Origin: a virus
Taxonomy: Duplodnaviria > Caudoviricetes
IMG/VR virus record: IMGVR_UViG_3300043602_000277
Span: 1-54,061 of that record
DNA: 54,061 nt
Reading direction: 5' to 3' (one strand)
Part shown: positions 1-54,061 of the stretch, piece by piece
Layout: each line of letters begins with the position of its first letter
Numbering within the stretch: the stretch's first letter is position 1
Made by a program: the position numbers and the translations under genes
The notes under the pieces: model-generated
Databases searched by the model: none
Told to the model about the DNA's origin: nothing
Seen by the model: only the letters and a program-made list of their open reading frames with translations

Positions 1-127
1 CTGGATCACGTTTGAATGGACTATATCTGAGGGCATCGCTCCGCCCATTGTCCCACCAGCGACGGACGTTGAGACAGGGCGTGTTACAGCACAAGCCGGC
101 CTCAACGTTCGCCGTGGGCCGGATACG
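1..127. repeat. Terminal direct repeat, copy 1 (circular-contig overlap)
   Basis: Bases 1-127 are identical to 53935-54061. 127 is a common maximum assembler k-mer. Confidence 0.97.
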
Positions 128-730
128 AGCTATGCGCTGCTGGGGACGCTGGCCTATGGCAGCACGGTCTTGTATGACGATAACGTAGATGGCTGGCTGC
201 ATGTAGTCGATGGCTACGTCAGCGCCGAGTACGTGGGCGAACCGCAGGGTACAGTAATTGCACCCATAGCGCCTAGCGGGTTGGTGCATCCGCTACCCGG
301 CAGCGTCATCACGCAGAGGTTCGGAGAGAATCCTGAAAACTACGTTCAATATGGGCAGATTGCGCACAATGGCGTCGATCTGGCAGGGGTGCCGGCAGGC
401 AGCCCGATTCTGACAATGGCGGATGGCGTGGTTTATCGAACGGATTATGATCCTGGCTATGGCAATTACGTCATGATTGCCCACGACCAGCGCCGCCTAT
501 ACAGTGTCTACTGCCATTGTTCGGAATTGCTCGTGCTGATTGGTAGCACGGTCAGCGCCGGCGAACAAATTGCCCTCGTCGGCTCAACCGGCAATTCGAC
601 CGCCGATCATCTTCATTTTGAGATACGCGAAATGAACGCCGACGGCAGTTATGGCGAGGGACAGTACGGCTACACTAAAGGCAGGGATGACCCTGAAACC
701 GTGTTCCATGTCTTGGGTGGCAAGCTATGA
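2..730 (+). CDS. C-terminal half of endolysin A (SH3b + M23 peptidase); frame is open from base 2 and continues from 53630 across the junction
   Basis: GLNVRRGPDTSY..GWL..GYVSAEYV (SH3b); HNGVD and HLH zinc motifs (M23); homologous to the C-terminus of 44456-46336. Confidence 0.9.
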   Translation, partial: WITFEWTISEGIAPPIVPPATDVETGRVTAQAGLNVRRGPDTSYALLGTLAYGSTVLYDDNVDGWLHVVDGYVSAEYVGEPQGTVIAPIAPSGLVHPLPGSVITQRFGENPENYVQYGQIAHNGVDLAGVPAGSPILTMADGVVYRTDYDPGYGNYVMIAHDQRRLYSVYCHCSELLVLIGSTVSAGEQIALVGSTGNSTADHLHFEIREMNADGSYGEGQYGYTKGRDDPETVFHVLGGKL

Positions 731-1200
731 GCGATGCGGGAAACTTGCACGCAAAAGTCTTTGCCGCGGACTTTATCAAAAACTTGCCAGGCACTAGCTA
801 TATGGCTCAGGCATTCGCTTTAGTTGCGCTCGATTTTGTCGTGCCTCCAGTCGGCAAATCTAAAATCCTCCATGCCGAATCTGCTACAGGGCCATTTCAA
901 GAAGCTGACTACCTGCTTATCCGCTCACTGGATCACCGTGCGGAACCTCTGGCGGTTATGAATGCGTGGTTCAAAATCGTAAGCATTATTGAAGAAAACA
1001 CTTTCGCGCCCGCCGCAAGCCTTACGGCGCAGCGAAGCGGCGGAGATAGTGACCACCCACACAGCATCTGGGTATTGGAGCATGTACATGGCGGCAAGGT
1101 TGGCGCCGTCATTGGCAAGGGCAACACACTTGTCAACTTTGGACAGTCAACAGAGCCATGGATAACGTTTACGGGTTTGCTCCCTACGGGACAGGCATAG
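727..1200 (+). CDS. Hypothetical protein
   Basis: 157-aa ORF with ATGA overlap on the lysin stop; no recognised motif. Confidence 0.6.
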   Translation: MSDAGNLHAKVFAADFIKNLPGTSYMAQAFALVALDFVVPPVGKSKILHAESATGPFQEADYLLIRSLDHRAEPLAVMNAWFKIVSIIEENTFAPAASLTAQRSGGDSDHPHSIWVLEHVHGGKVGAVIGKGNTLVNFGQSTEPWITFTGLLPTGQA

Positions 1201-1224
1201 ACGCCGGGAGCGGAGCGATGAATG

Positions 1225-1599
1225 CTACTTGGTCTCGCGCATCAAATCATCATAGGATATGCCCAGACCGTCATGCAGCGCGCGCATCATCTTAATGGTG
1301 AGGGGACGTTTACGGCTTAAGACTTCAGAGGCGCGGTTTTGCCCGCCCAAGTAGGGTGCAAGGTCAATCTGACGTAAGCCTTTGGCGTCCATGGTGCTCA
1401 GGATGATGTCTACGGCATCTTGCTTGTGGTAGGAACGGAGAAGGGAGACGATGGCGCGGAATCGGTCATCGTCGTAGTTGCTCATATCACCAGCGGCAAA
1501 AGCATTGTGCATCCGATCCAGTTCGCCTTTGAAGGCATCGTACTCGGCGTCGCTCTGAATCGCCTGCGGAAGAGCGGTCTTTTCAACTACAGATTCCAT
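1225..1599 (-). CDS. higA: HigA-like HTH antitoxin/regulator
   Basis: IQSDAEY...GLRQIDLAPYLGGQNRASEVLSRKRPLTIKMMRALHDGLGIS is typical of HigA; AGGAG RBS. Confidence 0.85.
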   Translation of the reverse strand: MESVVEKTALPQAIQSDAEYDAFKGELDRMHNAFAAGDMSNYDDDRFRAIVSLLRSYHKQDAVDIILSTMDAKGLRQIDLAPYLGGQNRASEVLSRKRPLTIKMMRALHDGLGISYDDLMRETK

Positions 1600-1620
1600 T
1601 TGTCGTACTCCTGATGTGTG

Positions 1621-1923
1621 CTACTTTGCCTTTTCTGCTGCTTCTTCTCTGCCCTTCATGCGAGCTTCTTCAAGACGCTGGGTAAGGACGTAATGATGGA
1701 GAATATTGTTGATGCGCTTCTGGTAGCCTGGGCCGCCCTCGCGAAAGTAGGTCAAGACAAAGTTGTCAAGGCGGATGGAAATGGTTTCTTTGGGGTTTGG
1801 CTCTACCCAAACGCCGTTGTCCCAAAAGTCATCGGGAATGTTGTAGGGATCGGCAAAGCTCTCATCATCGAGAATCTCTCCCTTTGCTGCTTCTGCGGTA
1901 CCCTTGGAATCTTTGCGTTTCAT
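1621..1923 (-). CDS. brnA: BrnA family antitoxin (start reassigned to ATG 1923)
   Basis: DDFW...KETISIRLD..VL.YFR..GPGYQKRINNIL signature; directly downstream of brnT. Confidence 0.9.
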   Translation of the reverse strand: MKRKDSKGTAEAAKGEILDDESFADPYNIPDDFWDNGVWVEPNPKETISIRLDNFVLTYFREGGPGYQKRINNILHHYVLTQRLEEARMKGREEAAEKAK

Positions 1924-2179
1924 GTTCTGTTGCCTCTCTAGCTGAAATAATACGTTTGCGTGGGCCGCGCCAGGTGTAGACGACGAAAAGGATGGTTTTG
2001 TCGTCGAGGAAACCAATCGCGATGTAACGAATCTCGTTATTCGGATATGGACGGAGATCTTGAAACGTGTAGGTAGGGCCATCCCAAATGCGCCGAGCTT
2101 CTTCAAAGCTGTAGCCGTGATCTTCTTGATTGGTTAGGTCTTTGGGTTCGTCCCACTCGAAGTCGTCGTCGAAGATCAT
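1865..2179 (-). CDS. brnT: BrnT family RNase toxin
   Basis: FEWDEPK..N...HGYSFEEA...E.RY.AIG...VVYT.R...RIISAR signature. Confidence 0.92.
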   Translation of the reverse strand: MIFDDDFEWDEPKDLTNQEDHGYSFEEARRIWDGPTYTFQDLRPYPNNEIRYIAIGFLDDKTILFVVYTWRGPRKRIISAREATEHETQRFQGYRRSSKGRDSR

Positions 2180-2187
2180 GCCTATAT

Positions 2188-2220
2188 TATATACAATTTG
2201 TATATATAAATCAAATTTGA
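2188..2220. promoter_or_regulatory. Palindromic operator(s) upstream of brnT
   Basis: TATATACAA-T-TTGTATATA (2188-2206) and TCAAATTTGA (2211-2220) palindromes in an AT-rich promoter region. Confidence 0.6.
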
Positions 2221-2251
2221 GTAGGTGTGACGAGAGGATAAAGGAGGAATC

Positions 2252-2401
2252 ATGTCAACGAGATGGGCAACGATGCTCGGTATTATTGCGGGCGGGCTGG
2301 CGTTGGTCTTTCATTTTGCCGGCATCGCACCAGGCTTTGAAGCTGTCTTAACCGACGGCGGCCTTATCCTGATCGGCGTGGGCGTACTATCCGGTTACTA
2401 A
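2252..2401 (+). CDS. Small 2-TM membrane protein (holin candidate), 49 aa; not in the ORF track
   Basis: AAGGAGGA RBS; MSTRWATMLGIIAGGLALVFHFAGIAPGFEAVLTDGGLILIGVGVLSGY; positional counterpart at 46356-46502. Confidence 0.7.
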   Translation: MSTRWATMLGIIAGGLALVFHFAGIAPGFEAVLTDGGLILIGVGVLSGY

Positions 2402-2407
2402 TGCGCC

Positions 2408-2731
2408 ATGTCAACCGATAACTGGTTCGCGGCGATCTGTTTCCTTGCCGTCTACGTTGCGGCGCTCATGCTGCTGGACGGCGCCCACAAAGCGCGCATC
2501 GCCGAGCTGAAGCAGATCCACCGTGAGCAAGTGAGCGGCTTGCGCAGCTACATCCGCACGTTGAGTCGGGAGCGTCTATGGCTGGAGGCGGAGCTGCAAC
2601 GGGTCACGGATAAGCTTGCCACGGTAGACAAGCGCAACAAAGTACAGGTCGAACCTGAGCATATCCAGTGGCTGCCGCCGTGGCCAACGGCACCTGACGC
2701 AGCGGAGGAATATGAGGAGGAGGATGGCTGA
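2408..2731 (+). CDS. N-terminal TM + coiled-coil protein (lysis cluster)
   Basis: MSTDNWF...LRSYIRTLSRERLWLEAEL; close paralog at 47221-47520. Confidence 0.8.
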   Translation: MSTDNWFAAICFLAVYVAALMLLDGAHKARIAELKQIHREQVSGLRSYIRTLSRERLWLEAELQRVTDKLATVDKRNKVQVEPEHIQWLPPWPTAPDAAEEYEEEDG

Positions 2732-3008
2732 CCTTCTTCCCGAATTCCTGGGCATCTTCGTGCCACTCGAAATCATGCGGCTGGAACAGGTGGGCGGGCC
2801 AAAGCCGGCAGAGTTGGCGGCAGCGTCGGCCTACTGGATGAACCGCCTGGACGCCGGCGAACTAGACGAGCTGCTCTTCCCGGTCAAAGGCAAGACCGCC
2901 GGCAGCGCCAGCATGTTGGTGTCAATAATTGCCTGCCTGGCGTTTGAGAGTGGAGGAGTGCGGGTGTTTGGCCATCACTTTGTGGCCTATGAAGTGGCCG
3001 GTGCATAA
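2724..3008 (+). CDS. Conserved hypothetical protein
   Basis: GGAGG RBS; near-identical paralog at 47501-47932. Confidence 0.8.
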   Translation: MADLLPEFLGIFVPLEIMRLEQVGGPKPAELAAASAYWMNRLDAGELDELLFPVKGKTAGSASMLVSIIACLAFESGGVRVFGHHFVAYEVAGA

Positions 3009-3022
3009 CGAAAAACCCGCCG

Positions 3023-3400
3023 TTAAGCGGGTTCGAGTTCGAGCATATTTAGTTGTTGCATCTTCAGCGGCGTTTTCTGTGCCTGCTTTGGATGCTCGGT
3101 AATGCGTCGACGCTGCTCTTCGAGCCGTTCACGTTTGCGTTGCTCGGTGCAAGCCTGCTCCCGTTGCCGCTCTTCGACCGCTGCGGCGGCTTCAGCCAGG
3201 CCAGCCGGCAGCGACCACGGCTCACGCTCGACAAAGATGAGTTTTCCGTCGGCGATGCCCTCGAACATGACAGTCACCGATGGCTTGCGGGCATTGGGGC
3301 CTTTGCTGGCGACGGAATTGGTTTTGGCGGCCAACCTTTCCAGATTGGCCATCTGTTCGTCCGTGAAACGAAAGTTGTATTGTCGTGTTAGTTTCCCCAT
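3023..3400 (-). CDS. Putative ribbon-helix-helix-like DNA-binding protein, divergent from terS
   Basis: YNFRFTDEQMANLERLA strand-helix start; AGGAG RBS; paralog at 47929-48279. Confidence 0.6.
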   Translation of the reverse strand: MGKLTRQYNFRFTDEQMANLERLAAKTNSVASKGPNARKPSVTVMFEGIADGKLIFVEREPWSLPAGLAEAAAAVEERQREQACTEQRKRERLEEQRRRITEHPKQAQKTPLKMQQLNMLELEPA

Positions 3401-3552
3401 GTGTGTCTCCTATCTGGGCTGGTAGGTTGTGATGCTGCTATGGCCCTGTTGCCGCGTAATGTAGCATGTTTGTTCGGTGTGATCAAGATGACGGGGTTAC
3501 ATTTTGACGGGTTACGATATGGTTTGACAGGTTTTGACAGGATGAGGGCAAT

Positions 3553-4080
3553 GTGGCGCTTTCGGCCAAACAGAAGGCATTCATCAATGAGTACCTATCT
3601 GACTTTAATGCGACCCGTGCAGCACAGCGGGCGGGATATGGCGGGGATGAGAACACCTTAGCAGTCACAGGCAGCAGATTGCTAAGAATTGATAAGGTTG
3701 CCGAAGCCATCGCGGCCCGAATGCAAGAGAAGGCCATGGGCGCGGATGAAGTGCTTAGGCGCCTTGCAGAACAGGCAAGGGCTGAATACAGCGCCTATCT
3801 CACAGCGAATGGCACGGTAGATTTTGCCCGGCTGATTGCGGATGGCAAAGGTCATTTGGTCAAGGGTATCAAAGATACCGCTCAGGGGCGCAACATCGAA
3901 TTTCACGACGCCCAAGCCGCGCTCGTGCAAATCGGCAAGCATCACAAGCTCTTTACCGACAAGGTAGAGGTGGAGCATTCCGGTACGGTCGAAATTACAG
4001 CAGACGAAAGAGCGCGGGCGGCAAAAGAGCTTGAGCAATGGAACGAACAGAAGAAAGCCGGCGCAACATCGAATGGCTAA
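3553..4080 (+). CDS. terS: Terminase small subunit A
   Basis: LSAKQKAFINEYLSDFNATRAAQRAGY motif; overlaps terL. Confidence 0.92.
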   Translation: MALSAKQKAFINEYLSDFNATRAAQRAGYGGDENTLAVTGSRLLRIDKVAEAIAARMQEKAMGADEVLRRLAEQARAEYSAYLTANGTVDFARLIADGKGHLVKGIKDTAQGRNIEFHDAQAALVQIGKHHKLFTDKVEVEHSGTVEITADERARAAKELEQWNEQKKAGATSNG

Positions 4081-5489
4081 AATGCACGCAGTGTGTCGAT
4101 TACTTTATCGAGATGTATGTGATGATTTTTAACGCCACCGACAAGGATTGGGTGCGTTTTGCCCTGTGGCCCGCTCAGTCTGACACATTACAAAAGATCG
4201 GCCAAGAGCGACAAGCGATTGTGCTTAAAGCGCGGCAGCTTGGTCTCTCGTGGCTTGTCCTTTGTTATGCGCTTCATGCCATGGTCTTTAGGCCGGCGGC
4301 GACGATCCTCATTTTTTCTAAGCGCGACGAGGAAGCGGTTGAACTGCTGCGGCGCATCAAGGGCGTCTATGAGCGCTTGCCGGCATGGATGAAACCGCGC
4401 GCAGTCGCTGATGCCGATCACAATTGGGAGCTATCGAATGGCTCCTCAGCCAAGAGCTTCCCGACCACCGGCGGGCGTAGCTATACCGGTAGCCTTGTGA
4501 TCGTAGACGAAGCCGATTTTGTGCCTGACCTCGACTCCTTGATCAACGCCGTCAAGCCGACCATCGACGCCGGCGGGCAGATGGTCATGATCTCGACCGT
4601 GGATAAGAGTCAACCCGAATCGCCCTTCAAGCGCATTTATCGAGCTGCCAAGCATGGCGATACCGGCTGGCGATCTATCTTCCTCCCTTGGCACGCCCGC
4701 CCAGGCCGCACCCCTGAATGGTATGAGATACAACAGCGCGACATTTTCGCTCGCACCGGCTCTTCGGATGACCTTTATCAAGAATACCCGGCCACGGACG
4801 CCGAGGCGATGGCTCCGCGTGAGTTGGACAAGCGCATCCCTGCGGTCTGGCTCACCAACGTCTATGTCGCCGCCAAGCCACTGAGTAAAGAGGAGATCGC
4901 AGCCCAGAAGCTGCCCTCGCTGCCCAATTTGGAGGTGTATCGGCTGGTAGAACCGAAACACCGCTATGTGATCGGCGGCGATCCAGCAGAGGGCAATCCG
5001 AACAGCGATCCGTCGGCGCTGACCGTGCTGGACATTGACAGTGGAGAAGAGGTGGCGGCATTGGCGGGACGCATCGAGCCCAGCACTTTTGCCGCCTATG
5101 CCGACGAGCTCGCCGGCTACTACAATCGGGCGGCCATCATGTTTGAGCGCAACAATCACGGTCATGCCTGCATTGGCTGGCTGCGTGACAACTCCAAGAG
5201 CCGCTTGCTGCGCGGATACGATGACAAGCGTGGTTGGCTCTCCAACTCGCTGGGCAAGGCGCTCATGTACAGCAGCATGGCCGATGCCGCCAGAGATCAG
5301 CAGATGACAATTCATTCATTTGAGACCTATTCGCAACTGGCCTCAATCGAAGCGACCAGCCTAAGAGCGCCGGAAGGCTTACACGACGACCGTGCCGATT
5401 CGGTTGCACTCGCCAACATGGGCAGGCTTGCGAGCTTCAACAAACGAGAAGATCAGGAGACCCCGCCAAGTTCGTCGGGCTACGTTTGA
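4038..5489 (+). CDS. terL: Terminase large subunit A
   Basis: Walker A IVLKARQLGLS, Walker B VIVDE, nuclease GGDPAEG...HDDRADS. Confidence 0.95.
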   Translation: MERTEESRRNIEWLKCTQCVDYFIEMYVMIFNATDKDWVRFALWPAQSDTLQKIGQERQAIVLKARQLGLSWLVLCYALHAMVFRPAATILIFSKRDEEAVELLRRIKGVYERLPAWMKPRAVADADHNWELSNGSSAKSFPTTGGRSYTGSLVIVDEADFVPDLDSLINAVKPTIDAGGQMVMISTVDKSQPESPFKRIYRAAKHGDTGWRSIFLPWHARPGRTPEWYEIQQRDIFARTGSSDDLYQEYPATDAEAMAPRELDKRIPAVWLTNVYVAAKPLSKEEIAAQKLPSLPNLEVYRLVEPKHRYVIGGDPAEGNPNSDPSALTVLDIDSGEEVAALAGRIEPSTFAAYADELAGYYNRAAIMFERNNHGHACIGWLRDNSKSRLLRGYDDKRGWLSNSLGKALMYSSMADAARDQQMTIHSFETYSQLASIEATSLRAPEGLHDDRADSVALANMGRLASFNKREDQETPPSSSGYV

Positions 5490-5561
5490 TGCTGTCTACT
5501 TCTCCTTTTTTTCCAGCCATTGGGGCTAAAAAAAAGTAACCGAGCACAGAAAGCAGGTGGC

Positions 5562-7355
5562 ATGAACACCAAAACGACCATCGGGAGCGCTTTGGGCGCG
5601 ATTACCTTTACGACCAGTGACGTTCCCGCGCCCATAGGGCTCCCAGTCAGCACTTCACGCGTGAGCCGGCTCTTTGACCAGTTGACGTTGGAGCAAGCGC
5701 AGAACATTGTCAACTCTCGCCGCGACGACAACGCTGAGATCAACCTCGACTATCTGCGCGGCGACCACTGGCGCAACGGCGAGGGTTGGGTTGGGCCGAG
5801 GATCAGCAGCTACAACGACCCTGGCACCAGCCAGCTATCCCTGGCTGCGATCAAGAAAGCCTTTGTCTCCCGCAACACGATTGCCGAGGTCACACGCCGG
5901 CAGGTGGGCGGCGTCTTAGGCCGTGACCTGCACTGGAAATTCACAGTCAAGCGCGAGCTCGAGGAGACCGAAAAGACCGACCCTGTCACCCGCATCACCA
6001 AGATGGTCAAAGAACAGCCGAGCGCCGCAGAAGAGGCGTTGATCAATGAAGCCGAAGCTGCCCTGGTCAACTGGTGGGACAAACGCAGCGTCAAGGACGC
6101 CCTGGAAATGATGGACGCCTCAGCCCTCAACACCAAGCGCGGCGTGCTGCGCCTCTACGTGCCACCCGACCTGCGCGACGATGGCGGCAACCTGCCGCCT
6201 GGCGATCTGGAAACCTGCCTCGGTTACATCTGGCTCCAGCATCTCGGCACCAACGAAGATTCGCTCGAGCTCGAGTTTGCCAGCGGCACGGTCTATACCG
6301 AAAAACGTTCACGCCGGCAGCTAGGCGTCTTTACCTACAACGAAGCGCTGGATCTGGTCAGCCAGGAGCAGGGCAGCCAAAGCAACAGCGAGGATGAGCG
6401 CGCCGAGTTGACCTACCTCGACGATGCCGGCAACACCGTAATCCGCGTGATCGACGATGAAGGCGATGTCGAGCCGCCGATGGTGATGCCGCTCGGTGGC
6501 CGCTTGACCATTTTTGAGATGAACCGGACCTGGCTGATCACGCCGCAGGTGATCTCCTTGCAGAAGATGCTCAACCTCTCGCTGACGATGAAGCAGCGCA
6601 ACTCCGTGCAGGCAGGCTTCCTCGAACGCATCTTCTTCAACGTCGATTGGCCGAGCGAAAAGCGCGTCGTCGACGGCAAGGAGACCTGGGTTCGCAAGCC
6701 GATGGAGATCGGCCCGGGAGTTGCTACCGAGTTCAAGGGTCTGGAGATCCGCAACGATGACAACGACGTGACCGGCCATGCCACACCCAGCGTCGTCTAC
6801 CGCGATCCTGTCTCGCCTGCCACCTTCATCGAGACCGAAGAGAGCGCCTACAAAAGCATCCTGCAAGAGGTACAACAGCTCCACTACCTGATCGCGGGCG
6901 ATGCGGTAGTCTCGGGCGAAAGTCGCAAGCAGGCGCGTGATTCCTATACCCAGGACTTAAAGCTTTCCGCCAGCAAGGTGCAAGAGGCGGCGCGTTGGCT
7001 GCTGGAGACCGTGTTGGCCGAAGCCAGCTTCTTTGCCGGACGCGCCGGTGAGTTTGAGGGCTTACGCGCCTACGTGGAGGCGCACATTGACAGCGGGCCG
7101 ATTGGCCCTGATGACATGCGCGTGGCGCGCGAGATGCGCGACGGCGATCTGTGGTCGGAAGAGCGCGCCATGTCCGAGACGGGCGTTGAGGATGTCGATG
7201 CCGAGAAAGCGCGCATCGCCAAAGAGCGGGCGCAACGTTCCGAGCTCGACCAGAAAAACATGGCGGCCGCGCAGCAGTTCATGGCCGAGAACGCACCGCC
7301 AACCGGCAACCTAGCCAACAACCAGCCGAACAACCAAGGAGGCGCCAACGCGTGA
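5562..7355 (+). CDS. Portal protein A (probable)
   Basis: ~600-aa ORF directly after terL; SGESRK motif and DVDAEKARI C-terminus resemble SPP1-type portals. Confidence 0.75.
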   Translation: MNTKTTIGSALGAITFTTSDVPAPIGLPVSTSRVSRLFDQLTLEQAQNIVNSRRDDNAEINLDYLRGDHWRNGEGWVGPRISSYNDPGTSQLSLAAIKKAFVSRNTIAEVTRRQVGGVLGRDLHWKFTVKRELEETEKTDPVTRITKMVKEQPSAAEEALINEAEAALVNWWDKRSVKDALEMMDASALNTKRGVLRLYVPPDLRDDGGNLPPGDLETCLGYIWLQHLGTNEDSLELEFASGTVYTEKRSRRQLGVFTYNEALDLVSQEQGSQSNSEDERAELTYLDDAGNTVIRVIDDEGDVEPPMVMPLGGRLTIFEMNRTWLITPQVISLQKMLNLSLTMKQRNSVQAGFLERIFFNVDWPSEKRVVDGKETWVRKPMEIGPGVATEFKGLEIRNDDNDVTGHATPSVVYRDPVSPATFIETEESAYKSILQEVQQLHYLIAGDAVVSGESRKQARDSYTQDLKLSASKVQEAARWLLETVLAEASFFAGRAGEFEGLRAYVEAHIDSGPIGPDDMRVAREMRDGDLWSEERAMSETGVEDVDAEKARIAKERAQRSELDQKNMAAAQQFMAENAPPTGNLANNQPNNQGGANA

Positions 7356-8251
7356 GCCGCCAACAGCTTATCGCCCTCCTTGCTAACCTAGTCTTTAAGG
7401 GTCATCTGACCCCGACCGAAGCGCGCCTGATCGTCGCAGCCTATGATCGGGGGGATCTGCCGGAAATCGAGAAGCTGGTCGCGCTTGACCAGGAGCAAAC
7501 CGATGAGCGCTGGAAGCTGGCGCTGCTGGCGGTGCTGCTGCTGGTCGGTGGCAGCATTGCCAGGCCGCTGACTACATCTGAGCGCCTGCGCGCGCGCCGT
7601 CTCTTGCCGCTGCGTTTTGAGGAGAGCACGGCGACGTTGGCGGCGCAGGTCGCCAATGGCGGCATCAGCCTGGCGAGGTGGCAGCCGGCGCTCTATGCGG
7701 CGCAGGCCGGCTATGCCATGCAGATGACCACAGGCGGCTATGGCGCCATGCCACCGCTGGGGCTGCGGGATGTCGTCGATGCCGGCATCAAGGCGCAGAT
7801 CCCGTTCATCGAACGCTTTGGCCTGCAAATCCTGGCCCAACGCCTGATTGGTGCTCGCATGAGCGCGGCGGTCATCGCCGGTCGATCTGCGCTCTATGGC
7901 GGTCTCGGCTGGGGTTCCTGGTTCAAGGGCAACGAAGAGCGGGTGCTGAGGCCACAGGCGCCTGGCATCGTGCCGCGGCGCGCTGACGCATCGACAGGCT
8001 GGGTCGTCTACTACCGGGCGCGCGACGACAACCGCACCTGCGGGCCTTGCCATGAGGCGGCAGCCAAAGGGCCATACCTGCCACTGGAGGGGCCATTTCC
8101 TGGCGACGTGTGCAAGGGGCGAGGTCGCTGTCGCTGCACGCGGGAGACGGTCTACGACCTGCAAGCCTGGCAGATCCTGACCGGCATCGTAGCGCCCGCT
8201 GCCAAGCCTCCTGGCGTCGGCGGCGGCGGAAACACGGTCGCCGTGCTATGA
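7352..8251 (+). CDS. Minor head (MuF-like) protein A
   Basis: Follows portal; DDNRTCGPC...PG..C.GR..CRC cysteine motif. Confidence 0.7.
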   Translation: MSRQQLIALLANLVFKGHLTPTEARLIVAAYDRGDLPEIEKLVALDQEQTDERWKLALLAVLLLVGGSIARPLTTSERLRARRLLPLRFEESTATLAAQVANGGISLARWQPALYAAQAGYAMQMTTGGYGAMPPLGLRDVVDAGIKAQIPFIERFGLQILAQRLIGARMSAAVIAGRSALYGGLGWGSWFKGNEERVLRPQAPGIVPRRADASTGWVVYYRARDDNRTCGPCHEAAAKGPYLPLEGPFPGDVCKGRGRCRCTRETVYDLQAWQILTGIVAPAAKPPGVGGGGNTVAVL

Positions 8252-8448
8252 GCGGAGGCAAATCATTGCCAGAGACCGAAAATCGTGATACGCTTGACGG
8301 CGATTCCACCGAGTTTGTCATCGTCGCACGCCGCATACTCGAATCTGAACGCAGACTCTTACTCTCACGCTTGCACGAATTAAACCTGTTGCTCGGCTAC
8401 CCGCAGATCTACACGAGCAGGGAGCATCGGCGACAGGGACGCGAATAA
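8248..8448 (+). CDS. Small conserved helical protein (66 aa), candidate antiterminator
   Basis: ATGA overlap; LESERRLLLSRLHELNLLLGY matches LEQEHRLLIARLHLLRKQLGY of 53332-53538. Confidence 0.75.
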   Translation: MSGGKSLPETENRDTLDGDSTEFVIVARRILESERRLLLSRLHELNLLLGYPQIYTSREHRRQGRE

Positions 8449-8480
8449 TTTTATAGCGCCCAACGGTGTATCGCCCATCG

Positions 8481-8546
8481 GCGACCTAGTTTCCTTTTTG
8501 CTTGCTCACACATGAGCAGCAAAAAGTCGAACGGGTCGCTTTTTTT
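8481..8546 (+). terminator. Long-stem intrinsic terminator upstream of the scaffold gene
   Basis: GCGACC...TTTTTGCTTGCTCA/TGAGCAGCAAAAAG...GGTCGC followed by T7. Confidence 0.7.
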
Positions 8547-8638
8547 ATTGCTATTTTCCGGCCAGGGTGCCGGCAGATATAAACCGTAGCGCGGCCAGGG
8601 CGCCGCGTACCTGCCTGAACGACAAGGAGCGACAGGCC

Positions 8639-9415
8639 ATGTTGATCACTCGCTGGAAGCAGGGAGCCGACATCATTCCTCTGCTGTACGACAACGACAC
8701 ACCGGCTGGCGATGCGCCGACTGGCGGGCTGTCCGAGGAGGCCATGAAGGCTTTCAACAAACGCCTGGAGAAGCTCGACAACAACGCGCAAGCGATGGCG
8801 ATGCTGCTCTTCGGCGAAAATTTCCAGCTGCGCGACAAAGTGCGCTCGATGGAGGGCAGGGTCTCTCCAGAGGGCGCAACCGTCTTAACCGGCGACGATG
8901 CCAAAGCCTGGGACATCTACAAGGCGCTGGGCAAGCCGGAAACCGTCAAGCAGGGTCTTGACGAGCGAGGCCAGTTCCAGGGTGAACTGGAGTCACTGAG
9001 GCGCGAGGCCATTCTACGCAGGGTCGCAGAGGTCGCCGGCTTCAAATACAACATTTTGGCCGACCGCGAAAAGGCGGCGAGGGCGGACAACAAACCGTTG
9101 GCCTTCGAGGTGCGCGAAGTTGAGGTGGATGGCGTCAAAAAGGCGACCGCCTTCATCAAGGAAGGCTCGACCGAAAAGACAGCCGAGGACTATGCCAGGG
9201 AGCAGTGGTCTGACTACCTCAGCGTCCTGCAAGTCACCCAGGGCGGTGACCAGCAGCAGAGCACAACCGCTGCCCACAATGGCACGCGCTTCATCGGCCA
9301 AACCGCAGCCAATGGCGGCAATCGGGGCGCACCTGATCCTGTCGCCAAATTCCTGCAAGAACAAGCCGAAGCGGCGAAGGCGATTAGCAATCCCTTCGTT
9401 ACACCAGACAAGTAA
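8639..9415 (+). CDS. Capsid scaffolding protein (probable)
   Basis: AAGGAG RBS; helical/coiled-coil with a low-complexity C-terminus; upstream of capsid genes. Confidence 0.7.
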   Translation: MLITRWKQGADIIPLLYDNDTPAGDAPTGGLSEEAMKAFNKRLEKLDNNAQAMAMLLFGENFQLRDKVRSMEGRVSPEGATVLTGDDAKAWDIYKALGKPETVKQGLDERGQFQGELESLRREAILRRVAEVAGFKYNILADREKAARADNKPLAFEVREVEVDGVKKATAFIKEGSTEKTAEDYAREQWSDYLSVLQVTQGGDQQQSTTAAHNGTRFIGQTAANGGNRGAPDPVAKFLQEQAEAAKAISNPFVTPDK

Positions 9416-9425
9416 GGAGTCAACC

Positions 9426-10061
9426 ATGCCGTGGACACAAACCTCCTTTGTCGCGACACCTGATTTTATCGTCGATCCCGAATCCATCGACCGCAACAGC
9501 GGGCGAGTGATCGACTGGAGCCAGGTGCCGGACAGCTACAAGGCAGGCACAACCTATAGCATCACCACCACCGCACAAGCGGCGGCAGCTGCTGTCGCCA
9601 TTTTGGTGCAGGCGCTGCCGGTCGCCTTACCCAGCGGCACCGTGCTCAACTTTGCCGGCGCCGGACGCTTTGCCACACTCACCGCTCCCGCAGCGGTCGG
9701 CGCTACCAGCCTGACCGTTGAAGCGCTGGATGTCATCATCCCGACCGCCACCGCTGCACCCTATACCGTCTCCAAGAGCGGCAACAAGGCCATTCTCTCC
9801 GGCACCGTCATGGCGCAGCTCGCCAGTGGCAGAGTTGTGCCGAGGGCAGCCAGGCCAGGATCGGAAACGGCGATGGGCCTGCTGTGGGGAACCGCCATCG
9901 AGAACCTGCCCAGCGCGCCACTGAGCGGATATGCCATCATTGTCGGTGGCGTTATCTACGAAAACCTTCTGCCGGAGGTGATCACAGCCTTCAAGAGCGA
10001 ACTGGTCACCAATGGCTCCGGCTGGGTCTGGCAGACCTACCAAGATAGCACGGAGGCGTAA
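9426..10061 (+). CDS. Head decoration protein (probable)
   Basis: AAGGAG RBS; between scaffold and MCP; Ala/Thr-rich, ILSGTVM...GVIYENLLP. Confidence 0.65.
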   Translation: MPWTQTSFVATPDFIVDPESIDRNSGRVIDWSQVPDSYKAGTTYSITTTAQAAAAAVAILVQALPVALPSGTVLNFAGAGRFATLTAPAAVGATSLTVEALDVIIPTATAAPYTVSKSGNKAILSGTVMAQLASGRVVPRAARPGSETAMGLLWGTAIENLPSAPLSGYAIIVGGVIYENLLPEVITAFKSELVTNGSGWVWQTYQDSTEA

Positions 10062-10063
10062 GC

Positions 10064-11191
10064 ATGTTTACTAATTTTGCCGAAGCCCTGGCAGCGCTAG
10101 GGCCAAATGCCGGCGCGCGCATCATCAACGCCGCGCGCCCCACTTCCGACTATCTTCTCAACACCTTCCTGCCTGAGCGCCTCATGACCGATTACTCGGT
10201 CAACGCCGCCAACATGCTCGTCCGCACGACGATGGCCGGCATGGTCTCGATGGACAGCCCTTACCCGCCAGGCGGATTGGTCGAGCTGCAAACCTTCTTT
10301 GAACAGTCTCTCAAGCTCGGGATCAGCAACCGCATGATCGAGGCGCAGATCCGCCAGCTCCAGCAGTTGCTCATGGGGTTGCAACTCGCCGGTTCGCTGA
10401 CCAATGACTTCCTCCAGCGCGAGGCCTTCAACTTCTACCAAAAAACGGTCGTGCAGGCCATCCTAGACCGCGCCGAGTGGATGCGGGCGCAGGCGATGAT
10501 CTATGGCGCCATCAACTGGACATTCAACCAGAAGCCGGTCTCAGTCAGCTACGGCATCCCTGCCGGCAACTTCCTGACCACACGCACCGATGCCAACAAC
10601 GATTCCTACTCCGACACCGGCAGTAAATTTTGGGAAGATGTCGCCAACGCTCAGGGCATCCTGCGCTACAACCTGCGCGGCGCCGTTATGAACACCGCCA
10701 CCTATCTCAAAATTCTGAGCCAACCGGCCAACAACATCATCGTCCTGGCGCAGAGCAACAACAGCGTCACGGTCACGCGCACGACTTCACGCAGCGGCAA
10801 CACCGTGCAAGACAACGATGCTCGCTACACCATGCAGTTTGTGCTCTACGACCGTGAGGCCGAGGTGATGGACACCACGCCACCGAACCTGGGCAAGACC
10901 GAGATCAAAAAGTTTGTGCCAGATGGCAAGATCATCTACATCGGCGCCAACACCGCCAGTGGCTATGTGGTCGGCGAAGGCTCAACACGCAACCCACGCG
11001 CCGATATGGAGATCGGCTATCACCACATCGCCCCGACCGTTGAAGGCGGCGGCGCACCTGGCCGCTGGGGCCGCATGTACGTGCCGGAAGGCTATCCGAT
11101 GCAACTGATCGCCGAGGGCGCCAGCAACGAGCTGCCCGTCATCCTGGCGCCGGAGAAGATCTGCATCGCTACCACCGAGATGCTGCCGTAG
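10064..11191 (+). CDS. Major capsid protein (lambda gpE-like)
   Basis: 375 aa; LNTFLP, AILDRAEWMRAQAMIYG, VSYGIP and C-terminal LPVI motifs; position. Confidence 0.85.
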   Translation: MFTNFAEALAALGPNAGARIINAARPTSDYLLNTFLPERLMTDYSVNAANMLVRTTMAGMVSMDSPYPPGGLVELQTFFEQSLKLGISNRMIEAQIRQLQQLLMGLQLAGSLTNDFLQREAFNFYQKTVVQAILDRAEWMRAQAMIYGAINWTFNQKPVSVSYGIPAGNFLTTRTDANNDSYSDTGSKFWEDVANAQGILRYNLRGAVMNTATYLKILSQPANNIIVLAQSNNSVTVTRTTSRSGNTVQDNDARYTMQFVLYDREAEVMDTTPPNLGKTEIKKFVPDGKIIYIGANTASGYVVGEGSTRNPRADMEIGYHHIAPTVEGGGAPGRWGRMYVPEGYPMQLIAEGASNELPVILAPEKICIATTEMLP

Positions 11192-11250
11192 TTCACCGAC
11201 TTTTACCGACTTTTACCGACTTTTACCGACTTTTACCGACTTTTACCGAT
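11191..11250 (+). repeat. 10-bp tandem repeat TTTTACCGAC x6 (4 perfect, 2 imperfect)
   Basis: Visible directly between the MCP stop and the next RBS. Confidence 0.97.
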
Positions 11251-11262
11251 AAGGAGCGATCT

Positions 11263-11565
11263 ATGTCAGACCCACAAACCCAAACACCAGCGGCACCGCG
11301 CGACCAAACGCCGGTGGCGGTCAACCTGGACGAAGAACGCATGTACCGCGCCAACGACGCCGACACTAGCGCCACTACAGTCGGCCCTGGGCCTGCTGTG
11401 GTGCCGAAGTGGGTGGCTGAGGAGTGGGGCGTCGAATACAAAGCCGCACCCGCTGGCGGAACCAAAGACCTGCCGCGTGCGGAGGGCTCGCCAGAGAGCA
11501 AGCCTGGCGCAGAGGGCTCCACACCCAAAGCGGGCAGCAGGGACAAACCTGAACAGAGCCGATAG
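11263..11565 (+). CDS. Small head-associated protein
   Basis: AAGGAG RBS; shares a GPG...P...AE..WG motif with the next gene. Confidence 0.7.
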   Translation: MSDPQTQTPAAPRDQTPVAVNLDEERMYRANDADTSATTVGPGPAVVPKWVAEEWGVEYKAAPAGGTKDLPRAEGSPESKPGAEGSTPKAGSRDKPEQSR

Positions 11566-11576
11566 GGAGATCCGCC

Positions 11577-11975
11577 ATGAGCGAAAGAGTCTATGTGACC
11601 TTGCCGCGCACGGTCTCCTATGCCGAAGAGGGATCGCCCGAACTGGCCTACGGGCCAGGGAGGGCGCATATCCCTCTTCCACTCGCCGAGTCGCTTAAAG
11701 AGTGGGGCATTATCAGCGAGTGGTCGACCAGCGCGCCCACTGCACCTGACACCTCGCCGATCAAGCCGAGCGACGAACTGGCCGCCGACTTCCCAGGTCG
11801 CGAATACCTCTACATGGCCGGCTACACCAGCTATGGACAGGTCGCCGAGCTGGACAAAGAAGAGCTGGATGCCTTGCCAGGCATCGGCGAAGCGACCGCT
11901 GACAAGATCCTGGCGGCGATGGCTGCTGCCGAGAAAAGGATGCCGCCAGATGCCGCACAGCCTGACGCCAGCTGA
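11577..11975 (+). CDS. Helix-hairpin-helix domain protein
   Basis: ELDALPGIGEATADKIL HhH motif. Confidence 0.75.
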   Translation: MSERVYVTLPRTVSYAEEGSPELAYGPGRAHIPLPLAESLKEWGIISEWSTSAPTAPDTSPIKPSDELAADFPGREYLYMAGYTSYGQVAELDKEELDALPGIGEATADKILAAMAAAEKRMPPDAAQPDAS

Positions 11976-12369
11976 CCTGCTGTACCCGCGCGGCGAGCTG
12001 CAACCGAAGATGTTTCCCGACCGTGCTGCCGGCGCCAATGCCGAGGATGCGCTGGAAGAGTGGCTCGACCAGGCCGACCTGCTGATCGTGGGCGTGGCAG
12101 CCAGCCGGCAGAACGCCGCGGCCCGGGCCTACTGTTATGCCAGGGCTTTCCGAGCGATGGCGATGAAGATCGGCGCGCTGCCGGATTCCAGCAGTGATTC
12201 CGGCGTGCCGATGAACGTCGGCACCAGCTGGAGCCAGGAGCGCATCCACTATTGGGAAGGCCGCGCGGCTGAGCAGGATCGCCTCTTCTCCGGCATCGTC
12301 GGCGATGTCAGTCTGGCCGATTCGGATGCAGGCCAGGGCGGCACTGTGCGCGTCGTGGCGGTGTGGTGA
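11950..12369 (+). CDS. Head-tail adaptor (probable)
   Basis: Position, size and helical character; ATG at 11950. Confidence 0.55.
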   Translation: MPHSLTPADLLYPRGELQPKMFPDRAAGANAEDALEEWLDQADLLIVGVAASRQNAAARAYCYARAFRAMAMKIGALPDSSSDSGVPMNVGTSWSQERIHYWEGRAAEQDRLFSGIVGDVSLADSDAGQGGTVRVVAVW

Positions 12370-12899
12370 TGGGAGAGGCGCTCTGGGCCGACCTCGACGC
12401 CTGGCAGGCAGAGATCCTGAGCCCGCTCATGGACGATCTGCAATTTCCAACGCTGCCGGTCAAGATGGTCGCCTGCACGCTCGTTCGCAACTATGTCGAG
12501 TGGGACAACCCTGCGGTCTGGACATTTCCGGCCATCATTGTCTCCAGCTCGACCCTGCGCCGTCCGGCCACAGAAACCATGTTCGGCGATGGCATCGCTC
12601 ACTACCGCAAGCACATTCCTTATCGCTGGTTCGCTGTGGTGGAGGGCGATTCCTTCACCTCAGAGCGCGATGCCAAAGTGCTGGAAAAGCGGCTGGAGAC
12701 ATTGGCTCGCCGGCTGGTGGCTGGCGGCTGGGGCGCCGGATCTGCTTTCCCGCTGCCAGCCGATGGCAGCGGCGAACGTCTGTCGACCATCAGGGTCGGC
12801 GACAGCGCCATCGCCCGCTATCCGCGCGGCACCGAAGCCGAGGACGATCCCTGGTGGGGAGTGGCGTCATTGGATATCGAGCTCGTCACTACGGTTTAG
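12363..12899 (+). CDS. Tail terminator/completion protein (probable)
   Basis: FPAIIV motif, beta-rich C-terminus; upstream of the tail tube gene. Confidence 0.55.
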   Translation: MVMGEALWADLDAWQAEILSPLMDDLQFPTLPVKMVACTLVRNYVEWDNPAVWTFPAIIVSSSTLRRPATETMFGDGIAHYRKHIPYRWFAVVEGDSFTSERDAKVLEKRLETLARRLVAGGWGAGSAFPLPADGSGERLSTIRVGDSAIARYPRGTEAEDDPWWGVASLDIELVTTV

Positions 12900-13586
12900 G
12901 CTGGTACTGATTCAGTTGTGGGGGAGTGGTAAATGCCCGTTCGACCGTCCAGTTTCTGCGAAGTATGCGATTTCTCAAGAGATCATAGGAAAGACCTAAT
13001 TCTTGTGACCAGTCGGCTAGTATCTGGCTCTTTCCGTTGAAGGTGATGAGAACGTTGTCTGAGCGGTTTCTTTGTTGCTCGGCGCGTGTCGCCCAACGTA
13101 GATTGCCAGGCTCGTAATGGCCGTCGTTGTCAATGCGGTCAAGCGTGCGGTTTTCTTCACCGAAACCAGGAAGCGTACTGACATGGTTGTAAAACGACTG
13201 AACGTCGTAAATCCAGGGCTCGTAGACATGAATACCACGCCCGCCATACCTGTGATAATTTGCGGAAGATGGCTGGGTGCAGCGGCCCACCATGCTATGC
13301 CAGGTCGAGTGGATACGCGTATTCCAGAGGCCATGAACGCGCTTCTGCTCAGATGTCATTTCTTTATGCAGACAGCCGCAAGAGCGCGAGCGTCCCGTTC
13401 GCAAACTTGTTTGTCTCACGATTCGCTCTGTGCCACAGTCACAGCGGCACAGCGGCACAGCCAATAGCTACATTGGGAGGTGGTATGCGACCAGGAGAGA
13501 ACAAGCCAACGTCCGAAGCGCTGGTCTGTCAAATCGACAAAGTTGGGGCGGTGCGTTTTGGGTCTTGGGGTATACTTGGAGGGCAT
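12889..13586 (-). pseudogene. HNH homing endonuclease, frameshifted by an 8-bp duplication
   Basis: DLTDQRFGRWLVL...YWLCRC and CDCG...SCGC...TLDRIDNDGHYEPGNLRWAT lie in different frames; ACAGCGGC x2 at 13441-13456. Confidence 0.88.
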
Positions 13587-13687
13587 GGAAGAGTCTCCTT
13601 TCATGCCAAGCCCAGGGGTGTTACAAGCACCGCCTGGGTATCTGTTTGCAAGGACTTTATTATAGCTCAGATGAGCTATTTACACAA
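13571..13687 (-). promoter_or_regulatory. Structured leader of the HNH gene (promoter, two hairpins, antisense -10)
   Basis: Minus-strand TTGTGT-17-TATAAT; hairpin CCCAGG-CGGTG-CTTGTAA-CACC-CCTGGG; RBS hairpin GGCATG..AAAGGAG..CATGCC; plus-strand TATACT at 13571. Confidence 0.6.
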
Positions 13688-13701
13688 GCAAGGAGGTATC
13701 T

Positions 13702-14751
13702 ATGGCCGGTGAAAAGGTGCCGTCGACCACGTCGAGATTTAAGGTTGGGGCTCAAGTTGCCAAAGGCACACCTGCTACGAAGGTCGTCTGCGGCACCATG
13801 ACCATGAGCGGTCTCAACGCCACCAAAGACCCGATTGACAAGGGCGGCGAGCATGGCTGCAACACCGGGCCGGATCGTGCCACCGTTCACAAAAGCGAGC
13901 AGCGCTATAGCTCCTTCATCGTCAACGGTTCGTTCCGCGGCTATATGTACCCTGACCTGATCGGCTATCTCTTGCTCGGCGCAGGTTTTACGGTGGTCAC
14001 CACAGCCGGCGCCGGAGCCGCGTTGGGCACCTACAGCCACGTCTTTACGCTGGCGATGCGTACCGTCGTTCCCTGGCTCAGCGTCCACAGCCAGATCGGC
14101 AGCAAGAACCGCCTGGCGGTCGATGCGCGTGTCAACCAGCTGACCTTTACCGCCAATGCCCAGGGCTTCACCTACAATGGCACCTTCCAGGCACTCAAAG
14201 AGGACGAAGTACCTGTGTCCGGCATCGTCACCACCAACGAAGAGGTCATCGAAGTCCTGACCACACGCGGATCAATGATCCTCAACTACGACCCTGACGG
14301 GACGCCGGTGACGATGTTGGCGGCGGAGCAGGAGGGCTTCACGCTGGTCATCAACAACCCCTTCGACCAAGACCAGCAGAAGTTGTTTAGCTTTGGACGT
14401 GGCGACCTACCGCAAACAGGGCTCGACGTGACCGGCACCGTCGAAGGGCTCAACGTCGACTATCTCAACTATGAGCGCATCAAAGGCGGGGCAGTGGGCG
14501 TGGATACCATCGCCGACGATTGCGCGCTCGCCAAGATCGACGTTACCTTCAACAGCGCCGAAAACATTCTGACGACCGCCATCCCCTACAGCATCCGTTT
14601 TGAGATCCCACACGCCGAAGTCACCCTGAACGACTTCCAGGCCGAGGGCACCAACACGGTCGAATGGACGTTCCCGTTCCGCATGGTGGATGACAATGCC
14701 ACACCGATCAAGATCACGCTCGTCAACAAACTTCCCAGCTACGCAGGCTAA
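13702..14751 (+). CDS. Tail tube (major tail) protein
   Basis: AAGGAGG RBS; VGAQVAKGTPA, YSHVFT, ARVNQLTF and IKITLVN motifs. Confidence 0.85.
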   Translation: MAGEKVPSTTSRFKVGAQVAKGTPATKVVCGTMTMSGLNATKDPIDKGGEHGCNTGPDRATVHKSEQRYSSFIVNGSFRGYMYPDLIGYLLLGAGFTVVTTAGAGAALGTYSHVFTLAMRTVVPWLSVHSQIGSKNRLAVDARVNQLTFTANAQGFTYNGTFQALKEDEVPVSGIVTTNEEVIEVLTTRGSMILNYDPDGTPVTMLAAEQEGFTLVINNPFDQDQQKLFSFGRGDLPQTGLDVTGTVEGLNVDYLNYERIKGGAVGVDTIADDCALAKIDVTFNSAENILTTAIPYSIRFEIPHAEVTLNDFQAEGTNTVEWTFPFRMVDDNATPIKITLVNKLPSYAG

Positions 14752-14755
14752 ACCT

Positions 14756-15262
14756 ATGAACCTCGGGGCCAAGCGCACGGTGATCTGGACAACGCCGCCA
14801 CAAAATGGCGATGGCGAAGTGGAGGATTACCGCTTCACATTTAGCAGTTGCACGACGGTCGACATGGGCCGCTACTGGAGCGCCATGCGCGTTTTTGAGG
14901 CCTGGTTTGAAAAGGAGCAAGGGCAGAGTTATGACGATGCCCGCCTGGGCAGCGACAAAGAGGTGTCCGCGCGAGCGGTGACGCTATGGCTGCGCGCGTA
15001 CAACTACGCCATGATCATCGCCAGCCTGCAAGGGCTGGAGCGGCGCATGCGCGCGCCAGAGATCACCAACGGCAATGCGCCTGCCTGGACACCTGCCGAG
15101 ATTCCGGTCGAGTGGCAGAGCCAGGCGGGCTTTGAGGCCAATGCGCCACTTGCCATCGTCGGCGCGTTGGCCGAGACCGCCAATGCTGTCAACCCTGGCC
15201 TCTGGCGCCAGCAGGATGATGATGAGGCCAAAAAAAAAGGCGGAGTCAGCGCAAACTGGTAA
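14756..15262 (+). CDS. Tail assembly chaperone (gpG-like)
   Basis: After tail tube; ends in an A9 slippery run (15230-15238). Confidence 0.8.
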   Translation: MNLGAKRTVIWTTPPQNGDGEVEDYRFTFSSCTTVDMGRYWSAMRVFEAWFEKEQGQSYDDARLGSDKEVSARAVTLWLRAYNYAMIIASLQGLERRMRAPEITNGNAPAWTPAEIPVEWQSQAGFEANAPLAIVGALAETANAVNPGLWRQQDDDEAKKKGGVSANW

Positions 15263-15573
15263 AAGGGCTCGCCAAGACGCTGGTGGCAGGCGAGCTGCGC
15301 GCCAAGCAAGAGGCGAAGGACGGGGCGCTGCCTGAGCTGCCAATCAGCCGCAAGGAGCTGGCCGAGGCCGAGCGCAAGGGCTTACTCGACGAGGCCAACC
15401 TCGAGATCTTCATGACGTGGTGGTCGTTCGGTGGCGCCCAGCAAGGCATCTCACCCATGCAGGCCGCCGAGATGCCCGCAGCGATGCGCCAGGACTTTGC
15501 CTACATCCTCGAGGAGATCCGCAAAGAACGCCGGCGCCAAGAGAGTCTTGAGAAAAAGGTCAAACCACCGTAG
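15230..15573 (+). CDS. -1 frameshift extension of the tail chaperone (gpGT-like)
   Basis: The -1 frame from the A9 run reads KKRRSQRKLVKGLAKTLVAGELR... and is open to 15573. Confidence 0.8.
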
Positions 15574-15614
15574 ATCAATCCATTTTGCAATAAACGTTAC
15601 ACGGTCATTTTGAC

Positions 15615-15658
15615 CCGCCAGTTTACAAGTTATTGCCGCCGCCAGTTTACAAGTTATT
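15615..15658. repeat. 20-bp direct repeat CCGCCAGTTTACAAGTTATT x2
   Basis: Copies at 15615-15634 and 15639-15658 in a 333-bp intergenic gap. Confidence 0.9.
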
Positions 15659-15906
15659 CCCGAAAAGGGGCTTTTTTTCGCCCATCGCAGCCATCAAGAT
15701 CGCTTAGATCGGCTTAAATCGGCCATTTTGAGGCCGTTTGCCACAGAGGATGAATGTAGAGACCCATTTTGGATCGCCCTGTGGTGCCCCTTGTGACACT
15801 GCATCAAAAGTTGCTTAATCGCGATCACAAGGAATTGCCGATTATGCTGCTATATAGCCATACGAAATGCAGGATAGATTGCGTGGCAGAAGGAGCAAAA
15901 TAGACC

Positions 15907-16389
15907 ATGATGACCTTGCGACCTAGCGCGCAGAGCACACAGCAATTCTTCCAAACCATCGAAAGCATCCAGCAGCTCACCACTCCACCGGCGCCGCTGG
16001 TCTCGGCCATCCAGCAGGCGATCTGCGAAGAGTTTGAGCGCAACTTTACCAGCGAGGCAGATGCCGGACTGAGCTGGCCGCGCCTGTCCGAAGTCACCAT
16101 TCGCATCCGTCTGGCGCAGGGCTTTGGCGCCGGCCCGATCCTGGTTCGCACCGGCGACTACAAACGCAGCTGGGTTGATCCGACGCATCCGGCTCACGTT
16201 CATGAGCTACGCCAGTCCTCCAGCCATTGGTCGGTGGAGGAGGGATCAGAACATGCCTTCACTGCCAAGCATGAGCTGGGCGAGGGCAAGACACCGGCTC
16301 GTCCGGCCAGGAACGTGACCGTGGCCGGCGAAGAGCGAATCAGCCGCGTGATCGACGCAGGGCTGAGAAGGATACTCGCCAAGAGATGA
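15907..16389 (+). CDS. Phage virion morphogenesis protein (Mu gpG-like)
   Basis: FERNF.SE....WPRLSE.T...PILVRTG...HELG...PARP signature. Confidence 0.8.
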   Translation: MMTLRPSAQSTQQFFQTIESIQQLTTPPAPLVSAIQQAICEEFERNFTSEADAGLSWPRLSEVTIRIRLAQGFGAGPILVRTGDYKRSWVDPTHPAHVHELRQSSSHWSVEEGSEHAFTAKHELGEGKTPARPARNVTVAGEERISRVIDAGLRRILAKR

Positions 16390-19073
16390 ACGGCAGCCAG
16401 AAGTTCACCTACATGGTCGACATCGACGTTGCCAGTGCTGAGGCAGCGGCGAAGAAACTCCAGTCGATCTACCAGCAGGCGCTGGCGCAGATCAAGATGC
16501 CGACCGAGAGCGGGCAGAACGTCGTCGCGGCCATGCAGGCGCAGCAGAGCCAGATGAGTGCTGCGGCCAAAGCCGGCTCTTCCGAGCGCGTGGCCGCCAT
16601 GCAGGCCGAGTCTGCGGCCAAGATCAAGCAGGCGAGCGACAGCAGCACCGCCATCATCGCTGCCGAAAAACGCACGACCGCCGCTGTCCAGCAGGAGGCT
16701 GCGGCCCGCCAATCATCGCTGCAAAAGCCGCAACTTGGCGGCGAGCTGATCCCTGGCTTTGGCGGCGCCCAATCTCTCCTCAGCACATCGGTTGCCGGCA
16801 TCGGCATTGGCTTTGCCGCCAAACAGATTGTAGACACCTCGCTGGCGCTCGACGCCCAGGCCACATCCTACAAACGGGTGGAGTTGGCGGCCAAGACGCT
16901 GGCCGGTTCGCAGAGCAATCTCAACGCGCTGATGAAAACCTATGACGAGGCCACTGGCGGCATGGTCGACAAGCAAACCTCGCTGGCGACGGTGACACGC
17001 TTGATGTCGGTCGGCTTTGCCGATTCCACTGAGGAGCTGGAGAAGTTCACACGCGCCGTGCGCGGCATCTCGGTCGCCACCGGCCAGAACCAAGACTATA
17101 TCGGCAGCCAGCTGCAACTGGCGATTGCCAACCAATCGACGATGCGCCTCGACCAGCTCGGTCTCGGCGTCAGCGAGGTCAAAGACCGCATCGAGGAGCT
17201 GCGCGCTGCCAATTCCGAGCTCACGAAAGAGCAGGCCTACCAGGAGGCGATCCTCGGTCTGGCGACAGAAAAGTATGGCGCTCTGACCACAGCCACTGAC
17301 GCCCAGGCGACCAGTGTTGAGAAATTGAAGGTGGCGTGGGCCAACTGGCGCATTGAAGCGGCGCAAGCGGTCACCCCGATTGTCGAGAGCATTGCCGAGG
17401 GTGCGCGTCAGGTGTTCTTCCCCGACCTGCAAGACATTCGCCAACGCCTGGTCACGACCAACGAACAGAACCGATCCATCGCACAGCCCTTTGGTTTAGA
17501 GGACATGGGATCAGCCCCATTGGAAAAGGCCATCAAACTCATCGATGACCTCAACAAAAAGATGGCCGAGGGCGAGCACGTTCCCGAAGGATATGCGAGC
17601 GCGGTGCGAAAAGCCGCCGAGGAAACCTTGCGCTTTGGCAATGTGGGCACTGACACAGCCAGAACACTCGACGCCTTCACGCTGGTCATGGCGTCGGGCG
17701 CAGCGGGTACGATGGACTTGCAGACGGCTCTAGCCCAGGCCGAGCAAGACACGCGTGATGTGGCTGCCGCGGCAGAGGACGCCGACGCCAAGCTGATTGA
17801 ATTCGCCGGAGCAACCCGCACAGCAGCGGGCGAACTAGGCTATCTGGTGGATCTGGCCTATTCAGCGGGCGCCGGCCTCGACGACCTCGGCGACAAGGCC
17901 GATGCCGTGGGAGCCAGGCTGGCCGCCGTGCGCGAGATGAACGCACCCATCAATGCCATCAACCAGCAGATCGGCGCCGGCATCCTGCGAACCGGCGTCA
18001 ACCTCAGTGGTGTGACGGGAACGGATGCGGCCAAACAGCAGATCGCCGACGCGCAGGGCAAGCTCGAATCGCAAATTGCCGACCTCAAAACGCAGGGCAT
18101 CCGTGACCCAACCGAGCTGGCCTTCCGCACCAAGCAGCTCGAAGATGGCCTGATCAAGCCCATGCAAGACCAGATCGATGCCGACAAGGAGGCCACACGC
18201 GCCCGCGAGGCTGCCGACAGAAAAGCAGCCAGCGCTTGGGAGTCGGCGGCCAAAAAGACGGCATCGGAGATGGAGGCAGCGGCCAAGAAGATGGCGGCTG
18301 AGTTTGAGAGCGCCCTGCACGACATTCCAGGCCTTTTTGCGCCAAGCGCTGTGACAGCCGAGGACATGGATGCGGCCAAAGGCGGCTACTACCAGGAGAA
18401 GGCCGACGAGTACCTGCGGCGCTTGATGGATGAGGCCGGTGGCGGCACCGACTATGCCAACGTCGATGTCAAGGACGCCGCCAAAGCCATCGGCATGGAT
18501 GAGAACAGCGCGCCGATGGCGATTGCCAATGCCTTCAAGCAAGCCTGGGCAAGTGGCTCGCTGTGGTCTGACCCGACCAACATCGAAAAGTTCATCAACA
18601 AGGATGCTGTGGTGCGCGAGCTCGAACAAAAGCAGCGCGGCGAGCAAGGACAGAACAACCTGCTCAACTGGCTTGGCCTTGATCCACGCATCGTGGCGGC
18701 AGCCGGCTTCCAGGGCGTTTTGCCGGGTCGTTTGGGCGGAGACGTGCCTGCCGACTGGATGATGAACACGACCTCTGGCGGTGGCGGTGGCGGCAAGGGC
18801 GATTGGTCGCAGGCCAGCGCACAGATGCAGGCGGGGCTGGGCAAGGGCGCAGATTCCGGCTTGCAGCAATTTGGCCTCGACGCCGTGACCACCATCAGCA
18901 ACGCCATGACCGGCGAACAGGCGCAGGCGCAGTGGGACACATTGGGCGAAAGCGTCGGCCAGATGATGACCACCGCCATCGAGACGGGCATCGCCGGCAC
19001 CGACTTTGTTGGCGTTGTCGTTGCCGCTGCGCTCGCACAGATCAACGCGGCTCTGGAGAACACCGTACCATGA
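16386..19073 (+). CDS. Tape measure protein
   Basis: 895 aa, Ala-rich and helical, RLDQLGL motif, position. Confidence 0.9.
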   Translation: MNGSQKFTYMVDIDVASAEAAAKKLQSIYQQALAQIKMPTESGQNVVAAMQAQQSQMSAAAKAGSSERVAAMQAESAAKIKQASDSSTAIIAAEKRTTAAVQQEAAARQSSLQKPQLGGELIPGFGGAQSLLSTSVAGIGIGFAAKQIVDTSLALDAQATSYKRVELAAKTLAGSQSNLNALMKTYDEATGGMVDKQTSLATVTRLMSVGFADSTEELEKFTRAVRGISVATGQNQDYIGSQLQLAIANQSTMRLDQLGLGVSEVKDRIEELRAANSELTKEQAYQEAILGLATEKYGALTTATDAQATSVEKLKVAWANWRIEAAQAVTPIVESIAEGARQVFFPDLQDIRQRLVTTNEQNRSIAQPFGLEDMGSAPLEKAIKLIDDLNKKMAEGEHVPEGYASAVRKAAEETLRFGNVGTDTARTLDAFTLVMASGAAGTMDLQTALAQAEQDTRDVAAAAEDADAKLIEFAGATRTAAGELGYLVDLAYSAGAGLDDLGDKADAVGARLAAVREMNAPINAINQQIGAGILRTGVNLSGVTGTDAAKQQIADAQGKLESQIADLKTQGIRDPTELAFRTKQLEDGLIKPMQDQIDADKEATRAREAADRKAASAWESAAKKTASEMEAAAKKMAAEFESALHDIPGLFAPSAVTAEDMDAAKGGYYQEKADEYLRRLMDEAGGGTDYANVDVKDAAKAIGMDENSAPMAIANAFKQAWASGSLWSDPTNIEKFINKDAVVRELEQKQRGEQGQNNLLNWLGLDPRIVAAAGFQGVLPGRLGGDVPADWMMNTTSGGGGGGKGDWSQASAQMQAGLGKGADSGLQQFGLDAVTTISNAMTGEQAQAQWDTLGESVGQMMTTAIETGIAGTDFVGVVVAAALAQINAALENTVP

Positions 19074-19420
19074 CCGTATCCATTAACGCTATAACTATCC
19101 CTGTGACGATCAGGGACATTGGCAGCTATGTCTGGGTCGCCTTTGTCGAAGAGAGGCAGAACGGGCTCGGCGAGACGGTCGTCGCCGGCCTGCCTTCCGT
19201 GACCTGGACATTTCCTGTCCTCTATCCGGTCGACTTTGCCTGGTGGACAACGACGCTTTTAGGCGGCGCCTACTACCTCAAGTGCGTGGCCGTCCTGCCC
19301 AACGACCTTGACACCGAGATAACCTATTCGCAGGTCATCGTGCGGCGTCCGACCTACAGCGGTCGCATCAACGGCCTCTATCAGAACGTTGTCGTTAAAA
19401 TCGACACCATGAAAGTTTAG
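19070..19420 (+). CDS. Distal tail protein-like
   Basis: ATGA overlap with TMP; small and beta-rich. Confidence 0.55.
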   Translation: MTVSINAITIPVTIRDIGSYVWVAFVEERQNGLGETVVAGLPSVTWTFPVLYPVDFAWWTTTLLGGAYYLKCVAVLPNDLDTEITYSQVIVRRPTYSGRINGLYQNVVVKIDTMKV

Positions 19421-19424
19421 CCCT

Positions 19425-22115
19425 ATGGCTCCTTTCCAGTGGGCGATCTACATCGGGCCGCCCTGGCATGACGCAGCCAGCCCTTACTATTTTGATTGGC
19501 CGAGCTATAACAAGGACGCTGCCAGCACCCTCAGCGCGGCTTCCACGGTCGCCACGACGCTTGTCTCCGGCGCCGTTTCGGTTGTGCTCGCCAATACCGG
19601 CTCCTTTGCCAGCAAGGGCGGGGTATGGCTTGGCCCGGGTGGCAGTGGCGAGAGTTGGGAATATTGCGAATACACGAACAAGGTGCCGACGAACACGCTC
19701 ACGGGTCTGACGCGTGAGCCCACGGTCGACCGCGACCATAACGGCATCCACTCCGTTGGCGCCGCAGCTCGCCTGTGGTGGCCGCTGGCAGAGAACGACG
19801 GCAAGCTCAACATCAACTTCTCGCTGGATGACCTTTCGGTTGCGTCGGACTGGCAGTTCGAGATCAGCGGCATCAAAGCGCCGCAAGCCGCCTTCCAGCC
19901 GCTGCACCTTGCCATCATCCAATACCGCCAGGCGGTGACCGGCACGCTGACCAATTTCCTGGTCGGCTTCATGGACAGCGGCTCGATCCAGGATGATGCT
20001 CGCAGCACGCGCGGCTGGTCGGCCAAGTTCGCCAGCGTGGGAATGATGTTGCGCCGTACACAGGTCGAAGGCGTGCGCGTCGGCAACTTTGATCTGGCGT
20101 TGGCCGGGGAGGCCACATCGACGGTGCCGCTGGCTGCCCCGCACAAGGAACGCTGGACGGGTGACTTCACACCCGCCAAACCCAACTTTGACGCCAGCAT
20201 CGTTTTGCAAGAGGAGGATGATGGCATCTGGATCGGCGACCGTCTGATCGGCACAACCGAAGATCCGGCAAGCTACAGCGGCCTCAGCCAGATCTACATC
20301 AACCCGCCAGCCTCGATCAACGCCGGCTCGAAGTGGTTTGAGTTCATCTGGAGAGACACCGCAAGCACAGAGATCATCGCCTGGGACAGCGTAAGTGGCT
20401 CTCAGGTACACCTGGATCTGCCCAGCCTCGACATTAACGCCGGCGAGCGCGTGATTGTGGCCGAGAACGAAGTTGTCTTTCTCAGAGAGAACCCTACGCA
20501 AGAGGCGGTGGCTATTTTCGATGTGTCCGGATCGGACAACCCTGGCTTCTTCAATCACCTGTGGCCGGCAGGTGGCGGCATGGCCTTCAACTTCTTCGGC
20601 AGCTTTTCCAGTGGCGTTTTTTGGGGAACGACCACGCCTGGCGATGCCGGCTTTGCAGGCGCCTGGGTCGGGCCATCGCTGCCCGCACCCAAACGTGATG
20701 AGACCATGCGTTGGAAGGCGAACGACCACGGGCATGCCAACACGAAGGATGATTGGGAAGTCAGCATGCGCCAGTCGCCAGGCTACCGCATCCACAACAA
20801 CACGCGTGGCGAACAGGCATGGCTGGCGGTGACCTTGCCGGGCATGGGCCTGATCCTGCATGACGATATTGATGCGGTCAACCCTGCTGCCGGCAGCTTC
20901 CTCGCCATCGATGGGCAGAACGGGCCATCGACCGATGGGCTGGCGAACCCAGGTGATATTGTGGTCGGCGATGAAGTGATTCGCTACATCAACAAAACAG
21001 CGACCAATGTCCAGGTCAGCGAACGCGGCGCCTATGGCACGACAGCGGTCGCCCACAAAGCCAGTGATGCCGTCTTTGTCTTTCACACACAAAACGGCAG
21101 GCTCAGCGTCACCGATGCCATGCCGATTCGGGCCTTGATCTGGGAGCGTCCCGCTGGCAGCAGCAACTACCCGCGTGACTTCAACTGGCGCTATTCGGCG
21201 CTGGAAGCGCGCACACCCGACGCCGAACAGCACGAAGATGACTATGAGTTCTACCAGCCGGTCGCCGACTATGCCTTTCCCAGCATGCAGTTGACACTGG
21301 CGCAGGCACGCGTCAAAACCATCTTGCTCGAGTTCAAGCGCATGGCCGCCGACCCGTCTCGCCCGCGCATCAATCGCCTCAAGGCATTGGTGGATGAGAG
21401 CTATTTTGACAGCTCGCTGTGGCTGGACGAGGGGACGAGCATTGAAGGGCTCATGCAACGCATCCTGCTCAACGCCGGCCTGAGCACTAGCGCCATCCAG
21501 ATCATCGCAAATGGCGTGGCGCCGAGCGGCTTCACGACAGCTATCGATATGGCCTGGAATGTCATCGCCAGCGCCGCCGAGCTGGGCAACAGCATGATCA
21601 AGATCGACCGCGACAGCAAGGTCATCCTACAGCCCGACAACCTCTGGCGTGTGCCGGTCGGCACGTATGCACCCTCCAAAACCTGGACACGCAGCAATGC
21701 CGGCAACGTACAATTCTCGCGCATCGCCGGCGCCACCGCCTCACAGGTCAAACTACACTGGAAGTTGCCGGACGGCAGTGACAGCGGTGTTGCCAAGTAT
21801 CCGGCCACGCCGGCTGCGCTGGGCGCTGAGCAGGAGATCGGGCCACTATACTTTGCCAGCAAGGCCGATGCCGACCTGGCTGCCCGCAAACGCTTCTACC
21901 TAGCTCGCTATCCCTACGAGCTGGTCGTCTCGCTGGCGCAGGGTGATCTGACGGTCGAGCCGCACCAGATCCACCGAGTACAATGGCCGCTCGCTGAGGA
22001 TGGGCAGCAGATTGACAGATTGATCCTGGTGCGCCAGGTGCAGCACTCCATCAGCAACCAGCTGCTGGCAACCGTTCTGCATGGCATCGTCATCGACCAG
22101 GAATGGGAGGTTTAA
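19425..22115 (+). CDS. Tail tip/hub protein
   Basis: 896 aa after the Dit-like gene; DEVIRY...RGAYGTTAVAH motif seen in tail proteins. Confidence 0.7.
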   Translation: MAPFQWAIYIGPPWHDAASPYYFDWPSYNKDAASTLSAASTVATTLVSGAVSVVLANTGSFASKGGVWLGPGGSGESWEYCEYTNKVPTNTLTGLTREPTVDRDHNGIHSVGAAARLWWPLAENDGKLNINFSLDDLSVASDWQFEISGIKAPQAAFQPLHLAIIQYRQAVTGTLTNFLVGFMDSGSIQDDARSTRGWSAKFASVGMMLRRTQVEGVRVGNFDLALAGEATSTVPLAAPHKERWTGDFTPAKPNFDASIVLQEEDDGIWIGDRLIGTTEDPASYSGLSQIYINPPASINAGSKWFEFIWRDTASTEIIAWDSVSGSQVHLDLPSLDINAGERVIVAENEVVFLRENPTQEAVAIFDVSGSDNPGFFNHLWPAGGGMAFNFFGSFSSGVFWGTTTPGDAGFAGAWVGPSLPAPKRDETMRWKANDHGHANTKDDWEVSMRQSPGYRIHNNTRGEQAWLAVTLPGMGLILHDDIDAVNPAAGSFLAIDGQNGPSTDGLANPGDIVVGDEVIRYINKTATNVQVSERGAYGTTAVAHKASDAVFVFHTQNGRLSVTDAMPIRALIWERPAGSSNYPRDFNWRYSALEARTPDAEQHEDDYEFYQPVADYAFPSMQLTLAQARVKTILLEFKRMAADPSRPRINRLKALVDESYFDSSLWLDEGTSIEGLMQRILLNAGLSTSAIQIIANGVAPSGFTTAIDMAWNVIASAAELGNSMIKIDRDSKVILQPDNLWRVPVGTYAPSKTWTRSNAGNVQFSRIAGATASQVKLHWKLPDGSDSGVAKYPATPAALGAEQEIGPLYFASKADADLAARKRFYLARYPYELVVSLAQGDLTVEPHQIHRVQWPLAEDGQQIDRLILVRQVQHSISNQLLATVLHGIVIDQEWEV

Positions 22116-25100
22116 TGCCCAATACACCGAACAACGCGCGCATCGCCGCTCATGTGACAAGGCAGGCCAACAAGCTGGCCTCTAAGCTCGACAAGCGCTA
22201 TGAGAAGTCACCGGTTGTCTTTCAGGGCGTGAGCGCGGGCCACAACCAGGTGCAAATTGGCGGCAAACTCTACCCGGCAGAAGGCGTCGACGGGCAGGGT
22301 GGATCGTTGCAAGTGGTCAATGTCGGCACGCCGGCTGTGGCTCGCTATGCGCCTCCCAATCGCAGCAGCGTGATTGCGCTCTCCGGTTCGGGTGGTGGCA
22401 GTGGCAGCGGTGGAGGCGGTGGCGGCGGCAGCGGTGGCGGTGCGACCAACCTCGACTCACTGACCGATGTCACCGTAACAGCACCTGCCAACGCACAGGT
22501 CTTGCAATACAGCGCAGCCAGCGGCCAATGGGTCAACGTGCCATTCGCCTTTGCTCCTTCTCCCCATGACCTCAGTGGCGGCCATCATCAAGGCAAGCTC
22601 AACTGGCCGCTGATCAACTTCACCGGCTCGAATTTGACCAGCATCGAAACGCGGCTGCATGTCAATCTGCAAGGCATCGGGCCGGATGACCATCATGCCC
22701 AGGCACACGTCCTGGCAACGGGAACGGCGCTGGGCGGGGATCACACCATCAGCGGGGCAGCGGTGGGAGAGGTGCTGCGCGCCCTGGGGCCAACGAGCGC
22801 CGCCTTCGACAAGCTCTTGCATACCGACCTTGACCCGACCAGCGTCACTGCCAACCAGCATCACAATCAAGCTCATCTGCTGGCGACCGATGTAGCGCTG
22901 GGGCCGGATCACACGATCAGCGGCGCTCTTCCTGGCTATGTCCTGCGCGCCAGCTCGCCGACCGCTGCTCAGTTTATGCAGTTAAACCATGATGACCTTG
23001 ACAATGTGCTGCCCGACCAGCATCACCCGCGCATCCACAACATCGTCACGGGAGATGCGAGTGGGCCTGTCCACTCGATCACAGGCGTTCGCTTTCAACT
23101 GGTGGGAGCAACGGGCACGAATGTGCTAGGGCTGTTGACACCCGCCTCTGCGCCAGGCGCAGCCGAAGCCATCCTCAAAACCGATGTCTATGGCGGCGTT
23201 CAACTCGACACCAATCTGCTTTACGTCGACGCAGCCGACAATTGGGTTGGCATCAACCGCACCCCCGCTGGCGCTGCACTGGATATTACCGCCTTCTCCA
23301 CGGGCGACATTACGCAGCGCATCAAGCAGATCCCCGGCCAAACGCAGCGGTTATGGAGGGTGGAGGATTCGACGGGCCATGAGCTGATCGTGTTGGACAA
23401 TGTCGGCAACTTGCAATCGGGCCAGCCTGGCTTTGTCTCCGGCTTGCTCGGTTGGCAGATCAGCTATAACGGCAATGCTGAGTTCAACAACCTCTGGTGC
23501 CGGGGCGAGCTGCACGCCACGGTATTCGTCAAGGACGAGATCCATGCGACCGGCGGTTCGCTGCTGGTGGCCTCGGCAGGCACGCTGCATGATGATGCCG
23601 CCATTAGCTCAGCGATCACGGATGACGATGAGTTGTGGGTGTACAGCAAGTCGGCGGGGTGGGGCGTGCCGATGACAGTCGTAACCACGTCACCCACCTT
23701 TACGGGCAACATCTTGCATGTATCGCACATCGGCAACATCATCACCATCAATGACCCGCCGAGCGGGCCGGCCTTCTACTTCCAGCCTGGCGACATTATC
23801 CGCAGTAAAACAGAGGTACCGACAGGCGTCACCGATTTCTGGCTGGAAGTTAACGCTGCCCAGCAGATGGATGGGTACGCCAACTATAGCGTGGTCAAAC
23901 GTTCGGGAACGGATGGCCCGTTGCCCAAAGGGTCGGCGGTCGTCAGCTATGGCAAGCAGGGCGATGGTCGCATTATGCTGACCTCTGATCTCAACTATGC
24001 GCCCTACATCGACATTTTTACCATCGGGCCTCAGGTCTGGACAGCCAATGCCGGGTCGATCATCCCACATGTGCGACTGGGCAGATTGGATGGGGTGGGC
24101 GTCCCTGGCTCGCATTTGGCGAATGCTGTCTACCATCCTGGCGACGGTCTGCCTGGCATTACGGGAGACGGCTCCACGCCGCAGTATGGCATGATTGCGG
24201 GCAGCGACCTGAGCGATGCCAACAGCGGCTATCTGATCGCCTCCAACAAGCAACTCGCCCTCTACAAGGTCAACATGCGCCTCAACAACGGCATCGCTGA
24301 CACAGGGCTATGGACAGCCGAGGGCAACCTGCGCATCGGCAAAAATGTGGGCGCCGATGCCACGACAGGTTTTCGGGTCTATACAACGGATGGGCCTACC
24401 AACAACGCCGGAGATGTCGTCATCGGCAATGTGGCAACGGGCAATTATCTGATGTGGTCTCAGCTGAGCGGATCGCTGATCGTCCAGGGGCAGCTCATCG
24501 TGTCGGGTGGCGGCGGCTCGGTAGACAAGGATTACGTCGACACTTGGGATCAGCACTATCATGGGCTGGCATTGACCGCCAGTAGCAATGCCCAGGGCAA
24601 TGCCCAGGTCTATGGAACCGCGCGGCGGCTGGTCGGCGTGACCGGAACCTGGACAAGCCCAGGCCCGAACCAGATCAGTTGGGCATCGCTCAGTGCGGCC
24701 TTTGCCGATGGCACATCTCGCAGCATCGCCAATCCTGTCGCTCCAGGCTATATCACGATCAGCGTGCGCACCTACCTCTTTGTCAGTGTAGCGGGGACGG
24801 GTACGATCACGATGCGACCGCCAGTGACCGACCCTGCTCTGATCAACTCGCCCGACTATGTGCTAATCGCCGTGGCTGATCCTGGCTCGCCCAAAGCATC
24901 GGTGTCCGTAGTGGCGGGAACAACCTACATTTCCGGCACCAATATCGCTACGTTATCGATCAATGCCAATCACATCGCAGCCAACTCCATCTACGCCGGA
25001 ATGATTGTGGGCGGGGAAGTCCATGCTAGCCATATGGCAGCGGATGTGTTCACCACGACTACAGATCAGGCGACCGCCAAAGCCAGCGGGCAGCGCACGA

Positions 25101-27181
25101 TTGCGGTGACAGGCACGTTTGTCTCGACAGGCTACCAGTCGATCAGTTGGGGGACGCCGACCAATGTGCAGGTGGTCAAGGGTAACAGTACGCTGGTCAC
25201 AATCGCCGATGGCGTGCTCAATGCCAGCAGCGTTGCCCCCCTGGCTCCATTAACGACCAGGCTCTACCTCTACATCCTCGAAACCGATGCCGGAACCGTG
25301 AGTATGCGAGCGGTCAGCAACATCGACTCTCTGCCTGCCAATGCCATTATGATCGCTGTGGTCACGCCAGGCACAACGGGTGTCAATGGCACTGAGGCAG
25401 CCACCATCATCATGGTCAATGGCGGTGTGGTCATCTCAGGCGACAGCATTGCCGCCAACAGCATCGTCGCCAGCAACATCAAGGCCAACAGCATCACATC
25501 GGCGCAGATCGCCGCGGATGTGTACACCACAGCCAACAGCAAGAAGGTGCTGGCGGTCAATGGCACGTTCACGCCCTCGCTGACCAATGCGGCGCAGGTG
25601 ACCTGGGCAGGTGTTACGCTGGTCAGAGGTGATGGCGGCCCACTCCAGACTATCACCGATGGCTTCACAGGCACGATGACCGCGCGTACCTACCTCTACA
25701 TCAACGACGGTGATCCGCTGTCAACGACGATGAAGAGCCAGACGAACATCAACCTGATTCCACCCAACGCCATTATGGTGGCGGTCTGCGAGCCAGGGGC
25801 GTTGGCGGCCTCCGCGGTTGTGGTCGGTGGCGGTGTGGTCATCTCTGGCGATGACATTGTGGCGGGCACCATCACAGCTGGACACATTGTAGCGGGTTCA
25901 ATTACGACGAGAGAGTTGGACAACAATTATGAAGCAGCCCTAACGACACAGATCAACACAGCGGCCTCTGGTGCGGGTGGAACAGCGACAACAGATGCCA
26001 ATCTCTATTCCGCACAGCGGCGCTTAATCGGTGTGACAGGCACATGGACGGTGGCGTCGAGCAATGTTTTCTCATGGTCGGACTTTGTCGCCAGCATGGG
26101 CTCTGGCAACCGCTCTATCGTGGCGGGCTTCTATAATGGCGGAACCAATGGTCGTCGCTACTTCTACATTGACATTACGACGGGGACAACCTTACGAAAT
26201 ACAGCTGACCCGACCACCCTTAGCGCCAACCACGTTCTCATCGCCATCTTTGAGCCAGGCGCAACGGCTGGTGGGGCGATGGGGACAATTACCGTCCTCG
26301 GTGGCACAACCTGGATCGGCGGCGACCAGATCATCACCGACAGCATCATCGGCAATCGCATCAAGGCCAACTCGATCAATGCCGACCATATCATTGGCAA
26401 AGAGATCACCAGCGACAAGATGAGCATCAACGACCTGTCCTTGATGCATGGCAACTTCGGAAACGTCAATACAGGGCCGCTGACGGTTAACGGCACACTG
26501 CAAATGAACTCAGCAGGCAGGATCTATTCAGGCGCCAAAGTCGCCTTTGGCAGCTCACAGCCTGGTTTCTTCCTCGGCTTCGATACAGGCACCTATAAAT
26601 TCGATGTTGGCAACAATCAAGACTATCTACGCTGGAATGGGAGCAGCCTAGCGCTCAAAACAACCGTCCCACTTGACCTTACCAGCGATGTCAGCAACGC
26701 CATCTTCCGCTTTCATAGTCCAGGCGGCAGGGCAGCGTCGATGTACTTCGACGCTGGCGGCAACAACCTATTTGAATTCGATGCGCAGGTCAAGGCAGTG
26801 AATTTGATAGCGCAAAATGTTCTGACGATTGACAGTGCAATTGGGTCGGGTGGCGACGTGTTGAAATTCATAGTCCCTGCGCCGCAATTTAATCCTGGGA
26901 GTGACACTTTTCGCTACGACCGCACCGGGTCAAGCGGCCTATGGTATTCGGTGTCAAGCATGTTGACTTACAGTGGTGATGTGAAGATTCAGCGCACTCT
27001 CCAGGCAGCCAACCTCATCGTGCTTGGCAATTCAATCTCGATCACGCAGTCCTCGACGATTACGTCCTGGAACAGTTCACCGGGAGGCACTGCTGGTGAA
27101 CTGCGCTGGGGCGGTGACAGTCTCTATTTATGGAGTGGGTCGCGGTGGATGCGCGCCCGCTTAGATGCCACGAACTGGTAA
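22115..27181 (+). CDS. Large tail fibre/host-specificity protein with internal repeats
   Basis: LDSLTDV...GQWVN motif, His-rich repeats, GNAEFNN..RG, four ~140-150-aa repeats, I.A.HI.A.SIT fibre repeats. Confidence 0.85.
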   Translation: MPNTPNNARIAAHVTRQANKLASKLDKRYEKSPVVFQGVSAGHNQVQIGGKLYPAEGVDGQGGSLQVVNVGTPAVARYAPPNRSSVIALSGSGGGSGSGGGGGGGSGGGATNLDSLTDVTVTAPANAQVLQYSAASGQWVNVPFAFAPSPHDLSGGHHQGKLNWPLINFTGSNLTSIETRLHVNLQGIGPDDHHAQAHVLATGTALGGDHTISGAAVGEVLRALGPTSAAFDKLLHTDLDPTSVTANQHHNQAHLLATDVALGPDHTISGALPGYVLRASSPTAAQFMQLNHDDLDNVLPDQHHPRIHNIVTGDASGPVHSITGVRFQLVGATGTNVLGLLTPASAPGAAEAILKTDVYGGVQLDTNLLYVDAADNWVGINRTPAGAALDITAFSTGDITQRIKQIPGQTQRLWRVEDSTGHELIVLDNVGNLQSGQPGFVSGLLGWQISYNGNAEFNNLWCRGELHATVFVKDEIHATGGSLLVASAGTLHDDAAISSAITDDDELWVYSKSAGWGVPMTVVTTSPTFTGNILHVSHIGNIITINDPPSGPAFYFQPGDIIRSKTEVPTGVTDFWLEVNAAQQMDGYANYSVVKRSGTDGPLPKGSAVVSYGKQGDGRIMLTSDLNYAPYIDIFTIGPQVWTANAGSIIPHVRLGRLDGVGVPGSHLANAVYHPGDGLPGITGDGSTPQYGMIAGSDLSDANSGYLIASNKQLALYKVNMRLNNGIADTGLWTAEGNLRIGKNVGADATTGFRVYTTDGPTNNAGDVVIGNVATGNYLMWSQLSGSLIVQGQLIVSGGGGSVDKDYVDTWDQHYHGLALTASSNAQGNAQVYGTARRLVGVTGTWTSPGPNQISWASLSAAFADGTSRSIANPVAPGYITISVRTYLFVSVAGTGTITMRPPVTDPALINSPDYVLIAVADPGSPKASVSVVAGTTYISGTNIATLSINANHIAANSIYAGMIVGGEVHASHMAADVFTTTTDQATAKASGQRTIAVTGTFVSTGYQSISWGTPTNVQVVKGNSTLVTIADGVLNASSVAPLAPLTTRLYLYILETDAGTVSMRAVSNIDSLPANAIMIAVVTPGTTGVNGTEAATIIMVNGGVVISGDSIAANSIVASNIKANSITSAQIAADVYTTANSKKVLAVNGTFTPSLTNAAQVTWAGVTLVRGDGGPLQTITDGFTGTMTARTYLYINDGDPLSTTMKSQTNINLIPPNAIMVAVCEPGALAASAVVVGGGVVISGDDIVAGTITAGHIVAGSITTRELDNNYEAALTTQINTAASGAGGTATTDANLYSAQRRLIGVTGTWTVASSNVFSWSDFVASMGSGNRSIVAGFYNGGTNGRRYFYIDITTGTTLRNTADPTTLSANHVLIAIFEPGATAGGAMGTITVLGGTTWIGGDQIITDSIIGNRIKANSINADHIIGKEITSDKMSINDLSLMHGNFGNVNTGPLTVNGTLQMNSAGRIYSGAKVAFGSSQPGFFLGFDTGTYKFDVGNNQDYLRWNGSSLALKTTVPLDLTSDVSNAIFRFHSPGGRAASMYFDAGGNNLFEFDAQVKAVNLIAQNVLTIDSAIGSGGDVLKFIVPAPQFNPGSDTFRYDRTGSSGLWYSVSSMLTYSGDVKIQRTLQAANLIVLGNSISITQSSTITSWNSSPGGTAGELRWGGDSLYLWSGSRWMRARLDATNW

Positions 27182-27192
27182 AAGGAGAAACG

Positions 27193-27522
27193 ATGGCAAA
27201 TAGCAACGGCACCCAAGGGGTTCCCGTAAAGCAAGCAGAGACCCACGCCGCGCGTGAGCTGAGCCTGGCACAGCGTGAGCACTTGATGATGCTGGTCGGG
27301 CAGATGAACATCACCCATGCCGAGATGGAGGCGGCGCAGCAGGCGCACGAAACGGCGACCGCCAATGCCAACAGCTTTCTGGCCTACTGCGCCAGGGAGC
27401 ATGGCACGAATACCCCGGCATGGCGCTTCGATCAAGACCGGACGACCTTTTTCTATGAGCCCGTGGTAGAGGGCGATCCGGGTGACAAGGGCCGCGTGAT
27501 AGAAGGCGCTCATGCAATATAA
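27193..27522 (+). CDS. Small tail-associated protein, tandem paralog 1
   Basis: AAGGAG RBS; LS.AQR.HL...FL.YCA.E.G...W.FD.D shared with the next gene. Confidence 0.75.
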   Translation: MANSNGTQGVPVKQAETHAARELSLAQREHLMMLVGQMNITHAEMEAAQQAHETATANANSFLAYCAREHGTNTPAWRFDQDRTTFFYEPVVEGDPGDKGRVIEGAHAI

Positions 27523-27775
27523 GGCTTTGAGCCAGGCGCAGCGCCAGCATTTGGAAGGGCTGATGGCGGAGATCAAGAGTGCGGAAGTCGCAGCCCAACG
27601 TTTTTTGGGCTATTGTGCGACTGAGGCAGGCATCGAGATCGGGCGGGACGGTTGGCAGTTTGACCTCGACCAGATGGCCTTTTTTGCGGTGGATTCAGCC
27701 ATCGGGTTCGCGGCGAGATCTGACTTGCATCAAGAGGCGGCGTCAGTGTCGGGGAACGGAGACCTTCATGCCTAG
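27512..27775 (+). CDS. Small tail-associated protein, tandem paralog 2
   Basis: Same motif as 27193-27522. Confidence 0.75.
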   Translation: MQYKALSQAQRQHLEGLMAEIKSAEVAAQRFLGYCATEAGIEIGRDGWQFDLDQMAFFAVDSAIGFAARSDLHQEAASVSGNGDLHA

Positions 27776-28460
27776 TGTACTTGCCAACCTGAACGAACTA
27801 ACGGCAATTGCGGTTAACGACTACCTACACGTGCTCGACACATCGGATGTGACTGACCCAGATAAGCGGATCAGGCAAGACAACCTGTTATTGGGCGTGG
27901 CAAAAAAATCAGGAACGCCAGCCTTCGGCAATATCGCCAACTGGATCGATGCCAACACGATACAAGATTCCACCATCGCCTACGCGGATGTGGCGCGCCT
28001 GGGCGTGGCGCAGACCTTTAGCACGCTCAAGACCTTTAGCGCCGGCATCAACTTGGGCGGCCAAACCTTGTCGATTTACCAAGAAAGCACGTGGACGCCG
28101 GTGATTCAGGGCAGTGGTGGCAATCCGACAATGACCTATGGTGTGCAAAGCGGCATTTTCACGAGAATTGGCCGGGTCGTCTTTTATATTGTCACCCTCT
28201 CAATTGCCGCCATCAGCGGCGGCTCTGGCGACATACGGGTTACGCTGCCGTCAAGTGTGGTGACAGGAGGCATCGGCAGCGCCTATCTTAGTGGAATTGA
28301 TTTACCAGGCACGCCGGTTTCGGTCACGGTCAACGCCACCGCAGGCGCAGCCTACGCCACGTTGCAATCAATCCAGGACAATGCCGCCGCCAGCCCTGCG
28401 CAGATTTCCGGACTGTCACCTAGCGATGTAATCGCCGGTAGCGGCTTCTATTTTGCTTAA
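27768..28460 (+). CDS. Short tail fibre/receptor-binding protein
   Basis: AQTFSTLKTF shaft and YQESTWTPV...G.FTRIGRVV head motif. Confidence 0.8.
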   Translation: MPSVLANLNELTAIAVNDYLHVLDTSDVTDPDKRIRQDNLLLGVAKKSGTPAFGNIANWIDANTIQDSTIAYADVARLGVAQTFSTLKTFSAGINLGGQTLSIYQESTWTPVIQGSGGNPTMTYGVQSGIFTRIGRVVFYIVTLSIAAISGGSGDIRVTLPSSVVTGGIGSAYLSGIDLPGTPVSVTVNATAGAAYATLQSIQDNAAASPAQISGLSPSDVIAGSGFYFA

Positions 28461-28530
28461 TAGTTTAGAATAGCGCCCGCGCCTAGCAAACTTGCGACGG
28501 CAGCGGCGGAGAAAGAGAACAGGGGAAATC

Positions 28531-28761
28531 ATGGATCAGGCAGAAGTAGATAAATTCATCATGTCAGGTCAAAGCGCCTTGACTATCTTGGCGCAGGCAC
28601 AAGAGGCGCTCGAACGCTATGCGGCCAGTTTTGAGCAGCGCGGCGGCAGTGAAGTCTATGGCGACGATGCCACCCAAATTGTGTATTTGAGTAACGATCT
28701 AGTCACATGGATGACGCCGGAGCGGGCGGCGACGATTGCGAGATTGCGCATCGACGTCTGA
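28531..28761 (+). CDS. Hypothetical protein
   Basis: AGGGG RBS, 76 aa. Confidence 0.6.
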   Translation: MDQAEVDKFIMSGQSALTILAQAQEALERYAASFEQRGGSEVYGDDATQIVYLSNDLVTWMTPERAATIARLRIDV

Positions 28762-28788
28762 CATATACACAAGCCGCCTGGTGGGAGG

Positions 28789-29163
28789 TTACCGCGCTTG
28801 GTCAACTTCGACAAAGCCGACGCTGGCGTTGCAATTGACCTTGAAGTAGTAAATAGCGGTGTCGCCGCTACCAAGCACATGCGATTCATCATCTAGCTTG
28901 GTGCAGACTGTTCCTTCAGCGATGTCTTTGTATTGCTCATTTGGGCCTTCAGTTAAATCGGCCCAGAGATGAACATAGCCATGGTTCCAGGGCTTCGCTA
29001 CCAATTTCAGAGAGTTTCCAATGGATGCAGCATCAGCACTTGGGGCTCCCCGCGCATCCATTGCGATCTTGATGACGCCAAAGATGACAATCAGAACCAT
29101 ACCGATTATCACAATGGAAATCATGAAGCGACTTAACTTGTTTTCAGATTGGGCGATTGACAT
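28789..29163 (-). CDS. Single-TM membrane protein (moron; possible superinfection exclusion)
   Basis: Hydrophobic FMISIVIIGMVLIVIFGVI followed by a small beta domain with two Cys; lower GC. Confidence 0.65.
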   Translation of the reverse strand: MSIAQSENKLSRFMISIVIIGMVLIVIFGVIKIAMDARGAPSADAASIGNSLKLVAKPWNHGYVHLWADLTEGPNEQYKDIAEGTVCTKLDDESHVLGSGDTAIYYFKVNCNASVGFVEVDQAR

Positions 29164-29335
29164 AGTAGTTCCTGTTGCCGGCTTTAGCCCGCCAACTTTG
29201 CGCAAAAATTGTGGGGCCGCACTAGCGACCCCGCTCCTAATAAGTCTAACTCAAGTTGCCGTGCGAATTTCTGACAGCCGGCTTGCATTTTGGCAAGGTC
29301 GTTGACAGCTATCTGGCAGATCGCTGAACTACTAT

Positions 29336-30007
29336 TTACTGCTCAAATATGTCGGCAAAAGATACGAACTGCGCTAGTCGCATTGGTACGCCATCTGCCC
29401 TTCCCGTTGTGTCGCTGGTCAGGATACCGAAGGGCATCGTAATGCCGAGTTCTTTGGTAATCACCAAGCCTCCACTCATGCCAGCCAAAGGCGTGAGGTT
29501 ATCGATCATTGCATATTGATGGAATACGCGCGATTGTGTTGTTCCCGGCGGTTCTTCCATTGTTTCTGCCTCAAATCCCAATGCTTCGATTGACCGTAAT
29601 TTACCTTTAGGCGGCTGTCCCCAAATCATGGAATCCGAAGGAAATCCAAGTATTTCAACTGGCATGTGAGAGCGTATTTTTCGCGCGGATAATAAGCCGT
29701 CGTAATGGAGAAATAATGGAGCCGGACCAGTCTTTAGTCCAAGGGAGACTACTGCGAAGTCAGCGGTTTGTGTTTCCGATTCCCCGCGCCAGTACCTTGG
29801 AATGGGTGTGCCAAGATCGACGGCGCCCATCGCAGTTGCGATCTTAAGCGCGCCCATTTCTAGCGCGGGTTCTACGACATGGCGGCACGACACAAGAAAT
29901 AGCTCGTTACGATATTGAATCAATACGCCAGAACCATGAGGCCCTGCAAACAGCATGATCCCTGGCGGCCCTCCGGCTACGATTACTACAGAGTTTGAGT
30001 AGTTCAT
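29336..30007 (-). CDS. Trypsin-like serine protease
   Basis: SCRHVV (His), ADFAVV (Asp), GMSGG (Ser) triad motifs. Confidence 0.8.
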   Translation of the reverse strand: MNYSNSVVIVAGGPPGIMLFAGPHGSGVLIQYRNELFLVSCRHVVEPALEMGALKIATAMGAVDLGTPIPRYWRGESETQTADFAVVSLGLKTGPAPLFLHYDGLLSARKIRSHMPVEILGFPSDSMIWGQPPKGKLRSIEALGFEAETMEEPPGTTQSRVFHQYAMIDNLTPLAGMSGGLVITKELGITMPFGILTSDTTGRADGVPMRLAQFVSFADIFEQ

Positions 30008-30189
30008 GCCGAAATTACCTTCCTAAAGCCGGTGCAGACAGCAGCGTAATCGCTGCAACTTCCGTTGCAGCCCATCTGCGACCGCTCGCGCCCGGGCAGT
30101 TCTGCAGCGCCGGCGGCCGCCGGGTGCGATCCAGTGTGAGCGCGTGGATCCACGCGTTGGCCATTGCCGCAATAATTTGTGCTGACCCC

Positions 30190-30339
30190 TCACCGTATCA
30201 CCCGAAATACACCCGGCAAACTCTCGCAGGCGTCGCCATCGTTGTCTTGGTCAAGCTTGTGGATGTCGCCGGCGCCTTCCCTTTGGCAGAAGTCGAAACA
30301 CGCTTGGGACTGGCTGTGCGTGCTGCCTTACCGGCAGTT
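30190..30339 (-). pseudogene. Excalibur calcium-binding domain remnant
   Basis: Reads NCR*GSTHSQSQACFDFCQREGAGDIHKLDQDNDGDACESLP; DxDxDGxACE motif; no start, in-frame stop. Confidence 0.75.
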
Positions 30340-30572
30340 GCCCACAAACTATGTCTACATCGCCCTCTTCACGCGCTCCGGGGAGTGGCGGCCGCGGTCA
30401 GTTGATTTGGTGGAGATGATGGGGCAACGGTGAGGGAGGGATGTCATCATTTTTGTAGGGCAACGGAGAATTGTTGTGAATGAAGATGATTAGCAAAGTC
30501 TTAGAAATGTATTAGATTGCCAAATTCACATAAGAAATGGCTGAAAAGTTAATAGTACATATTTTCGGCTTA

Positions 30573-30681
30573 TGCTAAAATGGCAGGAATAACAGATTGA
30601 AGAGATACCAGGGCGACGCTCACTACGTCCCCTGGCATGGCAGCAGAAACAGGAGTTCTGATGCACCCCGATCATATCATA
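30573..30681 (+). promoter_or_regulatory. Structured leader upstream of the ParB/DUF262 operon
   Basis: TGCTAAAAT extended -10; hairpin CCAGGG-CGACG-CTCACTA-CGTC-CCCTGG; RBS hairpin CAGAA-ACAGGAG-TTCTG; antisense TGATATGAT at 30671-30679. Confidence 0.6.
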
Positions 30682-30795
30682 CCTGGGGGTCTAATGGCCC
30701 CCTTGAATTCCCAAATCGACAACATATCTGGAAATTTCGCGCGCAAACTATGCGCGCTTTTTATTTTCTCCTACAACAACGGTCATAGCTTATGA
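30661..30795 (+). CDS. 44-aa leader peptide coupled to the ParB-like gene
   Basis: AGGAG RBS; its stop overlaps the next ATG (ATGA); contains hairpin GCGCGCA-AACTA-TGCGCGC-TTTTT. Confidence 0.55.
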   Translation: MHPDHIIPGGLMAPLNSQIDNISGNFARKLCALFIFSYNNGHSL

Positions 30796-31694
30796 ATTTA
30801 CCGTTAGACCAAATTCGCAAGGACGGCGGTACGCAAGCACGCGCGCAACTTGATTGGGGCGCCATTGATGAATATGCGGCGTCAATGAAGGAGGGGGAAG
30901 AATTCCCACCCATCATTGTCTACTATGATGGCACCGACTACTGGCTCGCCGACGGCTTTCACCGCGTGAGCGCAGCGGAGAAGGCGGGCCTGACGGAGAT
31001 CGCCGCCGATGTGCGGCAGGGAACGCGTCGGGACGCCATTCTCCACAGCGTGGGAGCGAATGCCAACCATGGGGTACGTCGCACTAATCGTGATAAACGC
31101 CAGGCCGTCATGATGATTCTACGGGATGAGGAATGGGGCAAGCTGTTTGACGGTGATATTGCTCGTCTTTGCGGTGTAACAAGCAGAACGGTTGCGACAA
31201 TTCGCAATGAGATGATTAATGAAAATTTCATTAAGCCTTCGCCAGAACGCTTTGGACTTCGCAATGGCAAGGTTCAAGTAAGAAATGTCGCCAATCTTGG
31301 CCGCAAACCCTCGCCGCTGTTGGTTCCCGAAGCCCTGCCACCAACGTTATGGCCCGTACCTATGCTGACCGATCTCGTCGCCCCAGAGGTTTCGCAGCCT
31401 ACTTTACACGACACGGAATTCACCTACCGTATTGCGCCCGATGATCTCTGTCTTATCGAACGGTGTCCCAACCAAGATGTCGAATGCGCCCATTGGTATT
31501 GGTACATGCGCCGGGATACAGCGGAGGAGGCAGCGGAAGCCTTTTTGCGATTGGGCAAAAGCATGGGATTACCAATCCAAGATGATGTCGTACCGACCAC
31601 AGGGGATGAGTTGGTTTATGAGGATTATGACATGGTTGTCTATGACATAGGTGCCTATGACACGGACGACTATGACGTAGACGAAGATAACTAA
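30792..31694 (+). CDS. ParB/Srx N-terminal domain + HTH protein
   Basis: GTQAR...FPPIIV..DG..YWLADGFHRV.AA; AN..HG..RT..DKR; IARLCGVTSRTV. Confidence 0.88.
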   Translation: MNLPLDQIRKDGGTQARAQLDWGAIDEYAASMKEGEEFPPIIVYYDGTDYWLADGFHRVSAAEKAGLTEIAADVRQGTRRDAILHSVGANANHGVRRTNRDKRQAVMMILRDEEWGKLFDGDIARLCGVTSRTVATIRNEMINENFIKPSPERFGLRNGKVQVRNVANLGRKPSPLLVPEALPPTLWPVPMLTDLVAPEVSQPTLHDTEFTYRIAPDDLCLIERCPNQDVECAHWYWYMRRDTAEEAAEAFLRLGKSMGLPIQDDVVPTTGDELVYEDYDMVVYDIGAYDTDDYDVDEDN

Positions 31695-31722
31695 TTAGCT
31701 ATCAGCCTAACAGGAGAAAACA

Positions 31723-33003
31723 ATGCAAAGTAATATGCTAGGAGGTTTTGACTTACAGAAGGTAATTTTGACGGGCGATATAGCACTCGATTGCTTGACG
31801 CTGGTCGAACGGTACGAAAAGAAGCAATACAGAATCCCTGATTTTCAGCGCCAGCCGCTTTTATGGCCTGACGCGCAGAGACAATCGTTTATCAGTCGAT
31901 TGCGAATCGGCCCCGCTCCAATTGGGACGATTGTACTCTTTGCCTCAGAAGATGATGCAGAACGCCATACCTATTTACTGGACGGATTGCAGCGTATTAG
32001 CACTATGTGGGAATTTTATCACAAGCCCGAGCGTTATGGCATAAGCGACAAGGATATTGCCCACCAGTTCTTACATAACGCAGAATTTCCGGTACAGCGG
32101 CGCACCTACCCGAACCAACGGGAGGCCTATGCAGACTTTCTCCGCTTGCAAGCCAATCTTCATCTCACGGCCTATGAAGAGAATTTAGGGACGCGTTCAT
32201 TACTTCCGCAGTGGTCATGGTTTAGTGGGATAGAAGATGATTTGCATAAGCGCGTGGCGCAAGTAATTGCGGGTTATGGAGTGAGGGAAAAAGATGATCG
32301 GGAGAATGCACACAACTACTTCCGCCACAATTTAGGAATGTTTTTGCGCTATGCAACCGCAAATCTAACATTGGAACCATGGCAGGTAACAGGCAAAATA
32401 AAAGCAAAAGCTGTCGAGACCAGGTTAGCGGAACTGCTTAAATCAGAATCCATGAAATTTAGTTCCGCCACAGAATCTTTAAAAGGGCTTTATCGCCGCC
32501 TCGATCTAGATTTTGCCGTGATTTTTGAAGCGTGGAAGGAGGCAAAGAAAGCAAAGGGGCTTAACGATGCGCGGCACATGGAAATTACTGTAATTCGTTT
32601 TTTACATGAATGCGGTATCTATGCACATCTCAACCGAGTCGGCCCCTATCGCTTCAAAAGTTTTGCACTGCAACTACTGAGCATCACCGAGGGACGCGGC
32701 CAGGTTCCATATAAGAAAGAAGGATCAGCAGAACGTGTCACACTTGGTTTGGGGAAGCTAGGACGTTTGTCGGACATGGCCCGTCATACCGCTGTTGAAG
32801 AGGACATACGCAATCCTGATGACAAGAGCGATAAGAGTAGTGGCAATTATCCAATCGGTCGCGGTCAAGATCGCGGTCATTTGCTTCCAAAGAGTATGTA
32901 CGGCAATGGCCCAACCGAACCGGAGCCAGCCTCATTGAATCGGTCAAAGGGAAATCGGATAACAGAGGAAGAATCATCCATAGATAATTTAGAGCCGGGG
33001 TAG
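31723..33003 (+). CDS. DUF262 (GmrSD-like) protein with C-terminal HNH-like motif
   Basis: IPDFQR...W, LLDGLQR; C-terminal DRGHLLPKS...LNRSKGN; lower GC. Confidence 0.75.
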   Translation: MQSNMLGGFDLQKVILTGDIALDCLTLVERYEKKQYRIPDFQRQPLLWPDAQRQSFISRLRIGPAPIGTIVLFASEDDAERHTYLLDGLQRISTMWEFYHKPERYGISDKDIAHQFLHNAEFPVQRRTYPNQREAYADFLRLQANLHLTAYEENLGTRSLLPQWSWFSGIEDDLHKRVAQVIAGYGVREKDDRENAHNYFRHNLGMFLRYATANLTLEPWQVTGKIKAKAVETRLAELLKSESMKFSSATESLKGLYRRLDLDFAVIFEAWKEAKKAKGLNDARHMEITVIRFLHECGIYAHLNRVGPYRFKSFALQLLSITEGRGQVPYKKEGSAERVTLGLGKLGRLSDMARHTAVEEDIRNPDDKSDKSSGNYPIGRGQDRGHLLPKSMYGNGPTEPEPASLNRSKGNRITEEESSIDNLEPG

Positions 33004-33171
33004 GTGCACGTTCGTCGCTGCCTGTAACAGCGGCTAACATTCGCCGCTGGTCGTGCGCAAACACGCCAGCGGCTTCTATGTATCCAACTATATCCTAAGT
33101 AGAACATATTTCCAAGTGTTTCCATTCACCCTTACCCTAGCTCCGCTACCGCACCCTACCCGTGCAGCTAC

Positions 33172-33675
33172 CTAACGCGCTAGGCGCCGGCTACGCGCCT
33201 CTCTATAGTCCGCTACAGACAACGGCCACCGCTGCCAGTAGCGCAGCCCATCCGCCGGCTGGTCGTAATCGAACAAGTTGAGTCGCCACGCCCGCCGGGC
33301 GCGATCATAGAGCCACAGGCCCGGGCCTCTACCATCCTCCTGCGCCTGGCGGCTGAAGATCATCTCCCGTAGCACGACCGACTCCGTTGACGTGATGCCC
33401 CAGCTCCGATGCCCAGCGCGGCCCCATGGCGCGGGAATGAGCAGGCGCCAGGTCACAGCGTCGATGTTGGACCAGGCGCCGTCATCATCGCGCTCGTAGG
33501 CAAGTTGGGTCAGCCGTTGGACGGCCTCGCTGAAGAGCTCGACGATGGCAGCGTCGGCGTTGCGCCGGCTGAGCGCTTCAGCCACTCGTTGGATCACGGT
33601 ATGCCGTTCCGGGGCGGCTGTGCTGATCGCTGCCTTGCGCTCAAGTTTGGCAAAGATGCCATTAGCGTTTGCCAT
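33172..33675 (-). CDS. Hypothetical protein (early left operon)
   Basis: ATG 33675 overlapping the upstream gene; Trp-rich. Confidence 0.7.
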   Translation of the reverse strand: MANANGIFAKLERKAAISTAAPERHTVIQRVAEALSRRNADAAIVELFSEAVQRLTQLAYERDDDGAWSNIDAVTWRLLIPAPWGRAGHRSWGITSTESVVLREMIFSRQAQEDGRGPGLWLYDRARRAWRLNLFDYDQPADGLRYWQRWPLSVADYREARSRRLAR

Positions 33676-34066
33676 AGCGCCGGAACCTCTCTTTTTGCTC
33701 GCGCTTGAGATAAGCCCATGCCAGCAGTGTGTGGGCGAAAAGGGCGCCGTCGGCTGAGACGAAAACATGCAGGGCGTACGCGCATAGCCACGCCATGGTG
33801 AAGCCGGCCAGCGCCAACAAGAGCGCCGGCACGCTGAGGAACGGAACGCCAAAGGCGAGGATGCCGATCAGCAGCACGACAACACCGGTGGCCGCGGCCA
33901 GCGGGGCGGTCGCCAGCATGAAGCCGTGAGCCCGGTCGCTGTGGGAGCTGTGGGGCATAGGTTCGGTGATCGGGGCGGGTGGCAATGCCATTGGCGGCAG
34001 GATCTCGACGCGGGGCGGGGCAGGGTCGGGGGCGACGAATCTTATGCTATTCTTCTGTTCAGGCAC
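33662..34066 (-). CDS. Membrane protein (3 hydrophobic segments)
   Basis: Hydrophobic stretches; GTG start inside an RBS-occluding hairpin. Confidence 0.75.
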   Translation of the reverse strand: MPEQKNSIRFVAPDPAPPRVEILPPMALPPAPITEPMPHSSHSDRAHGFMLATAPLAAATGVVVLLIGILAFGVPFLSVPALLLALAGFTMAWLCAYALHVFVSADGALFAHTLLAWAYLKREQKERFRRYGKR

Positions 34067-34140
34067 TAGGTACAGTCCTATCTAGTGATTAGCCGGCGGC
34101 TGCTTCTGGCGAGGTCAGCCGCCGGCGACTTTATTAACTT

Positions 34141-34386
34141 TTACGCGCTTTCTGGCGGCGGCAGTTTGGCGATGCGTCCGAGCCATTCCATCGCCACCCG
34201 CACGCGCTCCTGGTGATCTTCGCCGCTATGGTCTTGCCCATAGCGCCACAGGATATACCGCAGCGCCTCCGGGACTTCCGGCAGCGGCTCCGGGGCCGTC
34301 TTGCCCATGCCCATGGCGTCGATATCGGCTTGGATCGCTTTGGCGGCATCGATGGCGCGGCGCAGGGGGTCGAGTTGGTCGCTCAT
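34141..34386 (-). CDS. Hypothetical protein
   Basis: ATGA-coupled to 34383-34640. Confidence 0.65.
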   Translation of the reverse strand: MSDQLDPLRRAIDAAKAIQADIDAMGMGKTAPEPLPEVPEALRYILWRYGQDHSGEDHQERVRVAMEWLGRIAKLPPPESA

Positions 34387-34640
34387 GATTCGCCTCGCTC
34401 AGCTTTGGCCCATGCCTCGGCTTGTTCGCGACGATACTTGTAATCGTCCCACGCTAGGTTGCCTTCGTCGGCCTCATCCCTTTGTACGCGCACTTCGTCA
34501 ACTGCGGCGGCAATGATGAGGTCTACAATCTGCTCGACCTCCATATCGTTGTCAGAGTCCCAACCAATATCGTTTTTCCTGGCGAGTAAGCGGAAGTAAT
34601 GGACGAGTAGCCGTTTGGCTGCGTTGGCGTTATTAGCCAT
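34383..34640 (-). CDS. Hypothetical protein
   Basis: AGGAG RBS. Confidence 0.7.
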   Translation of the reverse strand: MANNANAAKRLLVHYFRLLARKNDIGWDSDNDMEVEQIVDLIIAAAVDEVRVQRDEADEGNLAWDDYKYRREQAEAWAKAERGES

Positions 34641-34687
34641 GGTGTTTCTCCTGGGCGGATTAGCCGCCGCCCCGGCAGTAGTTTGGC

Positions 34688-35383
34688 TCAGGCGTGAACG
34701 CCGTTGCGGGCGTGCTTGAGTTCCGCTTCGAGCTGCCGGATCAGCAGCGTGGCCTCATCGGGCGTCAGCTCTTTGCAGCTGGTGGCGGCGCCGTTCGTGA
34801 CCTCACTGACGAGCTGCGGTCGTTCGGCGTCCCAACGCTTGCCGTGAACGTCTACGCCTAGCACGTTGAGGCGCGTCATTTGAGCAGGGGAGAGGCGGTT
34901 CGGCTTGGCCGTGACGGGGGCGTTGGGCTCCCACAGCGCTTCGTCGGCGCTGCGGATCTCGCCCGTTTCGGGGTCGAGCGTGATGTCGAGGCCGTCGTCG
35001 TCGTCGTCCAGGCCAGACGGTTCCTCGGCCTGGGCCGCGTTGACTGTGGGCTTGGGCTGGGCGGGCGGTATTTCGGGCTTGACCCTGATTGCATCTTCCA
35101 TCTTGCCAAAGGCGCGTACCTTGGTGGCATGAATGACAATTTGCTTGCCTACCCAATCATCCGTGTCCATGCCGTGAAGATCGGCAATGATCATGCAGTT
35201 CGTTCGATTCAAGACTAACCCCTTCGCCGCATTTGTGAACCATGCGACTGGTTTGGTCACGGTCTTATTGTCGTGCGATTGCATATCCTCTAAGGTCACG
35301 CTGCGAATGGTTAAGATGAATGACTTGCCATTCAAGTCAGCGGAGGCTATAAAGCGAGTTGGAAACAGGTCGGCGACCTTCAT
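34688..35383 (-). CDS. Putative ssDNA-binding/recombination protein
   Basis: MKVADLFPTRFIASADL..K...LVLNRTN...DTDDWVGKQI, a common phage early-protein pattern; acidic DPETGEI segment. Confidence 0.6.
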   Translation of the reverse strand: MKVADLFPTRFIASADLNGKSFILTIRSVTLEDMQSHDNKTVTKPVAWFTNAAKGLVLNRTNCMIIADLHGMDTDDWVGKQIVIHATKVRAFGKMEDAIRVKPEIPPAQPKPTVNAAQAEEPSGLDDDDDGLDITLDPETGEIRSADEALWEPNAPVTAKPNRLSPAQMTRLNVLGVDVHGKRWDAERPQLVSEVTNGAATSCKELTPDEATLLIRQLEAELKHARNGVHA

Positions 35384-35425
35384 GGTTTGCTCCTGCGCGT
35401 GTACGATGCGCGCCCCCGATAAGAA

Positions 35426-35653
35426 TCAGCCTTGTTGCTTAGCGAGAATGGCTTCGCACTTTTTGCAGTAGTGGCCATGTTGCAGCGGCCCGACCAGCAT
35501 CGGTGCAATGTCATCGGCGGCGGCCACCTTGCCACAGAGGGCGGTACGAGTCCCATATTCGGGGTACTCATGGATGCCAACGAAGAGATGTACCTGCGTT
35601 GACGAGCCGTCTGCTTGGCGGTTGCGCCAGAACTTACGATACGAGCGCCACAT
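35426..35653 (-). CDS. Small zinc-finger-like protein
   Basis: VH...TALCG...CKKC. Confidence 0.55.
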   Translation of the reverse strand: MWRSYRKFWRNRQADGSSTQVHLFVGIHEYPEYGTRTALCGKVAAADDIAPMLVGPLQHGHYCKKCEAILAKQQG

Positions 35654-35655
35654 GC

Positions 35656-36093
35656 TTACTTGCGTCGCCACCAATTGACCTTTTGCGCTTTGGCCCACGC
35701 GTCGTTATGGCCGCGGATATATGCGTCATGCGCCAGGGTGCAGCCGCGGGGCGGATTGTAACAACCGGCGGCTTGGTCGCCCATTCCAGCCAGATAGGCA
35801 TCTTCGATGGGATCGCTTTTGTCGAACAAGCCCGCGCTATCCTCATACTCATCCGCTTCCGCCGCCTCATCGATGACGTTCTGCAGCGGCTCCAGGCGGC
35901 TCGTGCACCCCGATTCCAAATCGGTCACATACCCGCGATCTTCCAGCCACACGATGAGGTCAGCCGGCAGCGGCAACTCCTGTCCGGTTTCACGCCGCCA
36001 GTCGAGCAGCTCGGCCAAGCGGGTGTCGATGTGGACCATGGGTGGCTGCGACGCTATCATTTTACCGACGGCAAAGACATAGGTAGTCGCCAT
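35656..36093 (-). CDS. Hypothetical protein
   Basis: Tightly packed in the left operon. Confidence 0.65.
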   Translation of the reverse strand: MATTYVFAVGKMIASQPPMVHIDTRLAELLDWRRETGQELPLPADLIVWLEDRGYVTDLESGCTSRLEPLQNVIDEAAEADEYEDSAGLFDKSDPIEDAYLAGMGDQAAGCYNPPRGCTLAHDAYIRGHNDAWAKAQKVNWWRRK

Positions 36094-36095
36094 GA

Positions 36096-36284
36096 TTATA
36101 GCCCCTGTGCTTCGAGGTAGGTTCCCATGTTGGGCAGCTTGGTGCCGGCGGCCTGTGCGGCCTTGCGGTCGGCGGCGTACGCCTTGAGGGCCGCGTCATA
36201 TTTGGCCTGGCGCTCGCGTGCCGGCGCATTGCGGCGCCGTGATGCGATTTGCTTCTGGGTCTTGACTGACATAGAATTTGTCAT
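36096..36284 (-). CDS. Small basic protein, first gene of the left operon
   Basis: AGAAAGG RBS, ATG 36284. Confidence 0.65.
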   Translation of the reverse strand: MTNSMSVKTQKQIASRRRNAPARERQAKYDAALKAYAADRKAAQAAGTKLPNMGTYLEAQGL

Positions 36285-36358
36285 TGTTGAAACCTTTCTT
36301 GGAAGAGACAGGATTGAGACCGTGAGGCGGGCCGTTACGAGCGGCTGCGCCTCTTTTC
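36249..36358 (+). ncRNA. Putative ~75-nt antisense RNA with its promoter, covering the leader of the left operon
   Basis: TTGCTT-17-TAGAAT (36249-36277); transcript ends at hairpin GAGGCG..GCCGTTACGAGCGGC..CGCCTC-TTTT. Confidence 0.5.
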
Positions 36359-36393
36359 TATTGGCTTGCGCCCTTGCGCTTGCCTGTGAATCC

Positions 36394-36485
36394 AGTTTAT
36401 CACACTTTAATTCAATAGTCAAGAAATAAAGTTGAGTTTAATGACAATCTTCGTGTTGACTTCTTTACTTGTAGTGTGATATGCT
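36394..36485. promoter_or_regulatory. Divergent sigma70 promoter pair (genetic switch)
   Basis: Minus TTGACT-17-TAAACT, plus TTGACT-18-TATGCT, both TG-extended; AGTGTGATA occurs in both as an inverted repeat. Confidence 0.7.
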
Positions 36486-36505
36486 AATCGGGAAAGGAGA
36501 TTGCA

Positions 36506-36775
36506 ATGGGGAAACTTAGACTTGATGAGCGCCGGCTAAAGGTGCTCATGGCAATGAACGGGATCGACACACTGCCGCAGCTCGCATCGGCGGCAAATAT
36601 GCACTACAACTCTGTATACAAAATGGTGAATACGGGGCGGTTTTCGATTGACTCAATCGAGGCGCTCGCCAATGTACTTGGCTGCAACCCCATCGATCTC
36701 GTCACGACGGAAGGGTATCCTGACCCAAAATCGGTACCCCTGGTCATCCGTGGACAGGAACTGGCAACGGCGTAG
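36506..36775 (+). CDS. Cro/CI-type HTH regulator
   Basis: LPQLASAANMHYNSVYKMVN...SIEALANVLGCNPIDLV; AAGGAG RBS. Confidence 0.85.
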   Translation: MGKLRLDERRLKVLMAMNGIDTLPQLASAANMHYNSVYKMVNTGRFSIDSIEALANVLGCNPIDLVTTEGYPDPKSVPLVIRGQELATA

Positions 36776-36929
36776 CCGTTGGTTAGTTGGTGGCCGGGGC
36801 CGGACGCGAAAAAGCGCCCAGCCCCGAAAGGATGAACGCTTTGTCTTACTTCTGCAATCAGCAGCGGATAGTTTGGCGACCGTGCGCCGCTGATTGCCTG
36901 CTCATTAACAACTGAACAGATTTGTTACA

Positions 36930-36973
36930 GTGACCCCCCAGGGATTCGAACCCTGAACCCAATGATTAAGAGT
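36930..36973 (-). mobile_element. att core: 3' half of tRNA-Lys(CTT)
   Basis: Minus strand ACTCTTAATCATTGGGTTCAGGGTTCGAATCCCTGGGGGGTCAC (anticodon loop, T-arm, acceptor 3' strand), 100 bp from the integrase stop; no 5' half. Confidence 0.9.
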
Positions 36974-37016
36974 TCTGTATAGTGGGTTGAGGTAAAACCG
37001 CGCTTAATTCAATAAC

Positions 37017-37067
37017 AAAAAGAGCCACTGTGACTAATCTGTAGTTAGTCACAGTGGCTCTTTTTTT
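37017..37067. terminator. Bidirectional terminator, perfect 21-bp inverted repeat
   Basis: AAAAAGAGCCACTGTGACTAA-tctgtag-TTAGTCACAGTGGCTCTTTTT. Confidence 0.85.
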
Positions 37068-37076
37068 GGTGAAAAA

Positions 37077-38018
37077 TCAACCACCGACACGCCGGCGCAC
37101 TTCTTGATATTCGCGGCGGATGCCTTCCGGCAGCCAGTGGGCATAGAAGCGGCGCGTGAACTCTTCACTGGCATGGCCCATTGTGTCGCTGACGGCGGAT
37201 AGTTGCATTCCATTGTTGAGAAAGAGCATGGCATAACCGTGGCGGAAACGGTGCGGATTCTGGTAGGGCAATCCTGCTTCATGGCAGCGCCGGTGCAGCA
37301 TCTGGCGCACGCCGTTTCCGCTGAGCGCAGCCCTGGCGCCGCCGATGCCATTGTTGGAGACAAAAAGCGGATTGCCGGGAATGTTTTGGCCGTCGTGCGT
37401 TAAGGGCCGTTTCATCAGGTAGGCGCGGATCATGGGGCCTAGATCGGCGCCACAGGGGACAAGCCTGCCTTCGCCGCCTTTGCCGGTTTGCACCGTCACC
37501 TGCTGGCGAATGACGTCAACATCCGGCTGTTTGAGATCGGTCAGTTCGGAAATCCGCAATCCACACCAAAAGAGCAGATAGATGATGCAGCGATCGCGAC
37601 ATTCAACCCAGGTGTGTTCGCCTATCGAAGCCGTGAGCCGCTGGTACTGGGCCAAGCTCACATAGGGTCGCACTCCATTTGGTAAGCCGGGCGCTTCCAG
37701 ATCAGCCATTGGCGACGCCGGCAGACACTTCACCCGCTTGACGAGATAGTTATACCAGACCCGCAGACTCCGATAACGACCCGCCACCGTGTATGGACTA
37801 TAGCCGGCCTCCTGTTCATGGACGATGAACGCCTCAATCGTTTCGGGTTCGCCCATATCCAACCGGCTTTGCATTGGATCGGCTAACCAGTCGAGGTAGC
37901 GGTTGAGGTGTTGCTCATAGGAGATCAGTGTGTTCGGTGAGCGATTGAGCGCACGCTTCGTTTGCAGGAACCGTGCAACCCAGCTCGACCATAGTTCGAC
38001 ATCTGCGCGTGTTGCCAT
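37077..38018 (-). CDS. int: Tyrosine integrase
   Basis: GLRISE (R), GKGG (K), HRFRH, MGH, FY catalytic residues. Confidence 0.95.
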   Translation of the reverse strand: MATRADVELWSSWVARFLQTKRALNRSPNTLISYEQHLNRYLDWLADPMQSRLDMGEPETIEAFIVHEQEAGYSPYTVAGRYRSLRVWYNYLVKRVKCLPASPMADLEAPGLPNGVRPYVSLAQYQRLTASIGEHTWVECRDRCIIYLLFWCGLRISELTDLKQPDVDVIRQQVTVQTGKGGEGRLVPCGADLGPMIRAYLMKRPLTHDGQNIPGNPLFVSNNGIGGARAALSGNGVRQMLHRRCHEAGLPYQNPHRFRHGYAMLFLNNGMQLSAVSDTMGHASEEFTRRFYAHWLPEGIRREYQEVRRRVGG

Positions 38019-38247
38019 ATCACGATGCCTTTCTGAATACAGAGAGGGATTCGCCCAGCGGGATCAGGGCTTATCGCGCGAGACGTCCAAAGTTCTATCT
38101 GGGTGTGCTAACGCGAAACTTCCCGCTGCCGGCGCATATTTGCGCCAGGGCGGGAAGCTACGCATCGGTCATTCGTTTGTTGCCGGGGCTCTCCAGCAGC
38201 CGGCAATCAATCATGAGCTCCCATAGGGTAGCAAGGAATTTATCGCT

Positions 38248-38658
38248 ATGTCTATAGCTGAACCAAATACCGCAACACAAATCGTCGGCAGAAACGGCGA
38301 CCACTCATCACCGCCACCATCAAAACCTAGGCAAAAGCCGCGAGGCCGCTACAAACCAAGACTCGCCACCAATATCAAGGTGACGATGGAGGAAGTCGTG
38401 GCAAAGTCTACTTCAGCGCGCCGGTGGATGGGGTTAATTTTGGATTGGATCGAGGAGGAACGCAGGGTCACCAAAGCCGATATTGAGGCTCTGGTTGATG
38501 TTGCGCCGATTACGGCGATTGCCAACGGCATGTACCATGACCGGCTGATCCGCTTGGGCGAGCTGGATCACCACATGGCGCGGCTGGCGCTGGAAGTGAC
38601 GGCCATCGAGACGGAGCTAAGGGATGCGTTGGAGCATTCGCGGGCGGCAGCGCCATGA
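38248..38658 (+). CDS. Hypothetical protein, first gene of the right early operon
   Basis: AAGGA RBS within a CATAG/CTATG hairpin. Confidence 0.7.
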   Translation: MSIAEPNTATQIVGRNGDHSSPPPSKPRQKPRGRYKPRLATNIKVTMEEVVAKSTSARRWMGLILDWIEEERRVTKADIEALVDVAPITAIANGMYHDRLIRLGELDHHMARLALEVTAIETELRDALEHSRAAAP

Positions 38659-39488
38659 GCAGCGAAACGACCGACGCCATATTTGACCAGATTGACGGCG
38701 CTGATTTGAGCGCAACGGCCTATCGCACAGGGATACGCCTATGGCGGTTGGCCGCGGCCAATGGGGGCGTGGTTCATTTGCCGCGGACGCAGATGATCGC
38801 GCTTTGCGGCACGGAGAGCGACGGTACTATGAAAAACCACTTATGTCAGATTGCGAAGGCCGGCATTATTGAATACGGCGTGACGGGCGACGTGGTATTT
38901 ATCAGACTTTTGTTGTGGATTTATCACGCTGAGCGTGACGCTCATCACGCTGAGCGTGACAACGATGATGGTAATCGTCACGCTGAGCGTGACGCTCATC
39001 ACGCTGAGCGTGACGATGCGGCTTCTACCTCACACGTGCGCGCACGCGCGGTAGGTAGGTTAGGTAGGTCTTTTACTACTACAGATAAAAGAAAAAAACC
39101 TACCTACCCACCTACCTCCCAAACGCCGGCGCTTACTGGCGAACAGCAACTCGCGTTTGAACTTCTGGTCGATAGCGAGGTGGGCGTGATCCACCGCATA
39201 GCGGATGAACTTGCGCGCAAATTGCCGCCACAGGACATTTACCGGGCGGTTGACAAGTGGCTGCCGGAACATCAGGCGGCGAAAGTTGGGCCTGGCGCGC
39301 TTAAGCATCGCCTGGAAACGCTCAAGCCATCCAATGCCCGCATGGTCAGCCTATCCGCCGGCTTCCGTGACAGCGAACTCTTCCACCGCCACCGGTTGCC
39401 AGATGAGATGATCGCCGACCCGGAGCGCAAGCAGTACAACATCGATGACGGAGCAGCCAGGGAACCGAGAAAGAAGTACAGCGTATGA
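38655..39488 (+). CDS. Replication initiator (probable)
   Basis: N-terminal winged-helix-like region; internal DNA repeats and an AT-rich tract, as in lambda O-type genes. Confidence 0.7.
   Translation: MSSETTDAIFDQIDGADLSATAYRTGIRLWRLAAANGGVVHLPRTQMIALCGTESDGTMKNHLCQIAKAGIIEYGVTGDVVFIRLLLWIYHAERDAHHAERDNDDGNRHAERDAHHAERDDAASTSHVRARAVGRLGRSFTTTDKRKKPTYPPTSQTPALTGEQQLAFELLVDSEVGVIHRIADELARKLPPQDIYRAVDKWLPEHQAAKVGPGALKHRLETLKPSNARMVSLSAGFRDSELFHRHRLPDEMIADPERKQYNIDDGAAREPRKKYSV
38924..39108. repeat. Putative origin: four palindromic iterons + AT-rich tract
   Basis: TCACGCTGAGCGTGA at 38924, 38945, 38978, 38999; then GGTAGGTAGGTT/AACCTACCTACC inverted repeat flanking an A/T-rich stretch. Confidence 0.8.
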
Positions 39489-39811
39489 TCTCTGACCTCT
39501 ACCAGCCCTACACCGACGCCGGCACGCCGCAGACCGTCTGGGCGTACAATGGCGGCCGCACACGCCACGCCATCGTCGTCTACGCCTGCTACATCCGGGA
39601 TCCGCGCTTTGAGCGTGAGCCGACGGCGGATGAGATCCGGCTCATCGTCGAGTACTGCGCGTACTTCATCCATGCGCCGTGTTTGTTCGTATCAGACGAG
39701 CTGTGCGCCTTGCGTGAGACGATTGTGTACGTGGAGACGGCGGAACAGTTGGCCGGCTGGCTGTGGGGCTGTGCCAGCTTGGGGCTGGGCAATGTGCTGG
39801 GGGGGCTATGA
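39485..39811 (+). CDS. Hypothetical protein
   Basis: ATGA-coupled. Confidence 0.7.
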   Translation: MISDLYQPYTDAGTPQTVWAYNGGRTRHAIVVYACYIRDPRFEREPTADEIRLIVEYCAYFIHAPCLFVSDELCALRETIVYVETAEQLAGWLWGCASLGLGNVLGGL

Positions 39812-40164
39812 AAGCCAAATTGCATCCGCGGCTGAAACTGGCCCGCATCCGCCATCCGTGGTCATCGTATGCTGACGACCAGAACGGCGCCTTCCGGCTC
39901 ATGGGGCCGTGTAAGCGCCCCCTCCTGATGATTGCGAGCAACGGCGGTGGCTGGGATCATATCAGCGTCAGCATTGCCGACAACGAAGAGATCCCAACAT
40001 GGGATGAGATGTGCTTCGTCAAGGATTTATTCTTTGAGGCAGAAGAACCGGCGTTTCAGTACCACCCGCCCCAAAGCCGCTACGTTAACATATTCAAGGG
40101 CTGTCTGCATCTATGGCGACCACAAGGCGTAGCGATACCAATGCCGGATCTGGGGCTTGTATGA
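39808..40164 (+). CDS. Conserved phage protein
   Basis: GGWDHISVS...PTWDEMCFVKDLFF...QYHPP...YVN...CLHLWRP, a widespread phage family. Confidence 0.8.
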   Translation: MKAKLHPRLKLARIRHPWSSYADDQNGAFRLMGPCKRPLLMIASNGGGWDHISVSIADNEEIPTWDEMCFVKDLFFEAEEPAFQYHPPQSRYVNIFKGCLHLWRPQGVAIPMPDLGLV

Positions 40165-40916
40165 GACAACCTTACCAGAAGCCGGGCCGGCCACGACCAG
40201 CAATGCCGACGGCGGCCGAGCGCATGGAGCGCAAGCGCAAGGCCAAGGAGCAGCCCAAGGTTGACTATTACCTGGCCGGCAAGGTCAAGAAGCTCGCTTA
40301 CGACTATGGGCAGATTCCTGAAGAGCATCGTGAGCAGGTGCAGCGGGCGGCGCTCAAGATACGCCAGTGCGAACGGCGGGCCGTGGAGGACTTGATCACC
40401 ATCGGTCAGGAGTTGATGGCCGTCAAGGCGATCATGCCCGACAAGTTCACTGAGTGGATTGATGGGGAGTTTGGATACAGCAATGGCAGCGCCCATGATT
40501 TCATGAACATGGCGCGCAGACACGTTCAATTTCCAAACTTTGGAAATTTGGGCATTAGTAGCGCCCGGCTTTTGTCGGCTCCATCCATCCCTGACGCGGC
40601 GATTGTAGAGGCTTGCGAGATTGCCGTGACAGCAGGGAAGATCACGTTGGCGCAGACAAGGGAGATCATCCATACTCATAAGCCGCCCAAACCTAAACAA
40701 CTGCCGGGGCCACAGGAGACAATGACGATTGATGCCGAGTATGTTGTTATGCCCGAAAGTCCATACTCCGATCCCGAACTCGTCTATCCTGCGCTAGAGC
40801 GCGCGCTAGCCCATAAGCTGCGAGATGCCATATTGCATCGAATTTTGAAATCATTCTTGACCAGCGAGGAACAAGATCAGCTTGTCATTGCGCTCGGTCA
40901 CGTTCTTGACGATTAA
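40161..40916 (+). CDS. DUF3102-like protein
   Basis: IGQELMAVK...FTEWIDGEFGYS..SA..FM.MA signature. Confidence 0.75.
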   Translation: MRQPYQKPGRPRPAMPTAAERMERKRKAKEQPKVDYYLAGKVKKLAYDYGQIPEEHREQVQRAALKIRQCERRAVEDLITIGQELMAVKAIMPDKFTEWIDGEFGYSNGSAHDFMNMARRHVQFPNFGNLGISSARLLSAPSIPDAAIVEACEIAVTAGKITLAQTREIIHTHKPPKPKQLPGPQETMTIDAEYVVMPESPYSDPELVYPALERALAHKLRDAILHRILKSFLTSEEQDQLVIALGHVLDD

Positions 40917-40937
40917 CTAGCTAAGAGGAAATACATC

Positions 40938-41471
40938 ATGCCACGTCGCCGACACAAAAGTACCTTGAAGCAGCGCATGACCCCATGCGAATGTTGTGGA
41001 TATCCAATATCACAGCGTCACCACTTATTCGAGATCGCTCATTACGGAGAAAGCGATTTTACCAGACAGCTATGTGCAAACTGTCATGAGCTATACCATC
41101 TAATCGAAGCGCTTGACTCCACACCAGAAGATCGGGCGGACAAGGTAACACGTTCTTCAGCTTTGATTGGCCGGATCGTGTCGGCTTGGGGCAAGGATGA
41201 CCCGCGATTCAAGTACCTTTGCGAACTATATTATTTAGCACAAGAGCATCGTGATGCGGTAATGCTTGCCGTAGGAATTCCAAATATGGCCCTTGATATG
41301 ACTCGCAATTGGCTTGACAATATGACGCCTGAAGAATATGACGAGCTTAAGATTGAGATTGAGCACGAGCGGGCGCTCAAGTGCGAACGCACGTATTTCC
41401 GCTGTGGCGTGACCTGCGTGAGGAAATACTTCAAGAGATCGACACGCTCTTGGATATTGTCGCGTGGATGA
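40938..41471 (+). CDS. HNH-like protein
   Basis: CECCG...HH...LCANCH. Confidence 0.7.
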   Translation: MPRRRHKSTLKQRMTPCECCGYPISQRHHLFEIAHYGESDFTRQLCANCHELYHLIEALDSTPEDRADKVTRSSALIGRIVSAWGKDDPRFKYLCELYYLAQEHRDAVMLAVGIPNMALDMTRNWLDNMTPEEYDELKIEIEHERALKCERTYFRCGVTCVRKYFKRSTRSWILSRG

Positions 41472-41556
41472 AGGACGCACTCATGCCGTTCCTGACGCGT
41501 GACGAGCATGACGAACTGTTCATTGCGCTGACGCGGGCGCTGAAAGGTGAGAATGA

Positions 41557-41814
41557 ATGACCGAATCAGAACTACGAGCCAAGTACACGCAGGCCGTTCG
41601 CATCATCCGCGCCGAGCGTAAGCAGCGTGAGTGGGTGTTCCGCTTAGCCTGTCCCGTAGGGAAGCCGGACAAACTGGCCGCCAAGCTGGTGGAGATGGAC
41701 ATGCTGCTCACGATTTTGGGTGAGCTAAAAGACGCGCTCAAGCCGCATGTGGAGCTGGAGCAGCCGCGGCTGCTGGATGCGCCCCCTACGGGGCAGGCTT
41801 TGAGGTATGAGTAA
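41557..41814 (+). CDS. Hypothetical protein
   Basis: ORF packing and overlaps. Confidence 0.65.
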   Translation: MTESELRAKYTQAVRIIRAERKQREWVFRLACPVGKPDKLAAKLVEMDMLLTILGELKDALKPHVELEQPRLLDAPPTGQALRYE

Positions 41815-42256
41815 GGACACAACCATGTTAAAAATTGCTGACTTTGAGTATCCGGGCCCGCTGGTCGCTGCCGTCGGCCTCATTCTTGAGCGTCAACTCC
41901 GCTACAGCGACACGGACGAACCCACGGCATTTGAAATTGAGAATCAAGATGGGCCGGTCGTAAAAGTCCACATCTACCGGCCTGTTTTTTATGAGCCTGA
42001 TGGTTCTGTTGCCAGGCCGCTCCGTTTGCCACCGGATTACGTGGGCGAACCGACAACGGCAGGTGGTAATCTCTCCGAACCGGCCCACGCCGAGATGTGG
42101 TTTAGAGAATTGGGCGAGAACAAGTCTGCTATTGAAGTCTATGCCGAGTCTCACGATGACTGGATGGCGACCCAGCCGATTGTGAACTACATTCTTGCCT
42201 GGTTACGCGCCAGGATTGTACGCCGCACGGATACCTGGCTGGCGGTAGAGCCATGA
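41807..42256 (+). CDS. Hypothetical protein
   Basis: ORF packing and overlaps. Confidence 0.65.
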   Translation: MSKDTTMLKIADFEYPGPLVAAVGLILERQLRYSDTDEPTAFEIENQDGPVVKVHIYRPVFYEPDGSVARPLRLPPDYVGEPTTAGGNLSEPAHAEMWFRELGENKSAIEVYAESHDDWMATQPIVNYILAWLRARIVRRTDTWLAVEP

Positions 42257-42322
42257 CGATCACCGTCCACCGTCCCAGCGGCGGCTATTGGATCCCTACG
42301 GGACAGGCTGTGCCGGTGAAAT

Positions 42323-42628
42323 ATGAGTAAGAACATGTTTCAACTGACCATTGCCGTTGAGGATGCCCAGATGGTTCAACTTTTGGCTACGATGTGCGAA
42401 GTTGCGGTGAAGGGTCACGAGGCCAGTTGTTTTCCGCCTCATGTCATAGCCGCTACCGATTGGTATCTGAATCAACTCCGATTCCAGATTAGTAACGAAA
42501 TTGACCAGTTTGATGATGATGAAGTGGCGCTGCTTGCGGGCTACTTGAGGCGTTGTGCCGATTTGATAGAGGGCTTTGTGACTGAGGCAGTAGAGGATGA
42601 GGAGCCGCGCCCAGGGGGCACCCGATGA
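42323..42628 (+). CDS. Hypothetical protein
   Basis: ORF packing. Confidence 0.6.
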   Translation: MSKNMFQLTIAVEDAQMVQLLATMCEVAVKGHEASCFPPHVIAATDWYLNQLRFQISNEIDQFDDDEVALLAGYLRRCADLIEGFVTEAVEDEEPRPGGTR

Positions 42629-42828
42629 CCATTGAAGTCCAGCGTCCCAGCGGCGGCACGTTCCTGTACCGGCAGCGTGAGGATGAGCCGAATGTGATCG
42701 AGAGCAGGGCCACGTACCGGGGGGCGAGGTGGCAGTTCGTGGCCAGGTTCGCGAGCGCGGACGAGGCCAGAGATGCGCTGCTGGCGATTGGGCGGGAGCA
42801 GGAGGGGGATTCTGATGAGCGAGAATAG
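42625..42828 (+). CDS. Hypothetical protein
   Basis: ATGA-coupled. Confidence 0.6.
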   Translation: MTIEVQRPSGGTFLYRQREDEPNVIESRATYRGARWQFVARFASADEARDALLAIGREQEGDSDERE

Positions 42829-43090
42829 CCAAGATGATGTTCGCCTATCGAGGGGTTGCGATGTTGTCGGTTTTAATGATGTTGCCGATCCAGAAACGAT
42901 ATTTGAGGTTTGGCAAATGCACACCGTGCCAATGGCGAACGAATTGGTAATGTTTGGCGAAGAAACATCGTTACCGGAAGTCGCTGGCGTATGGCAAGTT
43001 CTGCAAAGACTCTGGATTTGCGAGGATAGTCCAGTCACCGTCAGGCTATTAGTACGGCGGATACGAGATGACCCAACCCCATTCGCATAA
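42815..43090 (+). CDS. Hypothetical protein
   Basis: GGAGG RBS before ATG 42815. Confidence 0.55.
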   Translation: MSENSQDDVRLSRGCDVVGFNDVADPETIFEVWQMHTVPMANELVMFGEETSLPEVAGVWQVLQRLWICEDSPVTVRLLVRRIRDDPTPFA

Positions 43091-43304
43091 CCACGTCCAG
43101 CCCGTCCCACACCGCACGCGGCCCATCCCGTCCCGTTTCGGCATCCGGCCCGGCGGCAGACCCGAACGGCGGCGGGTGCGGTCTGGGCCAGGCAAGGCAT
43201 GACTACGCGTATGGTCGTCCAATGAGATGAGGCGCGTATGAGCGTTTTGTTGAGGCCGTCTACGCTTTTGGGACGATATGAAAATGGATATATATCTTTT
43301 GCAT

Positions 43305-43379
43305 TGCCATATGCAACAAAACGTGCTAAGGTTATGTTGACTTCGGGCACCCGTTCGCGCGGCGCTCCGAAGTCGTTTG
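43305..43379 (+). promoter_or_regulatory. Putative late promoter followed by a hairpin
   Basis: TTGCCA-17-TAAGGT (TG-extended), then GACTTCGG...CCGAAGTC-GTTT. Confidence 0.45.
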
Positions 43380-43457
43380 TCCTTCGACGCCTACATTAAA
43401 GCCCACATATGGCTGCGCGAGCGGTTGCCCTATCCTTTACCCACAGGGCAGCCGCAC

Positions 43458-43655
43458 ATGAACCAGACCAAGCCAGACCCACCCCAAAAACAAACCCGCC
43501 CCCACGTGCGCGAAGCAGAATCGACCTGCCGCGGCCAGACGCCTTGCGGCCGTCGCTGCGTGATGAATGGTCGTCATCGCCATCGTTTCCACAGTTGTTC
43601 GTCGCCGACGTGCCCCAAGTGCCACGCTGACGAACGGTTCCGGTGGGCGTCATGA
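43458..43655 (+). CDS. Small Cys/His-rich protein
   Basis: C.G..PCGRRC...H.H..H.C...CPKCH; start uncertain. Confidence 0.5.
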   Translation: MNQTKPDPPQKQTRPHVREAESTCRGQTPCGRRCVMNGRHRHRFHSCSSPTCPKCHADERFRWAS

Positions 43656-43681
43656 ACTTAGCTAAAACGGTCTGTTTGGGG

Positions 43682-43786
43682 TATAATACAGGAGTAAACC
43701 ACATAAAAAGAGACAGGATGTTATCAGCATCCCGTCTCCCATTCAGTACCTGTGTAGAGGCACAGATACCATGTCAGATCATACCA
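43682..43786 (+). promoter_or_regulatory. Structured leader of the HNH-like gene
   Basis: TATAAT; hairpin GAGAC-AGGATG-TTATCAG-CATCC-CGTCTC; RBS hairpin CTGTG-TAGAGG-CACAG; antisense TGGTATGAT at 43778-43786. Confidence 0.6.
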
Positions 43787-44481
43787 CGCGTCCATTCCAA
43801 CCCGAACTTCCCTTCGACGAAATTCCCTACGGCTACTGCCAATGCGGCTGCGGGCAAAAGACCCATATTGAAACCCATACCCATCCAGAACGCGGCCAGT
43901 TCGCTGGTGAGCCACGACGCTTTCTGCGTGGGCATCAAGGCCGCAAACCTACACCCAAAGCCGATGAACTCAAGATTTGCTCGCGATGCAAGCAGGGCAA
44001 ACCTTTATCTGATTACTCCCAACGTCGGAGCGGCAAAAGAGCCGGTCAATACTATTCGCACTGCCGCGCCTGTGCAGTTGAGGCGACGATGGCAAGCCGC
44101 TCAAAAGACGCTTCGTATCAAGTGCGTCAAAGGGAACTTCAGCGAAAATTTCGCGAGCGTCATCAGGAGCGACTTACTATCAAGTCATCTGAGCGATATG
44201 CTAAGAATCCTGAAGCTAGAAAAGCTGGCGCACGAAAAACCAGAGAGAAAAATCCGTTGCGCGAAAAGGCGCATATTGCCGTTCGACGCGCCATAGCACG
44301 GGGCGATCTTCCTCCTGCAACAGCAATGGTATGTGAACGATGCCAAGAAGCGCAGGCTGCTCACTGGCATCACGATATGGGATACGCCGAGGAATATCGT
44401 CTACACGTAATCGCTCTATGCAAGTCGTGTCATGGAAAGGCGCATTGGCTAGATATTGGCGAATCTAATCGGACTTCATGA
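43771..44481 (+). CDS. Zn-finger/HNH-like endonuclease
   Basis: CQCGCG; CSRC...CRAC; CERC...HH..Y...LCKSCH. Confidence 0.75.
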   Translation: MSDHTTRPFQPELPFDEIPYGYCQCGCGQKTHIETHTHPERGQFAGEPRRFLRGHQGRKPTPKADELKICSRCKQGKPLSDYSQRRSGKRAGQYYSHCRACAVEATMASRSKDASYQVRQRELQRKFRERHQERLTIKSSERYAKNPEARKAGARKTREKNPLREKAHIAVRRAIARGDLPPATAMVCERCQEAQAAHWHHDMGYAEEYRLHVIALCKSCHGKAHWLDIGESNRTS

Positions 44482-46336
44482 TTTCGAGGGAATAGAAATA
44501 GCGGCTCCAGATAGTTGGATCCTGGATACAATCGCGCTCAGTGAAAACCCATCGCCCAAGATTTACCCAAGTAACTTCAATACGATTGTCAGGGTTAACT
44601 GGGCATATGGCAGCGGCGGAACCTTGCCCTTGCCATCCGTTTACGAGGCCTTCTCGGAGCTGGTCGCCGCCTATGTCGATGGCTGTACTGGCTGCCGGCG
44701 CTGGATCATCGGCAACGAGCCAAACCTGAGCCGTGAATGGCCCGACAACACGCCCATCTATCCCTGGCACTATGCCGCCTGCTACAAGCTCTGCTGGCAA
44801 GCCATCCATGCGCTGCCGGGCCATGCCAACGACGAGGTGCTGGTCGCTGGCAGTGGGCCGTGGAACGCCGAGCTAAAGTACAACAGCAACAAAAACGGCG
44901 ACTGGATTGTCTATTTTACCGACGTGATTAACTTGGTTGGGGATGCCTGCGACGGCTATAGCATCCATGCCTATACCCATGGCTACGATGTGTCCCTAGT
45001 CACGTCATCGGCGCGTATGGATCGCCCCTTCCAGAACCACTTTTACGAGTTCTACACCTATCGCGATTATTGCCTTGCCATCCCGCCTGAGCTGCGCTAT
45101 CTGCCGGTCTATCTGACGGAGGCCAACGGCAATGGCCCGTGGCAAGCCGTGGGGCTGATGCCGGCCATGTTGCAGGAGATCGATAGCTGGAACCATAGCA
45201 AGCTGCCCAAGATTCACAGCGTGATCTTCTACCGCTATCCACGCTATGACCAGTTTTACATTGAGGGCCGCGGCGATGTCATGGCCGAATACCAACGGGC
45301 CGTCGCCCTGGGCTATCAGGCGCCTATCACACCCACATTGCCCACGCCGGAACCGCCCGACCCAGAGCCGCCACGGCCCACGCCTGCGCCTGAGCCTGCG
45401 CGTGACATCGACCCGCGCCTGCTCGCCCGCGGCGTTACACTCACGCGTGCGACTGTTCCTGTGGGCACCTATGCTTGGCGCGTAGAGGAGGGCATCTACT
45501 ATGCTTGGGGCGAAGGGCCAAACGATGCCCAGGGCCGGCGCGCCGACTATGTGGACGTGGTGAATGGCAACGGTGAGCGCGTCATTGGTACGCCGATCAT
45601 GCACTGGTGGTCTAGCGGCTCAGACACCAAGCCGGCTGAGAACAAACGCGATCCGTGGATGACCGCTCAGGGTAAAGACGGCTATGCCCTCGACTTCCCT
45701 TTTGGCGCTACCTGGCCCAGCTACGGCGTCAAAATTGCCGACGGTACGCCCAGCGATGAAGTGTGGGGCCTCGGCTATGGCGATGTGATCAACCCGAACC
45801 ACCACACGGCCAGCTATTTTAAGTTTGTACGCGTACTAGAGGGCGTTACAGCGCCGATTCCTCCCACACCACCAGTACAGGAAGGGGGTCTAATCCATCC
45901 CCTTCCTGGTGCGGTGATTACGCAGCATTGGGGCCAGGATGCCGAGAGCTACGCACGTTTTGGCATTTGGGGCCATAACGGGACGGATCTAGGAAATAGA
46001 CCACTCCGCACGCCGATCCGCTGCATCGCCGCCGGCATCGTGGCAATGTCCGACTTTGACCCTGCCTATGGCCACTATGTGCGCGTCGATCACCGGGACT
46101 TGGAGTGCTATTCGATGTACTGCCATTTGGATGAGTCGGGCGCAGCGGCGGGTACGCGCGTGGAAGCGGGGGACACGATGGGGCTGCTGGGGTCAAGCGG
46201 CAATAGTTCTGGGCCTCATTTGCACGTTGAAATTCGGTTACAAAACAAAGATGGCACGTACCGCGAAGATACGCCTATGTCTAAAGGCCGAGTTGACCCT
46301 GAGACTTGGTGCGCCATGCACAATCTCAAATTGTGA
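44456..46336 (+). CDS. Modular endolysin B: glycoside-hydrolase-like domain + Pro linker + middle domain + M23 peptidase
   Basis: WIIGNEPN and YLTE (clan GH-A-like acid/base and nucleophile); HNGTD and HLH (M23). Confidence 0.85.
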   Translation: MANLIGLHDFEGIEIAAPDSWILDTIALSENPSPKIYPSNFNTIVRVNWAYGSGGTLPLPSVYEAFSELVAAYVDGCTGCRRWIIGNEPNLSREWPDNTPIYPWHYAACYKLCWQAIHALPGHANDEVLVAGSGPWNAELKYNSNKNGDWIVYFTDVINLVGDACDGYSIHAYTHGYDVSLVTSSARMDRPFQNHFYEFYTYRDYCLAIPPELRYLPVYLTEANGNGPWQAVGLMPAMLQEIDSWNHSKLPKIHSVIFYRYPRYDQFYIEGRGDVMAEYQRAVALGYQAPITPTLPTPEPPDPEPPRPTPAPEPARDIDPRLLARGVTLTRATVPVGTYAWRVEEGIYYAWGEGPNDAQGRRADYVDVVNGNGERVIGTPIMHWWSSGSDTKPAENKRDPWMTAQGKDGYALDFPFGATWPSYGVKIADGTPSDEVWGLGYGDVINPNHHTASYFKFVRVLEGVTAPIPPTPPVQEGGLIHPLPGAVITQHWGQDAESYARFGIWGHNGTDLGNRPLRTPIRCIAAGIVAMSDFDPAYGHYVRVDHRDLECYSMYCHLDESGAAAGTRVEAGDTMGLLGSSGNSSGPHLHVEIRLQNKDGTYREDTPMSKGRVDPETWCAMHNLKL

Positions 46337-46355
46337 TGAAAGGGAAGGGATCGTG

Positions 46356-46502
46356 ATGAGTCGTCCACTGATTCTGATTTCGCTATTGCTGGCCGTCGTC
46401 GGCGCCATCTTTGGCCTGGCGCACATTGCCGAGGCCTTTGTGCCGCTGCTCTTTGCCGCTGCCATCCTGCTGACGGATATTGGGATACTGACCGGCAACT
46501 AA
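46356..46502 (+). CDS. Small 2-TM membrane protein (holin candidate), 48 aa
   Basis: MSRPLILISLLLAVVGAIFGLAHIAEAFVPLLFAAAILLTDIGILTGN; directly after the lysin. Confidence 0.7.
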   Translation: MSRPLILISLLLAVVGAIFGLAHIAEAFVPLLFAAAILLTDIGILTGN

Positions 46503-47050
46503 TGAAAGCGCACTGGCTTTACCTAAAATATGTTTTGCGCCATAAGTGGTATGTATTCCTGTGGTGCTGTCGGTATGGGATTCCGTGGGCGGGCATTGTT
46601 CACGACCTGAGCAAATTCCAGCCAATCGAATGGTTCCCCTATGTTGACAAGTTTTATGGTGGGCCGTGGCCTGAGCAGCACTATGGAGATATGCGTAACC
46701 AGTTTGAGGATAGGTATACGCAGCCCTGGGTAGACCGTCGCTTTGACGCCGCATGGAATCATCATCAAAAGTGCAATCTGCATCATTGGCAATATTGGGT
46801 ACTGCTTGAGGATAGCGGCAAGATTGGCGCTTTGCCCATGCCCGACCGTTACCGCAAAGAAATGTTGGCCGACTGGCGCGGGGCGGGGATGGCGATTCGT
46901 GGGGTAGATAACACTGTCAAATGGTACACCGAAAACTTCTCCAAGATGCTTTTGCATCCACAGACGCGTGATCGGATTGAGCGTGAATTGGATTTGATTG
47001 TCAACGTCAATGGCGAGGATATGCGCCTTCTTGATTCGGAGACGCTGTAA
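46502..47050 (+). CDS. HD-domain protein (DUF5662-like)
   Basis: RHKWYV...HDLSKF...AW.HH...N.HHWQYW...EMLADW. Confidence 0.8.
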   Translation: MKAHWLYLKYVLRHKWYVFLWCCRYGIPWAGIVHDLSKFQPIEWFPYVDKFYGGPWPEQHYGDMRNQFEDRYTQPWVDRRFDAAWNHHQKCNLHHWQYWVLLEDSGKIGALPMPDRYRKEMLADWRGAGMAIRGVDNTVKWYTENFSKMLLHPQTRDRIERELDLIVNVNGEDMRLLDSETL

Positions 47051-47056
47051 CGTGCT

Positions 47057-47218
47057 ATGCCACGCGGCGATCTGGCGCTGTTCCTGTTCGTATGCAGCCT
47101 GGCGGTCTTTTTTGCCGAGATGCAGTACCGGCGTGAAGCGTCTACGCGTTGGCTGTGTCTTGCGCTAGTCTGGATTACGATTGTGGCCATGCTGATCTAC
47201 GTGTACAGCGGGGCTTAA
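47057..47218 (+). CDS. Small 2-TM membrane protein, 53 aa; not in the ORF track
   Basis: MPRGDLALFLFVCSLAVFFAEMQYRREASTRWLCLALVWITIVAMLIYVYSGA fills the gap exactly. Confidence 0.55.
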   Translation: MPRGDLALFLFVCSLAVFFAEMQYRREASTRWLCLALVWITIVAMLIYVYSGA

Positions 47219-47220
47219 CC

Positions 47221-47520
47221 ATGTCAACAGACAATTGGTTCGTCATCATCATGTTTATCGGCGTGTACATCTGTTGCCTGCTCCTGCTCGACGGCGCCCA
47301 CCGTGCCCACATCGCCGCGCTGAAGGGGGCGCATTACGAGCAGGTGGCATCCTTGCGCTCCTACATCCGCACGTTGAGCCGCGAACGGCTGTGGCTGGAG
47401 GCGGAGCTGGCACGCGTCAAGGACAAGGCGAAGCAGGTGCAGGCTGAGCCGGAACATATCGAATGGATGCCGTTGCAGTGGTTACCGCCGTCCGAGGAAT
47501 ATGATGGCGACCGCAATTGA
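47221..47520 (+). CDS. TM + coiled-coil protein, paralog of 2408-2731
   Basis: Direct sequence similarity. Confidence 0.8.
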   Translation: MSTDNWFVIIMFIGVYICCLLLLDGAHRAHIAALKGAHYEQVASLRSYIRTLSRERLWLEAELARVKDKAKQVQAEPEHIEWMPLQWLPPSEEYDGDRN

Positions 47521-47932
47521 GCTGTTGCCGGAATTTATCGGCATCTTCGTGCCGCTGGAGATCATGCGCCTGGAAGAGGTGGGCGGGCCGAAACCAACGG
47601 AGTTGGCCGCAGCGTCTGCCTACTGGGCGGATCGCCTGGACGCCGGCGAGCTTGACGAGCTGCTCTTCCCGGTCAAGTGCAAGACGGCGCGCAGCGCCAG
47701 CATGTTGGTGTCAATCATCGCCTGCCTGGCGTTTGAGACGGGCGGCGTGCGGGTCTTTGGACACCACTTTGTTGCCTATGAACCAGAGCCCGCACATAAA
47801 CAGCCCTGGCACAAGCCCACCGTGGTTTATGTGCCGCTACAGGGAACGGGCTTTGAGGTCGGTTCGGACATTGACGGACAGGACGGCACGTGGCCGCCGC
47901 CACTAATGGACAAAGAAAAAACCGGCTGCTAA
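47501..47932 (+). CDS. Paralog of 2724-3008 with a C-terminal extension
   Basis: Direct sequence similarity. Confidence 0.8.
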   Translation: MMATAIELLPEFIGIFVPLEIMRLEEVGGPKPTELAAASAYWADRLDAGELDELLFPVKCKTARSASMLVSIIACLAFETGGVRVFGHHFVAYEPEPAHKQPWHKPTVVYVPLQGTGFEVGSDIDGQDGTWPPPLMDKEKTGC

Positions 47933-48279
47933 GCCGGCTCTAATTCCATCTGTAATTGTTCGAGCTTGACAGGCGTTTTCTGTGCCTGCTTGCCATAGGT
48001 GATGATGCGCTGCCTTTGCTCTTCACGCTGCACCTGTTCCCGTTGCCGCTCTTCCACCGCCTCAGCCTGTTCGACAAGGCCGGCGGGCAGCTCGTAGGGA
48101 TTGTGCTCAATTACGTCTAGCTCGCCGCGGCCGATTCTGCGAATCATGACTTGCCAGCTCGGTATGCTACGCCTGGCGGGGCCACGGGTGGGACGCGAAC
48201 GGGTCTGCACGGCTAGTTCTTGCAGCCGCTCCAGTTCGGCGGCGGTCAGGTCGATGCGGTGATGTTCTCGGTGTTCCAT
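47929..48279 (-). CDS. Paralog of 3023-3400 (RHH-like)
   Basis: LPAGL.E.A.AVEERQREQ...KQAQKTP...LEPA shared; GGAG RBS before ATG 48279. Confidence 0.75.
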   Translation of the reverse strand: MEHREHHRIDLTAAELERLQELAVQTRSRPTRGPARRSIPSWQVMIRRIGRGELDVIEHNPYELPAGLVEQAEAVEERQREQVQREEQRQRIITYGKQAQKTPVKLEQLQMELEPA

Positions 48280-48522
48280 GTGTTTCTCCAATCTGAACAG
48301 GGCGGGCAAGTTGTGATGCTGCTGTGGCCCTATAGCTACGTATATAGCACGAATGTTAACGGTAATCAAGATGACGGGGATACAATTTTGACAGGTGCTG
48401 TCAATTTTTCCGCCGCCTGCCCCTCTCCGCCGCCACCCAGAGGGTTCCCGCCGCCAAAGGCTGACAGCGGGCGCGAAGTAGCAGGACTGCTAGCGGCGGG
48501 CGACATATGACAGGTTGAGCCA

Positions 48523-49005
48523 ATGGCTTTATCGGCCAAACAAAGCGCATTCGTAGAGGAATATTTGCGATGCTGGAATGCGACAGACGCTTATCAGACC
48601 GTTTATCCAAAGTCGAGTCGGGACGCGGCCAGAGCACACGCAGCGCGATTGGTAGCAAATGGTAGCATTGCCGCAGAGATTCAGCGCCGTGTAGATGAAC
48701 GCGCCATGTCCGCCAATGAAGTGCTTGATCGTCTTGCGGAGCAGGCCAGGGCCGGCTATAGCGCCTATCTCACAGCGGACGGTGCAGTAGATTTTGCTCG
48801 GCTGGTCGCCGATGGCAAGGGACACTTGGTCAAGGGCATCAAAGATACAGCGCAAGGACGTAATATCGAGTTTCACGACGCCCAGGCCGCGCTCGTGCAA
48901 ATCGGCAAGCACCACAAGCTCTTTACAGATAACGTGCAACAATCCGGTGAGGTAGTGGTAAAAGTCCAATATGGCGATGACGGAACTGACAGTACGCCTG
49001 AATAA
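48523..49005 (+). CDS. terS: Terminase small subunit B
   Basis: LSAKQSAFVEEYL..WNAT.AY; central part nearly identical to TerS A. Confidence 0.92.
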   Translation: MALSAKQSAFVEEYLRCWNATDAYQTVYPKSSRDAARAHAARLVANGSIAAEIQRRVDERAMSANEVLDRLAEQARAGYSAYLTADGAVDFARLVADGKGHLVKGIKDTAQGRNIEFHDAQAALVQIGKHHKLFTDNVQQSGEVVVKVQYGDDGTDSTPE

Positions 49006-50242
49006 GCCACACCCCAAACAGCGCCAGTTTCTGCGCTGCCCGGCCAAGCGCATCGTGGTGCGGGCCGGCCGACGCGGCGGCAAAACGGTCGGCATGGCCA
49101 TCAAGGCCGTGGAGAGTTTTCTGCGAGGACACCGCGTGCTCTACGCCGCGCCCACGGCTGACCAGATCAACACCTTTTGGCGCCATGTGCGCGATGCTCT
49201 TCAGCCTTGCATCGACGCCGGCCTCTATTACAAGAACGAAACCGAGAAGATCGTCGAATTGCGTGGCACGGAGCAGCGCATCAAAGCAAAGACCGCTTGG
49301 AACAGCGACACTCTTCGTGGAGACTATGCCGATCTGCTCATCCTCGATGAGTGGCAGTTGATGAATGAAGATGCCTGGGGCGTCGTCGGTGCGCCGATGC
49401 TTCTGGACAATGACGGCGATGCGGTCTTTATCTATACGCCGCCATCGGCGCGTACGGCTGGCACCAGCAAGGCGCATGACAAAAAACATGCGGCCAAGCT
49501 CTTTGCGGCAGCGGCTGCCGATACGACGGGGCGTTGGGCGGCCTTTACCTTTAGCAGCCACGACAACCCCTATTTGAGCCAAGATGCTTTGGGGGAAATT
49601 GCCGGCGACATGAGCAATCTGGCCTATCGCCAGGAAATCATGGCTGAGGACATTGACGAGGTTCCGGGGGCATTGTGGACGCGGGCGAACTTAGAAAAGC
49701 ATCGTATCAAGTCAGCGCCTTCAATGTACCGCATCGTCGTGGCGGTAGACCCGGAAGCCACGGCCACGGCCACCAGCGCCGAGACGGGCATCATCGTGGC
49801 AGGCATCGACGAAAACGAGATCGGCTATCTCTTGGAGGATTGTACGCTGCGGGGATCGCCTGGCGAGTGGGGTATGGCTGCCGTGCGCGCCTTTGATCGC
49901 TGGGACGGCGATCACATTGTCGCCGAAACCAATAACGGCGGTGACATGGTGAAATTTGTGGTCGAGGCGGCTGCCAAGGAGTTATATCGGCAGGAGGAGC
50001 GCAAGAGCGACCGTATACCTTACAAGAAACTGCACGCCAGCCGGGGAAAACATACGCGCGCCGAGCCGGTATCAACGCTCTACGAGAATGGCCGTATTAA
50101 GCATGTCGGTGCTTACGCCGAGCTGGAAGATCAGTTATGTACGTGGTTGCCGGGTGATACGAGTCCCGATCGCTTAGATGCGGCTGTGTGGGCCTTTACC
50201 GAGTTGATGCTTTCAGAGAAGAAAAAAGCCGGAACATGGTAA
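48971..50242 (+). CDS. terL: Terminase large subunit B (different lineage from A)
   Basis: Walker A AGRRGGKT, Walker B LILDE, VVAVDP, SPDRLDA. Confidence 0.95.
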   Translation: MAMTELTVRLNKPHPKQRQFLRCPAKRIVVRAGRRGGKTVGMAIKAVESFLRGHRVLYAAPTADQINTFWRHVRDALQPCIDAGLYYKNETEKIVELRGTEQRIKAKTAWNSDTLRGDYADLLILDEWQLMNEDAWGVVGAPMLLDNDGDAVFIYTPPSARTAGTSKAHDKKHAAKLFAAAAADTTGRWAAFTFSSHDNPYLSQDALGEIAGDMSNLAYRQEIMAEDIDEVPGALWTRANLEKHRIKSAPSMYRIVVAVDPEATATATSAETGIIVAGIDENEIGYLLEDCTLRGSPGEWGMAAVRAFDRWDGDHIVAETNNGGDMVKFVVEAAAKELYRQEERKSDRIPYKKLHASRGKHTRAEPVSTLYENGRIKHVGAYAELEDQLCTWLPGDTSPDRLDAAVWAFTELMLSEKKKAGTW

Positions 50243-50258
50243 GAATGAGTGAGGAACA

Positions 50259-51758
50259 ATGTCAGACATCATCCTGATCGCTAACAAAGACGGGCAACCG
50301 GTTGGCGCCATCCCGCGGCCCAGCGTAAACGCCCGCTCCGTCCTCAGCGACCGCCTGGCCCTGGGCGGCTATGGCACATCGTTCAGTGGCGCCCGTGACT
50401 ACTTCGATGTGCTGGGCTATCCCAAGGCACTCAGTATCGATGCCTATTGGGGCAAGTTTGAGCGTGATCCGTTGGGCGGGCGCATCGTCGAATTTCCGCC
50501 GGCAGAGACATGGCGGGATACGCCGACGGTCAAGGATGGGCGTGATAAGGATGCCCTCGACGACACCGCCTTTGCTAAAGCGTGGGCCGACTTTGCCGAA
50601 CGAATGCGCGTCTATCACTACTGCAAGCGCGTCGACATCCTGTGCGGCATCGGGCGCTTTAGCATCCTCCTGATTGGCGTGGCCGGCGGCGGTGATTTGG
50701 AGAGCGAAGTCAAGCGCGTCACTAGCCTTGACCAGATCCTCTACCTGCGCCCGTACGGTGAGCAATCGGTCGAGGTGACCGAATACGAGAACGACCCGGC
50801 AAGCCCGCGCTTTGGCCTGCCGCGCATCTACACGGTCACGTTTGCCGATACCAATACCCTGGGCAATATGGGCACCATTCAGCGCCGCGTCCATGCCAGC
50901 CGCGTGATCCATGTCGCCGAGGGGCTGCTGGAAAACGACGTGTACGGGATGCCGCGGCTGCAACGCGTCTATAACCTGCTCGACGACATCCTCAAGTTGG
51001 TGGGTGGGGCTGCCGAGGCCAGTTGGCTGCTGATGCGGAAGGGCTTTGTACTCAACATCGACCCGGAAGCGGAACTATCCGCCGAGGCCGCCGCCAGCAT
51101 CGAAGAGGAGTTTGACGAATACGAGCATGGTCTACGCCGCTTTATGAAAACGCGCGGCGTCACGGTCAGCGACCTTGGCAGCGAAGTGGTTGACCCGTCG
51201 GGGCCGTTTAGCGTCATCATCGGCCTGATTAGCGCCGCCACCGGCATCCCGCAGCGCATCCTGCTTGGCAGCGAGCGCGGCGAGCTGGCATCTTCGCAAG
51301 ACGGTGCCAATTGGGCGGGGGCCATTGCCAGCCGCCAGCTCAACTTTGCCGAGCCGACGATCCTGCGCCCGCTGATTGACCGCCTCATCCAGTGGGGCGC
51401 TATGCCGGCGCCCACGCAGGGCCGCTATACCGTCGTGTGGGATGAACTCTTTGAACTCAACGACCAGGAACGGGCCGCCATCGCCGTGGCCTGGGCCGAT
51501 GCCATCCAGAAGCTAGCAGCCGTCTACGGTATGCCGCCGGTAACGATGGAGGAATGGCGCGGCGACTTCTCGCCCTTCCCCGGCGAATTGCCGGTGACGG
51601 CCCTGGAGCCTGTACCGCCGCCCACCATACCCGCCAATCTGCCTGGCCAGGATGTGCTGGGGCAAGTGGCCGACCTGGTGGGCAACGCCGGCTACAGTGG
51701 GCCGGAAGCGTTTGCGCTGGTCAACGCAGCGGCTAGGCTGATTGCGAGGCAAGGATGA
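50259..51758 (+). CDS. Portal protein B (DUF1073-like)
   Basis: DPASPRFGLP..Y, RVHASRVIH, IPQRILLGSERGELAS. Confidence 0.85.
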   Translation: MSDIILIANKDGQPVGAIPRPSVNARSVLSDRLALGGYGTSFSGARDYFDVLGYPKALSIDAYWGKFERDPLGGRIVEFPPAETWRDTPTVKDGRDKDALDDTAFAKAWADFAERMRVYHYCKRVDILCGIGRFSILLIGVAGGGDLESEVKRVTSLDQILYLRPYGEQSVEVTEYENDPASPRFGLPRIYTVTFADTNTLGNMGTIQRRVHASRVIHVAEGLLENDVYGMPRLQRVYNLLDDILKLVGGAAEASWLLMRKGFVLNIDPEAELSAEAAASIEEEFDEYEHGLRRFMKTRGVTVSDLGSEVVDPSGPFSVIIGLISAATGIPQRILLGSERGELASSQDGANWAGAIASRQLNFAEPTILRPLIDRLIQWGAMPAPTQGRYTVVWDELFELNDQERAAIAVAWADAIQKLAAVYGMPPVTMEEWRGDFSPFPGELPVTALEPVPPPTIPANLPGQDVLGQVADLVGNAGYSGPEAFALVNAAARLIARQG

Positions 51759-52018
51759 CACCAGAACAGCTAGCCAAGTGGGCCGAGAACCAAATTCAAG
51801 CCCTGATCCGCATCGGCTATGACGCCTCTGAGGCCGAGCGCAGCGTCAATTGGGTGCTGATGCACTTGCCGCCAGGGGCCGATCCAAGAACGTACGTATT
51901 CCCGGCTGAGACGCTGAGTGAACCGTTAGATAGCGCCGCTGTCGAGGGCGCACGCATAGCATGGTATACAAATGATGCGATCCCCAACCGCTACAAACGT
52001 TTACTCGACGCACGCTAG
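51755..52018 (+). CDS. Hypothetical head-module protein
   Basis: ATGA-coupled to portal B. Confidence 0.65.
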   Translation: MTPEQLAKWAENQIQALIRIGYDASEAERSVNWVLMHLPPGADPRTYVFPAETLSEPLDSAAVEGARIAWYTNDAIPNRYKRLLDAR

Positions 52019-52688
52019 CCCGTCGCCAACGCTGCCCGGCTACACCTTTGAGGATGAGCTGGGCCGCTACCGTTCCAACGTGTCGGGCCGTTTCGTGGCG
52101 CGCAAGGATATTCTGTCGCTGACGGACGCCCAGATCAACGCCAGCGAGGCGCGCATGACCGACCTGACGACGGCGGTGATGGAAGGGCGTATCAGCCCGA
52201 CGGTATGGCAGGAGGCCATGAGGACGGAAGCCAAGCAGCAAGTGCTGTCACAGGCCGCCCTCGGCTCAGGCGGTTGGGAGAGAATCAGCCAGCAATCCTA
52301 TGGCCGCGCCGGCGCTGACTTGCGCCAACTCTACGCCAAGATTAGTGGCACGGCTGCCGACATCGCAGACGGCAAAATCACGATGGCGCAAGCGCAGGCA
52401 CGCGCCAACGAATACGCCGGTCACGGTCGCAGCCACTTCTACACGGCCGAGCGGGAGAAGGTCAGGCCATCGGCGCCGAACAAAGTGTTCCTGGAGCGGC
52501 GTATGTTGGGCGGGGGCGGCAAAACGTGTAGCGATTGCGTTTCCTTCTATGACCAGGGTTGGCAGCCGTTTGGCCTGCTACCGCCGCCCGGTGTGGACAG
52601 CGTATGTCGTGGCAACTGTAAGTGCAGTCTGATTCGCATGGAAGTCGAAGCGGGCACCGTGGGCGAGTGGATCGGCGGCAAGAAATGA
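51972..52688 (+). CDS. Minor head (MuF-like) protein B
   Basis: GRYR...GRFV; TCSDC...PG.DS.C.GNC.C motif; start uncertain. Confidence 0.7.
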   Translation: MMRSPTATNVYSTHASPSPTLPGYTFEDELGRYRSNVSGRFVARKDILSLTDAQINASEARMTDLTTAVMEGRISPTVWQEAMRTEAKQQVLSQAALGSGGWERISQQSYGRAGADLRQLYAKISGTAADIADGKITMAQAQARANEYAGHGRSHFYTAEREKVRPSAPNKVFLERRMLGGGGKTCSDCVSFYDQGWQPFGLLPPPGVDSVCRGNCKCSLIRMEVEAGTVGEWIGGKK

Positions 52689-53329
52689 AACGAATCTTTG
52701 TAACCTTTGGCACCGGGCCGCACGTCGAATATCTGAACATCAGCCGGCCATCGTTTATAGCCTATGCCGAGCGTCACGGCTATGACTATCAGGAAATCTA
52801 TATTCCGAGCGACCGCCCAGCATCGTGGAGCAAAATCCCTGCAATGCTACAAGCTCTTACGCTGGCCGATGAGGCATTGTGGGTTGATGCCGATGTCGTC
52901 ATCGTAGACGGCAGCAGGGATTTGGCCGCAGAAGTGAGTATCGACGCCATCCAAGCCGTAGTTTTACACACCTATCATCGTGGCTTCTTCCTGGGCCACG
53001 TGCCCAGCGCCGGCGTGTGGTTGGTGCGCCAAGCCATGCGCCCTACGCTCACGCAGATCTGGACAATGACGCAGTACCTGAACCATCCCTTTTGGGAAAT
53101 GGCTGCATTCATCGAATTGATGGGCTGCACCTTCAACGGCGATCGGATATTTCCTGTTACCTTGACCGAACCGACCAATCTTTATCGCAGCACCCAATTC
53201 CTTGATGAGGATTGGAACTCGATTGACACGCTCAACCATCAGGCCACGCCGCGCTTTATGCACATGCCGGCGCTCACGCACGAACAGCGCCTCGCTGAGA
53301 TGCACTTCTGGGCGGGGCAGGCAGTGTAG
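52685..53329 (+). CDS. Glycosyltransferase (GT34/MNN10-like)
   Basis: YAERHGYD...SWSKI...LWVDADVVI (DxD)...AGVWLV...WE..A. Confidence 0.8.
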   Translation: MKRIFVTFGTGPHVEYLNISRPSFIAYAERHGYDYQEIYIPSDRPASWSKIPAMLQALTLADEALWVDADVVIVDGSRDLAAEVSIDAIQAVVLHTYHRGFFLGHVPSAGVWLVRQAMRPTLTQIWTMTQYLNHPFWEMAAFIELMGCTFNGDRIFPVTLTEPTNLYRSTQFLDEDWNSIDTLNHQATPRFMHMPALTHEQRLAEMHFWAGQAV

Positions 53330-53331
53330 AG

Positions 53332-53538
53332 ATGAGCGAATCACGCGCAGGCTATCTCACGAACCAAGCCGCAAAGGTTGTTGCTCAAAACGGCAATAAG
53401 TGTGATACCATTACCGTCAACCGGGCCGACCTTGAGCAGGAACATCGTTTACTCATCGCCCGCTTGCATCTGTTACGCAAGCAACTCGGCTACGCACCGC
53501 TGACCGACAAAGAACAACAGCGACAAGCCGCTAAATAA
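53332..53538 (+). CDS. Small conserved helical protein (68 aa), paralog of 8248-8448
   Basis: Shared E.RLL..RLH.L...LGY motif and equivalent position. Confidence 0.75.
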   Translation: MSESRAGYLTNQAAKVVAQNGNKCDTITVNRADLEQEHRLLIARLHLLRKQLGYAPLTDKEQQRQAAK

Positions 53539-53564
53539 ATAATTCCGCCTCACGGTAAAGCCCT

Positions 53565-53607
53565 ACGGCGCAATTCTGGTCAATTCCAGAGTTGCGCCGT
53601 TTTTTTT
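53565..53607 (+). terminator. Intrinsic terminator upstream of the DUF2213-like gene
   Basis: ACGGCGCAATTCTGG-tcaatt-CCAGAGTTGCGCCGT-T7. Confidence 0.85.
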
Positions 53608-53629
53608 GTTGTTTTGGAGCGCCATCGCA

Positions 53630-54061
53630 ATGCTCACCCTACAATTTTCCGGCAACGCCACCACAGGCCAAGTCAAAGAGATCACCCACGGCGGCAGGCG
53701 CTATCTGGTGTCACCCGTCGTCGCCCTGCGTGAGGGCATCCTCAACGATACCTACGTCAGCGCCGCCGAATTCGGCAAGTTCGCCTCATCCTGGCAGGGC
53801 CGCCCCGTTCCGATTGCACACCCCAAAGCCGATGGCCTGCCCACATCCGCCAACACGCCCGACATCTGGGCCAATGACGTGCTGGGCCATCTCTGGAATG
53901 TGGCCGTGGACGGCGGCGCGCTCAAAGGCGAAATCTGGATCACGTTTGAATGGACTATATCTGAGGGCATCGCTCCGCCCATTGTCCCACCAGCGACGGA
54001 CGTTGAGACAGGGCGTGTTACAGCACAAGCCGGCCTCAACGTTCGCCGTGGGCCGGATACG
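53630..54061 (+). CDS. N-terminus of a DUF2213-like head protease/scaffold gene, fused in frame to the lysin A C-terminus
   Basis: GGAG RBS; YLVSPVVALREGILN...WQGRPVPIAHP...LKGEIWI then TFEWTISEGIAPP...SH3b. Confidence 0.8.
   Translation, partial: MLTLQFSGNATTGQVKEITHGGRRYLVSPVVALREGILNDTYVSAAEFGKFASSWQGRPVPIAHPKADGLPTSANTPDIWANDVLGHLWNVAVDGGALKGEIWITFEWTISEGIAPPIVPPATDVETGRVTAQAGLNVRRGPDT
53935..54061. repeat. Terminal direct repeat, copy 2
   Basis: Identical to 1-127. Confidence 0.97.

Follow-up and report, generated by a model that had tools for sequence, protein, structure and literature searches.

A small phage gene with an embedded promoter, an overlapping hairpin and a terminator is probably part of a new switch that times capsid-gene reading in soil phages

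Late-gene control in tailed phages is understood in few model systems only. The stretch of DNA analysed here (the window, a virus record of 54,061 nt with a terminal repeat of 127 nt) holds two head modules, and in each of them a small gene followed by a strong intrinsic terminator stands ahead of scaffold-type genes, raising the question of how the genes beyond the terminator are read. The original prediction interpreted the arrangement as an antitermination switch in which the small protein, or a ligand, acts on an RNA element beside the terminator; the coordinates it gave for its features all proved exact (Table 1), and its interpretation is partly supported by the analysis that follows.

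Table 1. Positions in the window of the two head modules and of the elements around the two small genes.
Feature	Coordinates	Strand	Remark
terS, module A	3553-4080		
TerL, module A	4038-5489		
Portal, module A	5520-7355		
MuF-like minor head protein, module A	7352-8251	+	Cys-motif C-terminus; relatives match PF04233 / phrog_24776
Small gene, copy A (w1)	8248-8448	+	66 aa
Internal sigma70-type promoter, copy A	8266-8294	+	
Imperfect hairpin of antiterminator type, copy A	8457-8483	+	
Intrinsic terminator, copy A	8480-8547	+	including U-tract
Scaffold-position gene, module A	8639-9415	+	followed by decoration-like gene, then major capsid gene
Major capsid gene, module A	10064-11191		
terS, module B	48523-49005		
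TerL, module B	48971-50242		
Portal, module B	50259-51758		
MuF-like gene, module B	51972-52688		phrog_24776
Gene 5' of copy B	52685-53329	+	glycosyltransferase-like match, weak
Small gene, copy B (w2)	53332-53538	+	68 aa
Internal promoter, copy B	53381-53411	+	
Hairpin of antiterminator type, copy B	53546-53570	+	
Intrinsic terminator, copy B	53565-53608	+	including T8
DUF2213/phrog_760 scaffold-protease-type gene, 5' part	53630-53944	+	~105 codons; starts 29 nt past terminator stem

The occurrence of two copies in one genome is the result of recombination, the second head module being truncated, and is not a designed duplication. The DUF2213-type gene of module B aligns to its relative through residue 105, is cut at ~53940 and then continues in frame into the SH3/M23 endolysin with which the window starts. 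The junction also lies within an 18.8-kb contig of run X1, which is probably the source sample, and the contigs of three other soil runs depart at 53940, all with one shared alternative continuation. As a single query, the DUF2213 protein recovered itself and one weak locus only. The flanking head genes of the two modules had been described as unrelated, which holds for TerL and portal, where BLASTP detected no similarity, but not for the MuF-like proteins, which are distant homologues (24% identity, E 1e-5), nor for the terS regions, where the DNA at 2471-3965 and 47284-48935 is 76-85% identical. An integrase and a repressor-like gene mark the phage as temperate.

The proteins encoded by copies A and B are homologous, as the original prediction held (BLASTP, 42% identity over 48 aa, E 3e-10), although neither has the 67 residues it assigned to them. 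A word-indexed search returned 34 relatives, every one metagenomic, and a full HMMER profile search returned 69 cluster representatives (50% identity) at E<=1e-3, nearly all of 50-110 aa; a metagenome scan gave four loci with query A1 and none with query A3, and a genome-contig scan gave a single weak locus, L022, unconfirmed by the family HMM. The comparisons below use 18 distinct family genes, namely the two window copies and L001-3, L006-9, L011-14, L016-19 and L021, with proteins of 61-75 aa. The N-terminus is variable, whereas the C-terminal 40 residues are conserved with the consensus I.V.R..LE.E(H/R)..L..RL..L...LGY....T...RR, in fuller form I.V.R..LE.EH..L..RL..LR..LGYPPL.TGK..RR, and end in a basic tail. 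Among 13 lineages, entropy at codon positions 1, 2 and 3 is 1.10, 0.74 and 1.47 bits, and the invariant Leu and Arg residues are encoded by 4-6 different synonymous codons, CTN/TTR and CGN/AGR among them; the small gene is truly coding, with its C-terminal domain under protein-level selection. The family had not been recognised by the original prediction, and it has no match in Pfam, PHROGs or NCBIfam (Pfam-A cut-off E<=0.01, both window proteins), while a profile search of PDB sequences gave nothing below E 0.45 and the ESM Atlas nothing usable. Longer fused forms were looked for and none was found, which is weak evidence. An AF2 model from a 71-sequence alignment (mean pLDDT 69.8) is disordered at the N-terminus, with one helix spanning 31-52, a short one at 60-67 and no strands, and the protein is without a recognisable RNA-binding fold.

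The extended -10 with TG that had been noted inside the small gene is present in both copies. Copy A carries a -35 of TTGCCA (8266-8271), a 17-nt spacer with TG at 8286-8287 and a -10 of TACGCT (8289-8294), and copy B carries a -35 of TTGCTC (53381-53386), a 19-nt spacer and the extended -10 TGATACCAT (53403-53411). In a codon alignment the 9-mer TGMTACNMT recurs in 17 of the 18 family genes, the exception being L016 with a different TAAAAT; its reading-frame form is NNT-GMT-ACN-MTN, that is TG-n-TACnAT, and it lies within the otherwise variable N-terminal half. The -35 TTG, this Leu codon every time, is found 17 nt 5' of the -10 in 13 genes and 19 nt in four, copy B among them. The residue preceding the -10 can be Cys, Arg, His or Tyr, but its codon is NNT without exception, and the Asp or Ala codon that follows is GAT (9) or GCT (8), thus T-ending in 17/17 genes as compared with 31/91 of the Asp/Ala codons elsewhere in the same genes. 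A consensus promoter scan independently called, with TG, TTGAAA-17-TACAAT in L013, TTGAAC-17-TACAAT in L011 and TTGAAT-17-TACAAT in L008. Since the spacing between the promoter and the conserved domain differs by up to ~14 codons among the family genes, the constraint acts on DNA and not on the peptide, and the predicted internal promoter is held at the nucleotide level. The -10 ends 118-157 nt 5' of the stop codon, with the terminator beyond, and transcripts starting here cannot encode the small protein, its start codon being upstream of the promoter and no internal start being conserved. Inspection of the family alignment by eye revealed neither a conserved second -10-like pause element nor a boxA consensus 3' of the promoter.

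A strong predicted terminator of -22 to -37 kcal/mol follows all 18 family genes, 15 of them found by an automatic scan and those of L002 (interrupted U-tract), L016 and L017 added on follow-up. In copy A it consists of a stem-loop at 8480-8540 with T7 (-32.5 kcal/mol, shuffle z -5.9 for the folded region) and in copy B of a 15-bp stem at 53565-53600 with T8 (-27.7 kcal/mol, shuffle z -6.9 for the folded region), and apart from these two, no clean strong terminator lies on the structural-gene strand of the window. The stem begins 13-39 nt past the stop codon in 15 loci.

The post-stop motif of the original prediction stands as written in both copies, and we find that it accompanies the family. 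One architecture of 27-31 nt, made of an outer helix (P1), an internal loop and an inner helix (P2), fits the 30 nt 5' of the terminator stem in 18/18 loci, and hairpin and terminator occur together at two further loci, L154/L155 and L163. In copy A, P1 pairs 8457-8460 with 8480-8483 (CGCC:GGCG), the internal loops are CAAC/CAUC and P2 pairs 8465-8468 with 8472-8475 (GGUG:CGCC) around the loop UAU; in copy B, P1 pairs 53546-53549 with 53567-53570, the internal loops are UCAC/CUAC and P2 pairs 53554-53556 with 53560-53562 (GGU:GCC) around AAA. Across the family P1 has 3-5 bp, chiefly CGCC:GGCG, the internal-loop strands have 3-5 nt and are YNAC-like (UCAC/CUAC, CAAC/CAUC, UAAC/UGGC and similar), and P2 has 2-4 bp with a cap loop of 3-7 nt (GAAA, GCAA, GGAAA, CAAAA, UGAAAA, AAA or UAU). 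The 3' strand of P1 extends into the terminator as far as stem base 4-8, so that the first 4-8 stem bases throughout the family, and the first four in copy A, belong to both structures; hairpin and full terminator are therefore mutually exclusive. The CGCC...GGCG pairing proposed to compete with the terminator base is thus conserved. Unaided, the hairpin (-4 to -10 kcal/mol) cannot prevail over the terminator (-22 to -37 kcal/mol).

Support for the pairing comes from compensatory changes in P2, which appears as GG:CC, as GA:UC (the L001 group and L003), as CG:CG (L016), as GGUG:CGCC or GGUG:CACC, and as GC:GC in the divergent L163. Of the cells in a 13-site alignment, 90.5% pair, as compared with 34-50% in slid-partner controls, and the covariation is 0.224 versus 0.134, a value reached by 0/500 shuffles, with double changes at both P2 pairs; this alignment is model-fitted and leans towards the model, as do its pair counts, and the lineages share descent, so that counts of loci are not independent. 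The covariation for which the original prediction proposed a test is in this sense present in the inner helix. The folding energy of the copy A hairpin (-9.9 kcal/mol) is reached by 5/300 shuffles, that of copy B by 4/300 and those of the 13 lineages by 1-15/300 each, and among control terminator-like hairpins in the fetched DNA, 14/43 also permit an upstream pairing of <= -6 kcal/mol. If the element is instead drawn as two separate mini-hairpins, pairs are lost in L001, L018 and L003, where P2 stays intact. A CsrA-type sponge was dropped, as GGA is found only in some lineages. The hairpin is low in information: R1, a hairpin model built from copy B-like sites, scored copy B at 31.8 bits, L008 at 11.6 bits and copy A at 11.3 bits (E 4.8), missed L006, and found no further well-scoring copy elsewhere in the window or the examined loci. 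A loose pattern, CGCCYNACGGN{3,8}CCYNWCGGCG, matched at least 118 loci in viral contigs, and among the loci listed one, L082 (on the contig of L002), has a family gene; the pattern is too permissive in GC-rich coding DNA and uninformative either way. At the gathering threshold Rfam gave no match to the window and only tRNAs in 10 loci, the best sub-threshold match being DUF2800 RNA (19 bits against 60.2, many non-standard pairs). A hammerhead reading of a recurrent unrelated element was unconfirmed by Rfam.

The small gene overlaps the upstream stop codon by 4 nt in 8/18 loci, as in copy A, where ATGA joins it to the MuF-like gene, and starts within 11 nt of it in the others. Its usual upstream neighbour is a MuF-like minor head protein or a protein of 133-136 aa and its usual downstream neighbour a scaffold (PF06810) or DUF2213/protease-type gene, and the unit is found at two positions, between MuF and scaffold and, in L002 and L003, between TerL and portal. 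In six of the eight loci measured (copy B, L001, L003, L011, L012 and L163) only 17-45 nt separate the terminator stem from the next gene, with wider gaps in copy A (98 nt) and L002 (about 110 nt). As this leaves no room for a promoter of its own in most loci, the next gene, be it scaffold, protease or portal, needs read-through. Only 3/18 loci have an expressible gene between the internal promoter and the terminator: L012 and L014 carry a membrane ORF of 56-65 aa and a tRNA-Met (gaps from the small gene of 292 and 414 nt), and L017 carries several small ORFs that place the hairpin-terminator ~950 nt from the small gene. In all three the hairpin remains attached to the terminator. Masking of the hairpin by a ribosome at the stop codon is ruled out as the switch, since 292-950 nt separate the stop codon from the hairpin in these loci.

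Relatives of the surrounding genes give a further comparison. Among 17 loci found via the MuF-like protein, L147, L154, L155 and L161 have the family gene and L163 has it weakly; R1 scored L154/L155 at 33.1 bits and L163 at 16.8 bits, and gene-less loci gave nothing better than E 0.98. The gene-less L148, L149, L152, L153 and L156 have a different 66-aa ORF with a structured spacer and a different terminator, and in L148 this alternative set lies directly 5' of a near-identical DUF2213 gene. L157 has no terminator.

Among known systems, the RAT of BglG and LicT is, by analogy, the nearest in size and geometry, and ANTAR and AlpA are analogues in logic. In the accessible text on BglG, SacY and LicT, a ~30-nt imperfect palindromic RAT hairpin partly overlaps an intrinsic terminator, which is blocked by binding of the dimeric protein (PMC12591593). 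The hairpin described here resembles RAT in architecture only, being 27-31 nt long, quasi-symmetric and sharing 4-8 terminator stem bases in 18/18 loci. The CAT RNA-binding domain is N-terminal, has 55 aa and forms a four-stranded beta-sheet dimer, whereas the small protein has no Pfam CAT match, is predicted to be helical without strands and, with 61-75 aa, has no PRD or sensor domain; moreover, the cassette is phage-borne, would govern head genes and has its promoter within the ORF of the putative regulator. The likeness to BglG/RAT drawn by the original prediction thus holds for hairpin and terminator but not for the protein. For the ANTAR regulators EutV, NasR and AmiR, the accessible parts of the sources describe small tandem hairpins that exclude the terminator when stabilised by the protein (PMC3369931, PMC8934654, 10.1101/2020.09.27.315978). 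Our element can likewise be drawn as two CC-N4-GG mini-hairpins, the second within the terminator arm, but no ANTAR domain is found by Pfam, the loops have 4 nt instead of being hexaloops, and covariation favours the single P1/P2 hairpin. AlpA of Pseudomonas, as far as the accessible text goes, recognises an element in the promoter, binds RNA polymerase and bypasses a downstream intrinsic terminator (PMC7969949, PMC9371919). Both AlpA and lambda Q at pR'-tR' share with the cassette a promoter shortly before an intrinsic terminator that is bypassed for late or lysis genes, but they load via promoter DNA and are processive, whereas the conserved cis element here adjoins the terminator, and Pfam, PHROGs and NCBIfam indicate no sequence relationship. 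Lambda N is a small, largely disordered basic protein whose RNA site follows a small gene (cro-nutR-tR1) and contains a hairpin with an A-rich loop. The small protein is similarly a small, partly disordered, basic phage protein with a short hairpin just past its gene; it differs in that its basic tail is C-terminal, the hairpin overlaps the terminator and the 5' strand reads GCC-YNA rather than the boxA core, and P2 loops of GAAA, GCAA, GGAAA or CAAAA, the point of comparison with boxB, occur in part of the lineages only. Phage morons are promoter-gene-terminator units inside late operons, and the cassette resembles them in having its own promoter and terminator, in lying between late genes at more than one position and in carrying cargo in three loci, but its promoter is inside a conserved gene that it is unable to express and most copies are without cargo.

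A strong terminator before key genes, a promoter feeding it and a conserved weak hairpin, able to compete with the terminator only when stabilised, suggest factor-dependent antitermination, and the arrangement of the parts points to its regulation in the manner of RAT. We tentatively regard it as a serious possibility that the unit is a self-contained, portable transcription-attenuation cassette ahead of phage morphogenesis genes. In this proposal, a host-type, near-consensus promoter in the 5' half of the small ORF would start a transcript that crosses the remaining 118-157 nt of the ORF without being translated, as it begins past the start codon, and then meets the hairpin and the strong terminator. 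Clamping of the hairpin by a protein would shorten the terminator at its base and allow polymerase to continue into the scaffold, capsid or portal genes. The most likely clamp would be the small protein itself, which we infer to be the antitermination factor solely from its constant linkage to the element. As it would be made only from the transcript of the upstream terminase/portal operon, the capsid genes would switch on only once the upstream packaging and portal genes are expressed. A point against this mechanism is that in the gene-less relatives the same scaffold-type gene is still preceded by a terminator, a different one, so that read-through there needs another mechanism. The N/nut specificity types of lambdoid phages are interchangeable, and the unrelated small-ORF-plus-terminator cassette of L148/L149 before the same scaffold-type gene hints, by analogy, at interchangeable specificity types here as well. 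More speculatively, the small protein may found a new family of phage RNA-binding antiterminators, with hairpin, embedded promoter and terminator forming a plug-in timer cassette; such a cassette could be placed before any morphogenesis block, capsid or portal genes being read after the upstream packaging genes.

Other explanations have to be weighed against this antitermination proposal. It is somewhat unlikely that the unit is instead an autonomous, moron-like transcription unit or a small RNA, read by the host polymerase, for example in lysogens, with a terminator that insulates the capsid genes, a hairpin that serves 3'-end stability or an RNA function, and a small protein with an unrelated role such as head assembly. 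A temperate phage, a plain sigma70-type promoter and cargo between small gene and terminator in L012, L014 and L017 would all suit such a unit, and the predicted terminated transcript of 190-250 nt recalls lambda pR'-6S-tR'. Nevertheless, all parts are kept in most loci though cargo is absent, RNA conservation is confined to hairpin and terminator with synonymous sites in the transcribed part of the ORF free to vary, and capsid genes 17-45 nt past a strong terminator would still need read-through. We give little chance to a processive mechanism as in N/nut, Q or AlpA antitermination, in which the small protein, or the RNA itself in the manner of put, would make polymerase that starts at the internal promoter resistant to terminators, without local competition for the terminator stem. 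Promoter, short leader, intrinsic terminator and late genes follow one another in the lambda Q system as they do here. The same layout is described for AlpA in the accessible text of PMC7969949 and PMC9371919. The disordered N-terminus and basic C-terminal tail of the protein would also fit, as would the P2 caps GAAA, GCAA, GGAAA, CAAAA and UGAAAA of many lineages, which we take to be boxB-like. However, Pfam gives no match to the AlpA, Q or N families, no boxA consensus or conserved second -10-like pause element follows the promoter by eye, the window has no later strong terminators on that strand, and the conserved overlap of hairpin and terminator base would be left unexplained.

There are two further accounts. 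The terminator could be an ordinary one at the end of the packaging/portal operon, with motif and promoter-like sequence kept by descent or by coding, which we consider quite improbable. The small gene is translationally coupled to its upstream neighbour by the 4-nt overlap in 8/18 loci, as expected of a last operon gene, terminators commonly have GC-rich stem bases, and one third of the control hairpins could form a similar upstream pairing; on the other hand, nucleotide constraint at the promoter spans chemically differing residues, P2 shows compensatory changes, the hairpin travels with the terminator upon cargo insertion, and the genes in highest demand are without space for a separate promoter. 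There is only a very slight chance that the CC-YNAC-GG repeats serve as a DNA site, bound by the small protein or by some other DNA-binding protein and acting on transcription or packaging. In favour of such a site, the units also have a direct-repeat reading, with two occurrences of GCCCAACGG in L006 and the pair CGCCCAACGG/CGCCCATCGG in copy A, but P2 covariation preserves pairing rather than sequence, the site keeps a constant position with respect to the terminator, and the loops form direct repeats inside inverted arms, for which a two-fold symmetric RNA duplex is a better fit than an operator.

Taken together, the data describe a compact unit of ~300 bp with four parts, each under its own kind of constraint, that has moved between head modules, and they indicate more generally that an embedded promoter can leave its shadow as conserved residues in a small phage ORF. 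In soil phages the cassette is probably a new switch that times the reading of capsid genes. If this is true, it would add a minimal RNA-binding antiterminator, with a domain of ~40 residues, to the known classes, it would provide a small orthogonal switch for synthetic biology, and it would explain how portal and terminase are expressed ahead of capsid in some phages.

An element of about 50 nt, with the sequence CTCATCAG...CGCCTYACGG...CGCCTCACGGCGTTTCGGTCTA and two CGCC-N4-GGCG hairpins in tandem, recurs among the listed matches of a loose hairpin-pattern search in viral contigs that are otherwise unrelated (the matches falling within L035-L125), and the eight loci that were compared with Rfam gave no match at the gathering score.

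In three of the loci carrying the small-gene family, the unit between the promoter inside the small gene and the intrinsic terminator holds cargo, and a membrane ORF of 56-65 aa is common to all three; a tRNA-Met is also found in L012 and L014, and additional small ORFs in L017. A conserved stretch, TTTACGTCAA(A)CTGG(G/A)(G)ACGGT(C)TAAACCAGG(G)AG, lies beyond the terminator in L012, L013 and L014, and its CUGG/CCAG hairpin adjoins the ribosome-binding site of the scaffold gene. In the window, a small hairpin is possible in each copy of the GGCCAGGG(T/C)GCCG repeat. Further downstream, the TTTTACCGAC repeats occupy the whole gap from the stop of the major capsid gene to the ribosome-binding site of the next gene.

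Features in the window, in loci with (L012, L013, L014, L017) or without (MuF-related: L148, L149, L152, L153, L156) the small-gene family, and in viral-contig matches of the hairpin-pattern search (L035-L125)
Feature	Location	Remark
Second, partial head module (B)	window 47149-54061 and 1-730	
GGCCAGGG(T/C)GCCG, two copies	window 8560-8573 and 8593-8606	between copy-A terminator and scaffold-position gene start
10-nt unit TTTTACCGAC	window 11182-11259	six tandem copies
Perfect 43-nt hairpin	window 37020-37062	T-runs on both strands
Cargo regions	L012 4186-4427; L014 4198-4465; L017 4186-5100	
Conserved stretch	L012 about 4526-4570; L013 about 4256-4300; L014 about 4657-4700	terminator to scaffold gene start
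Alternative cassette	L148 3185-3580; L149 about 3900-4150; L152, L153, L156	same position
Tandem-hairpin element, about 50 nt	L035, L037, L038, L041, L050, L058, L059, L066, L069, L070, L083, L087, L089, L095, L099, L100, L102, L103, L123, L125	among matches listed

The 43-nt hairpin adjoins the integrase gene (37077-38018) and reads as a bidirectional terminator.

The DUF2213-type (scaffold-protease-type) gene of module B breaks off at about 53940, where an in-frame fusion joins it to an SH3/M23 endolysin. This junction is covered by one contig from the probable source run, and in three other soil runs the continuation of relatives past the junction differs from that of the window.

Five loci without the family carry an alternative cassette, whose 66-aa ORF is unrelated to the small-gene family (C-terminus ...LEIRRSDRKQ.A.F.LA.ILR.LDT.KKSE). 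Besides this ORF, the cassette has a conserved terminator of another kind, GACGCCCTA...TAGGGCGTT, and a structured spacer about 150 nt long; in L148 it is directly followed by a DUF2213 gene that is nearly identical to that of the window.

Follow-up and report, generated by a model that had tools for sequence, protein, structure and literature searches.

A portable two-hairpin leader with a predicted antisense promoter precedes HNH endonuclease genes of temperate phages

Introduction

Genes on either strand of a single temperate phage genome begin behind what looks like one and the same leader, which raises the question of whether this arrangement is a genuine recurring unit and how it might act on the genes that follow. 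The window, i.e. the whole stretch of DNA analysed here (54,061 nucleotides), represents this circularly assembled 54-kb genome. An original prediction had described in it a leader with two hairpins and an opposing promoter at four core sites (hereafter modules A, B, C, and D), and had interpreted it as a portable antisense device silencing the downstream gene. The phage and its relatives are known from metagenome assemblies alone. Searches of isolate phages with megablast and blastn returned no match to an 18-kb stretch of the genome or to leaders A and D, and a search with the portal protein returned relatives of at most 38.5% identity, from many hosts. Use of sigma-70-type promoters is assumed from the consensus-like sense -10.

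Results

Architecture of the four core modules

The four-site leader cassette was confirmed, with every sequence feature that the original prediction lists for the core sites found at its predicted position. All four sites share a common order, running from a sense sigma-70 -10 box (mostly extended) through an A-rich spacer to hairpin 1 (about 10 bp with one bulge and a 7-nt loop), then to hairpin 2, which carries the Shine-Dalgarno sequence or the start codon, and finally to an antisense -10-like hexamer overlapping codons 3–5 of the downstream gene. Compared with shuffled sequences, folding of the leaders gave z scores of -2.71 (A), -2.38 (B), -2.62 (C), and -3.70 (D). The predicted face-to-face promoters of each module lie ~85–95 bp apart, with 16–26 nt between the sense -10 and hairpin 1 (40 in C) and 24–39 nt between hairpin 1 and the start codon.

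Module A, on the minus strand, precedes an HNH endonuclease gene (12889–13586; phrog_374, E 6.8e-56) that an 8-bp tandem duplication has broken into two frames; the relative L037 has the gene uninterrupted (235 aa). Its sense -10 is a perfect consensus hexamer (13659–13664), followed by hairpin 1 (13611–13638), identified by folding and by searches with covariance models R1–R3, and by a hairpin 2 predicted from folding (13582–13607), which encloses both the Shine-Dalgarno sequence and the start codon (13586–13584). The antisense -10 hexamer, on the plus strand (13571–13576), matches the consensus at 5 of 6 positions at offset +10, counted from the A of the start codon, and an identical hexamer is retained in the foreign leader L113.

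Module B lies on the plus strand and starts with an extended -10 (TGn plus hexamer, 30573–30581) that was read from the sequence and aligns with a TGnTATAAT block common to 15 leaders, 12 of which have the TG extension. Hairpin 1 (30608–30635), supported by folding and by model matches (E 3.5e-16, 1.4e-14, and 1.1e-12 for R1, R2, and R3), consists of 6 bp, a bulged C, 4 bp, and the 7-nt loop. In the folded hairpin 2 (30640–30664), the loop holds the Shine-Dalgarno sequence and the 3' arm holds the start codon (30661–30663), the latter being characteristic of an A/B subtype. On the opposite strand, two overlapping -10 hexamers (30671–30681), each matching at 5 of 6 positions and the first with a TG extension at offset +10, would produce an antisense RNA of ~67 nt (30592–30666, minus strand) with two hairpins and a T-rich 3' tail. 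The open reading frame behind this leader has only 44 codons (30661–30795), belongs to no known family, and shows no clear membrane segment on reading; its first codons are similar to the N-terminal tag of D-type leaders. It contains, just before the next gene, an intrinsic-terminator-like hairpin with a T run (30739–30767, plus strand, called by a terminator scan), a downstream terminator seen in module B alone among the four. The stop codon of the frame overlaps the start of a ParB-like gene (30792–31694), which is followed by a GmrSD_N/DUF262-like gene (31723–33003), both on the plus strand. A and B read as clear homologues: they have an ungapped 40-nt match in common, a gapped pattern derived from this match occurs twice in the window versus never in 100 shuffles, and 4 of the 10 stem pairs of hairpin 1 differ between them, every one altered on both sides.

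Module C, on the minus strand, lies at the head of the leftward early operon, the sense promoter of which was called by a promoter scan and combines a -35 box, a 17-nt spacer, and a -10 with TG (36394–36422). Its hairpin 1 (36324–36353) was identified by folding and by a match to R3 (36314–36365, 22.0 bits, E 6.1e-4), from whose training set C was excluded. Hairpin 2 is weak (z 0.1), and the predicted opposing plus-strand promoter (36249–36277) comprises a -35-like box, a 17-nt spacer, and a -10 matching at 5 of 6 positions at offset +7. The target is the first gene of the operon and encodes a 62-aa basic protein of no known family (36096–36284).

Module D, on the plus strand, precedes an HNH-type endonuclease gene (43771–44481; phrog_2340, E 1.6e-20). 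It starts with a perfect consensus -10 hexamer (43682–43687), and its hairpin 1 (43710–43738) was called terminator-like on the minus strand (13 pairs plus a T run), an A·C mismatch on the sense strand being a G·U pair on the antisense strand. Folding places the Shine-Dalgarno sequence in the loop of hairpin 2 (43746–43769), and the predicted antisense promoter is an extended -10 (43778–43786, minus strand; 5 of 6 positions plus TG, offset +7). The predicted antisense RNA, ~67 nt long (43698–43773, minus strand), would contain a 5' hairpin whose loop carries an anti-Shine-Dalgarno sequence, followed by a 12-bp terminator hairpin with a U run, and none of 200 shuffles folded as well. D shares the layout but belongs to the family only through positional orthology with foreign leaders that match the models, as R1–R3 gave no match to D itself or to leaders L339 and L369. 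Hairpin-1 stems evolve faster than their flanks: a comparison of D with L339, a close relative, shows differences at 12 of the 29 bases of hairpin 1, the ten in the stem being compensated, and none in the 14 nt upstream of the hairpin, the 9 nt downstream of it, or the first 29 coding nt.

Two looser versions that had been proposed alongside the core sites were dropped as family members, as neither matched a covariance model. The one at 34045–34134 has a strong hairpin (z -4.33) and a T-rich tail on the plus strand yet matches no model, and the one at 38177–38256 folds no better than chance (z -0.66). An unbiased scan of the window found an upstream -10 at 9 of 105 sites combining a hairpin and a T-rich stretch, versus ~4.6 expected, and A, B, C, and D were among the nine. 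Two other minus-strand hairpins with an upstream -10 (39886–39919 and 33223–33257) lie within coding sequence with no nearby start codon, and were taken as chance occurrences.

Copies of the module in other phages

Approximately 25 more copies were found in viral metagenome contigs, preceding unrelated HNH endonuclease bodies, which agrees with the portability that had been proposed for the module. The covariance-model check proposed at the outset was run as well: R3, trained on 23 sequences excluding C, recovers C. Pattern-based scans were far less productive. The first gapped pattern scan of IMG/VR returned at least 118 stretches, and among the matches listed only L037 and L113 were leaders. 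A flank-only scan of the same database returned 17 stretches, two of them real, and flank-only scans of metagenome and genome contigs returned 9 + 9 stretches, none of the 18 with a hairpin, and these matches are due to chance. Scanning with the hairpin-2 pattern found only the contig of L235 itself. Among 80 loci around relatives of the ParB-like protein, no leader was detected, the single match (E 1.7) not being upstream, and 80 loci around A-type HNH relatives yielded L188 only (E 0.59 with R1, and 3.4e-6 with R2, for which L188 was then in the training set).

No Rfam family matched the window at gathering score, and at E values up to 10 nothing overlapped the leader hairpins of the four modules in the window or the L113 leader, which suggests a family that has no Rfam model. 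A search for tRNAs and tmRNAs found none. A full-text literature search likewise returned no paper linking phage HNH or homing endonuclease genes to a cis-antisense leader.

Covariation, strand asymmetry, and loop of hairpin 1

The compensatory stems anticipated for hairpin 1 were recovered in an alignment of 23 copies, with 96.0% of positions paired and 8 of the 10 pairs varying on both sides, in alignments fitted to the model and from model matches that favour paired sequences. Cells changed on both sides numbered 59, versus 16.4 ± 3.8 in shuffles, with the caveat that the copies share descent, so that such counts are not independent events. The covariation score of 0.667 exceeded that of all 500 shuffles (0.161 ± 0.026) and of slid controls (at most 0.097), and the covariation check thus came out strongly positive.

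This pairing is not symmetrical between the two strands. On the sense strand, the cells of the 23 copies comprise 218 Watson-Crick pairs, 7 A·C, 0 G·U, 2 C·C, and 3 gaps. Every sense-strand A·C corresponds to a G·U on the antisense strand, and D and L339 contribute two further A·C. Because there are seven A·C and no G·U on the sense strand, full pairing is attained on the antisense strand only. The antisense hairpin was also predicted to be more stable than the sense hairpin in 14 of 16 leaders.

The loop of hairpin 1 has the consensus C-U-N-N-N-A-A, closed by a G-C pair in 16 of 16 leaders. The proposal that this shared loop is a binding site for a common trans-acting factor is disfavoured by the conservation of positions 1, 2, 6, and 7 only, the middle three varying. 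The pattern would better fit a U-turn recognition loop with private specificity in each copy. By the consensus, one of the two strands has a Y-U-N-R start, the motif described for antisense recognition loops (PMC4485353). A resemblance to the anticodon loop of ANN-reading tRNAs, and with it a mimic similar to the thrS operator, was dropped because the three middle bases vary freely. Reading the conserved 3' flank of hairpin 1 as a sigma-54 promoter or a -35 box was rejected on spacing by inspection of the sequence, and the flank is better explained as an arm pairing with the start codon. Hairpin 2, predicted to enclose the Shine-Dalgarno sequence, was found to do so in 15 of 16 leaders, the weak one being C.

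Antisense promoter and predicted RNA

The antisense -10 was found at all four core sites as predicted, at offset +7 (C, D) or +10 (A, B). Among the other gene starts of the window, only 1 of 54 has such a hexamer within -3 to +30, and the base rate of the hexamer in the window is 0.00098 per nt. Of the 16 leaders retrieved without imposing an antisense -10, 12 have TAnnnT (at least 4 of 6 matches) at +10 and 3 have it at +7, and the other 103 offsets tested gave 4 matches in total. T1, A2, and T6 are retained at the fixed offset while the encoded residues differ, and many copies have a TG extension; a second copy, in another complete phage, has a perfect extended -10 over codons 2–4. The hexamer is absent from one of the 16 leaders (L414) and, by reading of the sequence, from L188, a copy in the model alignment outside these 16. 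A simple promoter scan that requires a -35 called no antisense promoter.

The T-rich antisense flank of hairpin 1 was likewise found at the four sites, with 5–7 T per 10 nt. Across copies, the 10 nt after the antisense hairpin contain a mean of 5.2 T, versus 2.15 in the background and 1.6 on the sense side. In C, D, and several of the foreign copies, the tail includes a run of 4–5 T, and tails are often only moderately T-rich (3–8 T in 10, with 3 T in 2 of 23) with no U run. Among the hairpin 1 elements of the modules, a terminator scan called only that of D, and A, B, and other copies may terminate the antisense RNA poorly. The predicted antisense RNA would be about 61–75 nt long. By geometry, it would begin at the start codon and end beyond hairpin 1, and would be complementary to the ribosome-binding region. 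The predicted RNAs fold into two hairpins and a tail, with z scores of -5.27 (D), -4.35 (A), -3.62 (B), and -1.41 (C).

Discussion

The architecture of the leader, its conservation, its covariation and strand asymmetry, and the constant offset of the antisense -10 are properties of the sequences themselves. The conclusion that the module is portable and built as a cis-antisense unit is well supported by these sequence comparisons. We infer from them that an antisense RNA is made, where it would end, and that it would repress. Our main reading, to which we assign a probability of roughly 0.6, is that this portable unit encodes a cis-antisense RNA of the predicted size that silences the gene behind it. 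In such a module, the sense promoter, strong and mostly an extended -10, would produce an mRNA with hairpin 1 followed by hairpin 2 in its 5' UTR, while the antisense promoter, with its -10 inside codons 3–5, would start an RNA near the start codon that runs back through the ribosome-binding region and stops at the antisense form of hairpin 1 and its U-rich tail, near the sense start. This RNA would pair with the leader, probably beginning with loop–loop contact between the 7-nt U-turn-type loops, and pairing would block translation or destabilise the mRNA; interference from convergent transcription may contribute. Expression of the gene behind the leader, in most cases an HNH endonuclease gene, would stay low unless sense transcription outruns antisense transcription. 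The unit, which is portable and includes a few in-frame N-terminal codons, is found joined to gene bodies that are unrelated. For module B, the frame under control would be the 44-codon remnant, and its translation may govern whether transcription passes the internal terminator to reach the ParB-like and GmrSD-like genes.

A more far-reaching version of this reading, which we hold only tentatively, is that the modules are mutually orthogonal antisense locks, with a constant scaffold (the two opposed -10 boxes, the spacers, the loop frame C-U-N-N-N-A-A, and the ribosome-binding hairpin) and with stems and loop centres under pressure to diverge, so that each of several copies in a phage or a cell would be ruled by its own RNA alone. 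A lock with a 4–10-codon in-frame tag hiding the antisense promoter would then move between unrelated homing endonuclease genes, and could stay behind to regulate others, such as the early left operon or, by way of a translated remnant frame and an internal terminator, the ParB/GmrSD genes.

Other roles for the leader were weighed against the same data. Hairpin 1 could act in the mRNA alone, as a 5'-UTR stabiliser against 5'-end-dependent decay or as a protein site, with hairpin 2 throttling translation and with the antisense -10 and T-rich flank arising as by-products of AT-rich codons and an A-rich initial transcribed region. The position of the hairpins 16–26 nt after a strong sense -10 is consistent with this, as are the unrelated hairpins found ~3–4 nt after a -10-like box in A-type HNH homologues (L165, L120, L162, L152, and L158), the location of all model matches on the sense strand of the gene, and the RBS-sequestering hairpins established for T4-type homing endonuclease genes (PMC2988022). 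However, the seven A·C and absence of G·U on the sense strand are the opposite of what would be expected of a sense-only RNA helix, the antisense hexamer peaks at +7/+10 with T1, A2, and T6 conserved over variable residues and is found at a single one of the 54 other gene starts, and the spacer is A-rich rather than T-rich (5.2 versus 1.5 in 10 nt), all of which makes a purely sense-strand leader unlikely.

We also consider it improbable that the antisense promoter, as part of the mobile nuclease cassette, faces outward, driving a divergent neighbouring host-phage gene and offsetting the interruption of its operon, with the hairpin as a leader or attenuator of that mRNA instead of the end of a regulatory RNA, although such activity would be compatible with the antisense reading preferred here. 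In at least 10 of the 16 loci, the longest adjoining frame indeed runs divergently and begins within tens of nt; the distance from the sense -10 to the start codon of the neighbour beyond it is ~2–40 nt in A, L113, L344, L349, L354, and L353; and invading endonuclease genes can carry promoters that act on neighbours, as a T4 review notes (PMC2988022). Yet the antisense -10, hairpin, and tail are retained in B, D, L347, and L369, where the upstream neighbour is co-directional or unclear, the hairpin with a run of 4–5 T lies straight across the antisense path in C, D, L339, L344, L358, L369, L375, and L397, and the neighbours are unrelated genes. A role for the imperfect palindrome as DNA, in which it would form a cruciform or a hairpin in single strands or serve the mobile cassette as a site for recombination or for a nuclease, might be suggested by stem pairs that are strictly Watson-Crick without G·U and by the association with mobile nuclease genes. 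We regard it as very improbable: DNA-binding sites keep their sequence, whereas these stems vary freely, an A·C mismatch would cost a DNA hairpin stability on either strand, and the fixed 7-nt asymmetric loop, bulge, orientation, and spacing to promoter, Shine-Dalgarno sequence, and start codon point to RNA.

Read as cis-antisense units, the modules resemble several known systems and are identical to none of those compared. The sar/ant locus of the temperate phage P22 produces a short antisense RNA from inside the leader or early part of its target, complementary to the RBS, ending at an intrinsic terminator, and arising from facing promoters. The modules similarly combine facing promoters with a predicted antisense RNA over the ribosome-binding site. 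They have no sequence or Rfam match to sar, and they differ in placing the antisense -10 in the first target codons, where it travels as an in-frame tag, and in occurring four per genome with mostly HNH endonucleases, instead of an antirepressor, as targets. In IS10 RNA-OUT/RNA-IN, plasmid copy-control, and hok/sok-type systems, as predicted for the modules, the start region of a gene that could do harm is overlapped by a cis-antisense RNA of ~60–70 nt encoded by a mobile element, and loops and stems diverge fast, which gives private specificities. The resemblance extends to recognition loops of 6–7 nt with a Y-U-N-R start (loop rule from PMC4485353). No homology to these systems was found, and the modules differ as phage nuclease cassettes with two hairpins, in which the complement of the putative terminator hairpin is part of the mRNA leader.

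T4-type homing endonuclease genes are likewise locked at the level of translation by a hairpin of their own, which encloses the Shine-Dalgarno sequence in the way hairpin 2 does. Such RBS-sequestering hairpins are described for I-TevI, I-TevII, I-TevIII, segB, and mobE of Aeh1, the T4 lock being opened by a late promoter inside the hairpin, from which transcripts without the 5' arm arise (PMC2988022). The promoter scan and reading of the modules showed no promoter-like site between the arms of hairpin 2. The modules differ from the T4 type by their second, upstream hairpin and opposing promoter, and the hosts and nuclease families differ as well. In restriction-modification systems such as EcoRI, a nuclease gene contains internal reverse promoters that make antisense RNA. 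These RNAs are not comparable in position, size, or structure, and there is no portable leader. The 7-nt loop with its variable middle, the full pairing on the antisense strand only, a hairpin 2 with the Shine-Dalgarno sequence, and the presence of a downstream terminator in module B only set the modules apart from lambdoid nut sites (boxA/boxB) and HK022 put, where a promoter-proximal sense-strand hairpin with a conserved 5-nt boxB loop, or the two put stem-loops, acts on terminators further down. The targets, endonucleases of ~190–300 aa and a 62-aa basic protein, set them apart from type I toxin–antitoxin systems, whose antisense RNA is directed at a hydrophobic toxin peptide of less than 60 aa; the 44-aa product of module B has no family and, on reading, no clear membrane segment.

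The leader places a predicted regulatory promoter in the first codons of the gene that it would control. Proteins that are otherwise unrelated thereby carry a recognisable N-terminal tag (M-x-D-H-T-T and variants), a help in annotation. The 23-sequence alignment could seed an Rfam model for the family, and variable stems on a fixed scaffold could yield orthogonal antisense regulators for synthetic biology. If the antisense reading is true, free-standing HNH homing endonuclease genes of temperate phages would own a dedicated antisense-RNA control, next to a T4 paradigm built on promoter choice and RBS hairpins. Such control would account for the harmless presence of these genes downstream of promoters that look constitutive and, in either orientation, inside essential operons.

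Architecture of the leader modules

The four core leader modules of the window, A (13571-13687, -), B (30573-30681, +), C (36249-36422, -) and D (43682-43786, +), had been predicted to share one architecture, and reading each of them confirmed this. All four present, in order, a sigma-70 -10, an A-rich spacer, a bulged promoter-proximal stem-loop (hairpin 1), a second stem-loop around the Shine-Dalgarno (hairpin 2), the start codon and, on the opposite strand over the first codons, a -10-like hexamer (the antisense -10). The sense -10 matches the consensus perfectly in A and D, is TG-extended in B and is paired with a -35 in C. In hairpin 1, a bulge or small internal loop separates a lower stem of 5-6 bp from an upper stem of 4-5 bp, which is capped by a 7-nt loop. 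The four leaders are more stable than shuffled sequences (z -2.4 to -3.7). A and B align over 40 nt without gaps, with identical flanks and 4 of 10 stem pairs swapped on both sides, and a gapped pattern derived from the two matches two sites in the window, compared with none in 100 shuffles.

Two further features were seen near the sense promoter and hairpin 1. In the fold of module A, a 7-bp inverted repeat (~13660-13683, -) covers the spacer and -10 of the sense promoter and could be an operator. Immediately 5' of hairpin 1, a 9-nt A-rich motif is found in C (36354-36364, -) and in at least eight foreign leaders from viral metagenome contigs, including L113, L349, L354, L397, L400 and L401, with an identical 12-nt stretch in C and L397; it could be part of an antisense tail or a sense-strand site.

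Genomic context and downstream genes

The window spans the entire record (54,061 bp, G+C 57.8%) and carries the same 127 bp at both ends, which indicates a circular assembly. It is a temperate tailed phage with an integrase (37077-38018, -), a repressor-like gene (36506-36775, +) beside divergent promoters (36394-36485), and portal, terminase, major head and tail genes; no tRNA was detected in the window and no close isolate relative was found. The 54-kb circle includes two large-terminase genes (4038-5489 and 48971-50242) and diverged duplicate segments (2471-3965 vs 47284-48935, 76-85% identity), which means that the phage has two packaging modules or that the assembly is chimeric. On a relative's contig, DNA resembling 43.4-48.4 kb joins directly to DNA resembling 3.4-4.6 kb. 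Just past the integrase gene, a perfect 21-bp inverted repeat flanked by T runs on both sides (37017-37065) resembles a bidirectional terminator. A 10-bp unit repeated about six times in tandem (11182-11259) immediately follows the major head gene, and clustered direct and inverted repeats of ~16-37 nt (38924-39014, within ORF 38655-39488) could be iterons or an origin.

The genes downstream of the four modules are unrelated. Module A precedes an HNH endonuclease gene (phrog_374; 12889-13586, -) which an 8-bp tandem duplication at ~13440-13455 divides into two frames, and which is intact (235 aa) in the relative L037. Module D fronts an endonuclease of phrog_2340 without significant similarity to the A-type protein (E 0.32), and module C a 62-aa protein of no family. 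Module B is followed by a 44-codon ORF, then a ParB-like gene whose start overlaps the stop of that ORF, then a GmrSD_N-like gene. Inside the ORF, 25 nt before the ParB-like start, lies a strong terminator-like site of intrinsic type (30739-30767); translation of this remnant ORF across the terminator could set read-through into the ParB-like gene, a possible translation-dependent attenuation.

The proposed portability of the leader was upheld by reading translations, in which a D-type leader with an M-x-D-H-T-T start fronts five or more types of nuclease body. The proteins of D and of its close relative, the foreign locus L339, are 47% identical over their first ~99 residues and share no similarity beyond. 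Between these two loci, hairpin 1 differs at 12 of 29 bases, with all ten stem changes compensated, and hairpin 2 differs too, while the 14 nt preceding hairpin 1, the 9 nt following it and the 29 nt at the start of the coding sequence match exactly. Third-position G+C is lower in the HNH, ParB-like and GmrSD-like genes (0.45-0.57) than in core genes (0.64-0.78), as expected of imports. Across 21 loci with a zinc-finger-like N-terminal motif, extra N-terminal codons occur only in the two that bear the leader, which makes these codons look like part of the cassette. On reading, ORF 40938-41471 looks like another HNH-type gene, being low in third-position G+C (0.50) and Cys-rich at its N-terminus; it has neither a leader module nor a PHROG match.

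Relatives and family membership

Pattern scans of IMG/VR returned two real leaders among at least 118 stretches (two among 17 for a flank-only pattern). These are true relatives of A: L037, nearly identical to it and on a contig 70-90% identical to parts of the window, and L113, which is followed by an intact HNH gene. The flank pattern also matched 18 stretches in metagenome and genome contigs, none of which forms the hairpin. The original prediction had proposed a covariance-model scan as a check, and a model of A, B and L113 (R1) recovered only A and B in the window, the next-best matches being D on the minus strand (E 3.3) and C (E 7.3). Applied to 100 loci centred on D-type nuclease and ParB relatives, R1 identified L235 (E 1e-4) and L232 (E 3.7e-3), each of which immediately precedes a D-type nuclease homologue in the sense orientation. 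Alignment of the L232 leader with D extends over its full length (promoter, spacer and first codons), with a hairpin in the same place and of different sequence.

Another pattern, fixing only the sense -10 and first codons, matched 53 stretches, among which 11 loci (ten distinct sequences) have the full layout. The successor model R2 recognises hairpin 1 of L349, L358, L347, L354 and L344 (E 1e-7 to 2e-3) and of L341 (E 0.03), matches that of L353 weakly (E 1.5), and does not recognise those of D, L339 and L369. A protein-based search for HNH relatives, which placed no constraint on DNA, gave 80 loci; R2 matched 15 (12 of them new), all on the sense strand and immediately upstream of the gene. 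In a window scan with filters off, a model of 23 such hairpins from which C was left out (R3) detects C (22 bits, E 6e-4) and gives only a partial minus-strand match to D (E 0.92). By model, A, B and C are assigned to one family, to which D is assigned by positional orthology with L232/L375 and L339; the upper stem and loop of D are those of the model match L347. In the complete 66.8-kb phage that contains L341, a further, variant copy (L390; record G002, 5739-5763, -) stands in front of another nuclease gene. Found through its hairpin alone, it has a loop of 6 nt, lacks a sense -10 in the usual position and shows a perfect extended antisense -10 over codons 2-4.

Covariation and the antisense signals

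The compensatory stems first noted for hairpin 1 hold in a 23-sequence alignment, in which 8 of 10 pairs vary on both sides, 96.0% of cells are paired and no one-sided pair change occurs. Compensated cells number 59 vs 16.4 +/- 3.8 in shuffles, and the covariation score of 0.667 was reached by none of 500 shuffles (structures slid by 1-3 columns scored at most 0.097), although these numbers overstate independence because fitting to the model shaped the alignment and the copies share ancestry. The pair cells comprise 218 Watson-Crick, 7 A.C, 0 G.U and 2 C.C (register artefacts) pairs and 3 gaps. A sense-strand A.C is an antisense-strand G.U, and training on Watson-Crick pairs should, if anything, make a model more tolerant of G.U than of A.C; the presence of A.C without G.U on the sense strand thus points to the antisense RNA as the strand needing an intact helix. 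A.C pairs of this kind also occur in D and L339, and in 14 of 16 leaders the predicted stability is higher for the antisense hairpin. The loop reads C-U-N-N-N-A-A, positions 1, 2, 6 and 7 agreeing in 12, 13, 10 and 12 of 14 seven-nt loops, and is closed by G-C in 16 of 16.

An antisense -10 in the first codons, likewise predicted, was found in leaders chosen independently of it: A and B from the original prediction, L113 and L235 via hairpin 1, and 12 from the protein search. Hexamers were scored as TAnnnT with at least 4 of 6 bases of the -10 consensus, on the assumption of sigma-70-type promoters in the host. Counted from the start codon, they lie at offset +10 in 12 of these 16 leaders and at +7 in three, with only four matches at the other 103 offsets (-55 to +49). 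T1, A2 and T6 are constant while the encoded residues vary between copies, and 6 of the 12 leaders of that comparison carry a TG extension. In the window, 5-of-6 hexamers occur at a base rate of 0.00098 per nt and at 1 of 54 other gene starts.

The predicted T-rich antisense flank of hairpin 1 stands as an enrichment (mean 5.2 T per 10 nt, range 3-8, vs 2.15 in background and 1.6 in the corresponding sense-strand flank), but runs of 4-5 T are absent from A, B and others, being confined to C, D, L339, L344, L358, L369, L375 and L397; an intrinsic-terminator scan called D alone. The predicted antisense RNAs (61-75 nt) fold into two hairpins and a tail, with z of -5.27 (D), -4.35 (A), -3.62 (B) and -1.41 (C).

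A candidate cis-antisense RNA

These features are most simply explained by a short gene for a cis-antisense RNA that overlaps the leader, a reading to which we give a probability of roughly 0.6. This predicted RNA is suggested by the conserved, precisely placed -10, the helix ~40 nt on, unbroken on that strand alone, and the T-rich tail. If transcription starts ~7 nt downstream of the antisense -10, the RNA would begin at the start codon, and its loops would contact complementary mRNA loops; a Y-U-N-R rule for antisense recognition loops is given in PMC4485353. Hairpin 2 would add an intrinsic brake on translation, similar to that of T4-type homing endonuclease genes (PMC2988022).

A leader acting on the sense strand only is unlikely, and the A.C pairs speak against it. 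About equally improbable is an outward promoter serving a divergent neighbour, a reading favoured by the divergent orientation of the neighbour in at least 10 of 16 loci and compatible with the cis-antisense RNA.

In Rfam, the window has no match at gathering score and the leader unit no family, and our full-text literature search found no account of phage HNH genes with a leader of this kind. P22 sar, IS10 RNA-OUT and Sok are known antisense systems, and the unit described here is predicted to work in the same way.

What the first reader, a model, noticed from the sequence alone, without database searches (positions are those of the whole stretch)
44456..53934. One phage circle with two divergent lysis-packaging-head modules
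Seen: the gene order of 1-8546 (M23 lysin, 2-TM peptide, TM-coiled-coil, conserved gene, reverse RHH-like gene, terS, terL, portal, MuF-like, 67-aa gene, terminator) recurs at 44456-53607. The small genes and terS are clear but diverged paralogs. TerL and portal are of different lineages (KARQLGLS vs AGRRGGKT; SPP1-like vs DUF1073-like). Module B has no capsid or tail genes. There is only one att core and one integrase, lying between the modules. Inference: this is the expected product of two related prophages in tandem at tRNA-Lys that circularised by illegitimate recombination from mid-lysin A to mid-head-protease B. If real, it is a mosaic phage with two complete terminase-portal sets and one capsid.
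Basis: partly seen in the sequence, partly recalled or inferred. Interest (0 to 1): 0.85.

Follow-up and report, generated by a model that had tools for sequence, protein, structure and literature searches.

The report
Phage genome with doubled packaging module
This is one circular soil-phage genome in which an 11.6-kb block of lysis, DNA-packaging and capsid genes from a second phage has been spliced into the head-protease gene of an ordinary 42-kb phage, so it carries two packaging sets but only one capsid gene; it looks like a real but probably recent recombination product rather than a new kind of system.

Summary
The record is a 53,934-bp circle (127-nt end overlap) with two lysis-terS-terL-portal modules. 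The small genes and terS are paralogs (48-90% aa); terL and portal are unrelated.

Two ~41.7-kb relatives, each with one module, are collinear with window 11,577 to 53,940 all the way round, through the integrase. The A-specific DNA is therefore only an 11.6-kb block, from the lysin C-part to the major capsid gene. It replaces ~3 kb: the rest of the DUF2213 head protease and the capsid genes.

- **Left joint:** illegitimate and in frame. Codon 104 of DUF2213 meets the linker before the SH3-M23 part of lysin A, with at most 7 nt of microhomology.
- **Right joint:** exactly at the start codon of the first shared connector gene.

In the probable source run, an independent k=31 assembly bridges the left joint in one 18.8-kb contig, at backbone depth (16.3-16.8). 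No string longer than 26 nt links the modules. An assembler chimera is unlikely. The joint was found in no other data set.

One oddity remains: the contig starts 6 nt from the joint.

Best reading: a real, probably recent recombinant, with module B as an orphaned passenger.

The parts
1..127 (.). Left copy of the 127-nt end overlap (equals 53935-54061). It is an assembler-type circular overlap and contains the illegitimate joint.
   Evidence: Exact over 127 nt and no further; classed as direct terminal repeats.
53630..53941 (+). First 104 codons of the B-type DUF2213 head-maturation-protease gene, cut in mid-domain.
   Evidence: 104 of 107 residues identical to P0001. 27 of 27 homologs are full length. 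In P0001 the DUF2213 domain spans aa 51-167 and the PHROG head maturation protease matches span aa 42-168. Alignments to 8 of 8 related loci stop at 53940 or 53941.
2..730 (+). Pro-rich linker plus the SH3 and M23 peptidase part of lysin A. It is in frame with the DUF2213 stump, giving a fused ORF of 344 aa from the ATG at 53630.
   Evidence: Pfam SH3_3 and Peptidase_M23. The frame is continuous across the circle. The closest homolog, P0028 (320 aa), aligns only from query residue 25 and has 92 further N-terminal residues.
727..3400 (.). A-type lysis and accessory genes: 727-1200, a regulator-like gene at 1225-1599(-), a hydrophobic gene at 1618-1941, a TM plus coiled-coil gene at 2408-2731, a conserved gene at 2712-3008, and 3023-3400(-).
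   Evidence: Paralogy to B genes; phrog_1373 transcriptional regulator for 1225-1599; hydrophobic segments.
3553..4080 (+). Small terminase A.
   Evidence: Terminase_2, 94.0 bits; 64% identical to terS B.
4038..5489 (+). Large terminase A.
   Evidence: Terminase_6N, 24.6 bits; phrog_2, E 4e-34.
5520..7355 (+). Portal A, named by position and by its relatives.
   Evidence: No Pfam or PHROG hit. 304 homologs, the best non-self at 62% identity; 7 of the 120 listed carry PF05133. Conserved next to the scaffold and capsid genes in L022, L025, L028 and L032.
7352..8251 (+). Gene after portal A, possibly MuF-like.
   Evidence: No Pfam or PHROG hit. Atlas lead to Phage_Mu_F clusters, score 0.93.
8248..8448 (+). 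66-codon gene, paralog of 53332-53538.
   Evidence: 42% over 48 aa, E 1e-7; start read from the sequence.
8567..10061 (+). Scaffold- or decoration-like genes of head module A (two overlapping frames).
   Evidence: Conserved in A-type relatives; weak PHROG head decoration hit.
10064..11191 (+). Major capsid protein A, the only capsid gene in the circle.
   Evidence: Phage_cap_E, 27.4 bits; phrog_29 major head protein, E 6.5e-17.
11576..11577 (.). Right boundary of the A block. Homology to single-module relatives resumes at the ATG of the first connector gene, 11577-11975.
   Evidence: The BLASTN alignment to G001 starts at window 11576.
37077..38018 (-). The only integrase (tyrosine type).
   Evidence: Phage_integrase, 89 bits; the only six-frame hit; 90% aa identity to the G002 integrase.
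44456..46336 (+). Lysin B, 626 aa, with a C-terminal M23 domain. It is full length compared with its relatives.
   Evidence: Relatives align over residues 1-3 to 615-626.
46502..48369 (.). B-type accessory genes: DUF5662, a 2-TM peptide at 47057-47218, a TM plus coiled-coil gene at 47149-47520, 47501-47932, and 47929-48369(-).
48523..49005 (+). Small terminase B.
   Evidence: Terminase_2, 74.2 bits.
48971..50242 (+). Large terminase B, intact.
   Evidence: Terminase_6C, 45.2 bits; 91% identity over residues 1-423 to G004.
50259..51758 (+). Portal B, intact.
   Evidence: Phage_portal_3, 104.9 bits; phrog_146; 83-85% identity over residues 1-499 to G001 and G004.
51972..53538 (+). Genes after portal B: 51972-52688 (possibly MuF-like), 52622-53329, and the 68-aa gene at 53332-53538.
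   Evidence: phrog_24776; TM-score 0.54 to a Phage_Mu_F cluster.
53565..53600 (+). Intrinsic terminator just upstream of the fused ORF.
   Evidence: 15-pair stem followed by a T-run.

Best explanation
The record is one real circular DNA of 53,934 bp. It is a temperate tailed-phage backbone of a family whose single-module members measure about 41.7 kb, carrying an 11.6-kb block from a second, rarely sampled phage lineage.

**The two joints**
- The block replaces the distal three quarters of the head-maturation-protease gene (DUF2213) and the capsid genes behind it, about 3 kb in relatives.
- The left joint is an illegitimate, in-frame joint with at most 7 nt of microhomology. It links codon 104 of DUF2213 to the linker in front of the SH3-M23 part of the donor's lysin.
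- The right boundary lies exactly at the start codon of the first shared head-tail connector gene. That is where a homologous crossover, or an older module boundary, would put it.

**Origin (inferred)**
This is an unequal exchange between two related genomes with the same gene order. It would have happened during co-infection or between a phage and a resident or tandem prophage.

**Consequence (inferred)**
- Two late modules lie in series.
- Only set A (terS, terL, portal, MuF-like, scaffold, capsid) is complete. Particles, if made, are built and filled by set A.
- Lysin B, terS B, terL B and portal B are intact but have lost their protease and capsid. They ride as passengers.
- All B genes are full length and the joint was seen in one sample only, so the event is probably recent.

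**Expected fate (inferred)**
A homeologous crossover between the diverged paralogs (76-85% nt identity) would leave a tidy single-module mosaic of 44.8-45.0 kb.
For: **Left joint**
- 104 of 107 residues are identical to full-length DUF2213 protein P0001, then the match is lost.
- 27 of 27 longer homologs are unfused.
- DNA alignments of 8 of 8 related loci end at 53940 or 53941.
- In another study's run (X4), 2 contigs of a relative leave the window at 53940 and continue as normal DUF2213.
- The cut falls inside the protease-like domain, which spans aa 42-168 in P0001.

**One backbone**
- G001 (41,750 nt) is collinear with window 11,628 to 53,950 around the circle. About 3.0 kb in G001 stands in place of the window's 11.6 kb.
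- G002 (41,679 nt) has its own 127-nt end repeat.
- 3 of 3 relatives carry one lysin, one B-type portal and one DUF2213. 0 of 3 carry portal A, terL A or capsid A.

**Right boundary**
- Homology resumes at the ATG of 11577.

**Real DNA, not an assembler product**
- In run X1, Logan contigs from a different assembler (k = 31) tile the circle.
- Record 5 (18,765 nt, depth 16.4) covers 46394-54061 and continues for 11,097 nt more. By my arithmetic it ends at about window 11,224. Its secondary matches to 47540-47782 and 48703-48926 are the A paralogs.
- Record 1 (27,734 nt, depth 16.8) runs from about 11,220 to 38,953. Record 2 has depth 16.3.
- The k=31 breaks at about 11.22 kb and 38.95 kb coincide with a 10-nt tandem repeat and a palindromic repeat cluster.
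- The longest exact strings shared by the A block and module B are 26, 25 and 23 nt.

**Coherence of the A head set**
- Portal, scaffold and capsid are syntenic in L022, L025, L028 and L032.

**Mosaicism is common in the group**
- L009 combines A-like terS/terL with a B-like portal.
- L028 combines a B-like terL with an A-like portal.

**B genes are undecayed**
- They are full length against their relatives.
Against: - **One data set only.** The joint is seen in a single data set, which is probably the one the record was assembled from. One search is independent of the assembler but not of the reads or the library.
- **No other holder found.** Exact-pattern scans for the joint and for the A side next to it found 0 contigs in IMG/VR and 0 in JGI metagenome contigs. 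The own record is left out of those scans.
- **No local depth.** Logan depth is one figure per contig, so depth at the joint itself is unknown. Of the loose ends, 60 more were not shown.
- **The contig starts at the joint.** The contig begins 6 nt before the joint. If the start of an isolated cycle were arbitrary, the joint would fall inside the 127-nt overlap with a chance of about 127/53,934 = 0.2%. This points to a branch vertex there in the original assembly graph, for example a minor path from an uncut lysin A. I could not inspect that graph.
- **Parents not found.** No parent was identified. The best portal A relative is 62% identical and the best lysin A relatives are 47-53%. The donor's gene order is therefore inferred.
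- **Size.** At 53.9 kb the genome is about 29% longer than its 41.7-kb relatives. If head A holds no more than those genomes, a headful packager could not carry a whole copy.
- **Uneven depth in one region.** Depth drops to 11.4-12.6 over 43.5-46.4 kb, so the population is not uniform.
Confidence: 0.7

Rival explanations
1. Two related prophages sat in tandem at one att site. A single illegitimate recombination between lysin A of the first and DUF2213 of the second looped out a circle. In that circle, 1-36.9 kb comes from phage A and 36.9-53.9 kb from phage B.
For: - The topology matches what is seen: one illegitimate joint plus an intact att/integrase region.
- Only one rare event is needed.
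- A and B share gene order and have paralogous small genes, as expected of phages that could use the same site.
Against: - Window 11.6-36.9 kb is as similar to the single-module relatives G001 and G003 as module B is (74-86% against 78-90% nt). It is collinear with one 41.75-kb genome. Nothing marks it as belonging to the donor.
- The visible second boundary is at 11,576/11,577, not at att.
- No tRNA piece was found.
- An aberrant excision product would be rare beside its integrated parents. In X1 the circle is the only form seen and attP is bridged by a 27.7-kb contig.
Confidence: 0.15
2. This is an assembly or library chimera. Two separate phages of about 42-45 kb were joined by chimeric reads or by graph mis-resolution, and the circle does not exist.
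For: - The contig starts 6 nt from the joint and the 127-nt overlap has the size of a typical largest k-mer. This suggests a graph vertex at that spot.
- Related phages at 90-95% identity co-occur in X1: 11 of the 26 contigs laid.
- No second data set holds the joint.
Against: - A second assembler with k = 31 passes the joint unbranched in an 18.8-kb contig. Parental continuations at comparable depth would have broken it.
- Backbone and module depths are equal (16.3-16.8), not additive.
- There is no shared string longer than 26 nt between the modules and only up to 7 nt at the joint. A de Bruijn graph cannot create the link without many reads that contain it.
Confidence: 0.08
3. The A block is a capsid-forming satellite or other mobile element that inserted itself into a late gene of its helper phage.
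For: - The block brings its own terS, terL, portal and capsid genes.
- Satellites embedded in helper late genes have been described (bioRxiv 10.1101/2022.07.18.500453; search listing and start of the abstract only).
Against: - The block has no integrase or serine recombinase.
- The A-block ORFs scanned gave no replication gene or other mobile-element hit.
- No flanking repeats were found.
- The left end is a truncated lysin fused to a truncated protease, and 3 kb of the recipient is missing. That is a replacement, not an insertion.
Confidence: 0.03

Closest known systems
Mosaic tailed-phage genomes made by illegitimate recombination, with boundaries at gene or domain borders. Described for mycobacteriophages in PMC9262239 (passages read). 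The Hendrix model of random joints followed by selection is recalled, not seen.
   Same: - A non-homologous joint with a few bases of microhomology falls at an interdomain linker.
- The other boundary falls exactly at a start codon.
- Relatives carry different combinations of terS/terL and portal types.
   Different: Published mosaics are tidy end products with one copy of each function. Here both the old and the new lysis-packaging modules are still present in series, and a truncated fusion gene marks the joint.
Oversize or partially duplicated genomes of headful-packaging phages. P22 with inserted DNA and lambda tandem duplications are recalled from memory. The Sf6 work on genome length and terminal redundancy is PMC5630979 (passages read).
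   Same: Extra DNA sits in a phage with a Terminase_2-type small terminase. The genome is about 29% longer than its close relatives.
   Different: - The doubled segments are heterologous: terL and portal are unrelated and the paralogs are 76-85% identical. This is not an unstable identical tandem duplication.
- Head capacity is unknown. Capsid A relatives (45-47% identity) sit on a 99-kb record rated 96% complete and on a 60.9-kb fragment.
Tandem prophages and hybrid phages arising from them (general knowledge, recalled).
   Same: Two related temperate phages with the same gene order contribute to one circle with one integrase.
   Different: Only 11.6 kb can be assigned to the second phage. 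The rest is collinear with one 41.75-kb genome.
Capsid-forming phage satellites and helper-embedded satellites (bioRxiv 10.1101/2022.07.18.500453; listing and start of the abstract only).
   Same: A second packaging and capsid gene set sits inside a phage late region.
   Different: There is no integrase, no replication module and no att ends. The block replaces helper genes and begins inside a truncated gene.

Membership tests
Circular phage genome assembled with an end overlap | Identical ends, and a closed tiling path in an independent assembly. | tested here: met
   - Bases 1-127 equal 53935-54061 exactly.
- Five X1 Logan contigs tile 34062-54061 and run on into 128 to about 11,224 and from about 11,220 to 34,061 (end positions by my arithmetic).
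- The reads are the same ones the record probably came from.
Small terminase, Terminase_2 (PF03592), two copies | Score over the Pfam cut-off. | tested here: met
   94.0 and 74.2 bits against a cut-off of 26.1.
Large terminase, two copies of different lineages | ATPase and nuclease domains recognised; no mutual similarity. | tested here: met
   - A: Terminase_6N, 24.6 bits (cut-off 22), and phrog_2, E 4e-34.
- B: Terminase_6C, 45.2 bits (cut-off 22.6).
- No A/B BLASTP hit at E <= 0.01.
Portal protein, two copies | Match to a portal family. | tested here: inconclusive
   - B is met: Phage_portal_3, 104.9 bits, and phrog_146.
- A has no Pfam or PHROG hit. 7 of the 120 listed homologs carry PF05133. 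Its position between terL and the capsid genes is conserved.
DUF2213 (PF09979) / head maturation protease of module B | Complete domain. | tested here: not met
   - No Pfam hit for the stump at E <= 0.01.
- Only the first 104 residues are present.
- The domain spans aa 51-167 in the full-length relative P0001.
Product of tandem prophages joined through att | Two phage-length halves of different parentage meeting at an att site; a tRNA-derived core. | tested here: inconclusive
   - One backbone is collinear with a 41.75-kb relative.
- There is one integrase.
- No tRNA piece was found.
- The parentage of 11.6-36.9 kb cannot be told without the parents.
Capsid-forming satellite (PICI-like) | Own integrase, replication module and att ends. 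| tested here: not met
   - No recombinase in the block.
- No such hits among the A-block ORFs scanned.
- No flanking repeats.
Assembly chimera | Unequal depth, a branch at the joint, or a shared repeat at least as long as k. | tested here: not met
   - Depths are 16.3-16.8 and an unbranched 18.8-kb contig crosses the joint.
- The longest shared string is 26 nt.
- Local depth and the original graph could not be seen.
MuF-like minor head protein (PF04233), both modules | Match to the family. | tested here: inconclusive
   - No Pfam hit.
- Atlas leads only. A: score 0.93, 158 shared features. B: TM-score 0.54 to a Phage_Mu_F cluster.

The most novel reading that the evidence does not exclude
The circle is a replicating, particle-forming phage caught midway through a head-module swap. 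An illegitimate joint has brought in the new lysis-packaging-capsid block while the old packaging module is still intact. This would be a natural example of the 'add first, tidy up later' intermediate that models of phage mosaicism assume but that finished genomes do not show. Both terminase-portal sets would be expressed from one late transcript. Homeologous recombination between the paralogous small genes or the terS genes should then yield a 44.8-45.0-kb single-module phage.
Probability: 0.3. Interest if true: 0.6.

Novelty: new variant of a known kind. Interest (0 to 1): 0.4.

Why it matters
**Biological interest**
- Phage mosaicism is usually inferred from finished, tidy genomes. The untidy first products of illegitimate recombination are assumed but seldom seen.
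- If this circle is real and propagating, it shows such a product in nature. It has a datable scar (the DUF2213-lysin fusion), an orphaned but intact terminase-portal set, and built-in homeologous repeats that predict its resolution.
- It offers simple tests. Which terminase sets the packaging start? Does a foreign portal compete for the capsid? How much extra DNA does the new head tolerate?

**Practical point**
- A heteroduplicated 54-kb record flagged as complete can distort completeness estimates for its relatives.
- Two relatives of about 41.7 kb are rated 77% complete, one of them with its own end repeat. That figure equals 41.7/54.06. That this record is the yardstick is my inference.

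Tried and rejected
**Other holders of the joint**
- An exact 55-nt pattern across the joint and a 64-nt pattern just inside the A side each found 0 contigs in IMG/VR and 0 in JGI metagenome contigs. The own record is excluded from those scans, so this shows neither presence nor absence of the source contig.
- Runs X2 and X3 hold small shares (0.18 and 0.13). Their laid contigs do not reach the joint, so they say nothing about it.

**Search for the donor**
- Portal A as a single protein: no relative in IMG/VR.
- No tblastn match in 50,697 cultured-phage records.
- The portal A alignment found nothing in GTDB genomes.
- In IMG/VR the alignment found 26 loci, all at 55% identity or less.
- Lysin A found 4 loci. 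The best, L048, is a long B-type lysin with an A-like M23 domain.

**Other negative checks**
- The fused ORF's N-part shows no similarity to the A gene in the corresponding position, 8567-9415.
- att/tRNA: nothing beyond a hairpin at 37015-37069.
- Pfam on 20 backbone ORFs gave almost no names.

**Literature**
- The first search for two portal or terminase sets was swamped by surgical papers.
- The refined search listed 13 papers. In the two I opened, 'two large terminase' means one split terL (PMC10773633, passage) or two adjacent ORFs (PMC11512304, passage).
- Within, I therefore found no printed case of two heterologous terS-terL-portal sets in one phage genome. That is weak evidence of absence.
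- Supplementary files were not consulted.

**Tools and arguments set aside**
- I rejected the argument that 54 kb is too long to be viable as decisive. Capsid A relatives occur on much longer records, though at only 45-47% identity.

Full report
**What the record is.**
The window is an entire IMG/VR virus record classed as having direct terminal repeats. Bases 1-127 repeat exactly at 53935-54061 and the match stops there. The sequence is therefore a 53,934-bp circle written with a 127-nt overlap, the usual signature of a circular path in a de Bruijn assembly. That 127 is a common largest k-mer is my recollection. No tRNA and no Rfam family at gathering score is present.

**The observation.** Both modules exist as described.
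- Module A (PHROG):
  - SH3 + M23 lysin part at 2-730
  - terS at 3553-4080
  - terL at 4038-5489
  - a 611-aa gene in the portal position at 5520-7355
  - 7352-8251
  - a 66-codon gene at 8248-8448
  - scaffold-like genes
  - a major capsid gene at 10064-11191
- Module B:
  - a 626-aa M23 lysin at 44456-46336
  - DUF5662
  - small membrane genes
  - terS at 48523-49005
  - terL at 48971-50242
  - a Phage_portal_3 portal at 50259-51758
  - 51972-52688
  - 52622-53329
  - a 68-aa gene
  - a strong terminator at 53565-53600
- BLASTP between the sets gives six paralogous pairs, at 42-90% identity with E from 1e-7 to 1e-58. It gives nothing for terL, portal or the gene after portal.
- One tyrosine integrase and no serine recombinase are found in six frames.

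**The joint at the contig ends.**
- An ORF starting at the ATG at 53630 runs across the circle's closing point into 2-730.
- Its first 104 of 107 aligned residues are identical to the start of a 413-aa protein, P0001.
- All 27 of 27 longer homologs are DUF2213 (PF09979) proteins of 362-465 aa, and none is fused to a lysin.
- In P0001 the DUF2213 domain covers residues 51-167, and PHROG 'head maturation protease' profiles match residues 42-168. The window's copy is cut in mid-domain.
- DNA alignments to 8 of 8 related IMG/VR loci stop at 53940 or 53941.
- In run X4, from another study, two contigs of a relative leave the window at 53940 and continue as ordinary DUF2213.
- Downstream, the closest lysin homolog, P0028 (320 aa, 47% identity), aligns only from residue 25 of the 2-730 frame and has 92 more residues at its own N-terminus. 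Lysin A is therefore truncated too, in or just before a proline-rich linker.
- The joint is thus illegitimate and in frame, with no more than about 7 shared bases.

**How much of the circle is 'A'.**
- Relatives found with the DUF2213 stump include G001 (41,750 nt) and G002 (41,679 nt, with its own 127-nt end repeat).
- By tblastx, G001 is collinear with the window from 11,628 through connectors, tail genes, the lysogeny region, early genes, lysin B, portal B and the DUF2213 start at 53,950, going once round the circle.
- The only structural difference is that G001 has about 3.0 kb where the window has 11.6 kb. The G001 stretch holds the rest of DUF2213, a 157-aa gene, a 343-aa gene in the capsid position and a 125-aa gene.
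- Homology resumes precisely at the ATG of 11577-11975.
- Each of 3 relatives examined has one lysin, one B-type portal and one DUF2213, and none has portal A, terL A or capsid A.
- The picture of two prophage-length halves meeting at att is therefore not what the comparison shows. The donor-specific DNA is one 11.6-kb block.
- A tandem-prophage origin remains possible if the donor shared the backbone, since the topology is the same.

**Is it real?** One search found eight runs holding at least a twentieth of the words of 44062-54061. X1 holds all of them and may be the source. Logan contigs of X1, made with another assembler at k = 31, were laid on 34062-54061.
- Record 5 (18,765 nt, depth 16.4) covers 46394-54061 and continues for 11,097 nt, that is, to about window 11,224 by my arithmetic. 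Its secondary matches to 47540-47782 and 48703-48926 are the A paralogs, which confirms that it holds the A block.
- Record 1 (27,734 nt, depth 16.8) spans about 11,220 to 38,953.
- Record 2 (depth 16.3) spans 38985-43549.
- Records 3 and 4 (depths 12.6 and 11.4) span 43520-46415.
- The joint is crossed without a branch, and module and backbone depths are equal, not additive.
- The k=31 breaks at about 11.22 kb and 38.95 kb coincide with a 10-nt tandem repeat and a cluster of palindromic repeats.
- The A block and module B share no exact string longer than 26 nt. Neither k = 31 nor k = 127 could join them without many reads that contain the joint.

Limits:
- The reads are probably the same ones the record was built from.
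- Contig depth is not local depth.
- 60 loose ends were not shown.
- Pattern scans found the joint in no other contig collection.

**An unexplained coincidence.** The contig begins 6 nt upstream of the joint. For an arbitrary start, the chance that the joint falls within the 127-nt overlap is about 0.2%. My inference is that the original graph had a vertex there, which means a minor alternative path into the A side, such as a few reads from a phage with uncut lysin A. If so, the shared bases at 53935-53941 are the microhomology of the crossover. This needs the raw reads or the graph.

**The donor.**
- Portal A has 304 homologs, but the best non-self is 62% identical.
- It has no match among cultured phages, none in GTDB genomes, and at most 55% identity in IMG/VR.
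- In four of those loci the portal, scaffold-like and capsid genes are syntenic with window 5.6-11.2 kb, so head set A is a coherent module.
- Records with capsid A relatives (45-47% identity) measure 99,175 nt (96% complete) and 60,872 nt (66% complete). A head able to hold 54 kb cannot be ruled out.
- Natural single-copy mixtures exist: L009 has A-like terS/terL with a B-like portal, and L028 has a B-like terL with an A-like portal.

**Mechanism.**
- Shown: the two joints, the single backbone, the loss of protease and capsid B, and the intact state of lysin B, terS B, terL B and portal B.
- Inferred:
  - An unequal exchange took place between two related genomes of like gene order, with one illegitimate and one homologous or older module boundary.
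  - Head assembly and packaging are carried out by set A.
  - Set B is a recent passenger.
  - Resolution by homeologous recombination between direct repeats of 76-85% identity would split the circle into 44,789 + 9,145 bp or 44,970 + 8,964 bp. The larger product would be a tidy single-module mosaic.

**Comparison with what is known.**
- Illegitimate recombination with boundaries at gene or domain borders is the accepted source of phage mosaicism (PMC9262239, passages).
- Headful phages trade genome length against terminal redundancy (PMC5630979, passages).
- Oversize P22 genomes, lambda tandem duplications and Hendrix's account of mostly non-viable random recombinants are recalled, not seen.
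- In some searches I found no printed case of two heterologous terS-terL-portal sets in one phage. The two candidates opened were split or adjacent terL ORFs.
- A satellite reading fails because the block lacks a recombinase, a replication module and ends.

**Verdict.**
- It is most likely a real and recent heteroduplicated recombinant, a new variant of a known kind.
- Interest is moderate. It would rise if the circle is shown to be packaged and propagating.

Noticed in passing
window 11192-11250: About 5.5 tandem copies of a 10-nt unit lie directly after the stop codon of capsid gene A, in front of a 100-aa ORF at 11263-11565. The k=31 contigs of run X1 break there.
   Followed up: partly
window 38924-39014: A cluster of four copies of a 16-nt palindromic motif sits inside ORF 38655-39488. 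It could be an operator- or iteron-like array. It coincides with a 31-nt gap between X1 contigs.
   Followed up: no
window 43520-46415: In run X1 this stretch (end of the early region plus most of lysin B) lies on separate contigs of depth 11.4-12.6, against 16.3-16.8 elsewhere. About 30% of molecules may carry something else or a deletion there.
   Followed up: no
window 28500-33200: A low-GC island (49-52% against about 58%) holds a ParB_N-like gene (30792-31694) and a GmrSD_N-type gene (31723-33003). Window 30339-33175 has no counterpart in relative G001. It is likely a moron or defence cargo locus.
   Followed up: partly
window 36898-37075: This stretch next to the integrase stop is conserved with G002 in all frames. 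It contains a perfect long hairpin (37015-37069) flanked by A and T runs, probably a two-way terminator near attP. No tRNA piece was found.
   Followed up: partly
L009 (G003) 4430-9023; L028 (G008) 4082-6032: These are natural single-copy mosaics. L009 joins A-like terS/terL (75-84% nt) to a B-like portal. L028 joins a B-like terL end to an A-like portal.
   Followed up: partly
G001 and G002 (records of L006 and L010): Both relatives of about 41.7 kb are rated 77% complete, although G002 has its own 127-nt end repeat. 41.7/54.06 = 0.77, so a 54-kb genome like this one may be serving as the yardstick and deflating their scores (the link is my inference).
   Followed up: no
window 3416-3505 and 48300-48388: A non-coding stretch upstream of both terS genes is conserved at 77-81%. 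It is a candidate late-promoter or packaging-related signal.
   Followed up: no
L048 2127-2588: A long B-type lysin has an M23 domain closer to lysin A (61-76% aa) than to lysin B. This indicates domain-level shuffling among these lysins.
   Followed up: no
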